NCBI GenBank assembly: GCA_016748015.1
Contig: JAAOMT010000436.1
Span: 548,703-612,702 of the forward strand
DNA: 64,000 nt
Source of the DNA: Geosiphon pyriformis uo1
Taxonomy: Eukaryota > Fungi > Glomeromycota
Direction of reading: 5' to 3'
Below are positions 1 to 64,000 of this stretch, piece after piece. How positions within the stretch are numbered: the stretch's first letter is position 1; every line of letters starts with the position of its first letter. A program made the position numbers and the translations under genes. The notes beneath the pieces were generated by a model. It searched no databases and had not been told where the DNA came from. It saw only the letters and a list, made by a program, of their open reading frames with translations.

Positions 1-362
1 ATTATAAAACTAAAGAAAAACTATTTAAAAAGAATTAATTTGTATTAGATTTGTTTTTTATTTATTAAAACTATATTTTTTTATACATATTTTTTAATTC
101 TACAAAATTGTTTTTAATTGTTTATTATTGTTAACTATTATTTATTATTTTAGTTATTGTTTTGTTTTTTATATTATAATTAGTTATTATATATTATTAT
201 TAATTATTTTGTACTATTTTATATTATTATGTATTATTATGTATTATCTTAAGTTATTTTGTATTATTTTGTATTATCTTATATTATCACGTTTTTTTAT
301 ATTATTATATATTAATTACATTTTTTTAATAGGTTTAAATTGGTTTTTTTATTCAGATAATA
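1..362 (-). repeat. 3' LTR of Gypsy C (partial)
   Basis: Aligns with ~10480-10752 and ~23460-23808. Ends ...cagataata (decayed TAACA) and is followed by ttattttttcttttt, the decayed form of Gypsy A's ttatctcctcttttt PPT. Confidence 0.75.
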
Positions 363-369
363 TTATTTT

Positions 370-1050
370 TTCTTTTTAAAATTAAGCTTTTACAAAATTA
401 TATGTATCTTTAAAAATTGTTCTTTTAGTATAGTATTTAATTATCATGTTAAATATTGTTTTTTGTAGTTCTTTAAACCGAGAATTTGTTATTTATTTTA
501 TATTTTTAATTGTAATAGTTTTCAATAAATTGTTTAATAATATGATTGAATAATATTTAAATATTGAATATAATTAATATATTATTTTGTAATATAGTAT
601 TAAGTTGTTTCTTTTAACAAATTTTTTTATTTATTTAAAAGCTTTTTTATTGAATATTTATTTGTTGTTATTTATGTATAGTGTTTATAAATCCAGTTTT
701 TTGCCAATTTTAAAAAACTAATATATTAATAAAAATTTTTTTTTATATCATGAAAATTTTAGAAATTTATTTTTTAGTATTTAGTTTTATAACTAAGTTG
801 TATAAAACTTTTTTGATTTTTTTTATTGTTTAAAACCACATAGCTTTTTTTTTAATTATTTATAAAGATAAAAATATTCAGTTTTAGTTAAATTTTTGTT
901 TATTTTTTCTTTGCTTGTATTTTTGTATTATATATCTTTTCTATTAATTGTAATTTTTATTGATATTGTAAATTATTAAATTGCTAAAAATAGTTTTTAT
1001 AAAAGTTTTAAGATTTTGTCTAAGAAGTTTATGCTAAAAATGTTTTAAGC
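370..1050 (-). pseudogene. Decayed ORF3 (env-position ORF) of Gypsy C
   Basis: Minus frame ~540-725 reads IY*FFKIGKKLDL*TLYINNNK*IFNKK...LYYKIIY*LYSIFKYYSII, colinear with Gypsy A ORF3. Ends are approximate. Confidence 0.6.
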
Positions 1051-3280
1051 TTTTTTTCTCATTTTTTTTAGTATTTATATATCTAATTTGTGTAATTCAA
1101 ATTTTTATACATGGACTAAATTTAATTATAATGATTAGTTTCAAATTTTGTGTAATATTTTTAGGTCTGATTAATAAAATTTGTGTTTTTAATTAAAGTA
1201 TAAATAATAACAATTTTTGTGTTGTATAATAAAGTTTTAAACAATTTTTATATACAGTTTTCTTTAAAATTCTGTTTTCTAATTGTAGTTTATAAGCTTT
1301 ATTGCTAAAAACTTTGTATATGTAAAATAGTCTATCCTATTTTAGGTCAAATTTTTTATTCTATTGTTTTTTAGCTTTAGTACAATATAATAATACTTGG
1401 TTTTTAATCTTGAATTCAATTAGTTAGTCCAGTAAACAATTATTATGTCTTTTTTTTGTTATTTTTAAGAGTTATTAAAATTGTTAGCTGTTATTTTATA
1501 ATTGTTTTCTAGTGTTTCTATAAACTGGTATGTTTTTTGGTATAAAATAACTTTAAAGTTCTCTTTAATAATTGTTTTTGTTAGAAAAAAAGATATTTTT
1601 AGTTTAATAAGCAGAATGATTTTTTTTATAGACTAATTTAAAAAATGTAAATTAGATAGTATTTTGCTTTAATGTTTGGTATATAAATAATAATAATAAA
1701 GATATAAATAAGTTCTATTCTTATATCTTATTTTTGCTAAAGCTTTGTATAATGTTTGATTAAATTATTCTATTAATTTGTTTGTTTAAAAATAATATAA
1801 AAATAACAAAAATTATTTTATTCTATATTATTTACTTAGTTTTATCAAAGTACTATTAATAAAATAAGTTTTTTGATTGAATAATAATTTTTTTAAACAT
1901 TTATGTTAACAAATTAGATCTTGATATATAAACTTAATTATTGTATTGGTATTTACAACTTGGATGACTTAGGCTTTTGGCCATTTTGTAAGATAGTTTA
2001 CAGCTATTACAATATATTAATTTTTTTTTAAAATAATTAAAAGAAGTTTAACTAAATCAATCTTAATTTTATTAAATAAATTTTCAATTAGAATAAATTA
2101 AAATGGTTTTGTTATTCTGGCTTTTTTTTTGATAAAAGTTATAATTAAGAATATATTTAAAAATATTTTTATATATTGTTGGCCAATAGTTTAAATTAAT
2201 TGGTTTTTTAAAGTAACATCTTTATTAAAGTATTTTATAATTAAATTAAAATATATATTAAACAGAATGGTTTATTTTAGTATCTTTTATAATTTATTAG
2301 AGTGTTATATGGTTTTAATATTCTTATTATTATAATTATTTATTGTAAATAAGATAGTTTCAAGCTTGTTTTTGTATAATACTTTGTTTTTGTTGAAATA
2401 ATTTTTTTTTAAACTAAAATGTTAACAAATATTAGTATAATTATTAATAGATAGTTGTATTTATTAATACAAGATTAAATTTGGTTTATTTTTAATAATC
2501 TGTTAATATTAGTGTTTTTAGCTCTTTTTTTATAATGTATTTTATATAAAAATTGCTGCAAATAAATACTTTATCTTATATATATTTTTTTAAATTATAA
2601 CTTGTTAAGCAACTAAATTAATTTTTTATAATCTATATATAAATTAAATAATTGACAAAAATAATGTTTTTAATTTTGTACAGCCCAGTAAATAATAAAA
2701 CACTCTAAGTTTATAATATTGTATATTTTTTTGGCTGTATTAATACTTTTACTAATATAAATAGCAAAATATTCTTTATTATCTAGTTTAATTTAAAATA
2801 AAACTGCTCTTAAAGCATTTTTTAATACATTAATAATTACAATGAATTGTTTATTAAAATCTGAATATATTAAAATTAAAGCTTTAACAAGTTAATATTT
2901 GAGATAATTAAAAATTTTTTGCTGTTTAGTTTTTTATTTATATAGTATATGTTTTAAAAATAAATAATAAAAGAGTTTGGTAATATCTAAAAAACTTTTA
3001 ATAAACAACAATAATATCTGACAAGTCCTAAAAATTCTTAAAATTCATAATATTAAGAGTAAACTTGATAAAATAATATCATAATTTTTAGTATTTATAA
3101 CTTAATAATAAAAACTAATTAAACATTAATATAATAGTTTAAAAACTTCTTTCTCTCTTTCGTCCAAAATTCCCAAAAAAAAGTCAAAAGTTTTTTCGAA
3201 AGAAGTTTTTTACCATTCAGTACAATAAATCAAAACTGTTCTTCGATTACGAGACCACTGTTGGCTCTGTTATTGCTGTT

Positions 3281-5058
3281 ATGAAAAAAACTGCTAAAGT
3301 TTCTGGTTCTAAGAGTGGTTTTAAGGCGGTTGCATCAAGGAAAAAAAGGAAGGGAGGTGTATTGGCAGAGGGTGTTGATAATAGAGGGGTTGCTGCTGAA
3401 GTTCCTGGTGTTTGTTCATGGGATTTAGAGACTGGGGACACTACTGAGTCTGAAAGTGTTGATATGGAAGAGGAGTGTCTGGTGGAAGAAACCAGCTTTG
3501 ATTATGGTGAAGGTGGAGCTCTGGCTGGTGGAGATTATAATCAGATGCTCACGAGTTTGAAGATTAAAACCAAAAAGCCATTGGGAAAGATTAACTTCTT
3601 AAAAATGGTAGTGATGATGGTGTTCTCTTGGATGCTTCTCTTGAGCTCTCTTCTCCTATGAAAAATTTGGTCAATGTTTCAGTCAGGAAGTCATTCGCAT
3701 TGAATATTGGCTTGGATAAGGTGGCCGGCAAATCTTCTCAGGAAAAGCTTGTGGTGGTGAGGAAATTATTTTCTGGAATCAATGGTTTTGGAGGGGCATC
3801 TACCTCCTCAAAATTCTCAGGAATCATCAGAGCAACATTCACTTCCGAATCGGGTCTAATGAAAGCCACTGAAAAGGCTACTAGTGCAAATATTATGGTA
3901 AACACCAATCTTAAGAGATCAGCTGGTCACTCAGATCAGGCTGTGGTGTTAAAGGAAATTTTAGTTAAAACATCAGCTGAGGCTGTGTGCACTGTGCCCT
4001 CTGAGTTTGGGATAATTAAGTTGATCAAAATGCAATTGATGGGGCTGTGGCAGAAGGCTGTGGTAGAATTTGAGCAATCAGATCACGCCGATTTGGTCGC
4101 AGCAGAGTGGTTAATCTTAATCGAGAAGGATGCTGTGCGGGTGGCTAGATCAGATTTGGACAAAGATTCATGGGACACGAGGGACCAGTATAGAGCACTG
4201 TTCTATACTCTGCCAATGGGTATGACTGCTCATGACATCTGGGATTTTATTGGTTCTGTGGGTGGAAAGACATGTGTTATTGATCGTCATCCAGTTACAT
4301 ATACTAGGACTAGGTGTGCTGTTATCTGTTTTGATTCTGCTGAATCATTGAATGCTATTGTGGGAACCATGCCAGTGTTAAGGGGCGCCAATCTACGCTG
4401 GTTTTGTCTTGTTTTGGCCAAGTGTGCCAAGTGTGGGAAATTAGGCCATACGTCATTGGGCTGTGCGATTGGTGGGAGAGTTTCTTCAGGTTTGTCTTTG
4501 CGTAGAGTCTTGTCAGACACAGATAAAAGCAGATTGGCAGCCATCTATACCAAGATATCAGCTCCAGTTGCTCATCCAGTCTCTTTTGGTGGTCTCTCTT
4601 GGGCAAAGGTTGCTAGTAGGTCTTCTTTTCCTTCTCTCTCTGGACGAAATGCTTTAGTGAAATCTGGTTCCTTTTCGGAGTTGGTGCTGTCTCTGCTGGT
4701 TTCAATAGAAGTCAATGATAAATTTGCTGCTCTTGAGCACAGTCTTGCCAGCCTCGCGGAGCAGGTGGGTAAGCTGGCTAAGAGGTTGGATGCACTTGGG
4801 CTAATGGTTTCCCAGCCAAGCCCTGGATGTCAGCCGTTGGTGACCCCTTCATCACAAAATCAAGGGGCAAATATAGTGATGAATGAGGGTTCAGGTGCAG
4901 CCATTAGTGGTGAGATTGTTGCAGGAGCAGTGTCTTTTGATGTATCTTTGATATTCAAGTTGGAAGACAGCATGAAGTGTCTGATGGACACAGTTCTGGG
5001 ACTTTCAGCCAGAGTGAACAGTTTTGGGGCGGGTTCAAATTTTTTTTTTTCTTAATAA
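3281..5058 (+). pseudogene. LINE-1 ORF1 (gag-like nucleic-acid-binding protein), frameshifted near 3600
   Basis: Basic/acidic N-terminus, RRM-like segments (IKMQLMGLWQKAVVEF; RALFYTLPMG...CAVICF), CCHC knuckle CAKCGKLGHTSLGC, C-terminal heptads. Confidence 0.85.
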
Positions 5059-8000
5059 ACAGTCTGGTTTGGAATATTGCTACTTGCAACGTCAGAGATA
5101 TGAACAATCTTGTGAAACAGGATGATGTCATTTGTTGGCATATGAAAAAGAACAATTTAGTTTCTATTTTTACGGAATCAAAGTTAAAAGAGAAAATTTG
5201 CTCATGGATTGTCAACAAATATGATGGTGTGTGGGTGTTTACCTCTGGTTTAGAATCTGGATATCTGGGTGCTAGTGTTGCAGTCATCATGAATTCTTCT
5301 TTGGTGAGACATGTGTGCAAAGTGTCAGAGGTGTCTGGTCAGCTCTTGTTCATTAAGTTACTTTTCAAAAATAAACTTTCGGTGTCTATTCTGAGTCTGT
5401 ACACTGGTGCTTCCTTAGCAGTTCAGTTCTCTCAGACTGGTGAAGTCAACTCTCTCATTGCAAAAGCTGTTAATGAATCTTCCTTCATTGTTCTCGGTGG
5501 TGATTTCAATGAAGATGGTTCTCACAAGTGTGCAAGTTTTAAAAAGTGTCTGGATTTGGGTCTGGTTAATGCCTTGGGTGGGAGCTCCTGTGGGAAATTG
5601 CCAACTTGGTCTAATTCTTGGGACATTGCTAAGACAATTGATTTTATGTTTGTTTCTTCAAATCTGGTCAATACAGTAGTGAGTTGTGATGTGTTTGGCG
5701 TTGGGGAATACTTTGATACTGATCATCAGACTGTCTCAGTGTTAGTGGGTTTAGGTGGTCTGCTCAATGTTCAGTTGAATTCTGTTCGTAAGCAAGCAAA
5801 TAGAGATCACTGGAAGTACGATTGCAAAGGTGTGGATGATGTTAAATGGGCCAAATTTAAGGAAGATACGGCGGCAAATGCTGCTATATTTCATGACAAT
5901 TTTCTTGCAGCCAGGATCCGCTTGGACTTGTATTCGATGTGAGTTGCTCTCCGTAAAGTGATGTGTCTGTCTGCTGAGGCAGTTTTCAAGAAAAAATGGT
6001 TCAAGAGATATGATAAAATTTTTAGCAAGAATTCGTCCAAATTTCACAAGCTAGAGCTCTTGGTGTCTAAGTTAGTTAGAGCATCTCATATGGATTCTGC
6101 TGAGGAGTTTGCATTCTTGCTTGACAGGTGGGAAGGTTTGGATTCGGTCAATGCTTCTGCAGTGAAGTCTCTCTTCCTATCAGGTTCCCACTTCAATGCT
6201 ATTCAGTCAGTTTTGTTTATGGTTAAAAAGTCTTATTGCACATCCAAAATGTTGGAAGCAGAGCGAGTTAGGGAATCTCAAATTAGGTCGGCGATAGATA
6301 AGAGGATGGAGAGTTTCGAATTGGACAAAGATTATACTATTAGGAATGTGTTGGAACGTTCTTTTTGCAAAGTAACTTTGGATCATCTGGTTGTTGATGA
6401 TGAGTTGGTTTTAGAGCCTGCTCTGGTAAAAGCCAAAGTAGATGCAGTCATGGAGGGATAGACTAGGAAGCGCAATGTAGTTTCTGATGTTACTGGTGTC
6501 TGGAATTGCCAATATCAGCCTTTAGAGTATGTTTTTGATGATGCTTTTCTGGTGTAATGAGCCTAATTGATTTTGATGAGATGTCTAATGTCGTTTCGAA
6601 CCTGCCTGATGGAAAAGCAGCTGGTCTCTCTGGTATCTCGAATAAGTTGTGGAAACATTGCGACAAATCAGTTTTGGATATGCTTTTAGTGCTTTTGAAT
6701 GTTTGCTTGGAGTGTGAATCTGTTCCTGGGCCTTGGAAGGAGGCTTGGGTGTTGATGATCCCCAAACTGTATGAGTGGAAGGGTGTTCTCACGAATACTT
6801 GTCCTATTGCTTTGGTTGAAATGGCTTGCAAAATTCTTTCTAAAGTGCTTTCGGACAGAATTTTATCAGCTTGTAGTGTTTTTGACATTTTGAGGGGAGA
6901 TAATTTTTCTGTTTTAAAAAGCACGACCATGCAGTTTTCTATTTTCACTATTGGATTGGTCATTGAGGATGCTTTGGAGAAGAACCAAGAGCTGTGGCTG
7001 GTCTTGCAGGACATGCGAAAGGCTTATGATTCGGTTGGCTGGGAGCATCTAAAAAAGAGCTTGGTCAGAATAAAAATGTGTAACAAATTCATTCGGTTTT
7101 TTGGTAGCATCCACAATGATCAGGTCAACAGAGTTATGACGAATTTTGGGTTGACTGATGGATATCGGGTACATGATGGTTTGGATTAAGGGGAGGTGTT
7201 TTCTCCTCTTCTCTGGTGCATATTTTATGATCCCCTTTTGTGTGAAGTCAAGAGACAAGAAAGTGTATGTGGATACAGGTTAGACTCTTGTTTTGTTGCC
7301 AACACTGGTCGCACTGAATCTCGGGCTGGTTTGACTTCTTTCCTCACTGCTGGTGCTTTCGTCGACAATACAATTTGGATTGATAGCAGCCAGGCTACCA
7401 CCCAACATATTCTCAATGTTGCTAGTGAGTTTTTTCAAGTCAATGACATTTCGATCAATAATGACAAAACAGTGGCCATTCCCATTAATTGCAGAGTTTT
7501 CAGCCCTCATTTGTTGATCAGTGGTTTGTCTATTTCGATAGCCAAAAGGGGGGAGTCTTATCAGTACCTGGGTATCTTTCTGTCTATTGAAGGTTTGTCG
7601 AAGTTTAGCTTGGCTAAGGCACGCTTGGATGTCCGATTCTTCACCAACCTTGTTCTGAGAAAGGCTATCTCTGATAAGCAGTTCTCATATTTGGTGTCAG
7701 CAGTTCTTCACCCCATAATTGCCTATAGGACTCAGTTTAATTTTGTTCCTATTAGTGTGTGTGCAAAATGAGACACTATGATTTGTAAAGGTTTGAAGTC
7801 CAAATCTGGCTTGCCACTCGACTTTCCCAATGATGCTATTCATCATTCTTCTCTGTACAGGTTGAAATCTTTTGAGCAGGTTCAGGCTGAGAGCAAGTCA
7901 GCTGCTGTTGTTTGTTTTGCCAATTCTGTGGGTATTTTGGGCCACCTGTTCGCGCATAGGTCTCATGATTTACAGGTTTTCAGCTGGCGCCCTCGTCACC

Positions 8001-9742
8001 CCCTGCTTTTCCCTTCTCGTATTAATGTCAGTCTTTTGAATAATTTTTTGGCTGGTGTCGTCTGGATTTTTTTGGGTTATAATCTTTCTCTGGGTGGTCT
8101 CGTGACCAATGTTTTTTGTTTTCAAAAGGAGACCCCAATGTCTATTGTTCTTGGCGAGGTAGCTTTTTATAAATGTGTCTTTTCACTTCGACGATATGGA
8201 ATTGCCTTTGTTGAGCAGCTTCGCGATTGAACTGGTTCTGTTTTCAAATAAAGAATTTTCAAGCAGTAGAAGAGACTGGACTCTCGGGGCCCAATTCCTG
8301 ATTGGTTCAATGCTGCTGTTCGCTTTTTGTCTGGTTCTGGGTCATCTCCCATTTGTTTTCTTTTGCTACTGAATGTTGACTTGTCTGACGTACTTGAGTC
8401 TTGCGAGTTTGATGTTGTTTGCAATCACTTGTTGGAGGTTGATTCTGACTGCCTTTCTCTGTTTACAGATGGTTCTCTGTGTGGGCTGGGTACTCTTGGT
8501 ATGAAGGCTGGCACCACTGTTTTTTTTAAGGACATTGATTTGGGTTTAGATGTGGAAGTTTCTGGTCTGGTTTCTTCTACCATGACGGAGCTGCAGGCCA
8601 TTGCTTTGGCTTTCGAGTGTGTCCCTCCTTCTCGTTCAGTTAATCTGTTTTCAGACAGCCAGGCCACTTTGGATGCATGCAGATCAGAGTTAATGTTGGG
8701 GTGCTCGGATTTCAGGAATTGGTGTTGAGTCGAACGCCGCCATATTTCTAATGTCATTCATCGCAAAAATTTGGATGTTAATTGGATTAAAGTTAGAAGT
8801 CACTCTGGAGTCTTGGGCAATGAGTGTGCTGACACTTTGGCTAGGGCTGCTGCGTCTTCTGGTGTGCATCTTCCTCACAGGATAAATGAACATTTTCTCA
8901 AGGCTGGCGGTATTGTGGTTTCTGGTAATTCTAGGCATTTTGTTTATGATGTTTTCTACTTTATTCACCGTGCACATTGGGAGGTCAGTTCTGGTTCTCG
9001 GGTATTGGTGAACAGCTTACGTGCTGATGTTGATTGGTTCAGATCATGTTCGGTGTGGCATCCGGACTCTTATTTGGCTGCTGGTTTCACTAATGCTCGT
9101 ACTGCTGGTTCTCGGACGTATTTTATGAAGGCATTGCATCATCGTCTTCTTGTTGCTGTGCGAAAGTGACTTTACAATAAGGGGTACCCCAGTGTGATGT
9201 GTTTGTTCTGTGACAATGTTGAAATTTCAGATCATGTGTTTTCATGCCTGTTCGATGCTGGTGATTGTGCTTGGTTGATGAACGCTTATGCAGTTGTTTG
9301 GAAAACACGCTCAGGTTTATTTCACTCGTCTTCATGTATTTCGCAGTCACTTTCTGCTTGCACTTCTAATGCTGTTGTTGGTGCAGCTATATGTAAGGGC
9401 TTTGTTTTCAATGAGTGGTATCATGAATCTTTTTCTGTTTTCAAGAACTCTAAAATGGTGGCTCAGAATATTGTGGCATTCGTGCATAATTTCTGTCTTG
9501 CATTCCATGATGATATTTGGCTAGTTCGTGCGAAACACAGAGCTGTTATGGAGAAGGGTGGCTTTATCTCACGTGATGGTTCTATTCCTGTCTCGGTTTC
9601 TGGTCTTCCTTCGGTACTCTCATCCAGTGTGGTTAGATTATTGGGTATCACTGATGCTATTGGTATTGGTTTTGGGTTTCATAAATCTAGTTTATTTTTT
9701 TCAGGTGTAGGTAATTTGGTCTCGGTGCATATAGGTGCCTAG
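5055..9742 (+). pseudogene. LINE-1 ORF2: AP endonuclease - reverse transcriptase - RNase H - CCHC, with multiple nonsense codons
   Basis: APE motifs IATCNV, GGDFNE, TIDFMF, TDH. RT motifs PIAL, LQDMRKAYDSV, GAFVDNT, YLG. RNase H motifs FTDGS, ELQAI, FSDSQ, HSG..GNECAD. C-terminal CLFC...DHVFSC. Confidence 0.93.
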
Positions 9743-12700
9743 TGTTGTCCTGATTAGTCTGAGTGGCTGGTCACGTGTAGAAAGAGCATGATTCATGCCT
9801 AGTTTAGATCACTTGTATGATGTATTGTACTAAGTAGTGTTTGGACCTCACTTGTTAAATAAATAAAAAAAATAATAGTTTTTTTGGTTAAGTTGATTAT
9901 TAATCTTTAAAAAAAATTTTGTTTGAAATTATATTTGTTGAGTTTTTTTGTTATAAGATACAAAGTTCTGGTTTCTTTAATTATGTTGTTCATATTGTAT
10001 TTTCTTTTAAAATAATAAGCACAGTTATTAAAATCTGGTATTGTTTTTTTATTCTTCTGGTAAATTAACAAAATAAAATTAATATCTAAATTTAAAAGAA
10101 GCTTCTCTTTTTTACCAAACTATTATGAAATTTATTTTTAAACAGTTGATTTCTAATGTTATTATTTTACAAAAAAAAATAAAAAAAAATAGAAAGAATA
10201 AAAAAAAATTAATATTATTAATTGCTATAATTAAGAGCAATTAGTCCAAGTTATTAAAGTTTTAAGCTGTTTATGCTAATAGTATCTAAACTAAAACAAA
10301 GATAAAAGAGACAATTGATTTAATTTTAACACTTAGAATATAAGAATTATGTATATATGAGTTAAATAATAAACTTTTATTAAAATAATTTACTAATATA
10401 TATAAAATAAGATTGATTTAAATTATGGTTAAAATATAAGAAAAAAAATAATTTTTGTCTTTTTCTTTTTTGTTGTTGTTTTTATACATATTTTTTAATT
10501 TTACAAGATTGTTTTTAATCACTTGTTATTATTAGTTATTATCTACTATTTTTATTATTGCTTTGTTTTTTACATTATAACTAGTTATTTTATGTTATAA
10601 TTAGTTATTTTGTGTTAATTTATATTATTGTGTATTATTTTGTATTATTCTAAATTATTTTGTATTGTTTTGTATTATCATGTTTTTTATATTATTATGT
10701 ATTAATCACGTTTTTTTAATGATTTTGAATTGGTTTTTTTACTTAGATAACAATAAAAATTGGTTAAAACTAAAAAATTTTTAACTTTCTGGACTTTGTT
10801 TGGATTTAATTTTACTTTATTTTTTTTGATAATGTGTTTCAAAAATTTAAGCTCAGTTTTTTCAAAGAAATATTTGTTAGAATTAAGTTTGAATTCTGCA
10901 TTTTGGAGATAATTAAAAACTTGTCAAAGATAAAAAAAATGATTATTGAACATTTCTAAAAATACATTGGTGTTATTTAAATATACAATAATTAATTTTT
11001 ATAGGATTTTTTTATATACAACATTTATTAAGCATTGGAAAGTAACTGGAATATTATAGAATTCAAAAAACATTACATTGAATTCAAAATTTTTATTTTG
11101 TATTGTAAATATGGTTTTTTTTTGTCATTTAGATTTATTTTGATTTGTTAATATTTACTGGCTAAATCCAATAATAAAACCATTTTTTATTTTTCGAATT
11201 GTTTAGAATTTTTTAGATTAGAGAAATTAAATAGTTATTTCTTTAAAAAATACTTTAAGTTTTCAATAATCAATACAAAAATAAATTTTTTCATTCTTTT
11301 TTATAACCAAAATAACAAGTAAAAATCATAAATTTAATAATTTTTTTATTAGTTATTATTTAACATTTGTTGTACTTTTTGTTTAATTGGATTGTTTTTA
11401 TTTAGAATAATTTAATATGCTTATTGTTTAATAAATTTAACATTTTTAATATTAATTTTATGCTTTATAATATAAATGTATTCGAATTTATTTTTATTAA
11501 TAAAAACATCAACATATTAATTCAAAAAAACTTTGAATTGTATTTGTTAAAAAGTACTTAAATTTTTTAAATTAAGTTTATTGATTTTTTTTGAAATAAA
11601 TAAGTAACTTTTTTTTAATATGTTCTATACTTAAAAAATAATGTTACAAAATAAGAATAGTTATACAAAGTTAAGAATAAATTAAGGCTTTTTAGAATCT
11701 TGAATGTTTAAGATAATAAAACTAATAAAGACTTTTTAAAAAATTTCAATAATATTTTTCATAAAACTGTGGATGAAAATTTTAAAGTGTTTATAGATTT
11801 TGGTAAATATATAAAAATTGACAATATTTGCTATATAACAAATTTTTGAAGCAATTTTAAATAATAAAGCTTGGTCTTAAATATTTTATTCAACTTTTAT
11901 TATGAATTTTTAATATAATGAAATTAAAATTATAGTGTTAGTATAAATAAATTCTACTTTGTTGCTGGCTTTTTTTATGTAATTGACTTGTATAATTTTT
12001 TTTATTAGATCTAAATACTTGAATTTTTTAAACAGTAAGATCTAATTCTTTTTACATGGTTATTGGAATTAATTGAAAGATTTTTATAAAAGATAAAAAG
12101 ATGGCTTAAACAATTTTTTCTTGGAATTTGATTATATAAGGCTTATTAAAATTGTTTTAGGGCATTACAATAATATTCTCAGTATATTTGGCATTAATTA
12201 TTCCTTTTTTAGTATTTATCTCTTATTTATGAGGCTAAATTAAAATGTAATCTGGATTATTGTATTAATAAAAATTTCTAAAGCTAATTTAAAATCTATT
12301 TTTATAAAAAAATAGAGTGTTATAATTACAAAAGCTTATTTAAAATATCTTAAATCAAATCTAATATTATTTACATGTGTTTTTTTAAGACATATTTTTT
12401 CATTGTTGTTATTATATCATTTTAGTTTTAATTTTTTAAAAAGATTAAAATAGATAAAATACTATTCTATTTTGGTAGTCATATTTAACTTTTAAAATAT
12501 TATGTTTTTTGTATTTAATGTATACTTTTTTTTAAGTTTTCTGAATTTAGAAATAGAATAAAGTGTTTATAGAGGTGAATTAAACAAAAAATTATATTTA
12601 TTATAGTACTAAAAATAGTAAAAAATTAAATAATAATCATATAATTTAATATCTTTGCTTTTGTTTTTTTTAAATAGAAATAAGCTTTTAGTAATATTCT

Positions 12701-14659
12701 TGAAATATTTTAAAATTATTAATAAACAAGTTATTTGTTTTTTTAACTATTATTAAAACATTTTTAATAACATATATTTTTTTAATAATGGTTTTTTTTT
12801 GCTATTTTTCAGATTTTATTTTTATTATAAAAATATAAATCTAATTGATTAATTATTTAACTATAAACAGCAGTAAAAAAAAGTTCTTTACAAGTCTAAT
12901 TATTAATAAAAATAGTATATTAACAAAATTTATTGTATGTTTTTTTCTACTAAAGTTATTATTCTATAGTTTTTTATTATAGGCAAAACAGATATATTAT
13001 TCTATTTGCTTTGTTATTTTGAGTGTTTAAATTATTTTAGTATACATAAATAATAATAATATCTAATAACAGTTGGCTATACTTTATTATCTTCTATATA
13101 TGTACTTATTAAAGATAATTTCTTTTTACAATTTACACAAACCAATTTTGAAAAATAATAAAATTAATTTTTTTAATTTAATAGTACATAAACAAAAATT
13201 AATATTTGTAACTTTTCTTCTGTTTTTTTTTGTCTTTTTTTTTTCAAGTGGGTAATAATTGTAATTCTGTCCCGAAATTATTGGCACAAAAAATTTAATA
13301 AGTTTTTAAGATAGGCTGTGCTACAAATTTTTTAAATTTAATTAAAAACTGTTCAATAATAGCTGTTTTGAAATATTTACAGATAATAAAAACTTAAATA
13401 TGTTAACTATTAAACAAAATTTGAAGTTTTTGTATATTTTAATCAAAAATGGCATAAGTTTTGGTCAATTAATTATTGTCAACTAAAACTTGATATTAAG
13501 TTGCTTCTATTATAAAATTTTTGTCGAAATTATAATTTCATTTATTTTAAAAAAAAAATTATTAATTTTTTCTATTAAAGTTTTAGTATTTCTATTAGTT
13601 ATAATAATTTCAGTTATAGCTGTCTAATTAATTTGGTAATCTAATTAATCTATAAGCTATTTTGTGATTATGCTGTCAACTAATCTGTTATTAAATATTA
13701 ATTTAATATTTATTTGCTTTATAGTAATATTAATGTATATTGTTCTAATTAGTTTGTTCTAATTAATAGTAGCTTTACTAAAAAAATCTAAGATATTTAA
13801 GCTGTTAATTTTGAATAAAAATATGGCTACAAATATTTTATTTTTAGTAATTGTAATTAAAAAAATCATATTAAAGGTGATTTAGTTGTTAATAAAAAAA
13901 ATTGATAATTTTAACTGTAGTTTTTTTTTAAAAATACAGCATTTTCAAAATTCTAAGTTTTGAAAAAACCAAGATATGAAACTTGGTTTGAATATTTTGT
14001 TGATAGTACTTGAAATAATAAATTGTTATAATTTATATTTTAGAGTGGCATTGCTATAAGTTAGATATTGTTTTTATTATTGCTTTACTATCTTTAATTA
14101 TAATTAATAGCTCAAAATTTTAAGTTACTATATTGTAAAGCTTGATATTATAGTTGTGTTTATAATATTATTTATAGATATTAATAATAATTCTGTGATA
14201 ATTAAATTAAGTATTTTAATTGTTAATATTAAGACAAAAAATATTGAAATCCTATGGATTATAAATATCTTATTATTGTTAATATTAGTTTTTACAATTC
14301 TAATTTGATATTTTTTTGCAATAATTTTTTACAATATAACTTAGTTTTTGATAATAATAACAATTATAAAGATCTTGTTTTTAAAGTTGTTATTGCTATT
14401 GGTGTTATTGCTATTTTAGTACTTTATAATATTGTTATTTTTTCAGTATTGTAAAGGTTAGTATGCTTTTGAATTTTTTACAAAGAATCTTTTAATTTTT
14501 TAAGTTAGCTTTTTATTTTTATTTTATTTTTTTTTATTTATTTATTAATGAGTACAGTCCAACCAAAGTCTAAAATAAGTTACAAAAAAAAGTAGCCAAT
14601 TAAACATGGTTCACGCATTTGCTACATGTGACTGGCCACTCGAGCCAATCAAGGCAACA

Positions 14660-17600
14660 CTACGCACTTATCAAAACACTAACCCTATTAACAGCACCAG
14701 ACAAAAACAAGAACCTACCCCTAAAACCAAAACCAACACCAAGAGAATCTAGCACACCAATAAGGCGGACCATGCCAGCTGAGAGAGGCAGAGCACCCAC
14801 ACCAAGAGCACTGGCCACAACAACATCATCACCAATCAAACCACTTCTCTCCATGTTAGATCTGAATTTAGTTCTAAAGAGCCAGAGGTTTGTCCTATGA
14901 CTCTCAGCCAAATGACGAACAAAATCCACCACCACAATGGTCGTTTTCTTCTTGTTACCAAGAGAAGTAGTGGCCTTATCCATCCAACTCTTGAGAACAA
15001 ATCCCTTGCAAAAAACCGAATACAACCCAACATCAGACACCCCCAGAGAGAGATCTTGTAGTACAAAAGACGGCGACAGTAGATTAGGACCCATCAGAGT
15101 CCTCCACAAACCACCAAAATCACCCAAAATATCAGACTGCACAGAAGCATCCTTAACACAAGTAAAACCATAATCGGGGAGTTCCACATCACCACAAAAC
15201 AGACAAGACACACCAGGGTAATCCTTATTATACAACCTCTTTCGAACAGCAATAGGCAACTTGAAATGAACAGCTTTTATGAAGTATGTATGAAGAGCAG
15301 CAGTGGCTCGACATGTACTTCCAGAGAGCATATGAGAGTCAGGGTGCCAAACTAGAGTGGTACTATTCCAATCAACAACCAGACCAAACAAACAAGACAC
15401 AACCCCTTGGCTGGGACTCACTTCTCACTGAAACTTGCAAATAGAACGAAAAATGTCATGTACAAAATGGCAGACATTACCAGAAACTGGCCTGCCATCA
15501 GCAACCACATATCTACAATTAATTCTGGCAGGGAGAGAGACCCCAGAGTGCGCAGCCTGTTCAGCAAGAACATCAGCCAAAACATTACCAGTAATGCCAG
15601 CATAACCTTTGACCTTGATCCAGTGGACAGTCAGATCTTTGGATTCAATTAAATTAACCACATAGTGCCTTTCTATCCAGCAACTATTGTAACAATCCGG
15701 CTGTAACAGACCCAATTCAGCCACACATGCATCAATAGCCGCTTAACTATCTGTGTGCAAAGCCACTGAAACAGAGGTGGAAATGCACTCCAGAGCCAGA
15801 GCAACAGCCTGTAATTCAGCCAGGGTTGAAGACAGTACACTATGTATCTCCACTCCTAAATTTTTGTTCAGGCCAGGAAAATAAACAGCAGCACCACATG
15901 CCACCTGAAACATACCCAAACTTCTAAGAGAACTGTCAGTATAAACATTAATCTCATCAGTCCACAATCCATGAATCTCTTCACGAACATTGGCAAAAGA
16001 CATCAAATCCAAAACACTAGCACAGGCAGAAGCTAAACTCACAGGAGGGGGAGCATGCAAACAATTACTCAAGTAAGCAGAGGCCTTCAAAAACTATAAA
16101 GGCATGGGGCCTCTAGAACCAAGTCTTCTATCAGCAAAATGTACGCCAACTAACAATAGAACCATTTTTGTCCAGAAGTTGGTCACCATATGCCACACCA
16201 GCAATTTTCAAGGAGCAAACCATATTGAAATACAAAAGATCACCCAATACCAATGAAATTGGGAAACGGCCAGGAGAGCGAAAGGCACAGGGAAGCTTGT
16301 TATCCAAAGACAGCTTGTTGTCAAGAAATATACAAACCACACCCACTAGAAAATTGTTTAAAGTGTTCACTCTTAGCTTAACAGGATATTGCAGAGGATT
16401 CAACGAAGCCCAGCACAAAACCTGCAAATCCAAAATTTGATGTTCGAACAGTCAGCCAAGAATTCCAGAAGAATTCGCAAACTGCACAATGGAAGCTGTC
16501 TTGCATTCAGCTTGCAACTGTTTAAAAGATTTCAGCCCATAAAGAGAGGGATGGTACAATGCCTCATTGGGAAAGTTTCTCAGCAAATTGGCTTTCGACT
16601 TAAGACCCCTTCTAATTAGAACGTCCCATTTTAGACAAACAGCTTTGGAAACAAAACTAAACTGCGTCTGATAACTGACTATAGGCTGCAAAACAGCTAA
16701 AACCAGATAAGAGAATTGTTTATCAGAGACAGCTTTCCGGAGAACCATATTTGAGAAGAACTTAATATCTGAATTGGCTTTGGCAAGACTCGGCTTAGAC
16801 AAATCATCGGTGGACAAGAAAATACCCAAATATCAATGATTTACACCAGAATTAGCAACAGTGATAGCCTGGCCGTTAATGGATAAAACAGGAACCCCCA
16901 CTTTTTTGTTGATAGGAATGGCAACCATCTTCTCGTTGTTTATGTCAATGTCATTGATGAGGAAAAACTCACTGGCCACATTAAAAATGTGCTACATAGA
17001 GGCTTGCTCATTTCCTACCCAAATAGTGTCATCGACAAAGGCACCAGCTGCGAAAAAAGAGGTCATACTCCCACTAGTCTCAATTCTTCCAGTCTTTGAC
17101 ACAAAGTTCGAATTGATCCGATAACCACACAAATGATCTTGTTTCGCAACTTCACATAACAAAGAGTCATAAAAAATTCTCTATAGAAGAGGTGAGAAAA
17201 CTTCACCCTGATCTAAACCATCAAGAACTTTGTATCCATCAAAAAGGCCAAAATCCATCATGACTTTGTTGAAATGACTGTTGTGAATGTTGCCAAAAAA
17301 CTTAATAAACTTGCTACACATTTTGATATGGCGTAAACTAGCTTCTAAATGAGGCCAACCAACAGAGTCATATGCTTTGCACATGTCTTGAAGAACTAGC
17401 CAAAGTTCGCGGCCTTTTTCCAAAGCATCCTCCACAATTGAACCCACAGCTGAAATTGGTGACTGAGTGGAAGTGCCTTTGAGAACAGAAAAGTTGTTAC
17501 CACGGAGGACATCAAACCTATTACAAGCAAGAGAGATCCTGTCTGAAAGAACTTTTGACAAAATCTTCCTGGCCGTCTCAATCAATGCAATAGGTTGTGT

Positions 17601-19343
17601 ATTTGACAAAACGCCATCCCAATTATAAGGCTTAGGAATTATGAACATCCAGGCCTCTTTCCAATAGACTGGAACATTACCAAAATGCAAACTAGAGTTC
17701 AGCAAAGACAACAAACACTCCAAAACCAAACAGCCAGCGTGTTTCCAAAGTTTATTGGTAATACCAGACAAACCAGCAGCTTTGCCATCAGGAAGATCAC
17801 TTATAACCGAAGACATCTCACACATGGTAATATCACACATAACCAGACTGAAGGCGCTATCATCAACATAAGCCAAAGGGGCATATTGTTGTGCCCAGGG
17901 ACCAGACAAGGCAAAAAGAGCATTTCACTTCCTGGTCCAATTAATTATGATGTCATCAACTTTGAGCTTCATTTCGTCAAGTTCCAAAATAAGAGAATTA
18001 CCAACAACCAAATGGTCCAGAACAACTTTGCAAAAGAGCCGCTCCAAGATGCTCCGAATCATCCCATCTTTGTCCGTTTTGAACTTTTCCATACACTTAT
18101 CAATTGCATTTCTGATAACAGATCTTTTGGCCACCTCAGATTCACAATATTTAGACTTTCTATATTGCTTTCTAATCTTTGAAAGATGACTTATCAAGCC
18201 AGCAGAACTCACACCATCCCCGACCATACCAAAAACTTTGAAAGCTTCAGAAGGGTCAATCTTAAACCAAGTATCAGCCAGATGATCAAAGCCCAAAGTA
18301 TCATTCCGTCTCAGCACTTTTAATAACTTGACAACCAAAAGCTCCAACCTGGAAAATTTAGAAAAGAGTCTATTCTTAGCACAATCAAATTCACTATACC
18401 AATGTCTTGAAAAAATCTTTTCAGCAGAAGCAGTCATGGCATCAGCTAGCATTCCCCACATTTCATCCAAATTGCCACCATCCTCAGCTGTCTTGAACCT
18501 ATCCAGAGAACCCAAAAGCACACACTCAAAAAGGTCCTTAAAATGCGCCCACTTTTTCTTATCAGCATCCTTAATCTTAAACTTCCAGCAATTCTTATTA
18601 GCATGCTTGTGGATGCTGTTCAAATGAGCATCCAGAAGACCACCCAACCCAATAGACATTGACACAGCCAAGTGATCCATGTCAAAAAATTCCGAAACAG
18701 AACTAACATCACAATCCACAACTGCTGAAATCAAGGAGTTACTAACTAAAATGTAATCCAAAACCTTGCTAACACTCTTTGAATTGCTCCAAGTAGGAGT
18801 CCTAGCTAGAGAGTGACCACCAAAAACATTAACTAAACCCAAACCTAAACATTTTCTAAGACTCGCCCCCTTGACTGAATTATCTTTATTGAAGTCCCCA
18901 CTCAAAACAACAAAAGAACTCTTGTTGACAGTATCAGCAATGAATGAATTAATAACAAAAGCTTGAGCAAAATGGTCACCACTAGATGCACAGGCATAAA
19001 GCCCAATGACAGACACAGAAAGCTTGTTCTTGAACAAAAAGCGAATTGAAAAAACTCTGCTCTTCACCTCCTCAACTTTGGAAACATGATGAGCCAGAGA
19101 ATTGTTCACAAAAATAGCCACACCAGCTCCACAAAACCCAACATCCAAACCAGATGTAAAAACCCGAACATCCTCAAACCTTTTCATGATCCATAATTGT
19201 GAACTGGAACACAACTTGGTTTCCGTAACAATCGAGATCGAATTACCAGATTCCTTATGCCAGCGAAAAATGTCCTTCTGCTTTGCAGGATTGTTGATTC
19301 CCCTAATATTACACGTGGCAATTTTCCAAATAAAACTGGTCAT
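14660..19343 (-). pseudogene. LINE-2 ORF2 (APE-RT-RNase H-CCHC), disrupted
   Basis: MTSFIWKIATCNIRG, GDFN, LQDMCKAYDSV, GLDQGEVFSPLL, AFVDD, VYTDSS, AELQAV, CLFCGD. Confidence 0.92.
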
Positions 19344-21220
19344 TGTGATGAAGAGATAACCGAAAAACCCGAGCCAGCACATAACTGATCTAACTTAGCC
19401 AAAATCAAACCAACGGAGATGTCGAGGGCAACCAACTTTGATTTCAGACCACCAACTTTGGAAGTCAGGACTTTGGAACTACTCAGACCCAATAGCAAAC
19501 TGGTAACACCTGGAGAGAAAGAGGTAGACTGGACAAAAAGATCATCAACCGCCATGTCAAAATCCAAGTCGGAGTTTGCAACCACAAGAAGAACAGAGGT
19601 TGGGAATTGAGAAACTACCACAGAAGGAGCCAATTGAGAGGAAGGTACCAAAAGTGCCAAACTAATATTGTCAAGACGAGAAAGAATGTTTGAAATTTGT
19701 TCAGACAGAAGCCCCACAGAGCATTCCAGAAGCGCTAAGCAAGCACTCAAAAGAGAATTGACCACAGGTAGAAGGGGGAGTACCCCACCTGAACTCAAAT
19801 CACTGGAAGGCAGGGAACCAGAACCAGAACCAGCACAAAAACCATGAGAGACTGAAGCAACCGAGACCACTTGGGCCCAAGATTTACTACCAAAGGCAAC
19901 AGAACGAGAGATTGGCACATTCTTCTTCGCATATAATTTGGCCAGCTAGAGATGAGTATCAGGGTTGGTAGGCCTTATAAGAAACTTTGAAAATTTGAAA
20001 GCTGACGCAACCTTAGCATCACATTCCAAGGCAGAATGACCAAACTTCTCACACCGTTCACAATGAACTAAATCCAGCCTAGCCCATGAGAGTTTCACAC
20101 CACCAAGGATCAGTTCTGTGCGAAAAACTGACTCCAAAACCTCATCAGAATCAAAACACACAACAGCACAGTAAACCCTATTACCAGTCTCCAATGACCG
20201 ATTTATGACACAAGTTTTTCCACCAGCCCCTTCAAGAAAATTTCCAAAATCATGAGCAGTAGTCCCCACTGGCAAAGTAAACAAAAATGCCCTAAACTGG
20301 TCTCTAGATGCCCAAGTTTCACAATCACCCATCACCATAGCCACACGAACCGAGTCTTTATCAATCAGGAAGGACCACCTAGCAGCCAAAGACACAGCCT
20401 GTTCCAGTTCGGTGAATTCTACCACAGCCTTTTGCCATAAACCAATCAACTAAATTTTGATCAACTTAATTTCTCCAAACTCGGATACTGTGGTGATGAT
20501 CATTTCCTTTGGCATGTCCATGGGAATTTTCTTGATTATTATGGCCCGATCTGAGCATATTCCTTGTCTCTTAAGATTGCTGTTTACAATGACATTATTT
20601 TCCCTGGCCAATGACATGGCCTTTTCCATGCTTTCCAATGAAGTAAACGTTGATCAGATGATCCCTTCAAATTTTGAGGGGGTAATGGCCCCCCAAAACC
20701 ATTGATTGTTGAAAACAATTTCCTGATAACCTGAGTCTTGGCCGTAGCCAATTTTCTCTCCACAACAGATAGATTAATGTCCAATGTGAATGATTTCTTC
20801 ACAGCAACTTCCACCTGAGACTTAACAATTTTGGGGTCCACTCACACCTTTTCCAAAGAGAAAGACAAACAGGGAGAAAGAGAAACTTCCTTCTTATTAT
20901 CCATGCCATAATCAATAGAGCCGATAGGGGAACCGATAGCTGCACCAGTATTGAAACGCTTTACATTAGGCGTATTTATTTGGAAGTCAGAAGTGCTTTT
21001 ATCATCAGAGGTTCCTCCATCCATATTCATGCTAGCAAATTGCCCATCCTCGCAAACAGACCCACCATTCTTGAGATTCTTATTTGCACTTAAAGATTTA
21101 ATAGTACCAAGAGACTTTCTGACTTTTTGGGTTGAACTTCCACCAACTGAACCAGTGGTCGAGACTCTAGCTGACCTTCTCTTAGCTCCAGGCCCACTTA
21201 TAGTGGTAGCCAGTTCAACA
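19340..21220 (-). pseudogene. LINE-2 ORF1, disrupted (start approximate)
   Basis: IGLWQKAVVEF, CERCEKFGHSALEC knuckle; homologous to LINE-1 ORF1. Confidence 0.85.
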
Positions 21221-22784
21221 ACAAAGGAGTTTGTTTCTTGTAAAATAGTGGAAGATAATATGCAAAACAGAAAAAGGCTTCTTTCAAAATTTGACTCTTT
21301 TTTAGGAATTTGGAACAAAGGAGAGAAAGAAGTTTTATTATATTCTTAGCTTTTTATTTAATTAAATAAGCTTTATATCAATATTAAAAATTTTATTTAT
21401 GATTAAATTAACAATTTGGCTGTGATTTGTTTTTTGTTTTACAAATTTAAAGTTATAGATAAGTATTATTGTATTCTATAAGTTTTTAAAATATTAAAGT
21501 TTAATAAACTAAAGAATACTGTTTTTTAATTTTTTAATAAATTGAATTAAATTTGGCCAAATATATAATAGTCTTATTTGATAGCTTAAATTTAATAAAA
21601 AATTTGATTAAATTGGCCAAAATAAATAATAACTGTTTTATAATTTTTTTGTTTTATAATACTAAATTAATTTTGTAATTAAATTAAAGTATTAAAGTTA
21701 CAAAAGTATTATAGAAAATCAAGTTTAAAAATAATAAAGTTAGTTAGTTTTTTATTAAAGCTTTAGTACTAAGAGTTAAATAGTTCTTATTAAAAAAAAA
21801 AGTAATGCTTAAATAGTTTTAGTATCATCTTAACTGTTGACCATAATTGTTTTTTTAGCTTTTAAAATCTATATATATGTATTTTTTTTTTATCAGAGAA
21901 TTTTTTTAATTTAATATTGTCTTTGTAAACTATGACCAAATAATAAAAAATTGTTTATTTGTTAATAAAAAAGAGATTGACAAAAATATGTTTGGTTGTT
22001 TTTTTTTATTAATTTTTATAATAGATTAAAATAGTGATGTTCTTCTTAAAAAAGTAGTTGTTAATTCAGTTAATAATTATAATATTTGTTGTTTTTAAGT
22101 AAAAATATTTCAAAAAGTGGTGTTTATTATTAAAGTAAAATTTTTGAATAGTGTTCTATATTTTCTTAATAATTTAGTTCAGAGATTTTTTTTAAAGTTT
22201 TAAAAATAAAAATTTTCAGAAGTTTTTGGAATTTTTGGCTATAAATTATATGGTTGATTTAATAAAATTCTGCTTTCTAGAGTTTAATAGTAAAATAGTG
22301 TTGTTGGTAAAAAAAATCTTAACTTTTTGCTTGTTGTAAATTGGAATTTTTTTTGTATAAGTTGTTGCTAAATATTACTTTTTATATTTGATTCGAATTC
22401 TTTAGAAAAAGTTTTTATGCTGCAATTTTTTTTAAACTATAAATAACAATTTTGCATATATATTTTAATTTTTTTGTCTATAAAAAAAAAGATTTCTGTA
22501 ATTGTTCTTTTGATGATTAAAATTAAATATAATAGTAAATTTTGGTAAATTTGCTTTTTAAGTTTTTTAGTATTTACTGTTTTGCCTAAATAATAGTTAA
22601 TTTTAACATATATATAGTAAAAAAAATCACTTTTGGCTGCAAAGATTTTTTTGAGATTTTTAAATCTTCTCAAAAATATTGATATAATGCTTTTTTAAAA
22701 AGTAAATAATTTTTTTAAACCATTTTAATAATCACTACTTTTGTGAATTTTTTAGATGCTCTGTTTTTATGGATTTTATAACCT

Positions 22785-22798
22785 TATAGAAAACACTA
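22785..22798 (-). other. Decayed primer-binding site of Gypsy C
   Basis: tatagaaaacacta-aa|tatta differs from Gypsy A's cacagggagcacca-aa|tgtta only by C>T and G>A changes. Confidence 0.65.
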
Positions 22799-22800
22799 AA

Positions 22801-23808
22801 TATTATAAATAAATTAATAAAATATAGTTATAATGTTTAGAACTTGTAATTTAATAATAAGAGCAGTATAAAAATCAAATAAATTAACTTTAATTATGTT
22901 GTAAGTTATTAATTTTTGAAGATTTTTCTGTTTTTAAAGTTTTATTTGTTAGGTTTTTTTTGTTATAAAATACAGAAATATTGTTTTTTTAATTGCATAA
23001 TTATTGTTGTGTTTTTTTCTAAAGTTAGTAAATATAATCATTAGAATTTAGTATTGTTTTTTTACTTTTTTAATAAGCTAACAAGATAAAATTAATATTT
23101 AAACTTAAAAAAAGTTTTTTTTTTTACCAAATTATTATAAAATCTATTTTTAGATAATTAATTTTCAATATTACTGTTTTATAAGAAAAAAATAAAAAAA
23201 ATAAAAAAAATAAAAAAAAAATAAATAATAAAAAAAAATAAAAAAAAATTAGTATTCTATTAATTACTATATTTAAAAGCAATTGGTCTAGTTGTTTAAA
23301 GTTCTAAAAACATTTATGCTAATAATATCTGATCTAAAATAAAAACAAAAGCAATAATTAATTTAATTTTAAAAATCAGAATATTAAAATTATGTACTTT
23401 ATAAATTTGAATAATAATATTTTTATTTGATTAATATAGAATATAAAAAAACAAAAAATTATAAAGCTAAAAAAAAATATTTAAAAGAAATTAATTTTTG
23501 TTGTGTTTGTTTTTTATTTGCTAAAACTATTTCTTTTTATACATATTTTCTACTTTTATAAAATTGTATTTAATTGCTTATTATTACTAGCTATTATTTA
23601 TTGTTTTAATTATTGCTTTGTTTTTTACATTATATTTAATTATTTTATATTATTATTAGTTATTTTGTATTATTTTACATTATTGTATATTATTTTATAT
23701 TATTTTGTATTATTTTGTATTATTTTGTATTATCATGTTTTTTTATATTATTATATATTAATTATATTTTTTTAATAGTTTTAGATTGGTTTTTTTATTC
23801 AAATAACA
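22801..23808 (-). repeat. 5' LTR of Gypsy C (~1.0 kb)
   Basis: Termini tatta...taaca; adjacent PBS; similar to the two other copies; contains a 10-bp periodic TATTAT array. Confidence 0.75.
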
Positions 23809-26800
23809 ATGTTTAAATAGTAATACAGTTTTTTTTAATAATCACAATAAATAAATTACTAATAAATAAAAAACATTAACAATATGTTTATTAATTAAAA
23901 TAATTACAGTCTTATTAGTATTAATAAAAATATTATTAAATTTAAAAAATCTATTAACTATGTCAAATATATACTGTATTATAATATAAATATTTTTAAT
24001 TCAGATTATATTATTTATAAAAGCACTAATTATCAAATATAATATAAAACTAAATTGTTTAACAATTCAATTTGTTTTTAAAATATATTTAAAATTCATA
24101 TAATAATTAAAAAATTGTTCATATTTCTTTATTTTATACAAAAAAAGATTATAAAAAATATGTTATAATAACAAAAAAAAGATTTTATTTTAATCTAAAC
24201 TATTATAAATTTTGTAGTTATTAATTAATTTAAAGTTATAATATAATTTAAATAATTATTATATATATTATCAAAAAACCTAATAAATTTAAAACATATT
24301 TTAATTTTTTGTAAACTGTTTTTTAAATAAAATCAATTAACAAAATTATATGTTTTATATATATTTTATAAAATTAATTAAAGTTCACAATTCTTTTTTA
24401 AGACATTTTTTATTATTAAATTAATAGTAAAAATTAACAATAAAATTAAAATACTTTTAAAGACAAAAAAATTGTTGTTTTAAAAAATGTTAAATTTACT
24501 ATATATTATTAATATTTAATTTAAAAGTATTTTTAACAAAATTTTACAAACAGTTTTAATAAATACTATTAAATAAGTATTAGTTATAATGCTTTTTTAC
24601 TTATAAAACTTAAGAATTATAAAAACTTAAATACACTTCTATTAACCAAATACTAATTTAAAAATTAAACAAAAATATAATAAAACTAATAGCAAGCTAA
24701 TAATATTATTATTACAATACTTTTAAAGTTTGTTTAATATGTTAAAAAGTTTAGCTGTCTTATTATTAAGAAACAATATAATAATTAACAAAAACTTACT
24801 TAAAAAAATCAAATTTATTATCTTTAAAAAATAATATTATTTATAGAATTCAAAAAAACATATTAATACTGCCAAAAAAAAAGAATTTTATTTAACACAA
24901 TCTGCTTTTTAGTTCAATTTTTTATAATAAAATTTACAAATAATTTAATTTTATTATTTATAATTAAGTAATCTAAAATTATTTTGTAAAATAAAAATTT
25001 AAGAATACTATATATTATATAATTTTTATTATTTGCAAAATTTTTTATCTATTTATTAATTATAATATTAATTCTTTTTATTTTAATTTTATAAAACTCA
25101 CAAAGCTTTTTGACATAATAATATCTTTTAGTTTTATAAAAAACCAAATAAATTACATTAGCTCTTAAACTTTTTTAAACTAAATTTCAGATAGTATTAG
25201 CTTTTTTAAAATTTAATTTTAACTATTTATTTATAAATTTAATAAATTTAACATTCAGATATAATAAAAAATATTTAAAAAATCTTGAAACCAAAAATTC
25301 AGTTCATAAAAATAAAAAAAACAATAATTTTTAATATATGAATACTTATTATATTAATACTTAAAAAAAATCTAATTTATAGTAAAGCCAATAATGTTTT
25401 TAAAACAATTTTATATTATATTTAAATTATTAACCATCTTAAATTCTTAAAAATGCTTTTTAAACTATTTTTATATAATTTTATTTGTATTTTTAAAATT
25501 GTATTTTTAATAATTTTTATTATATTGTTTTTATAAAGAAAAATATATTATTTAAAAAACTATTTAATCTTATTAAAATACTTACAGCATTAAAATCAGT
25601 AAAAATTTTTTTTACTTTCAGAACTTTATAAATAACAATTGTATTAACCAATAAAAAAACCAAAATAAAATTAATAGTTTTATAAACACTATATAAATTA
25701 TATTATGTTAAATTTTTAATAAATAAATTATTAGAAAAAGAATAACCAAATTTAAATCCAAATTTTTTTTATAATTAGTAATGTACTTTATATTATTTTT
25801 ATTAAAATTATTTTTTAAAATAACAAATATGCTTTTATTATAAACTTTAGCAATAAATAAGTTAATAATAAAAGTTTAATTTAATATTGTATTAATAAAT
25901 ATACTTATATATAAATTTAATATTATAACTAATTATTTATGTTTAAATAATAAGTAAATTAATAAAAGTTTATCTAGAATCTTAAAAACTTTAAATATAT
26001 ATTTAATTAAATAACTATTATTTAAATATAAAGAATTTAATTTTTTAAAACCATATTAATAAACTCTTTTAAAACCAATAATTTGGTTTTTAAGTTATTA
26101 ATTTTGACAATACAAACTTTTAAACTATTTATAATTAAGTTAAAAAAATAATTCAAGATATTAATTATAATAAACAAATTAAATAAATTCATATTTATTA
26201 TTATGTCTAAAACCAAACTATTAAGTTATAAAGTTATATTATTAGATTATAACAATAAAAAAAAATACAATAATTTTAATTTATACAAAATTTTTATAAC
26301 TTTATTAGTTAAAATCTCTAAGAAACATTTTAATATACACAAATAAAAATTCAAAATTAATGCCATAAATAATAAATCAAGTTAACTAATTATATTTTTT
26401 AATATAAAAATACCAAATAACAAAATACAAAAAAAATAGAAAGTAATCTGTTAACAATTAAAACTTATATTATATTATTAAAAAAAAAACAAAAAAATAT
26501 AAGAGCTTATTTTTTTGTATAAATATATATAAAATATTTTTTATTATATTTAAAAAGCTTGTTTTTAACTTAATTAAATAATATTCTATTAAGTAAACAA
26601 ATAGTAAAACATAACTACTTAATTTATATTTAATATATATAAAAGTCAACAAATTAATTTAACTTAAGGTTATATTTTTAAAAATTAGTATTAAACAAAT
26701 AGCAGTATCTTTGATAACAACAAAATTGAAATACATAATAATACAATATATTTATATATAAAAAATAAAATTGTAAAAAATAAAACAAGTTTTTTTACTA

Positions 26801-27451
26801 TATAACAACAAAAAATTTAACAGATTATAGACAGTAATGTTTATTAACAGTATATATAAAAAAGTATAATAATAGTTTTTTAAGTTTTATATTTATTTAT
26901 TAGTATTGGCTTTAATTATATGTATAAAGTTTTTGTTTAGCAAAATTAATTATTAAAAAACTACCAGATTTATGTCTTTAATATTCTCAAACTTAATTAA
27001 CACTTTTTGCCAAAAATTAATCAACTGTATTTTAATTGTTTTGATTTTACTAAATCTAAATAATATTAATTCTAATACCAATTTAAAAAGATTGATTAAA
27101 ATTTTTTTAATAATAATTTTTTGATTTAATTTAATATTAATTCTCTTTAAATTAATATTAACCAAAATTTTTTTATTAATAACCAGTTTTTTAATTTTTT
27201 TAAACTCGATTTAAAAATAAATATGAATTAATATTATAAAATTTTGGAAAAAAAACGTTTTTTTAAAACTATTAAATTAATAAAAATTTTTTTAATATAT
27301 CTAAGTTTATTATTTAATGTTTTTTTTTTAATTGCTTTATAAGTGAGGTCCAAACACTACCTAGTGCTATACATCAAAGAAATGATCTAAACTAGGTGTG
27401 AATCATCCACTTTCTACATGTGACCAGCCACTTGGACTAATCAGAACAACA

Positions 27452-30400
27452 CTATGCAGCTATGTAAACTGAAACTGAGTCACCTACACCTGAAAAAAAC
27501 AAACAAAGTTTGCAAAAGCCAAAACAAACATTAAAAGCATCAACAATGCCAAGCAATTTGACCACCCCAGCTGACAACCCAAAGGCCAAACCAAAAACCA
27601 ATACAAGAACCAAACCATCAAGGGAAATCAACACATTTTTCTCCATATACACATAATGTTTAGCACGAACTGACCAAACATTACTCCTAAAATTAAGACT
27701 AAGAGAGCACACAAATTTGACAATCTCCAAACCAGCAACCTTAGGATCATAAAAGATGGAGACCACCTTACAGAACCAATTATTAAAAATGAAACCCTTA
27801 TAAAGAGCCATGGCCAAAGAGGAGTCAGAAATACATGAAGACAACATTTGTAGTATGCCCAAAGAAGAATGAAAGAAATCAGAGATTGCCTTCCAGGAGT
27901 CCACATAGAATTCCAACAACTGATGTTAGACAGAGTTATTAATCTTGCAAAAAAATACATGATCTAATGCCTCCACATCACCACAATATAAGCACAACAT
28001 ACTTGAATATAGTCTATTATAAAGGTGCTTCTGAATAGCAACTGACAGCTGGTGGTGCAAAGTCTTTATGAAATAAGAGTGGGCATTAGCCGAGAGTCTG
28101 CTGGTAAAACCAACAGCCATGTGCAAGTTGGAGTGCCAAACCAAAAATGAATGGAGCCAGTCAACCTCAGAAAGCAAATCACCTGCCAAAAACTTGGAAC
28201 CAAAACCAACCTCTTAGTATACACAACAAACCAAATAATAAATATTATGTACGAAATGTCTGAAATTGCCAGAAACCACACTACTATCAGCCACTATGAA
28301 GCATTTACCCAAGTGATAAGGAAAATACCAACCAGAGAGAGAAGTATCACCAGCAATCACATCAGCATGCTCATTCTCTGAAATCCCAGAGTGGTCTTTA
28401 ACCTTATGCCAGCTGACCTTCAAGTTCTTATAGTGAATAACATTGACAATATAATAACATTTGACCCAACACTGATTATGAAAGTTAGAACATGCCAAAC
28501 CTAATTCAGACTTACAGGCATCCAGAGCAGATTGACTATCTGAAAACAGTTTAACAGAGCTTAGCAGGAGAACACACTTTAGAGCCAGTGCAATAGCCTG
28601 CAACTCCACCAAAGTAAATGACATCAAACCTGACACATTGATGTCCAAACCCAAATCAATGTCCTCAAAAAATGCAGTGGTACCAGCTCTACAACCAACT
28701 GTGCCCAGATTACTAAGAGACCCATCTGTATATACTGACAAACTATCAGCACCAACTTGCAAGAAACAATTACAGACAAAAACAAAATCACTAGATTCAA
28801 GAATGTTCAAAAAACCAATCCCATCCAAAACTGAGGGATAAGTGAAAAAGAAACCTCTACTATCAAAAAACACAACAGCAAGCCTGAACCATTCAAAAAC
28901 AGGACCACAGGGGTCTAATCTCTTCCAATGCTTGAAGGTGTGCCAATCAAAGACAGAACCATAATGATCATGAAGTTGATCCACAAAGACAACACCATAC
29001 TATTAGAGAGAAGGAAAAAACCTGAGAAACTGCGATTCACCCAGAACAGCAGACATAGGAACTCCACCACGAAACTAAAAGAAATTGGCCAAAGAGCCAC
29101 CTAAGGACAAATTGCAGTCAAAAAGAACGCGAACCATGCCTGCCAGAAAGTTATTAGAAAAACTGACATGAATACGCACAGGAAAACTCAATGAATGAAC
29201 AGGGCACCAGCACAAAACCTGCGAGTCATGGGATCTGTAAAAGAACAAACATCCCAGGATGCTGCCTGAATTTGCAAAACTAACAAGAGAGGCTATCTTG
29301 CTTTCAGACTGGACTTGAAAAAAAGATTTCAAACCATAAAAGGAAGAGTGAAGAATTGTATCACTAAGAAAATCAAAAAGTAGACTGGATTTAAACTTCA
29401 ATCTTCTATGAATCAAGACATCCCACTTGTTGCATGTACTAATAGGAACAAAACTAAACTGAGTTCTATAACTAACTATAAAATGAAGAACTGCTGACAC
29501 CAAATATAAAAACTGTTTATCTGAAACAGCTTTTTTCAAGACCAGATTGGTAAAAAAACAAATGTCTGAATTTGCCTTTGCCAAACTAGGCTTTGAGAGA
29601 CCTTTAGTCGAGAGAAAAATACTCAAATATTGATGAGATTCACCCTTTTTGGCAATGGAGATTAGCAAGCCACTAATAAAAAGAGAAGAAATGCTGACTC
29701 TGCAATTGATAGAAATAGCCACTGTTTTGTCATTATTGATAGAAATATTATTTATCTGAAAAAATTCACTTACAACATCTAGAATGTGTTGAGTAGCTGC
29801 CTGACTACTATCAACTCAAATTGTATCATCAACAAAAGCACCAGCAGCAAAAAAAAAAGAGAGCCCAGCCTGGGACTCAGCATGACCATTCCTTGAAATA
29901 AAATGAGAACTTAACTTATAACCACATATGCTTTTCTGTCTCTTGACTTCGCATAATAGAGGATCATAAAATATATGCCACAGAAGAAAAAAAAAAACCT
30001 CTCTTTGGTCCAAACCATTATGTACACAATAACCATCCGTCAGTTCAAAGTCTGTTATCACCTTGTTGGTACAATTTTTATGAATACTACCAAAAAACTG
30101 AATAAACTTGCCACACATCTTGATCCTGACCAAACTTTTCTTGAAATGTTCTTAGCCAACTGAATTGTATGTCTTCTGCATATCCTGCAAAACCAACCAG
30201 AGTTCTCAATCCTTTTTCAATGCATCTTCAACTACTGATCCAACTGCAAAAATAGGAGAAGAAGTTGTTGTACCTTTTAAAACTGAAAAATTGTCCCCAC
30301 AAAGAACGTCAAAAGAGCTGTATGCCAAAGAGATCCTATCAGAAAAAATCTTGGAAAGAATCTTATGAGCTGTTTCAATTAAAGCAATAGAGTAGATATT

Positions 30401-32085
30401 CGTAAGAACACCTTTCTACTCATATGATTTAGGAATTATTGAAACCCAAGCTTTTAGCCAAGATCCAAACACTAATTTGGAAGACAAACAAAAGTTTAAA
30501 AGCACTAAAAGCATATCCAGAATTGACCTGTCACAATGTTTCCAAAGCTTGTTTGTAATACCTAAAAGACCAGCAGCTTTGCCATTAAGCAGATCAGAAA
30601 TCACATTAAGCAGCTCATTAAGTTCAACTGAACACATTACACCAGAAAAGACTTCATCAAAAACGTAATCCAATGGCCGATATTGATAAGACCAAACATC
30701 AGTGACATCAACAACCATATTACACTTCCTGGTCCAACCTTCTATAATAATGTTTATCTTAGATTTAACTAAATTGGGCTTCAAAATAAGCTTGTTCTTT
30801 ACAACCAGATGGTCCAAAACCACTTTGCGAAAAGAACACTCCAAAACACTCCTAATAGTATGATCTTTATTTATTTTGAAGCCTTTTATTCTCTTATTTA
30901 TAGCAACTCTAATGTTTGTTTCCTTAGTTGCCAAAGATTCAGCAAGCTTGGATGCATAATAAGACTTTTTCATACCAGAGAGAACAGAATAAACATGACT
31001 AGAGGTTGCACCAGAGTTAATGAAGTCCTAAATAACTGAGGCTTTGACACTGTCCAAAGAGTCCTAGCACTTTATAAGAGAGATGAAACTACCAACATTG
31101 CCCTCACAAGAGACTTTGACAATCTTCAAAACCAAAAACTCCAACCTATGAAACTTTGAAAAAACTTTGGTAAAAACACTATCAAAATCCTTGAACCATT
31201 TTTTTCTAAATATCTTATTTGCAGAAAGGACCACTATCCTGTGTAAAACATCCCACATGGCATCCAGATCTGAGAACTTGACAGCAGTAGTGAATTTGTC
31301 AAAGAACATCTCAGCATTGGTCAATATAGCATTTCTAAAATTTTCCCACCTATTGTCATCAGCACTCTTGAAATCAAACTTCCAACAATCCTTATTAGCC
31401 TGCTTACAAAGAGAGTTTAACTGCACATCCAAAAGTCCACTCAAATCTACTAACACAAAAACAGCTTGATGATTAGTATTAAAAAATTCACCAACATCAT
31501 ACACTACATGATCCACCACAGCATTAACTAAGTTTGCAGAAACAAACAAGAAATTAATAGTCTTAGCCATGCCCCGAGAGTTAGCCTATGTGGGCATTTT
31601 GACAAAAGAACTTCCACCCAAGGAATTGACCAAACCAAGATCTAAACACTTCTTAAAACTAGCACACCTTTGGAAGCTGTCCTTATTGAAGTCACCACCC
31701 AAAACCACAAATGAGGATTCATTAACTGCCTTTGCTATCACAGAATTAACATTATTAGCCTGAGAAAAGCGAACAGCTAGGGATGCTCTAGTGTAAAGCC
31801 TCAAAATCAACACAGAAAGTTTATTTTTGAACAACAGCTTGACTGAAAGGAGCCAACCAGGCACCTCAGAAACCTTACAGACATGACAAACTAAAGAATT
31901 GTTCATAATGATTGCAATGCCAGCACCAAGAAACCCCTTATCTAATCCAGATAAAAAAACTTTGATCCTATTGAACTTATCCTTAATCCAGAGCTTACAA
32001 CTAAACTTTAGCTTTGTCTCAGTAATTATTGAAACCAAATTTCTAGAATCTCTATGTCAATGAATAATGTCTTCTTGCTTGGTGG
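27452..32085 (-). pseudogene. LINE-3 ORF2 main part (first codons at 42162-42220)
   Basis: SIITETKL, GGDFN, AGAFVDDTI, VYTDGSL, FSDSQ, CLYCGD..DHVFFC. Confidence 0.9.
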
Positions 32086-32869
32086 TGTTACAGATAATTA
32101 TTTGAGATCTTAAATCAAATAACAAATCTGTAACTTGATGCTCAATATCTTGACAATACTGGTTTTACTAGTATGTAAGTTGTATCTGAAGGTTTTTAGA
32201 GTTGAGTTCTTTGTATAATAGACAGAGATTTAATGATGATGTAGTTGGTTGGTAAGTTGTGTTCCCAATTTCTGTTTTCAGCTTGGTGGCCAGTTTATTC
32301 TGGCATTCATGCCCTTTTGGTAAACTATCTATTAATATATATATAATTTTACTCTTATTTCTGGGTTTTTTACCAGGCTATCTGTGATGTCAATTACTCA
32401 GTATTTTAATCCTTAATCAGTTAGTATACAACAATAAAATTAAAGGAAGAAAGAAATAAAAAAAAATAAAGAAATGAGCCAAGACAATGTGCAAGTTAGA
32501 ATCTTGTCAATAGCTGTAATCAAGAACTATTGTTCCAGCATGATTAAGTATCAATTACTATCAATATAAAGTGTTGATAATAGAGAGTGAATTTGAATAG
32601 TAAATAATTTATTTATTTAATATTTGTTGATGGAAGATTTCTAACTAAAGGATTCTGCTTTTTTCTACTTTTAACATTATCACTATATATACATAATTGA
32701 TGTTCTATGAGATTGCTCACATTCCTGAGTGATGTGTTATAATTTCTTGAGCAATGTGCCATGATTTCTGACATTGCTTCATATTGCTGAACAATGTGCT
32801 CATGTGCTAAATACTATTCTCTTATTGGTCTACTATTTTTTTATATCTGTTTTTTTTTTATAAGTAACA
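32086..32869 (-). repeat. Gypsy A 3' LTR (784 bp)
   Basis: Direct repeat of 41278-42161. Confidence 0.93.
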
Positions 32870-32871
32870 TT

Positions 32872-32884
32872 ATCTCCTCTTTTT
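32872..32884 (-). other. Gypsy A polypurine tract
   Basis: Minus strand AAAAAGAGGAGAT next to the 3' LTR. Confidence 0.8.
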
Positions 32885-33518
32885 AATATTGAGCTCCATC
32901 AAAATCTTTGTTTTGAATTAATTTTAATACTTCTTTTTCAAGTATTGTTTGTTCAACTCTGTTTTTCATGTCTTTTACTTGTGTATTGTTCATTTTTCCC
33001 CATTAGTTAATGGTTATAGTTTCTATGTCAAAGTGTAACAGTATTTCTGAATAATTCTGAAATATGTTGTGTAGTCAATAAATTGTTCTCACATATAGTG
33101 TTGAGTTTGTCTTTTTTCCAATAAATTCTTCAATTTGCTGTATTATGTTTTGGTTAAATACTTTCTTGGATTTGTTGATATACAACTTTTGAATATTCAA
33201 CTTTCGACCTAATTGGTAGTAACAGTATAATATTGGAAATTGTTCTGTTTATTGCTTCCAATTTTCTTTTGTAAGTTTTTCTGTTGGTATCATATTAGAT
33301 ATTTTCCCAAAAGTGTTTTTTACTTTTTTTATTATATTATCTGACCAGTTTTTATTATTCTTTGGTAACTGCTGATATGGTGTATTCTTTGTCTTTCTTT
33401 TGATATTTTGATAGCAAATTGTTTGATTGTTAATGATAATTGTTATGTCTAAAGGTTGTTAACTTAAGGCCTGGAATAATTGTTGAGCTATAACATGAAT
33501 ATAATCTGGTATTTTCAT
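32883..33518 (-). pseudogene. Gypsy A ORF3 (env position), unknown function; absent from the ORF track because of internal stops
   Basis: The start MKIPDYIHVIAQQLFQAL and the core FPILYCYYQLGRKLNIQKL...TNSTLYVRTIY*LHNIF...WGKMNN...FDGAQY* are in the same frame; homologous to ORF 44153-44665. Confidence 0.75.
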
Positions 33519-33636
33519 TTTTTTTTGGTTGTCTTTGTCATGTATACTGTGTCTTTATATATTCTTTTATTGTTTAATATTACATGTTTGGTCCAATGAT
33601 TATTATTGGTTTCAGATCTCATAGAATCTTATCTGG

Positions 33637-34960
33637 TTAAACTAGTATTTGTTGTACTCCCAATTGTGGAATGTTATTGGTAGATAATGATGCTATTTGG
33701 TGATATGGTTTTAGTCAATCACTATGTGCTGCTTTAGCTAAGATTTTGTTGTTCCATCTTAGTTTATAAGCTCCATTTCCAAGAATTTTTTCTATGTAAA
33801 ATAGTCCATCCCATTTGGAGTCAAATTTTCTATTCCATTGTTTTTCCACTTTGGTACAATGTAAAAGTACTTTGTCTCCAATCTTGAATTCAACTGGTTT
33901 ATCTAGTAATTGATTATCATGTCATTCTTTTTGCTTCTTTTGAGACTTTTGGATGTTATCAACTGCTTTTTGCTATTTATTTTCTAATGTTTCCATTAAG
34001 TCATATGTTTTTTTTAGCAATATTTCCTGAAAATTGTCTTCAGTTATTGGTTCTATTGGATAAGTGGTAACTTCCATCTCAATTGGTAATGTTGCTGTTT
34101 TACCATATACTAATTCAAATGGTGTTGCTTATGTAGTGTTTTGCTTCATTGTCTGATAAGCAAATAATACTAATGGTATGAACAAATTCCATTTGTCCTG
34201 ATTTTCTTGACTGATCTTGGCGATTGCTTCACACAATGTTCTATTAAATTTCTCAACTAACTTATTTGTTTGTGAATGATATGGTGATAATAATAGTCTT
34301 TTAATTCCAAATCTTTGACTTAATTCTGCTAATATTCTGTTCACAAAGTGAGTTCCTTAATCTGATAATAGTTCTTTTGGACAACCATGTCAACAAATCA
34401 AATCTTGATAAACAAATTTGGCAATGGATTCTGCATCTGTTCTTTGAATGGCTTTTGCTTCTGGCCATTTAGTGAGATAATCTATGGCTACTGTGATATA
34501 TCTGTTGTCTCTGCTGATAATTGTTAATGGTCTGACTAAATCAATTCCAATGTGATCAAATAGTTGTCCCACTTTGATTGGTCTTAATGGTTCACTTGGT
34601 CTTGTTCCATCTCTTCTCTGACAAGTATCACAATTCTGAACATATTGGATGATGTCTGGATACATTGATGGCCAATAGTATTTTTTTCTGGTTTTTTCTA
34701 TGGTTGTTTCTTTATGGAAATGTCCTGCTGTTGGATTTGAGTACATGTTGAATAGTATTGTTTCTTTTTTTGATTCTGTAATTACTCTGGTTGGTTGGTC
34801 TGGATTTCTTTTGTTTTTCTAATAAAGTATATTTTGATGATTGATGAAATATTTTGATTGCTGTTTTATGTTGTTTTGTTTTTTTTGAGATAATTTCTCT
34901 TTGAATGATTGAGTATTTATATAATGCTGAAGTTGTTGGTATTTTTGTGTGTTCATCTTT
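33637..34960 (-). pseudogene. Gypsy A integrase
   Basis: HHCC-type region (TAGHF...CDTCQ), IGIDLV, DYLTKWPEA, SPYHSQTNKLVEKFNRTL, GPY/F-like WDGLFY. No chromodomain seen. Confidence 0.9.
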
Positions 34961-35029
34961 TGTTATATTTTTGGGTTGAAATGTTATTAGATTTGTCTTA
35001 TTCATGACAATCCATTAGCATTTCCATTG

Positions 35030-36360
35030 TCTTTTCTCTTTTATAATGTACTGTATAATTAAATGGTAAAAGTTCTATTTTCTATCTGGCATGACAATTG
35101 TCTGCAAATTCTTGTTTCTGAATTGAAGTCAATCCTTTGTGATCAGTATGCACTTCAAACTTTTGATTCAAGTATTCTTTCCACTTGATAACAACCCAAT
35201 AGATAGCTAAGTGTTCTAGTGCTGGAGTTTCATAGTTCTTCTCAGCTGGACTTAAACTTCTACTGGCATAAGCTACTGGATGCTCTCTTTCATCGGGTCT
35301 TTTCTGTGATAGTACTGTTTCCAATGCTTGACCTGATGCATCAGTAGTAATGATAAATGATTTGTTGTGATCTGGATACATCAATACTGGAGCTTAGATA
35401 AGCTTTTTTCTCAATGTATCGAATGCTTCTTGTTGAGCTTCAGTCCATTCATACTTTACATTCTTGGTTTGTAAATAGTGAAGTGGCTGAGCTAGTTTAG
35501 AAAAATCCTTGATGAAGTGGTAATAGTAGCCTGCAAATCCCAAAAATACTCTTAGTTTTGGCAAGTTGGCTGGTACTGGAAAGTTCTTAACTACTTTGAT
35601 CTTGTCTGGATCTGTTTTGATTCCGTCTTTGCTTACCACATGTCCCAAAAACTTGAGTTCAGTTTTTTCAAAGAAACATTTGGTTGCATTTAATTTCAAT
35701 TCAGCTCTTCTTAACCTTTTGAATACTTGTTGGAGATAATACAGATGATCATTAAATGTTTTTGAGAACACATTGGTGTCATCCAAGTATATGACTACTG
35801 ATTTCCATAGTAGTCCAGTATAAACAATTTCCATAAGCCATTGGAATGTGGCTGGAGCATTCATCAAGCCAAATGGCATGACTTCAAACTCAAAATTTTC
35901 TTCTCTTGTGGTGAATGCTGTTTTTTTTTTGTTGGCTGGATCTATGGCTACTTGCCAGTATTCACTATCTAGATCTAATGTTGAAAACCATTTATTTCCT
36001 CCAAAAGCATAGAATAGTTCTTGGATCTTGGGGATTGGATAACTATCTCCTTTGGTTACTCCATTCAGTTTCTGGTAATCTACACAAAAGCGGATTTTTC
36101 TATTTTTCTTATGAACTAATACTACTGGTGACAACTATGAACTCATTAATGGCTGAATTAGCCCGTTGTCAAGCATCCAGTTGATTTCTTGATAAATGAT
36201 CTTATGGCTAGCTGGTGGTACTTTGTATGCTCTTTGTTTAATTGGCATTGCATCACCAGTCTTGATCTAATGCTGGATGATGTTGGTTCAGCCAAATTCA
36301 TTTTCACTAGCAAAAATGTTATTGAAATTGTTGAGTAACATCTTGAGTTGCATCTGTTGA
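35030..36360 (-). pseudogene. Gypsy A reverse transcriptase and RNase H
   Basis: RFCVDY, FSTLDL, VMPFGLMNAPATF, VIYLDD, FLGH; RNase H TTDAS, AYASR, LEHLAI, HTDH. Confidence 0.93.
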
Positions 36361-36799
36361 AGTGAATTTAGATTCCCCATGTTCATTTGTTTTAATTGTT
36401 CTGGTTAGAGCAGATAACATTTACTTCTTCCATAGATGGTTTGTGATGTAATGTCCACATATCTGCAAAGCTGTGGAAAATTTGGAATGTGGTTTGGTAG
36501 TTGATCCTCAACTTTGGTGGTTAAATATCCAATGATGGTTCCCTTTGGTATTTCAATGACTTTTCCAGTTGTGTTATAGATAGGAATTTTGATGTTTTTG
36601 GGGCTTTTGGCTGATATGTAAAGATTGGTGAGTCCAATCTCCTCTGATTTACAAATGATGGCTTCTGCTTCAAATAATTGAGCTTGATTCTTTACTTTTT
36701 TTTTTATAGCTAACATATACTGGTCATATAGTGGAATAGAAATTGATTGATGAGTTGAGATAATTTCTCTTTTGTCAACAATTTTTTCCTTTGCCATAT

Positions 36800-37230
36800 T
36801 AATTGGTATGTCTATTCTACCCATTAATCCAAATCCCTGTATCTTTCTTGCAGTTATACTTAGTTCTTTCCTTTTTCTCACTGAAACTAACTGAGCTATT
36901 TTCACCAGAGATAAGAATATTGTCTGTACTATCTTTTCATTTGGTTCTATAATATAGGCCTTTTCTGAATCATTTTGTAGCATGATAATGATATTTTCTA
37001 TATATCTCGCATCAATTATTCCTCCTTTGATGTTGATTCCTTTTTTCATTAAACTACTTCTAGATGCTAGTTAAACTATAGTTGTTGTTGGAATTTCCAG
37101 AGCTATTTTGAGATCAATACATGTGTATGAATTTGGTTCCAATTTGATGACTTCTTTTCCCAGATATCTCAAATCAAACTCTGTATTGGTATCATGTGTG
37201 CATTCTGGTATAATACTTTCATTATTATTA
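36800..37230 (-). pseudogene. dut: Gypsy A dUTPase domain
   Basis: Trimeric dUTPase motifs in order: (AG)FDL, ASRSSL, GGIIDARY, IVQTIF, R..QGFG..G. Confidence 0.85.
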
Positions 37231-37469
37231 CTATACCATTTGAGTTCTTGCTCCTTAGAGAGATCAGAAAGTGCAATGTATATTTTGGAGTTTGAATCAG
37301 AGTCTAAATTGTTGATATTTTTGTTGCCATATTGTGCAGAGCTAAAACTAATGTTTTTGTTGTTATTGTTATCAGAGTTTGAATCGGGATTGAAAACTGA
37401 TTCTAATTCTAATACACAGCTGTTGATTAATTCTTCTTCTGGGATCGTGTAGATCATGTGTGATAGTAG

Positions 37470-38120
37470 ATTGTAAATTAAATCACACTTATTACAATTT
37501 TAAAAGTCACAGGGAATTAAGCAATATTGACATAACCGAGTATTCAACTGCACTAACCACTGCTCTTGTTTTTCCCTGGTAGGTGCTAGCTCTTGATAAT
37601 GTTCGTAGAATTGTTCTGGATCTAAGAGATTTATGACTGGTTTTGGGTCTCAGTCAAGTTCTATAGGTTCAGGTGGGTTATTTTTAATTGTTTTTATTTC
37701 TTTTGGAGTCACTCCTTCGATTTTGGTAAGTGCCATTTGCCAAATTTTGTCATTGTCATGTGGGCACCTGTTCAAACATTTGATGGCTTGTCTTCAGGCA
37801 GTGTTTATGGGCATTTTTTTTCTCACCCAGTTGTTTATAAAAATTGTGTATTGACACAATTTGTTGTATGTTTTTCTTCGCCCAAGAATGTTATTCCACA
37901 TTCCTTTGTTCAGAAAAGTTTTCCACAAGCCAAGCATGGTTCATTGTTCTATTTCCCAATCCGTTTTGGCCTTTCAAAGCATTCAATAATGCATGGGTGA
38001 CAGTAGAATTTCATTGTCAAAGTGTACTCCTTATCGTTGCCACAACAAGCACCTATTGATGACAATTTCTTGTCACAATTGATGCATACCAGTTTTGGGC
38101 AGCAATAAGTGGATTGGTGG
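37470..38120 (-). pseudogene. Gypsy A Cys-rich domain between protease and dUTPase
   Basis: CINC, CHPC, CLAC, CQY, CQYC, CNKC in the pol frame; homologous to 48810-49440. Confidence 0.7.
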
Positions 38121-38429
38121 GGTGTAGTGTAGGAATTATAAGTGGGTTTGCTGTCAGTTGTTGGTTCTTCTTCCTTCCTCTTTCCTTTTCCCTTTTTGTC
38201 TTCTTTCTATTTCCAATTTATTTGTTTTTCCTAGTCATTGTCAGTTTTCCAGGCTTGGTTGGCTTTCCAGGTAAGTTCTTTGCTTTGCTTTCCTTTGCTG
38301 TTGTCATCCCACAAAGGTACTGACAGCAGCTTGTTGTGTTCTGTGTTGGTCCAGAAAACTTGGTAAGCTTCCCAGGTAGGTTTCTTCTCTTCTTTCTCGA
38401 ATTCAATAAGTGGTGCTGTCAAGTTAATG

Positions 38430-38830
38430 GATTTAAAATGGCTGTATGTGGCTGGTATGCATGTGTGTCAACTGTTTTGGCTCAGTTGGAGCTTCTGCAT
38501 TATCCAGTCCAGTATGGCATTGGTTTTAGATAACCAATTATTCCTTACTAATGCCTAATATTGGGTTGCTTCCATCACTAGGACTTTGATGAAAATGATG
38601 ATGCCATTGACTTTAAAAAAGAAGTTATCAATCTCACCAATAGGAGTTTTGGTTGCTCCATTGGCAGTTATGATCCTGGTGCTGGCAGTGCAATCAACTC
38701 AGCAACTTAATTGGTTCATGAGTTGTTTTGTAATGATGCTGTCAGCTGATCCACTATTTAAGATCAGTTTAATGGAGTGGCCATCAACTTTGACATTAGT
38801 ATACATGGCGGTGATTGGTTTGGTGTTAAG
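38430..38830 (-). pseudogene. Gypsy A aspartic protease
   Basis: KLILNSGSADSII (decayed DSG), followed by a ALVGNNWL-type motif. Confidence 0.85.
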
Positions 38831-38999
38831 AACAGTTCCACTGAATAATAGAACTGGTGTGGTTTCCTTGAGTTTGAATGGAAAGATGGTGTTCAGTGTT
38901 TTGTTCTCAGTAATAGTAGCTAGGAGAATATTGCTGGTAAGTGTTGATTGTTGTTTGGTTTCCAAATTATTGGGTTGGGCATCTTCTGGGGTAACCAGA

Positions 39000-41214
39000 A
39001 TACTTAAATAGTTCTGGGCATTTGAATTCTGGGCATATCCGGTGTCCAAATTCTATTGTTAAGATCCTGCTGGTTGTGTGGAAGAACTGAGGATCAGTTG
39101 GTGGACTATTATCAACAATTTCCAGCTTTGTTGAGTCAATTTCGGTCTTTGAGTTCTATTTTAAGGTAAGTTCTGGGGTGGTGTTGGAATTTGTTGGGGC
39201 TGATAAATTACCTGCAGCTGATAAATGGATTGTGTTTATAGCTAATAAATTGTCGGTGTTGTCAGTTGATAAATTGGCACTTGATATACTGGTGGTTGAT
39301 AAATTGGCTGCTGTGTCATAGATATGTAATTCTGATGGTGTGGCTTTGAGTTTGGTAGATTATTTGGAATTCAAAACTGGTGATCAAGATTTTGATATTG
39401 ATTTCTCAATCATTGGTTATTTAAACAATGGCAGCAATTAATTTGTAGATGTCCTTGTTTACCACAATAGTGACAAACACCCATTTCCTGTTGTCACTGT
39501 TGATTGGTTGATGATGATAGACATGACTGATTCTGGAAACAATTTATGTTTCCAGAATTATTGCATCATTGTGCTGGTTGATAAATTACACAATTGTCAG
39601 CTAAGTATCCCTCTAATTTCTGATTGATGGAATCACTAAATTGTTTCAATTTGGAATCCAATTCAGATAATCTATTCATTACTAGATTAATGGCTTAACA
39701 TGGTTGGCTTCTAATTCAGCAGCTTCAAAATCTCTGGCATTTGTGATGACTGCTTGCAGATTGACAAAATACATTGGACATATGCATTGCAGGATGCTAC
39801 TGTGTAATCTGTAAATAAACTGATTTAGGATCTGGGCTACTGTGAAGTAATTGGCATCAATGGTTTGGATTTGGTGCAGATTCCTGTAGAAGTGTCCTAA
39901 GTAAATAGTGACTGCTTCATTTTCTCTTTGTTTGATGATAGTGAAAGTGTTTATTAGCCTATTAATACTGTTATTATTGCTGAAATATCTTAAGAACTCA
40001 ATTTTGAATGCATTGAAATCTTGGAGTTTGTTGACTAGGCTTTAATATTATGAATTAGTGGTATTCTGAAGAAAATATAAAATGGCTTGTATTGCTCTGG
40101 TGTTATTCCATCCATTAGCTGCTATGGCTTTTTCTACATTGTTAAGCCATACTTGGGCATTATTCTTTTCGCTGGTGAATTTTTCGAGTTTTGCTATTGG
40201 AGCGTAGGCTATTGGATCCAAGTTTGGTTGTTGAAGTTGTTGTTGCAGCTATAAAAGTGGCTGCTATGGTAGTTGAAGTGGTTGAAGTGGCTGTTGTTGC
40301 TGTTTGTCAATTGGTGGAGCTGAGGTTGGATTGATCACAATTACTGGAGGTAAGTGTTGTTGATTATTAATGTTGGGGTTTTGATCATTCTGATTGTGCT
40401 GTGTTTGAAAATTTGGAGTTTCAATTTCTGGATTTTCTAAATTTAGATTTTTCTGAGTCTAAAAGTTCGGGGTTTCAATTTTCTGATTTTCAGTGATCAG
40501 GTTCTGGTAAGTAAATTCTTGATCTTCAGATTCTTCTTTCTCTTTTTTTTGGTCTTCTTCTGATTTTGTTACTTCTCAGGAACTTGTGGTTCTGAAATCT
40601 GGTTGGAATAGCAGAAATCGGAGCCCTGATGGCATAGACAATCAAAACTTAAATCCTTTGAAATATGCACCATATAGTCTTAGAAGATCTTCTTTCTTTT
40701 GTTTACTCTGAAATGGAAATTGTCCAAAGGTTGATGTCATGTTTAATGTGAACACACCTGTTAATGTAATATTGATGGCACTTCTGGGTGTATAATGGTA
40801 TAATGGATTAGTTGGTGATTTAACTCTTGTTTTCTTCCAAGTAGATGGTTATATCCTTTGAGATGTTATTGTTGGTGTTTGTAATTTTCTTTTGTCTTTG
40901 TTTGCATAGGTAATTGGATATCTTTGTTGAGTGTGAATTTCAATTTCCTTATTGATTTCAGTGAGGATTGCTGTGAAATTATAATTTGTTGGTAAGCTGG
41001 TATTTTGGATTAATTTGTTGTAGAAGTTTCCTTTAGCTGAGTTGGTTTCTACTAGTACTCCTAGTAAATATGAGATTTTCTTGTGAATGTAGAAATTAAA
41101 AGCTGATTCTGCTGATAAGTAATTGTCAGTTAATCTTAAATGTTGACAGTAATGTTGAAATAAAGATTTCGCAAATTCTAAATGGTTTGTCCCTGTTTCT
41201 TTGGATTCTGTCAT
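39000..41214 (-). pseudogene. Gypsy A gag
   Basis: Starts MTESKETG just after the PBS; capsid-like AYAPIAKLEKFT...WLNNVEKAIAANGW; CCHC knuckle CHYCGKQGHLQINC ~39435-39480. Confidence 0.8.
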
Positions 41215-41261
41215 TGTTTAAATGGGTGTTATTAGTGCTGATTCTCTGTAGGATTATATTT

Positions 41262-41275
41262 CACAGGGAGCACCA
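41262..41275 (-). other. Gypsy A tRNA primer-binding site (tRNA identity not assigned)
   Basis: TGGTGCTCCCTGTG, 2 nt after the 5' LTR. Confidence 0.85.
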
Positions 41276-41277
41276 AA

Positions 41278-42161
41278 TGTTACAAATGATTATTTGGGGT
41301 CTCAAATCAAATAACAAATCCATAACTTGATGCTCAATATCTTGACAATGCTGGTTTCACTGGTATTTGGATTGTATCTGAAGGTTTTTAGAGTTAAGTC
41401 CTTTGTATAATAAACAGAGATTTAATGATGATGTAGTTGGTTGGTGAGTTGTGTTCCCAATTTCTGTTTTCAGCTTGGTGGCCAGTTTATTTTGGCATTT
41501 GTGCCCTTCTGGTAAGCTATCTGTTAATATATATATAATTTTACCCTTATTTCTGGGTCTTTTATCAGACTATTCATGATGTCAATTACTCAGCGCTTTA
41601 ATCTTTAATTAGTTAGTATACAACAATAAAATCAAAAGAAGAAAGAAATAAAAGAAAATAAAGAAATGAGCCAAGGTGATATGCAAGTTAGTATCTCATT
41701 AATAGCTGTGATCAAAAGTTATTGTTCTAGCATGGTTAAGTATTAATTACTATTAACATAAAGTGTTAATAGTAAAGAGTAGATTTGGATGGTAAATGAT
41801 TTATTTATTTAATATTTGTTGATGGAAGATTTCTAACTAAAAGATTCTGTCTTTTTCTACTTTTAACATTACCACTATATATACATAATTGATGTTCTAT
41901 GAAATTGCTCACATTCCCGAGTGATATGTTATGATTTCTTAAGCAATGCTCACATTGCTGAACAATGTGCCCTAATTTTCTAATATTGCTCCATATTGCT
42001 GAGCAATGTGCTGTGTTTTCTGACATTGCTCCACATTGTTGAGCAATGTGCCATGATTTCTGATATTGCTCCATATTGCTAAGGAATATGCTCATGTGCT
42101 AAATACTATTTTCTTATTGGTCTACTATTTTTTTATATCTGTTTTCTTTTTATGAGTAACA
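41278..42161 (-). repeat. Gypsy A 5' LTR (884 bp) with ~40-bp tandem units
   Basis: Direct repeat of 32086-32869, with extra units at ~41940-42090. Confidence 0.93.
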
Positions 42162-43216
42162 GCGGAAACATTGATACCATGAACATTACACATCACAAAT
42201 TTTCAAACAAAATCACTCATTGGGGAGAAAGAGAAGTAGACAATCCCAAAACAGAGCACAAATAATCCAATCTTTCCAAGACAAATTCAACTGACACCTC
42301 TAAAGCCACCATCTTGGATTCTAATTTACCCATCTTGGTGGTTAAAACTTTAGAACTACTTGAACTAAGATTAGCAACTGAGTCTGTAATAACAACTGAA
42401 AGAGAGAAAAAAGAAGACGCCAGTGTTCTATCTAAAGCCATTTCTAAGTCCAAATTAGACACTACAGGTGCAAAGACAACCAGAGGAGGGACATGAAAAT
42501 TGGATGCCAAAAGTACTAATTCCATAAAGCTCAATTTCGTTATAATAGCCAAAACCTGGTCTGTCAAAAGCTCCAAAGAGCATTCTAGAGAAACCAATTA
42601 ATCAACCAAGCAGGAATTACCAAGAGAGTTAGAAACCAGCAAGCCAGATTTAGCACCTGAAAATGAACCAGTACAAAAAGGACCTGACAAAACCACACAA
42701 AAAGAATAACTGCTAGCAATCTGTGTCCAAGTCTTTCCACCAAAAGAAACTGGACAAACAATTGGTGCCTGTTTCTTCTTATATATGTTGGCCAAACAGA
42801 CCTGATCCTGAGAAATTACCATCTGCTTACCACAAGCACCAGAATTCTCACTCAATGAACACACTGTAGAGATATGACCCAATTGTTTACACTTGGTACA
42901 ACAAGCCAGAGAAAAACCAGCCCAGCACAAATTTACATCTTTATAAACTGGAATAGAATTAATAGCAGCCAATTTGGATGTTTCATTTTTAAAACAGACC
43001 CCTGCATATCTGTTACATACATAAGAACTAGAATTGTGACCAATAAAACAGGTCTTTTCACCATATGATTCAAGTAAACCAGACAAATCATGAGCAGTGG
43101 TACCAATTGGTAAAGTATAGAGCAAACTCCTATGCTGATCCCTAAATATTCAAAATTGTTTATCTTCAATTGTCAAGACAACTCACACAGAATTCTTTCC
43201 CACAAAAACTGACCAT

Positions 43217-44184
43217 TGTTACCAGAGGTTTTTGGGTCTTTTTTCTTCAATATTGTTGATACCTGTTTACTGTGAATTCACGTTTTCTGGATGTGGTTGA
43301 ACCTCCAGTAACTGAATTTATCTTCAAATTATCTCCTATAATTTGAACTGCTGGGCTTATAAGTGGAATGGCCAATTTTGTGCCAGTTACTTTGTATAGT
43401 TACATTGTAGTAAATGTCAACTCTTTCTCAGGAATTGCTTATCTGAAAGTTCACTAAAATGTGTAGTTACTTTGCTGTGAAAGTCAACTCTTCTACAGAA
43501 ATCTTGTCTGTATGCTACTCTAATAATTGTAATAAGAAAATAAAAGAAAAATAAAATAAATGTAAAAGAAAAAGTAAAACTGATGATTTATAGAAGTCGT
43601 TTTGGATCCAGGCCTGGAAGTGCTTTAACAGTCTTACTGAAATTGGTAGCTAATCAATTTCAAACTGTTAGTAAGGATTGATTAATTTCAAGAGAAATAA
43701 TTTAAAAATTTGATTTTTCGAATTATTTGATATTTATTTTGTTTTTGTATGTAAAGGATGATTCTAATTATTAAATCTGAAGTAAGATACATTTCCTTGA
43801 AGAGAGAAGCTCTTCTTTTATACAACTTGTCATAACACTATTCTATGAACTTAAACTTTGCTATTTTCTATAATTTTGCTGAACTAATGATACATTTCAG
43901 CAAACTACAAGTTATTTCTGCAAACTATTAGATATTTCGGCAAATTTCTTACAAATTTTGGTGAATTTTTTAAATGTTACATAATTTGGGGTATTGCATG
44001 ATTGATCATCACAATTAGGTTACATTTGTGTTATGTACAAATTGAGTTATTAATTAAATGATAATTTCGGATATTTTGCTAATGTAATAAGTGATAATTT
44101 GAAATGATAATATATGCTAATTAATGATAAGATTTATAAGAGTAATTTCATGCTAAACAATATCTTTAATTTCGTCTGGTAATA
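43217..44184 (-). repeat. Gypsy B 3' LTR
   Basis: Direct repeat of 51088-52041; termini TGTTACCAGA...TCTGGTAATA form an inverted repeat. Confidence 0.93.
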
Positions 44185-44871
44185 TAACCTCCTCCTCAAG
44201 ACTGAGCTCTGTCGAAATCCAAGTACTGTCTGTAATTTCCAGATAGTAATCCAAAATTATTGAAGAAATTTGGTCTAAAAATTGTTGAAATTTCAGTTCT
44301 GTGAGCTTTCCAATGTATTGAATCTTCAAAGGCTGTAAAATTGGGTTTTGTAGAACGTTTTCACAGGTGTGGAATAGGTTATAAAGTCTAAGGGCAGCTC
44401 TTAGTTTATAATGACTGTTTGTAGGTCCAGCTGTTGTCTTGAATTCATTGTGAAATTGTTTCTGAATAGCTTCTTTTGTGAGGTTTGCTGATGTAAGCTC
44501 TAGTTTTTGCTCATAAAGTGTTTTTCCAATATAGAAATATCTATATATTGGGGGGTATTTGTCATTTTCTTCATTAAGACACAGTTGAAGTTTTTGTTGA
44601 ATAGTAGTATTTAGTAGAATACTAATAGGAGTGAGCAATAAATTTTTTCTTAAAGCAAGCTTCAAAAGTTTTGGTAAATAAATTTCAGAATAACTTCTTG
44701 TGTTCTTCCTATAAAAGTGATACTTTCGTGAATTTGGGGCTAGATTTGTAACTATTTCTGTTTGGGTATAATTAATATGTTTTCCAGTAATAGTATGGAT
44801 AATTCGGGTATTGTTTTTAAAGCTAACATTAGTTTTTGGAATAATTGTTGAATGTTTTGAGGAATAGTCAT
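44153..44871 (-). pseudogene. Gypsy B ORF3 (env position); open 170-codon C-terminal part 44153-44665, probable start MTIPQNIQQLFQ at 44871 in another frame
   Basis: Homologous to Gypsy A ORF3; reads through the PPT into the LTR. Confidence 0.75.
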
Positions 44872-44992
44872 TATATGAGATTTGAAAATAAAAGAAAATT
44901 ATTTTTGGTGCATGGGTTTTTATGTTATTTTGTTTTGTTTTTGTGAGATTGTTTCTAAATTATAAGAAAATAACTATAATAATAAATTTAAT

Positions 44993-46380
44993 TTAAGTGT
45001 TCAAGTTGGGAGGTTGTTCAATGACAACTATTGGTTCTAAATTCCAGGGAATATCTTCAGGATTGATTAAAAAGGAATGTGTGCCAATTTGTGGAATTAA
45101 TGGTTCGGATTGTTTCTGGAATTATAGTGTTTCAAATAATCTCCATGTGCAACTTTTGCTAGGATTTTGTCATCAAGTCTTAGCTTATATGATCTATTGC
45201 CTAGAATTTTATGAATAAAAAATGATTCATCTCATTTATTTTCAAATTTTTCACTCTATTGTTTTTCAGCTTTAGTTCTGTGTAAGAGAACTTTATTTCC
45301 AACTTTAAATTCATTGGTAATAGGTGGTAATTTGTTGTCATGTCTTTCTTTTTGTTAAGCTTGAGAATGTTCAATATGAGTTGCTGCTATTTGTCGTTTT
45401 CTTTTCAATGTGCTAAGCAGAGTGTAGGCTCTTCATTGTAGTGTTTCCTGGAAATTGTTTTTATTAATTGGTTGTGCTAAGTATGTTTCCACTGTGAAAC
45501 TAATTGGTAATGTTGCTATCCTTCCGTAAGTTAAATCAAATGGTGTGTGTTTTGTGGTATCTTGTTTTAATGTTCTATATGCTAGTAACACTGATGGAAT
45601 AAAGATATCTCACTCTTGCTCAAAATCGGTTGAGACTTTGGCTAATGACTCACACAATGTTCTGTTAAAACATTCTACAAGTCTGTTTGTTTGTGGATGG
45701 TAGAGTGAAGACAGAGGCCTTTTGACATTGAATTGTTCGCAAATTTCTTGTATCAGGTTGTTTACAAAGTGTGTTCCTTGATCAGATAAAAGTTTAATTA
45801 GACATCCATGTCTACAAATGATGTCTTTGTAGATGAAATTTGCTACTGATTTTGCATCTGCTCATTGAATGGCTCTGGCTTCGGGCCATTTAGTAAGATA
45901 GTCTACAGCTACTGCAATATAATGATTTCCTTGAGTGATAATAGATAGTGGTCCAACTAAATCGATACCAACTCAGTCAAAGGGTTGTCCAACTTTGATT
46001 GGATTTAATGGTTCAGTAGGGTGTGTTTCTTCTCTTCTTTGACAACTATCATAAAATTCGACATATTTGTGAATGTCTTTTCTCATTCGAGGCCAAAAGT
46101 AGTATTCTAGTGTTCTTTGGGTGGTACTGTTTTTTCCAAAGTGTGCTGATAAAGGATCTAAGTACATGTTGTATAATATAGTCTCTTTTTCCTGTTCTTG
46201 TATTAATCTGGTTTGTCAGGGTTTTTGAAATTTTGATGATAAATAATGTTGTTGTATAGAAAATATTGTTTGGCTTGTTGTTGTAGTCGATGTTTTTCAT
46301 CTGGAGACCAATCTATTGGGATTGTTAATGTTTCCAAATATTTTTTGAGATTGTTGTAGTTTTCCAAATTCATTGTTTGT
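44993..46380 (-). pseudogene. Gypsy B integrase
   Basis: LSAHFG, YFWP, DSCQ, DYLTKWPEA, SDQGTHF, YHPQTNRLVE. Confidence 0.88.
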
Positions 46381-46439
46381 TGGCTGTTTTGGTTGGTTAA
46401 GTTGAGTGTTGGTTTTTGTGTTTTCTAATCTTGTCTCAT

Positions 46440-47790
46440 TCTGAAGAGACAATCAACATTGGTGTGGAGTTTTCCTGGTTTGTGATGTACTATGTATTGA
46501 TAGTTTGCTAGAAATTCTGTCCATCAGGTTTGTTTTGCATTCAGCTAAGTATTTTTGTTCTGAAACCATTTGAATCCAATATTATCAGTGATAATATCGA
46601 ATTCCTTTGGCTGGAAATAAAGGTTGAAATAATGTAGGGCCCAAATTATGGCTGCTGTTTCCAATTCAGTGGCAGGATAATTTTTTTCAGCTGGTTTTGA
46701 TGTTCTGCTAGCATAGACAATTACTTGCTCGTTTTCATTGTCATCCAATTGTGATAGGATAGCACCAAAGGCAGTATAAAAGGCATCTGTTGCTAATCGG
46801 AATTGGTTGCCGAAATCTGGGTAGGCAAGAATTGGAGCTGTCATTAGTTTTTTTTTGAGGATTTCAAATGCATTTTGGCATTCAGCAGTCCATTTGTATT
46901 CGACGTTTTTGGTGGTAAGCTGGTTGAGAGGTTTTGCGATTTCTGAGAATTTTTTGATAAACTTCTGAAAGTAGGAGGCTAATTCTATGAATCCTCTTAG
47001 TTCTGTAGTGTTTTGAAGAATTTTGAAGTTTTTGACAGCACTGATTTTTTCAGGGTCCGGTTTGATTCCATCTTTACTAATAATATGACCAAGGAAGGCC
47101 AAGTTTGTTTTTTCAAAGTAGTATTTTTCAATGTTGAGTTTTAGTCCTGCTTTTCATAATCGTTAAAAAACTTCTCACAGGTGTTTTAAGTGTAATTTGA
47201 ACGATGGAGAATAAACATCAGTATTGTCAAGATAAATGACTACTGACTTCTAAAGGAGTCCTTGGTACACAATATCTATTAATCTCTGAAACATTGCTGG
47301 TGCATTGCATAATCCGAAAAGCATTACATTGAACTTGTAATTTCCGCCTTGGGTGGTGAATGCTGTTTTGGGGCAATCTTTGGAATCCATTGCAACTTGC
47401 CAGTAACTGCTTTCTAAATCTAGTGTTGAAAAGTATTTGGATTTTCCAAGGGCATCTAACATGTCATCAATTCGGGGAAGGGGGTAGGCATCTCCAATTG
47501 TAACACTGTTGAGTTGTTGATAGTCAACACAAAATCATATCTTTCCATTTTTCTTTTTAACTAGCACTACAAGTAAAGCCCAAAGACTTATGGAGGGTTG
47601 GATGAGCCCATTGTTAAGCATTCATTGTACTTCTTTTCAGATGAATTGGTGGCTTTCTAGGACAACTCAATATGCTTGTTGTCTTTTTAGTTTGGCATCT
47701 CCTGTATAAATTTGGTGTTAAACCAAATTGGTTCTTCTTAAGTCATTGTTGTTTTCAGCAAAAATATTGGCAAATTCTGCAATTAGCTCT
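46440..47790 (-). pseudogene. Gypsy B RT and RNase H
   Basis: FSTLDL, TAFTT, FGLCNAPAMFQR, VIYLDN, ATDA, YASR, ELETAA, ITDN. Confidence 0.92.
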
Positions 47791-48263
47791 TTGAGCTGGC
47801 TTCATTGTTGTGATTCAAGTTGTCCCATGTTAATTCGAGATAGTTTTTCCATACCAACATAGTAGTTTTCAGAGCTAGGGTTTGGATTGATTTTTGATAG
47901 TGAATGTCCAATGATTTCCAAAAAATTGGTGACTGTTTGGGGTAATTTTTGTTGAAATATATTACTGTGAATAACTCCAATTTCTAAGTTATTTAATAAA
48001 ACTATGGGGTAATTATTGGGGTTGTAAAAAGTAACTCGGACTTTCTTTGTTCTTTCTGGAATATAAATGTTTGAGATCAAAATATTATGTTCCAAGCAGA
48101 CTTGTTTATTGGACTCAAAAATTTGTTGTGTGGTTGTTGGCTTTGGGCAGGTGTAGATTTTCGGATGTTCTCCAAAGGGTAAGATGGTAATTGGTTGTGG
48201 AAGTCTGAGAATCTGATGAGATTCATTCTGTGTGTTAAGAGCTATATTAACTGGAACTGTGAA

Positions 48264-48700
48264 TCATCCAGTTGAACCAAAACCTTGGGTTCCTCTATCA
48301 CTTTTTCCTAATTTTTCTCTTTGATTGACTAGTTGCAAACCTGAAATGTTGATTAGAAGTAGGTAAATAGCTTGGGCAATTTTTTCAGCATGGTTGATCT
48401 TGAATGGTTTGTTAGTTTCATTTTGAAGCATCACTGTAATGTCTCCAGTATATTCAGCATTGATTATTTCTCCTCTGACATTGATTTTTTTGCTTGCCAA
48501 AGAGGACCAGGAGACAATTTGAACCATTGCTCCTAGCGGGATTTCATGTGCAATTTTGAGGTTGATTTTTGTGAGAGATTTGGGTTTGAGAACAAGAGTA
48601 TCCTTGTCTGAATATCTTAGGTCATATCCAGCATTAATTTCATGTGCTTTTTCGGGTTTTATTCCTTGTCCATTGTTGTTGAAGTATTTGAGTTGTAAGG
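48264..48700 (-). pseudogene. dut: Gypsy B dUTPase domain
   Basis: AGYDL, SWSSL (RSS decayed), GEIINAEYTGDI, KIAQ, DRGTQGFGSTG. Confidence 0.92.
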
Positions 48701-48809
48701 CAGGCTGATTTTTAATAAGATAGATGGGTGTTGTTTCAATTTCTTCCATTGTTTTAGGTTCTCCAAATTCAATTTTGTTCTCATTACTTTTGCTAGACAA
48801 GGGGATTCT

Positions 48810-49440
48810 AAAAGCATAGCATTCAGGACACCACTGTTCATCACAAGGCATAATGCATTTTTCACATAGCCTAATGTTCATTTGTTCTAATTATTGAATT
48901 TGAACTTCTTGGGTTGGGTAAGTGTGACTTGCAATTTGGTGGTAGATTTTTACTTCATCTTCATAATCAAATCCAGCTAATTCCATGGTGTATTCAATGT
49001 ATTCTGCTTCCTTCATTTGACAGATATCTTCTTTGGTAGCTTCATTAATTAATGCCATTGCTAGGTTAAAAATCATCTCAGCATCATGAGGGTAGTAATA
49101 AAGTTTGTTGAGAGCACTGTTGTATGCTGCATTAAAGGGTGTTCCTCTTTTTACTTTTTCTGAAATTGATAAAGCATATTGGCAGGTCTGATTGCAGACT
49201 CCTCTTTTCATTGTTACATCAATCCAATTACATTCTTTCAATAGCATATCTTTACAAGTTAAACAAAGAGTGTTGTCTTATTTTCCACTTTTTTTTATTA
49301 GATGGCTCCATCGTTTTCTGTGGCAAGCCTTGCAGTAGTAACAAGTATGATTTTCATATTCTTCTTCAGGTGAAATGCAGGCTCCCATTGATGATAGTTT
49401 CTTGTGGCAGTCTTTACATTTAAGGGGAATGTAGAGGCAT
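48810..49440 (-). pseudogene. Gypsy B Cys-rich domain
   Basis: CKDC, CKAC, CLTC, CNQTCQY, CEKC, CPEC. Confidence 0.75.
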
Positions 49441-49639
49441 TGTTTTCTTGGTTCAGGCTTTAAGTAAGGGATATTCCATCCAGGAGTTTCGGGTTCAGAG
49501 TGTGGTGTAAAATGTTCTTGTTCAGTTTTGTCAGCCTAATTAGACGTTGATCCAAGAGCCATGAATGTTTTGATTATTGGTTTTTCTTCTTTTGGTTTGA
49601 ATTCAAAAGCCGGGACTTTTTCGAAGCATTTGTTAAATG

Positions 49640-51064
49640 TACCACAAGTGGCAGGTACTTGGGCATGTTGTCTTTGGTAAGAGATTTGTAGTTCTTGGGT
49701 TTCCCAGTCTAATTTTGCATTGGCTTTTTGAAGCCAATCATTTTCGACAAGGGCTTGATACTAGGGAGCATTTATTACAAGAACTTTGACTGAAATGGTG
49801 ATTCCATCAAGAGTGAATGGAAAATTGTCAATTTCTCCTACTGGAGTCTTTTTTATGCCATCAGTAGTGACAATTACTGTCTGAGCTGATTGGTTAACAT
49901 TTTTTTTTAACTGTTGCATCAACTGGTAGGTAATGATGCTTCTGACGGATCCACTGTCTAGGATCAAGTGAATTGGCTTTTCTTCTGCTTCAGCTTCTGT
50001 GTACATTGCAGTGATGGCTTTTTGCTCATTAGCCGCTGCATTGCTAAGCAAGAATGGTGATTCATTTGCTTCAAATTCAAAGGGGAATATATCTGAAAAG
50101 TTGGCATTTTCAGCAATTCTGGCTGGTGGGATTGTGATAGGAGTATAGGAAGAGTTTTGTTGTTGTGCTGCAGCTCTACCTTCCAAGAGTGCAGTATAGT
50201 GAAAATTCTGTTCTTTAGGTATTGTTAAATAACTGGGTTGAGTGTGATAGTGGTTGGGTCTTGGTTGAGCAGAATTTTGGGGAACCAGTTGGTTGTTTGA
50301 ACTGATTCTATTGTTGTTTACTTGGTATCGGTTTTGTGATGTGAATTGGTTTTGTGGAGTCAATTTTCGAGCAGGTACTTGGTAATGTTGTGTGGGTGGT
50401 TGTTGGTATTGCTGTTGGATCAGCTGTGGGATGGGCTGATAATAGTTACTTTGGTATTGGGGTCTTGGTGGATAGTAAGCTGGTACTGGTGGTGGATAAT
50501 AAGATTGTTGTGGTGGAGGGTAACGTTGATTACTCCTATTTTGTTGATTTCATTGTAACTTTCTGCAATCTTTTTTTCAGTGGCCAGAGATTTCACAGTA
50601 ATGGCAATTCTAGGCTGGTTATTAGAAAGTGGTGCAGAGTTATTTTGATTTCATCTTTGGGGAGTTTAATATCTTTGGGTTTGCTGTTATTGATTGGTAA
50701 AATAGCTTTCAACCTTCTTTGTCAGTTGGTCAATTTTCTCTTCAGCTACTGAGCTGGTTTCTTCAATTGCCAAATTTACAAGTTTTGTGTGATTGGTTTC
50801 TTCCATAGCCATTTCATATCTTTTTGCATGCTGTATGGCAGAGTTTAAATCTTTTGGGGCATGTGGGCGAACTTTTTTAATCAGTTTATCTTTTAGACCA
50901 GCGATAAATTAATCCAAGATTTGAGTGTCAGAATAATAATCATTAGTTTCAAGTTGGCGAATTTGTCTGAGAAGTTTGTTGAATTTTCTAATATAAGTCA
51001 TGACAGATTCGGAGGGTTCTTGTTTAATATTTCAAAAACGATTGCAAAGAGTGATGGAGGTATT
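49640..51064 (-). pseudogene. Gypsy B gag C-terminal part and protease
   Basis: Capsid-like IKQEPSESVMTY...FIAGLKDKL; Q/N/P-rich linker; protease HLILDSGSVRSII. Confidence 0.85.
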
Positions 51065-51083
51065 AGATGTGTATAAGAGACAG
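51065..51083 (+). other. Tn5 mosaic end / Nextera adapter sequence (probable assembly artifact)
   Basis: Exact 19-mer AGATGTGTATAAGAGACAG at the point where gag abruptly meets the LTR. Confidence 0.93.
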
Positions 51084-51087
51084 ATGC

Positions 51088-52041
51088 TGTTATCGGAGGT
51101 TTTTGGTCTCTTTTCTTCAATGTTGTTGATACCTGTTTGCTGTGAATTCACGTTTTTGGGTGTGGTTGAACCTCCAGTAACTGAATTTATTTTCAAATTA
51201 TCTCCTATAATTTGAACTGCTGGAATGGCCAATTTTGTGCCAGTTACTTTGTATAGTTACATTGTAGTAAACATCAACTCTTTCCCAGGAATTGCTTATC
51301 TGAAAGCTCACTAAAATGTGTAGTTACTTTGCTGTGAAAGTCAACTCTTCTACAGAAATCTTGTCTGTATGCTACTCTAATGATTATAATAAGAAAATAA
51401 AAGAAAAATAAAAGAAATGTAAAAGAAAAAGTAAAACTGATAATTTATGGAAGTCATTTCGGATCCAGGCCTGGAAGTGCTTTAACAGTTTTACTGAAAT
51501 TGGTAGCTAATCAATTTCAAACTGTTAGTAAGGATTGGTTAATTTCAAGGGAAATAATTTAAAAATTTGATTTTTCGAATTATTTGATATTTATTTTGTT
51601 TTTGTATATAAAGGATAATTCTAATTATTAAATCTGAAGTAAGATACATTTTCTCGAAGAGAAAAGCTCTTCTTTTATACAACTTGTCGTAACATTATTC
51701 TATAAACTTGAACTTTGCTATTTTCTATAATTTTGTTGAACTAATGATACATTTCAGCAAACTACAAGTTATTTCTGCAAACTATTAAATATTTTGGCAA
51801 ATTTTTTACAAATTTCAGCAAACTTTTTGAATGTTACATAGTTTGGGGTATTGCATAATTGATTATCGCAATTAGGTTACATTTGTGTTATGTACAAATT
51901 AGATTATTAATTAAATGATAATTTCGGATATTTTGCTAATGTAATAAGTAATAATTTGAAATGATAATATATGCTAATTAATAATAATATTTATAAGGAT
52001 AATTTCATGCTAAACAATATCTCTAATTTCGTCTGGTAACA
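51088..52041 (-). repeat. Gypsy B 5' LTR
   Basis: TGTTAT...GGTAACA; repeat of 43217-44184. Confidence 0.92.
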
Positions 52042-53596
52042 CCATTTAGAAGCAACTGAACTAGCTACTTCAGATGATTCATATTTGACCAAAGCTTTTT
52101 GCCACAAGCCAATCAATTGCATCTTAATTGACACAATTTTTTCAAACTTAGAAAACACAAATTCCACAGCCAATTTGGAAAAATCAACTGGGATCTTCTT
52201 AATGATCACTTTCCAATCTGAACAACTGTTTACTTTCCTTATCTCATCATTGACAAAAATTTTCTCACAGATTGCTATTTCTTTAGCCTTATTCAAGTTC
52301 AATTTCGAAGTAAATGAAGATCTGATGATCCCTGGAAATTTTGAGAGAGCAGAGGCTTCTCCAAAACCATCAACTCAATAAAAAATTTTTTTTATTGAAA
52401 TCAATTTGTCACTAACAGATTTTCCTGGAATAGCCAAAAGCTCAATATCTAGCATAAAAGATTTTACTGGCTTGAAGTTTCTTTTTTCCAAAACACGTGA
52501 CTTGAAACTTGGCAGCTGATTAAAATTTTTAAACTTAGGAAGTGGAACAGCCACCATATTCTCATCACCACTCAAAACATCAAACAAAGGAGGTTTCGAA
52601 GGTTGACCTAATACATACATACAAGTGTGTGTTTTTCTGGACGTGGTATTGTCTTCCATGCCATCAATTACTGAATTGTCCAAGTTAGTGTAACTAGTTT
52701 CTTCAGCAACAGTATTTTTTATGTTTTCTAAGTCTGACAGGCCACCCATGCTATTTGCTTTGCTTTCTATTTCACTGCCCCAAGATTTTGAAAACTTACT
52801 GTCAATGACACCAATATTAGCCAGGCCCAACAGTCTAGCAGACAAGTCAACCACACTGACTCCAACTTTAGAATTTCTTGGCTTCTTGTAAGATGCACTG
52901 CATGAGTACACACTATTTACTCTTTTTTTTTCATATCAGGCTGGTTCCCCAATTTAGCAGAAGTAGATCCAGAGCCACCAACAATAGGATTTGCCAGTTC
53001 TATGTTCACAAATAAAGGTACATCTGAAGAAATAGTTAAAATACGAAAAGAATAAGGAGTAAGAGAAACTTTTTCTTCGATAATATTTTGCTCTCGTTGT
53101 GACCAGGGGATCAACAAAAAAAAGTCTTTTTTTTTTTTTTTATGTTTTTTCAGCTACTATTACAAATTTAATATCTAAAATAAAAAACTTAACTGAATTA
53201 AAACATTTTTTTTCTTTGATTAAAATATTAAATTATATAATAAAAACAACAAAAACAAATAACAAAAGATTAAAAATATTATTATTATTTAAAAAATCAA
53301 AAAATAACTTTTTAAGTAGTTTATTTAAGCTATAAATTTTAGTACATATGTTTTATAATATAGTCTTATTTATATATTTACTATTACTAAAGTTATTTAA
53401 GTTAACAAAGCTAGTTTTTTTATTATCATATTTTTTAAATTCTTAATATTAGAAAAAGAACTTTTTTCTCTTTTTTGTCCAAAATTCCCAAAAAAGAGTC
53501 AAAAGTTTTTTTAAAAGAAGTTTTTTTACCATTCAGTACAATAAATCAAAACTGTTCTTCGATTACGAGGCCACTGTTGGCTCTGTTATTGCTGTT

Positions 53597-55374
53597 ATGA
53601 AGAAGACTATTAAAGTTTCTGGTTCTGAGAGTGGTTTCAAGGTGGTTGTGTCGAGAAAAAAGAGGAAGGGAGATGTATTGGCAGAGAGTATTGATAATAG
53701 AAAGGTTGCTGCTGAAGCTCCTGGTGCTCATTCATGGAGTTCTGAGACAAGTAACACTACTAAGTCTGAGAGTATTGACATGGAGGAGAAGTGCTTGGTT
53801 GAAGAAACCAGTATTGACTATGGTAAAAGTAGTGCTTTTATGGAAGGGAATCCTAATTAAACGCCAAAAGGTTTACGTGTAAAGACCAAAAAGGTGTTAG
53901 GAAAGCCTTTGGGTGTAATTAATTATGGTACTGTTAATACAGATGATGATGTGTTAGACAATTTTTTTCTATTAAACTGACCGTTCAAGTGCCTGTTTGC
54001 AAATTCTTCGCTTTAGATATTGATCTTGTGGCCATTGCTGGGAAGTTTTCTCAAGAAAAATTGAGTTTTATCAGGAAAATTTTTTCAAGTGTGAATGGTT
54101 TTGGAGGGGCTTCTACTTTCTTAAAATTTGGTGGAATTATTCATGCAACTTTCACTTCAGAAAAAGCAATTATGACTGCTGGGAAATTGGCAAATGATTG
54201 TGTTGTTGTGATAAATACTGATCTTAAGCATCCTTTGAACAACTGTACAGATTGGGCAATTGTAATGAAAGAAATTCCTGTGAGAACTTCCGTGGAGACT
54301 GTGCGTGCTGCCATGTCTAAGTTTGAATTGATTAAGTCAATCAAGATGCAACTTGTAGGTCTGTGGCAAAAAGCAATCATCGAATTAGAAGATCAGAATT
54401 AGGCTGATCTCTTGGCATCCAAATGGTCTATTCTTATTGAAAAAGATGCAGTACATGTGGCCAGGGCTGATGTTGACAAACAAATGTGAGATTCCAGGGA
54501 CAAATTTAGGGCACTACTATACACTCTTCCTGTAAGAACAAATGCTCATGACCTTTGGGATTTCATTGGTTTGGTTGGTGGAAAAACATGTGTTATTGAT
54601 TGTAATCCTGTTAGCTATGCCTGTGCTTGTTGTGTTACTGTTTGCTTTGGGTCTGAATCTGATCTGGTTAGTGCGATGGCTGCAACTCCAGTTATAAAAG
54701 AGATTGGTCTTCACTGGTCTCGCCTCTCTTTGGCACTGTGCTTAGTCTGCAGTCTTTCTGGTTATACATCTCTTAATTGTGTTTTGGTTAAGGTTGGTTT
54801 ATCCCTGAGGGGCAGAAAGGCATCTTTTTCTGCTCAAAATCAAATCAGATTGGCGGCTATCTATGCTCGGAAATCCACGCCTATTTCTCATCTATTGGCC
54901 TTCAGTAGTAAAACTTGAACATCAGTTGTTGGTGCTCCTCTGGTGTGCAATTCTCATGGTGCTAGTTTGTTTCTTGGTTCTGACAATGTTGGTAAACCTC
55001 TCCCTTCTGCTGCAGATGATTTGGAAAAACATTTGGTTCATATTGAAAGCAGTTTTGTTAGCCTCGTGGGACAAATTGGTGAGTTGACTAAGAGGTTGGA
55101 ATCATTTGTGTCAGCAGTTTCCCAGCCTAGTCCTGGATGTCAGCTGCCGGTGACCTTCCCATCACAGAATCAAGGGGAGGATATAGTAATGGGAGTGGGT
55201 TCAGATAATGTCACTAGTGACAAGACTGCTGTCATTCTGGGTTCACCTGTCTCACCTGAGATTGTGAAATTGGAAAACATGGAAGGTTTCTCTGCTTCGG
55301 TCATGATTCTTTCAATATGCTTAGATAGTTTGGCTTTGGCAGGTAGTGCTCTTCCTCTACCTCTTTCTCAATAA
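53597..55374 (+). pseudogene. LINE-4 ORF1, disrupted
   Basis: MKKTIKVSGS..., IKMQLVGLWQKAI, degenerate knuckle CLVCSLSGYTSLNC. Confidence 0.85.
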
Positions 55375-58300
55375 GTGGTCTAGTATGGAAAATTGCTACA
55401 TGTAATGTTCGTGGGTTGAACAATTCTGTGAAGCAAGATAATGTCATTCGTTGGCACAAGGATATGAACAATTTGGTTTCTATTTTTATGGAGTCAAAAC
55501 TTAAAAAAAAAATTTGTCCATGGTTGGCTGACAAATTTGATGGTGTTTGGGTTTTTACTTCTGGTCTGGATTTTGGTTCTTTGGGTGCTGGGGTGTTAAT
55601 CATCATGAATTTTTCTTTGGCAAAACACGTTTGCAAGGTTTCTGAAGTGTCTGGTCAGCTCCTATCCATCAAGTTTCTTTTCAAAAATAAACTTTCAGTG
55701 TCTATTTTGGGGCTTTATGCTGGTGCTTCATCAGTGGTTCAGTTTTCTCAGGCTGGTGAGATCAACTCTCTTATTGCTAAAACTGTTAATGAGTCTTCTT
55801 TTGTTATTCTTGGTGGTGATTTTAATGAAGATGGTTTGCACAAATGTGCCAGTTTCAAAAAGTGTTTTGATTTGGGTTTAATTAACTCTCTGGGGAGAAG
55901 CTCTTTTGTGAAGTCACCTACTTGGTGCAATTCTCATGGTATCACTAAGACAATTGACTATGTGTTTGTTTCTTCTAATTTGGTTGGTGCGGTGGTGGAT
56001 CATGGTGTGGATGGCATTGAGGACTATTTTGATACCAATCACAAGGCTGTTTATGTTTCTGTGGATCTGGGTGGCCTGTTTGATGTCCAGTTGAACTCAC
56101 TGCACAAACAAGCTAATAGAGATCATTGGAAGTATGATATCAAAAATGCTAGTGAGATTAAGTGGTCAGAATTCAGGAATGCTACAGCTGCTAATGCTGT
56201 TATGTTCTTAGATGAGTTTGTTACAGCTAAGCAGTTTTCTGATCTGGATGCAATATGGGACATTGTTTGTAAGATTATGGTTCTTTCAGCTGGTGAAACA
56301 TTCAAAAAAAATGGTTTAAGAGTTTTGATTGTGTTTTTAATAAGGTATCTTCCTGGTTTCATAAACTGAAGCTACTTGTGTTTAAACTGGTGAAGACTTC
56401 TCAGTTGGTTTCTGGTGGGAATTTTGTCTTGTTGTTGAATACTTGAAACAGGCTTGATTCTATGGACACTTCATTAGTGAAATCTCTGTTTCTTTCTGGC
56501 ACTGGTTTTGATGCGATCCATTCTAGACTGGCTAAGATAAGGAAGTCTTACTGCTCTTTTAAGTTATTGGAATCCAAGCGTGCTGAAGAATCTCATATAA
56601 GGCAGGCTATTGAGAAAAGAATGGAGAGTTTTGAGGTAGATAAGGGTCACACCATTAGAAGTGTTTTAGAGCATCTTTTTTGTAAAGTGGTATTAGATCA
56701 TTTGGTGGATGGTGGGGAGTTGGTCTTGGAGCCTAATTTGGTTAAATCTAAGGTAGATGGAATTATGGAGGGTTGGACTAAGAAATGTGTGGTGGCTTCT
56801 GATATCTCTAGCGATTGGGCAAGGCAATTTCGGCCTTTGGATCATGTCTTCAATGGTGCCTTCTCTGATGTAATGTATTCAATCAGTTTTGATAAGATGT
56901 TTGGTGTTATTTCAAATTTGCCTGATGGGAAAGTGGCTGGTCTTTGTGGTATCACTAATGAACTTTGGAAACACTGTGACAAGTCGGTCTTAGATATGCT
57001 TTTGGTGCTCTTAAATTTTTGTTTGGGTTGTGAGTCAGTGCCTGGACCTTGGAGGGAAGCCTGGGTCTCAATAATTCCTAAACCTTACAAGTGGAAGGGG
57101 GTTCTTATAAATACTTGCCCTATTGCTTTGATTGAGACAGCTCGCAAGGTCTTTTCCAAGATTCTTTCAGATCGGATTTCTCTGGCTTGTAGCACTTTTG
57201 ATGTCCTCTATGGGGACAATTTCTCTGTCTTGAAAAGTATGTCTACTCATTCGCCTATCTTTGCTATTGGTTCAGTGATTGAAGATGCTTTGGAAAAGAA
57301 CCAAGAATTGTGGCTGGTTTTACAGGATATGCGCAAAGCTTATAATTCTGTTGGTTGGGAGCATCTCAAGAGGAGTTTGATCAGGGTCAAAATGTGTGAC
57401 AAATTTATCAGATTTTTTGGTAGCATTTATAATGGTCGCACTAACAGAGTGATGATAGATTTTGGTTTGACTGATGGATATTATGTTTACAATAGATTGG
57501 ATTAGGGGGAGGTTTTTTCGCCACTTTTCTGGCGCATATTTTATGACTCGCTTTTGTGTGAGATTAAGAAACAAAAGGGCATTTGTGGTTACAGGTTGAT
57601 TTCTTATTTTGTTTCTAAGACTGGCCAGGTGGAATTTCAAGCTGGGCTAACGTCATTTCTGGTCGCTGGTGCTTTTGTTGATGATACTATCTGGGTTGGT
57701 AGCAGCCAGGCTGCTACACAATACATCCTCAATGTTACTAGTGATTTCTTTTGTTTAAATGACATTTCGATAAACAATGACAAGACTGTAGCCATTCCTA
57801 TCAACTATCAAGTTGTTGCTCCTTACCTAACTATCAGTGATATGCCAATTTCCATTGCTAAAAGAGGTGAATCTTATCATTATCTGGGGATTTTTTTATC
57901 TTCTGAAGGTCTTTTGAAGCCTAGCTTGGTTAAGGCGCATTCAGATGTTTGGTTTTTTGTCAATTTCATTCTGAGAAAAGTTATTTCAGATAAACAGTTT
58001 GCTTATTTGGTGTCTACAGTTTTCTTTTCTATTATTAGCTACAGAATTCAGTTCAGTTTTATTCCTTTTAGTGTGTGTAATAAATAGGATGCTTTGATTC
58101 ACAAGGGCCTGAAGTCCAAATTTGGGCTGCCTCTAGACTTTTCCAATGATGTATTTCATCATCCTTTCTTGTACAATTTAAAAACTTTTGAGCAGATTTA
58201 GGCTGAGAGCAAATCGGCTTCTGTTATTGCTTTTGCAAATTCAGTTGGTGTTTTGGGTCACTTGTTTTCTCATAAGTCTCACGATCTCCAGGTTCTCAGC

Positions 58301-60058
58301 TAGTGTCCTCATCACTCTTTGTTGTTTTCTGTTCATATTAGAGTCAGTTTTTCAAACAACTTTTTGGCAGATGTGGTTTGTATTTTTTCTGGGTGTGATT
58401 TGTCTTTAGGTGGCTCTCTGGCCAGTGTTTTTTGTCTTCGGAGCAGTACTCCTATGTCTCTAGTTCTTGGTGAGACAATTTTCTTCAAATGTGTCTTTTC
58501 CCTTAGGTGTTATGGTATAGCTTTTGTAGAACAACTTTGTGACTAGAATGGCATTGTTTTTAATTAAAAGACTTTTAAGCATTGGAAAAGACTGGACTCC
58601 CATGGCCCAGTCCCCTTCTGGTTTGATTTCTCTGTACGTTTTCTTGGTGGTGTGGCTTTTCCTTCTGGTTGTTCTCCTTATGAGAGTGTTTGTGGCTCTT
58701 CTAACATCTGTCAGTCTCCTGGTTTTGGTGTTATTTGTAATAATCTGTTGAATGTTGATGCTGCCCGCCTCTCTGTGTACATAGATGGGTCTCTGAGTAA
58801 CTTGGGCACTGTTGACATGTTGGCTGGTGCTACAGTTTTCTTTGAGGACATTGATTTGGGTCTGAGTGTAGGGGTTTTTGGTTTGGTTTCTTCTACTTTG
58901 GTGGAGTTACAGGCCATTGCTTTAGCTTTTGAGTGTGTTCCTTCTTTTTGTTCAGTTGACTTGTTCTCAGACAGCTGGGTGGCTTTAAATGCTTGCAGAT
59001 CGGAGTCTTTATTGGTTGGCCCTAAATTTAGGAATTGTTGTTGAATTGAGTGTCGTTACATTGCCAATGTTATTCATTGCAAAAATTTGGATGTTAATTG
59101 GATTAAGTTTAAGGGCCATTCGGGTGTTTTAGGCAATGAGCAGGCTGATGCGCTTGCTAAAAATGCTGCCCTTTCTGCCTGGCATCTGCTTCACTTGGTC
59201 AATAAAAGGTTTTTGAAGGCTGGTGTTGATGTGGTTTCTGGTAATTTGAGGCATTTTGTTCATGACTTATTCAGGTCTATCAATCACACATATTGGGAAA
59301 TTGGTTCTGGTTCTCAGATTGTTCCAGGTTGTCTGCATGCTAATATTGACTGGTTGAGGTCCTCTCTGGTGTGGCACCCAAATTTTCACATGACGACTGG
59401 TTTTACTAATATTTGGACAGCTGGCTTTTATACATATTTCATAAAAGCCCTTTATTATCGCCTTTCTGTTGCTGTGCGAAAGCATCTATATGATAGGAGT
59501 TATTTCAGTGTAGTTTGTTTGTTTTGTGGTAAGGTTGAAGTCTCAGACCATGTTTTTTCTTGCTTTTCTGACACTGATAGTTGCACTGGTTTGTTAGACA
59601 CTTATGCAGCTGCTTGGAAGGTACATTCTGGTCTGTCTTGTTCTTTTTCGTGCATATTGCAGTTGTTGTTGACTTGCATTTCAGATGTGACTGTCAGTAT
59701 GGCCCTGTGTAAGGGCTTTGTTTTTGATGATTGGTATCACAAGTCTGTTTCTGTTTACAAAGATCCTAAGGTGGCAGTGGTCAATATTGTGAATTTTGTA
59801 TGTGAGTTTTGTCTTGCATTTTGTAATAATATCTGGCTGGTCTGTGTGAAACACCAGGCCATTATAGAGAAGAATAAGCTAATTCCACGTGATGGTTCCA
59901 TTCTTGTTGCTGTTTCTGGTTTTTCTATGTGGCTTTCAGCTGGAGTGATTAGGTTGTTGGATGTTGCTGATGCACTTGGCATTAGTTTTGGGTATTGTAA
60001 GCATTGTTTGTTTTATGCAGGTGTTGGTAATCTGGCTTCTGTTTATATAAGTGCATAG
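55371..60058 (+). pseudogene. LINE-4 ORF2 (APE-RT-RNase H-CCHC), disrupted
   Basis: GGDFNE, TIDY, LQDMRKAY, AGAFVDDTIW, VYIDGSL, GHSGVLGNEQAD, CLFCG..DHVFSC. Confidence 0.92.
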
Positions 60059-61259
60059 TGTTGTTTTGACCAGTCTGAGTGTCTGGTCACATGTAACAAA
60101 GGCATGATTCGTGCTTAGTTTAGATTATTTGTATGATGTATAGCACTAGGTAGCATTTGGATTCCATTCATTAAACTTTAATAAAAAAAAAATATTAGAT
60201 ATTTTATTAATATTATTTTTCTTATTTTTAATTTTATTATTTCAAAAATAATATATAAGTTTATTATTAACTTTAAGTACATTTATAATTAAAAAGCTTA
60301 CTAATAAATTTACAACTTTAGACTTAACAAGTTTTTTGATTTTCTTGTCTAATTTTTTTAGAATATAAATATGTATGTCTTATTTTTTTTTAGTATTAAA
60401 ATAGTTTTTTAGTTTAATCTTATTAATATTTGTAGTTTTAGTTAAATTATTAACCAGTTTTATAATTACAAATAAATTTGTATTAAAAAAAATAATTAAG
60501 TATAAATACAAATAAAAAAAAATTAGAACTTTTTTTTTAAATTTTTTGGTTTTATTATAAGCAAAAGATTAACATAACAAAAATTTTTTTTATTAATATT
60601 TTAAAAATAATTATTAATAAAACAATTAAAAGATAAACATATATCATGTCATTATAAAAAGAAAAAAAAAATTCAAAATCTTATGTTTTATATAATTTTA
60701 TATAACATGTAATTTTGGATTTTTATTAGCCAATTAGAATATAAAAATGTTTAAATCTTATAACTTTAAATAGTACATAATTTATTAAACAATTAGAATA
60801 TAAAAATACAATTTAATTTATGGTACATAAATTGAATTTTTAGTATGCTGAATTTTTTGTGTTTATTATATGACTATATTCAAATATATTGCAAAATTTT
60901 AGGTGTTAATTTGTAAGAGTTTTATAAATATAAAACTTATTGTATTGTGTTATAATTAAGAAAGTTTGCATATTAAGAAAGTTTAGCAATAAATAAAATC
61001 AAAAATACAATATTAAAAATGTGATAAATTAAGAAATAAAAAACATAAATAAAATATATATTAGATCAAAAAATAAAAAACATGTTAGATTAAAAGATAA
61101 AAAACACATTAGATTAAATAGTTATTTTTATATAAATAAAACAATACAATAAGTTGAAATGTTTAAGTTAGTATATTTTTATAATAATTTTAATCATAAG
61201 TTTGATTATATTTATTATATAAGTTTAATTATATTATGCTATATATTTATAGTATATAT

Positions 61260-61760
61260 TGTTACAAGTGATTATTTAGAAGGTTAATACAAATAATAAA
61301 CTTGTAACTTAGTGCTCAATAGCTGGTAATATTGGTGATTTTTAAAGATTTTAGAGTTTAAAGATTTTGGTTGAGTTCTTTGTATAATGGACAAAGATTT
61401 AATTAATGGTTTCTTCTGTGAATTTTTTTTTTAACATAGTGGCCAGTTTATTTTGGCAGTTATGCCCTTTTAATAAGCTATCCTTAAATTTTTACTTTTG
61501 TTCTTAAGTCTTTTATCAGGCTATTTTTAATGTCAAATACTTAGCACTTAATTTTTTTAATCAATTAGTAAACAACAAAGAAATAAAATAAAAAAAAATA
61601 AAAAAAATAAAAAAAGAAAATAAAAAATTAGTATTTCATCAATAGTTATGATTAAGAGTTATTGTTTCAATATAATTAAGTATTAGATTTTATTAATATA
61701 GAGTGTTAATAGAATAAAATGAATTAATATTTTTTAATCAAATAATAATAAAATGAATTT
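61260..61760 (-). repeat. Decayed LTR related to the Gypsy A LTR (right end uncertain)
   Basis: TGTTACAAGTGATTATTT...GTGGCCAGTTTATTTTGGCA...; colinear with 32086-32620. Confidence 0.75.
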
Positions 61761-61921
61761 AATAATAATAAATAATTTTATTAATATGGGAATAATTTTA
61801 CTACAATTTATAAAAAACTATTTTTTAAAAGAAAAAGTATTGTTCTAAATTAATATAAACTTTATTGAATTCTTTTGGAATTATTTTTTTTGTTTTTAAT
61901 ATTTTTGTTATATATATATAA

Positions 61922-64000
61922 TTTTCGCCTTTTCTGTGGTACATATTCTATAATCCATTTCTGTATGAGGTTAAAAGACAAAAGAGTGTGTGTGGTTATA
62001 AATTAAATTCTTATTTTATTTTTAAAACTGGCAGAGTGGAATCTCAGGTTGGGTTGACTTTGTTTTTTGCTGCTGGCACTTTTGTCAATAATACAATCTG
62101 AGTTGGTAGTAGTCAAGCTGCTATGCAACACATTTTCAATATTGCAAGTGAATTTTTTTAGTTTAATAACATTTCCATCAATAATGACAAGACTGTGGTC
62201 ATCTCTATTAACTGTTAAGTCAAAAACTCTTATCTGACTATTAGTGGCTTGCCCATTTCTGTTGCCAAAAAAAGAGAGTCACATTACTACCTGGGTATCT
62301 TTTTGTCTTCTGAGAATTTATTGAAACCTAGTATGGCTAAGACTTATTTGGATGTTCAATTTTTTGTCAATCTTGTTTTAAAAAAGGCAATCTCAGATAA
62401 ACAGTTTGCATATTTGGTATCTGCAGTTCTTTACCTAATTATAAGTTATAAAATTCAATTCAGTTTCATTCTTATTGGTGTGTGTAATAAATAGAATGCT
62501 CTCATTTGCAAAGGCTTGAAGTCTAAGTCTGGTCTGCCACTTGATTTTCCCAATGACACAATCTATTATCTTTCTTTGTATAGTTTGAAGACATTTGAAC
62601 AAGTTTAGACTGAGAGCAAATTGGCCTTAGTTGTTTTCTTTGCAAATTCAGTTGGTATTTTAGACAAGTTATTTTCTCATAGGTCACATAATTTTCAGGT
62701 TCTCAGCTGGTGTTCACTTTACCCTTTATAGTTTTTGGCTTATGTCAATATCACTCTTTCAAATAACTTTTTGGTAGGTATAATGCATATATTTCTGAGT
62801 ATGATTTGTTCTTGGACAACTTTCTGGCCAGTGCTTTCTGTTTTTGGGGTGGAACTTCTATGTCTCATGTCCTTGGTGAGTTGACTTATCTTAAGCATGT
62901 TTCTTCATTTTGATGTTATAGTATTGCTTTCATAGACCAATTGCATGACTAAAACAGTACTGTTTTTAAGTAAAAGACATTTAAGCAGTAAAAGTGATTG
63001 GACTCCCATGGCCCTGTTCCTATTTGGTTTGAACTTTTTATTCAATTTCTCAGTTGTGTTACTGTTTTCTTTATTAGTTCTCTCCTTTTAAAGAGTCATG
63101 GTTTTTTAGATATTTTGCAATCTTATAAGTTTGATATTGTCAGAGACAATCTGCTGTATGCTAATGTGAGTCATCTTTCAGTCTATACAAATAGATCTTT
63201 GAGTGGCTTGAAAACTTTAGGTGTAAGGACTAGTGCAGCTGTTTTTTTGAGAACATTAATTTGGGTTTAGGTGTATAGATTTCTAGTTTGTTGTCTTCTA
63301 CTATAATGGAACTGTAAGCTATTGCTTTGGCTCTTAAATGTGTTTTCCCTTCTTATTTTGTGGACCTGTTCATAAACAGCCAGGCTGCCTTGAATGTATA
63401 TAGATCAGATTTGAAGTTTATTTGTCTGGATTTTAGGAATTGGTGTTGGATTAAACATCATTATATTGTAAGCACTATTTGTTACAAGAATTTAAATATC
63501 AGTTGGCATAAGATCAGAGGTCACTTTGGCATTTCTGGCAATAAGTGTGCTGATGAGTTTGCCAAAGCAACTGCTGTTTTCAATTGGCATCTACCTCATT
63601 TGATTAGTGAAAATTATCTTAGGGCTGGTGGTATTGCAGTTTCTGGTAATTCTAGACATTTTGTTTAAGAGATTTTTTGGTTTGTTAATTGTGCACATTG
63701 GAAAACTGGTTTTGGTTCTCAGGTTGTGGAGGATAGTATGCATGTAAAGATTGATTGGTTCAAATTGTCTTTAGTGTGGAATTCTAATTCTCATTTGGCA
63801 GCTGGTTTTACTAGTAAATAGACTATTGGTTCCTAAATGTATTTTATAAAAGCTCTCTATTATCAGTTTCCTGTTGCTGTATGTAAGCAATTATATAATA
63901 AGTATTATTCCAGTATGATTTGTTTGTTTTGTGGTGATGTTGAAGTATCCAACCATGTCTTTTTTTGTCTGTTTGATGCTGCTGATTATGCTTGGTTGTT
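61922..64000 (+). mobile_element. LINE-5: 5'-truncated or interrupted LINE ORF2 (RT C-half, RNase H, CCHC), running off the window end
   Basis: Begins at FSPFLWYIFY; AGTFVNNTI, YYLGIFLS, VYTNRSL, IRGHFGISGNKCAD, CLFCGD. Confidence 0.88.

Follow-up and report, generated by a model that had tools for sequence, protein, structure and literature searches.

Fungal Gypsy elements have been described with an 'add. ORF' of unknown function and with the order PR-dUTPase-RT (PMC2864245), and in the same survey PosPlaTy3-5 has its dUTPase between protease and RT, as do the elements described below (PMC2864245). The elements with an 'add. ORF' resemble our carriers in being fungal Ty3/Gypsy elements with an extra ORF. 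That survey centres on chromoviruses and in its passages on these elements names no Glomeromycotina element, its supplements may list such ORFs, and we set its elements beside ours by description (PMC2864245). In bdelloid LTR elements, the ORFs called ORF3 are in sense orientation, occupy the env position and belong to dUTPase-bearing carriers, all of which also holds for the gene studied here; however, the bdelloid ORF3s as reported encode Env, a GDSL esterase or a DEDDy exonuclease, and ours matches none of these (PMC5408684).

We analyzed a window of 64,000 nucleotides from contig JAAOMT010000436.1 of the fungus Geosiphon pyriformis, in whose genome LTR elements are reported to cover 41.2% (PMC11952901). 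An earlier reading made from the letters of the window (the sequence-only reading) had noticed an ORF between integrase and 3' LTR in each of three Gypsy elements, A, B and C. We found that this ORF, ORF3, is a conserved, selected and soluble third gene tied to this clade of dUTPase-bearing Gypsy elements. All three carriers are dUTPase-bearing Ty3/Gypsy elements on the minus strand, and their Pfam matches follow the order gag, protease, dUTPase, RT, RNase H and integrase; no chromodomain was detected in the window carriers by the Pfam search. A and B are each bounded by two LTRs of the TG...CA type and by 4-bp target-site duplications. The parts of the three elements are as follows.

1..362, minus strand: beginning of the C 3' LTR, which the window edge truncates; contains a 10-bp tandem array
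383..1062, minus strand: ORF3 of C, from ATG 1062 in a single frame to about 383, with 19 stops in 230 codons
1097..3100, minus strand: integrase, RNase H and end of RT of C
10756..13866, minus strand: remaining pol of C (RT, dUTPase region, protease)
22897..23808, minus strand: 5' LTR of C, with a gag piece at 21422-21777
32086..32869, minus strand: 3' LTR of A, TG...CA, with one copy of a 19-bp palindrome near 32780-32798
32883..33518, minus strand: ORF3 of A, from ATG 33518 to stop 32883, 211 codons with 4 premature stops
33580..41277, minus strand: decayed gag-protease-dUTPase-RT-RNase H-integrase of A; a PBS-like TGG adjoins the 5' LTR
41278..42161, minus strand: 5' LTR of A, 89.6% identical to the A 3' LTR; target-site duplication CCGC/CCAC
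43217..44184, minus strand: 3' LTR of B, its first G mutated
44153..44871, minus strand: ORF3 of B, from ATG 44871 to stop 44153; family length 239 aa
44993..51087, minus strand: decayed partial gag, protease, dUTPase, RT, RNase H and integrase of B
51088..52041, minus strand: 5' LTR of B, 94.2% identical to the B 3' LTR; target-site duplication ATGG/ATGG

Element C extends over 1-23808, where two LINEs as well as a solo LTR from the C family interrupt it; its 3' part is parted from the remaining pol by a LINE (3126-9885) and the C-type solo LTR (about 9897-10752). LINE-type elements with an endonuclease, an RT and a C-terminal RNase H domain were found at 3126-9885, 14660-21345, 27260-32085, 53443-60205 and 61922-64000. 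The insertions of A and B lie about 1 kb apart in one LINE copy (27260-53000), the reading frame of which resumes across each of them. We infer that C is the oldest, followed by the LINEs and then by A and B. Element B appears to have undergone a 5' internal deletion, because no PBS is seen and gag begins at the LTR edge. In addition, 61260-61725 holds an LTR-like segment that shares about 69% identity with the 3' portion of the A LTRs; no internal region was recognised beside it, and it probably represents a fourth family in the form of a solo LTR.

ORF3 was found in A, B and C where the sequence-only reading had placed it, on the minus strand and in sense with pol, and the peptides quoted there were recovered. 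A profile made from six database proteins matched exactly these three sites in the window and none else at E<1. The profile match in C spans 1020-415 (E 9.4e-15), and the C ORF3 is nearer to that of A than to that of B. All three copies are broken: A and C by stops, and B by a 1-nt frameshift near 44794-44803 (near codon 27), downstream of which there are no premature stops. The sole stop-free frame of at least 100 aa among the three is that of B, in line with the remark that only the B copy appears in the ORF track. A start of the form M-x-I-P...QQLFQ had also been described as shared; it is present, but in the window B copy the M-T-I-P...QQLFQ start is out of frame with the rest because of the 1-nt frameshift. 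Among 120 listed members of the B family, 20 start with MTIPQNIQQLSQ and six with ...QQLFQ, and the F of QQLFQ in the window copy is probably a decay change. The gene model P0006, which is identical to the window B frame over 69% of the query, skips the frameshift. At its other end, the B ORF3 runs into the B 3' LTR, within which its final 32 nt fall. The earlier account thus stands as to position and homology, but it overlooked the B frameshift and the overlap of the ORF end with the polypurine tract and the LTR.

The homology of the A and B ORF3s is seen in their local alignment score of 97, against a shuffle mean of 43, which was reached by 0 of 1000 shuffles; a failure of this alignment, which had been named as a point against the claim, did not occur. 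The A ORF3 scored 114 against the intact B-family protein P0008 and 192 against the metagenomic protein P0149. At the nucleotide level, blastn (E<1e-8, at least 150 nt) links neither the LTRs of A and B, which had been called dissimilar, nor their ORF3s, whereas the integrases do align. Altogether, ORF3 homology spans five element lineages, namely A, B, C and two further elements, L001 and L002.

Many intact relatives were retrieved. With the window B frame as query, 189 proteins of an intact B family were obtained among 690 candidates; the 120 of these that were listed are all G. pyriformis gene models, mostly of 221-239 aa, and the family consists of two subfamilies that are 64% identical. 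An unfiltered search of 1.84 billion representatives gave 31 matches, including the diverged metagenomic proteins P0146 and P0149; P0148, a Salix repeat protein, was discarded as a repeat artefact. A profile made without the B family gave seven matches, which were three metagenomic proteins and four G. pyriformis models of the A family, one of them full length (P0165, an intact 211-aa member). A mixed profile gave 220 matches, and the 120 listed comprise 118 from G. pyriformis and two metagenomic proteins. No named organism besides G. pyriformis occurs among the matches listed, and repeat-masking annotations would conceal ORF3. The metagenomic relatives are 230-234 aa long, and the intact versions overall 211-244 aa. 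In IMG/VR, no ORF3 relative was found in 60 stretches checked and no integrase relative in 194 stretches; phages gave none.

Many predicted host genes among the G. pyriformis gene models P0003-P0164 are ORF3 copies; integrase C-terminal motifs occur in 10 of 162 screened ORF3 gene models, and P0062 bears Gag. The 120 listed G. pyriformis models named 'hypothetical protein' are transposon ORF3s, some of them fused to integrase, Gag or unrelated sequence. ORF3 copies have been annotated as host genes, and therefore the G. pyriformis gene set is inflated.

The metagenome scan, which covered 31 of 64 parts, confirmed two of 593 stretches. In L001, RT, RNase H and integrase are followed after a 317-nt spacer by an intact ORF3 of 230 aa (P0146) and then by a purine tract and the LTR start, so that ORF3 has the same position as in A, B and C; in L002, the order is the pol tail, an extra 128-aa ORF and ORF3. 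The proposed link to a Gypsy integrase was thus recovered: ORF3 lies downstream of the integrase in four elements (A, B, C and L001), and in L002 a single ORF separates it from the pol tail. The spacers between pol and ORF3 measure 34-317 nt. The L001 and L002 carriers seem to stem from related fungi, because their integrase is about 60% identical to those of A and B. Since a further ORF sits between the pol tail and ORF3, the L002 lineage has two extra genes. This further ORF (L002:425-811; 128 aa) matched nothing in Pfam and belongs to a cluster of three with members of 136 and 137 aa, one of which lies on a contig equal in length (19119) to that of P0149. Between residues 14 and 68 it resembles the surroundings of the Gag zinc knuckle in the chimeric P0062 (36% over 55 aa, 0 of 2000 shuffles), with the cysteines absent. 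That it is an ORF3 paralogue was unsupported (probability 1.4%).

We also examined the predicted ORF3 protein. The top 19-residue hydropathy was 0.44-1.33 in six of six intact proteins, and judged by hydropathy none has a hydrophobic segment, in keeping with the earlier statement that ORF3 has no signal peptide or transmembrane segment and does not look like Env. Other features of Env are likewise lacking: the proteins have 211-244 aa and one or two cysteines, no Env or fusion family of Pfam was found in 28 members, and the model is compact and helical. The pI of the three intact metagenomic proteins is 5.2-5.9, which makes them acidic as a whole. In the full AlphaFold model, a small helix plus a beta-hairpin (pLDDT about 60) is joined by a basic, disordered linker to a core predicted with confidence. 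When the core was modelled alone (about 130 aa, nine sequences), seven helices were predicted with a pLDDT of 89.9 and a pTM of 0.85. The all-helical predicted core and the lack of a hydrophobic segment bear out the description of a small soluble helical protein. The most conserved part of this core is formed by a helix, a G/K-x-T-N turn and an arginine-bearing helix, and in nine of nine sequences the residues T, N, R and L located in the turn and the third helix do not vary.

Next, we compared the evolution of ORF3 with that of the integrase. Identity between pairs was 22-36% for ORF3 and 59-62% for the integrase. The dN/dS values, which are rough because dS is saturated, alignments are protein-guided and post-insertion decay inflates dN, were 0.35-0.71 in nine of ten ORF3 pairs between families and therefore not near 1, the level that had been named as adverse to selection; the tenth pair gave 1.35 (40 codons, against the decayed C), and the integrase gave 0.23-0.30. 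The second codon position was the most conserved in nine of ten ORF3 pairs. Where 17, 14 and 18 stops would be expected, we counted 0 in L001, 0 in B past the frameshift and 4 in A, respectively (0 of 2000 shuffles in each case). The substitution comparison in the B family used 73 of 120 proteins, those of 217-245 aa, and showed that 47 fixed differences between the subfamilies are somewhat milder than 1756 private changes (mean BLOSUM62 0.32 versus 0.04), with the C-to-T or G-to-A type predominating among the private changes. The integrases of the A and B copies carry six to seven stops, so that pol is broken as much as ORF3. Because of the dN/dS, codon-position, stop-depletion and substitution patterns, we conclude that ORF3 was retained during element activity and decays together with pol after insertion. 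These patterns agree with the earlier suggestion that ORF3 is kept by selection.

These results also bear on the possibility of a degenerate Env, or of an open frame that has no function and accompanies the polypurine tract. Its env position, the breakage of all three window copies and the overlap of its 3' end with cis signals would be compatible with such an origin. However, ORF3 has no hydrophobic segment and one or two cysteines, and intact versions of 211-244 aa exist in several lineages whose DNA is no longer alignable. The stop depletion, the codon-position pattern and the confident fold also argue against this origin, as does the fact that pol is equally broken in the same copies. It is already largely refuted, and we regard it as scarcely credible.

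No ORF3 match near a curated cut-off was obtained from Pfam, PHROGs or NCBIfam, no PDB sequence matched significantly, and Foldseek gave no match at E<=0.001 in PDB and BFVD. A confident match to an already described Env or accessory family, which had been named as grounds for rejecting the claim, was therefore absent from these collections. Two fold searches share their top match, Spo0J 1vz0. Its helix-turn-helix domain was the best of 48,161 solved chains (Z 5.9, rmsd 4.6, 93 aligned, whole domain), but a best match of Z 7-8 is typical of this tool without a true relative, and Z 5.9 falls below this. Among the best 50, whole-domain matches were also given by ParB 6s6h (Z 4.3, rmsd 5.3, 89 aligned) and KorB 1r71 (Z 4.2, rmsd 4.6, 92 aligned). 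The ParB helix-turn-helix signature PF17762 was absent from the Pfam matches of ORF3, and in a shallow test of the ORF3 profile against three ParB helix-turn-helix domains, the score of 9.6 was reached by 29 of 100 shuffles.

A second lead is DUF1016_N (PF17761), which was picked post hoc from a scan of 24,736 families. In Pfam, it had a best E of 0.05 and matched two of 28 members, and the 12.9 bits of P0008 lie below the cut-off of 32.8; in the language-model search it scored 0.85. Comparison of the ORF3 and DUF1016_N profiles gave a score of 25.1 (P 0.002, probability 14%, 64 columns), which one of 100 shuffles by column and none of 100 shuffles by block reached. DUF1016 proteins have been suggested to bind nucleic acid (PMC3424549). 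The ORF3 core is thus predicted to have a helix-turn-helix-like topology, with the ParB/Spo0J and DUF1016_N leads both below significance. FtsQ, which came up at E 0.0065 in PDB and at E 0.00046 in NCBIfam, where its 19.5 bits fall short of the cut-off (366), was rejected, since it was found with the B family only and the ORF3 model is helical; FtsQ domains are beta-rich.

Another lead from these searches would make ORF3 a structural coat or nucleoprotein-like protein akin to the capsids of filamentous viruses. The first language-model match of P0149 was a closterovirus coat cluster (0.91), and a protein of Pyrobaculum filamentous virus 2 appeared at Z 4.7-5.0. We consider such a role very improbable. 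Only 138 of 256 features are common to P0149 and the closterovirus cluster, and the recognition value is under the threshold of the tool; the match is absent with the B query, there is no Pfam coat match (PF01785), and no named filamentous-virus coat protein is among the best 50 matches of either viral fold search.

ORF3 might instead act via protein contacts, either as an inhibitor of a host silencing protein or as an adaptor for Gag, the virus-like particle or the integrase, in which case it could serve in assembly, nuclear entry, movement between the nuclei of a shared cytoplasm or the choice of target sites. The two modules joined by a flexible linker and the mixed charge of the protein would suit this role, its evolution is fast relative to the integrase, as in host-conflict proteins, and the presence of A and B in one LINE copy permits targeting but does not show it. 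On the other hand, the most conserved residues gather in the turn and the basic helix, and the weak fold and profile leads all point toward nucleic-acid-associated domains. We therefore take a role through protein contacts to be somewhat unlikely.

A, B, C and L001 have in common a cis motif of roughly 27 nt, in which GAGCTC comes first, followed by the purine tract and then by the LTR start.

32870..32896, minus strand: cis motif and purine tract of A, adjoining the 3' LTR; the A ORF3 stop falls inside
44185..44209, minus strand: cis motif and purine tract of B, translated here as the acidic tail ELSLEEE
363-389: cis motif of C
L001:3091-3117: cis motif of L001

In A, including the intact proteins P0165, P0166 and P0168, and in C, another reading frame passes through the cis motif, with the stop within it. 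An acidic C-terminal tail, seen in B and L001, was rejected as a conserved protein motif, since A and C translate the same DNA in another frame. On this comparison, the conserved acidic tail is an artefact of the overlap of the ORF3 end with the cis motif, the polypurine tract and the first LTR bases. The conservation of the upstream half of the motif exceeds the needs of a polypurine tract.

The motif raises the alternative that ORF3 is an RNA-binding regulator, Rev- or CERV-like, which would promote the export or packaging of unspliced genomic RNA by binding it, perhaps at this pre-polypurine-tract motif. Such a role would fit the maintenance of the motif in A, B, C and L001 whatever the reading frame, the arginine-bearing helix is compatible with RNA binding, and CERV provides a precedent in a Ty3/Gypsy element (PMC10309623). 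Nevertheless, plus-strand priming alone can account for the motif, and no RNA-binding fold ranked first in the fold search. We judge RNA regulation to be an unlikely role for ORF3.

We also analyzed the LTRs, in which each family bears U3 repeats of its own. Those in A include the following array.

41947..42097, no strand assigned: tandem array of a 40-bp unit (3.8 copies) within the A 5' LTR, with 19-bp palindromes at 41951, 41992 and 42032

Three palindromes are thus present in the 5' LTR of A, and one is kept in its 3' LTR; we infer that those of the 5' LTR are candidate binding sites. The B 5' LTR has 20-bp repeats at 51751-51824 and the C LTR has a 10-bp array, neither of which consists of A-type palindromes. 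Tandem repeats in U3 are common in LTRs. In L001, the heptamer TTGCCCT, which like the other LTR motifs was chosen by inspection and defined from the very copies counted and is to be read as a lead, occurs in five copies (0.35 expected), all of them non-coding. Two are in the spacer between pol and ORF3 (2258-2285) and three in the LTR (3403-3570), and joint regulation of the LTR and of an internal promoter for ORF3 is possible.

Between paired LTRs, transitions account for 78 of 82 differences in A and 53 of 55 in B. Mutations are most frequent at CpG, where they affect 13 of 14 sites in A and 13 of 28 in B; CpA, CpT and CpC are also mutated (14-33%), and the GC content of element C goes down to 15-17%. 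The CpG mutation of the LTR pairs would fit cytosine methylation. Methylation and small RNAs have been reported at transposons in Rhizophagus irregularis (10.1101/2021.03.30.436303). Considered separately, the decay of the window LTRs is RIP-like or non-CG-methylation-like, which is notable given that the same report describes RIP signatures as undetected in Gigaspora margarita (10.1101/2021.03.30.436303).

With these alternatives set out, we tentatively propose that the ORF3 protein is a trans-acting DNA-binding regulator of the LTR repeats of its own element, which keeps the element transcribed against silencing; we see this as a serious possibility that falls somewhat short of an even chance. 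Of the functions that the sequence-only reading had put forward, nucleic-acid binding draws on the sub-threshold fold and profile leads, and anti-silencing and transactivation would be analogies. According to this proposal, the protein would be translated from a separate message, either spliced or started internally, and would enter the nucleus, where its helix-turn-helix-like core would bind the family-specific U3 repeats of its own element. The 19-bp palindromes of family A would suit an ORF3 dimer. The bound protein would then act in trans, in the manner of VANC, and support transcription against host cytosine methylation, and the fast divergence of ORF3 would follow that of the LTR repeats. 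A bolder possibility is that a ParB/DUF1016-like helix-turn-helix factor, possibly captured from bacteria and co-evolving with operator-like LTR repeat arrays, shields the element from methylation, which we think quite improbable. If true, it would represent a VANC-like anti-silencing system of independent origin in retroelements, and it could help to explain the LTR content of about 41% in the Geosiphon genome.

No account of the ORF3 family was found in the literature searched, a scope that did not include the Geosiphon genome papers. ORF3 is therefore apparently a new protein family, although an extra ORF after pol is already known as a position. Accessory genes of LTR retrotransposons with known function are few, and none characterised in fungi was found in the literature searched. 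The ORF3 family offers a small protein that is predicted to fold well, together with intact natural copies and candidate target sites within the same element. If ORF3 counters silencing, it would offer a way into the control of transposons in Glomeromycotina, as well as an epigenetic tool with sequence specificity.

Finally, the proposed DNA-binding regulator can be set beside known systems. The helix-turn-helix domains of ParB, Spo0J and KorB have a helical topology like that of the entire ORF3 core (Z 4.2-5.9, below significance), and in DUF1016_N, the Y-x-x-I-G helix, the turn and the R-x-Y helix align with ORF3 over 64 columns, again below significance; ORF3 comes without an attached ParB N-terminal domain or PD-(D/E)XK nuclease domain. 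The TRP28 ORFs of plant Retand elements likewise occupy the interval between pol and the 3' LTR, are proposed to encode a DNA-binding regulator and have tandem repeats nearby (PMC11963269). As described there, however, TRP28 is antisense in an interval of 3-6.5 kb, whereas ORF3 is sense, fills 0.7-1.3 kb and has no Pfam match (PMC11963269). CERV of the C. elegans element Cer1 is, like ORF3, a non-Env accessory protein of a Ty3/Gypsy element, and its reported role is regulatory (PMC10309623). It is made from a spliced message and exports genomic RNA, and we liken it to ORF3 by description (PMC10309623). As a functional model, we suggest VANC of the Arabidopsis VANDAL elements, which is reported as a fast-evolving element protein that has family-specific, often tandem targets and opposes methylation (PMC5735166, PMC6446971). 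VANC belongs to a plant DNA transposon, and we liken it to ORF3 by analogy (PMC5735166).
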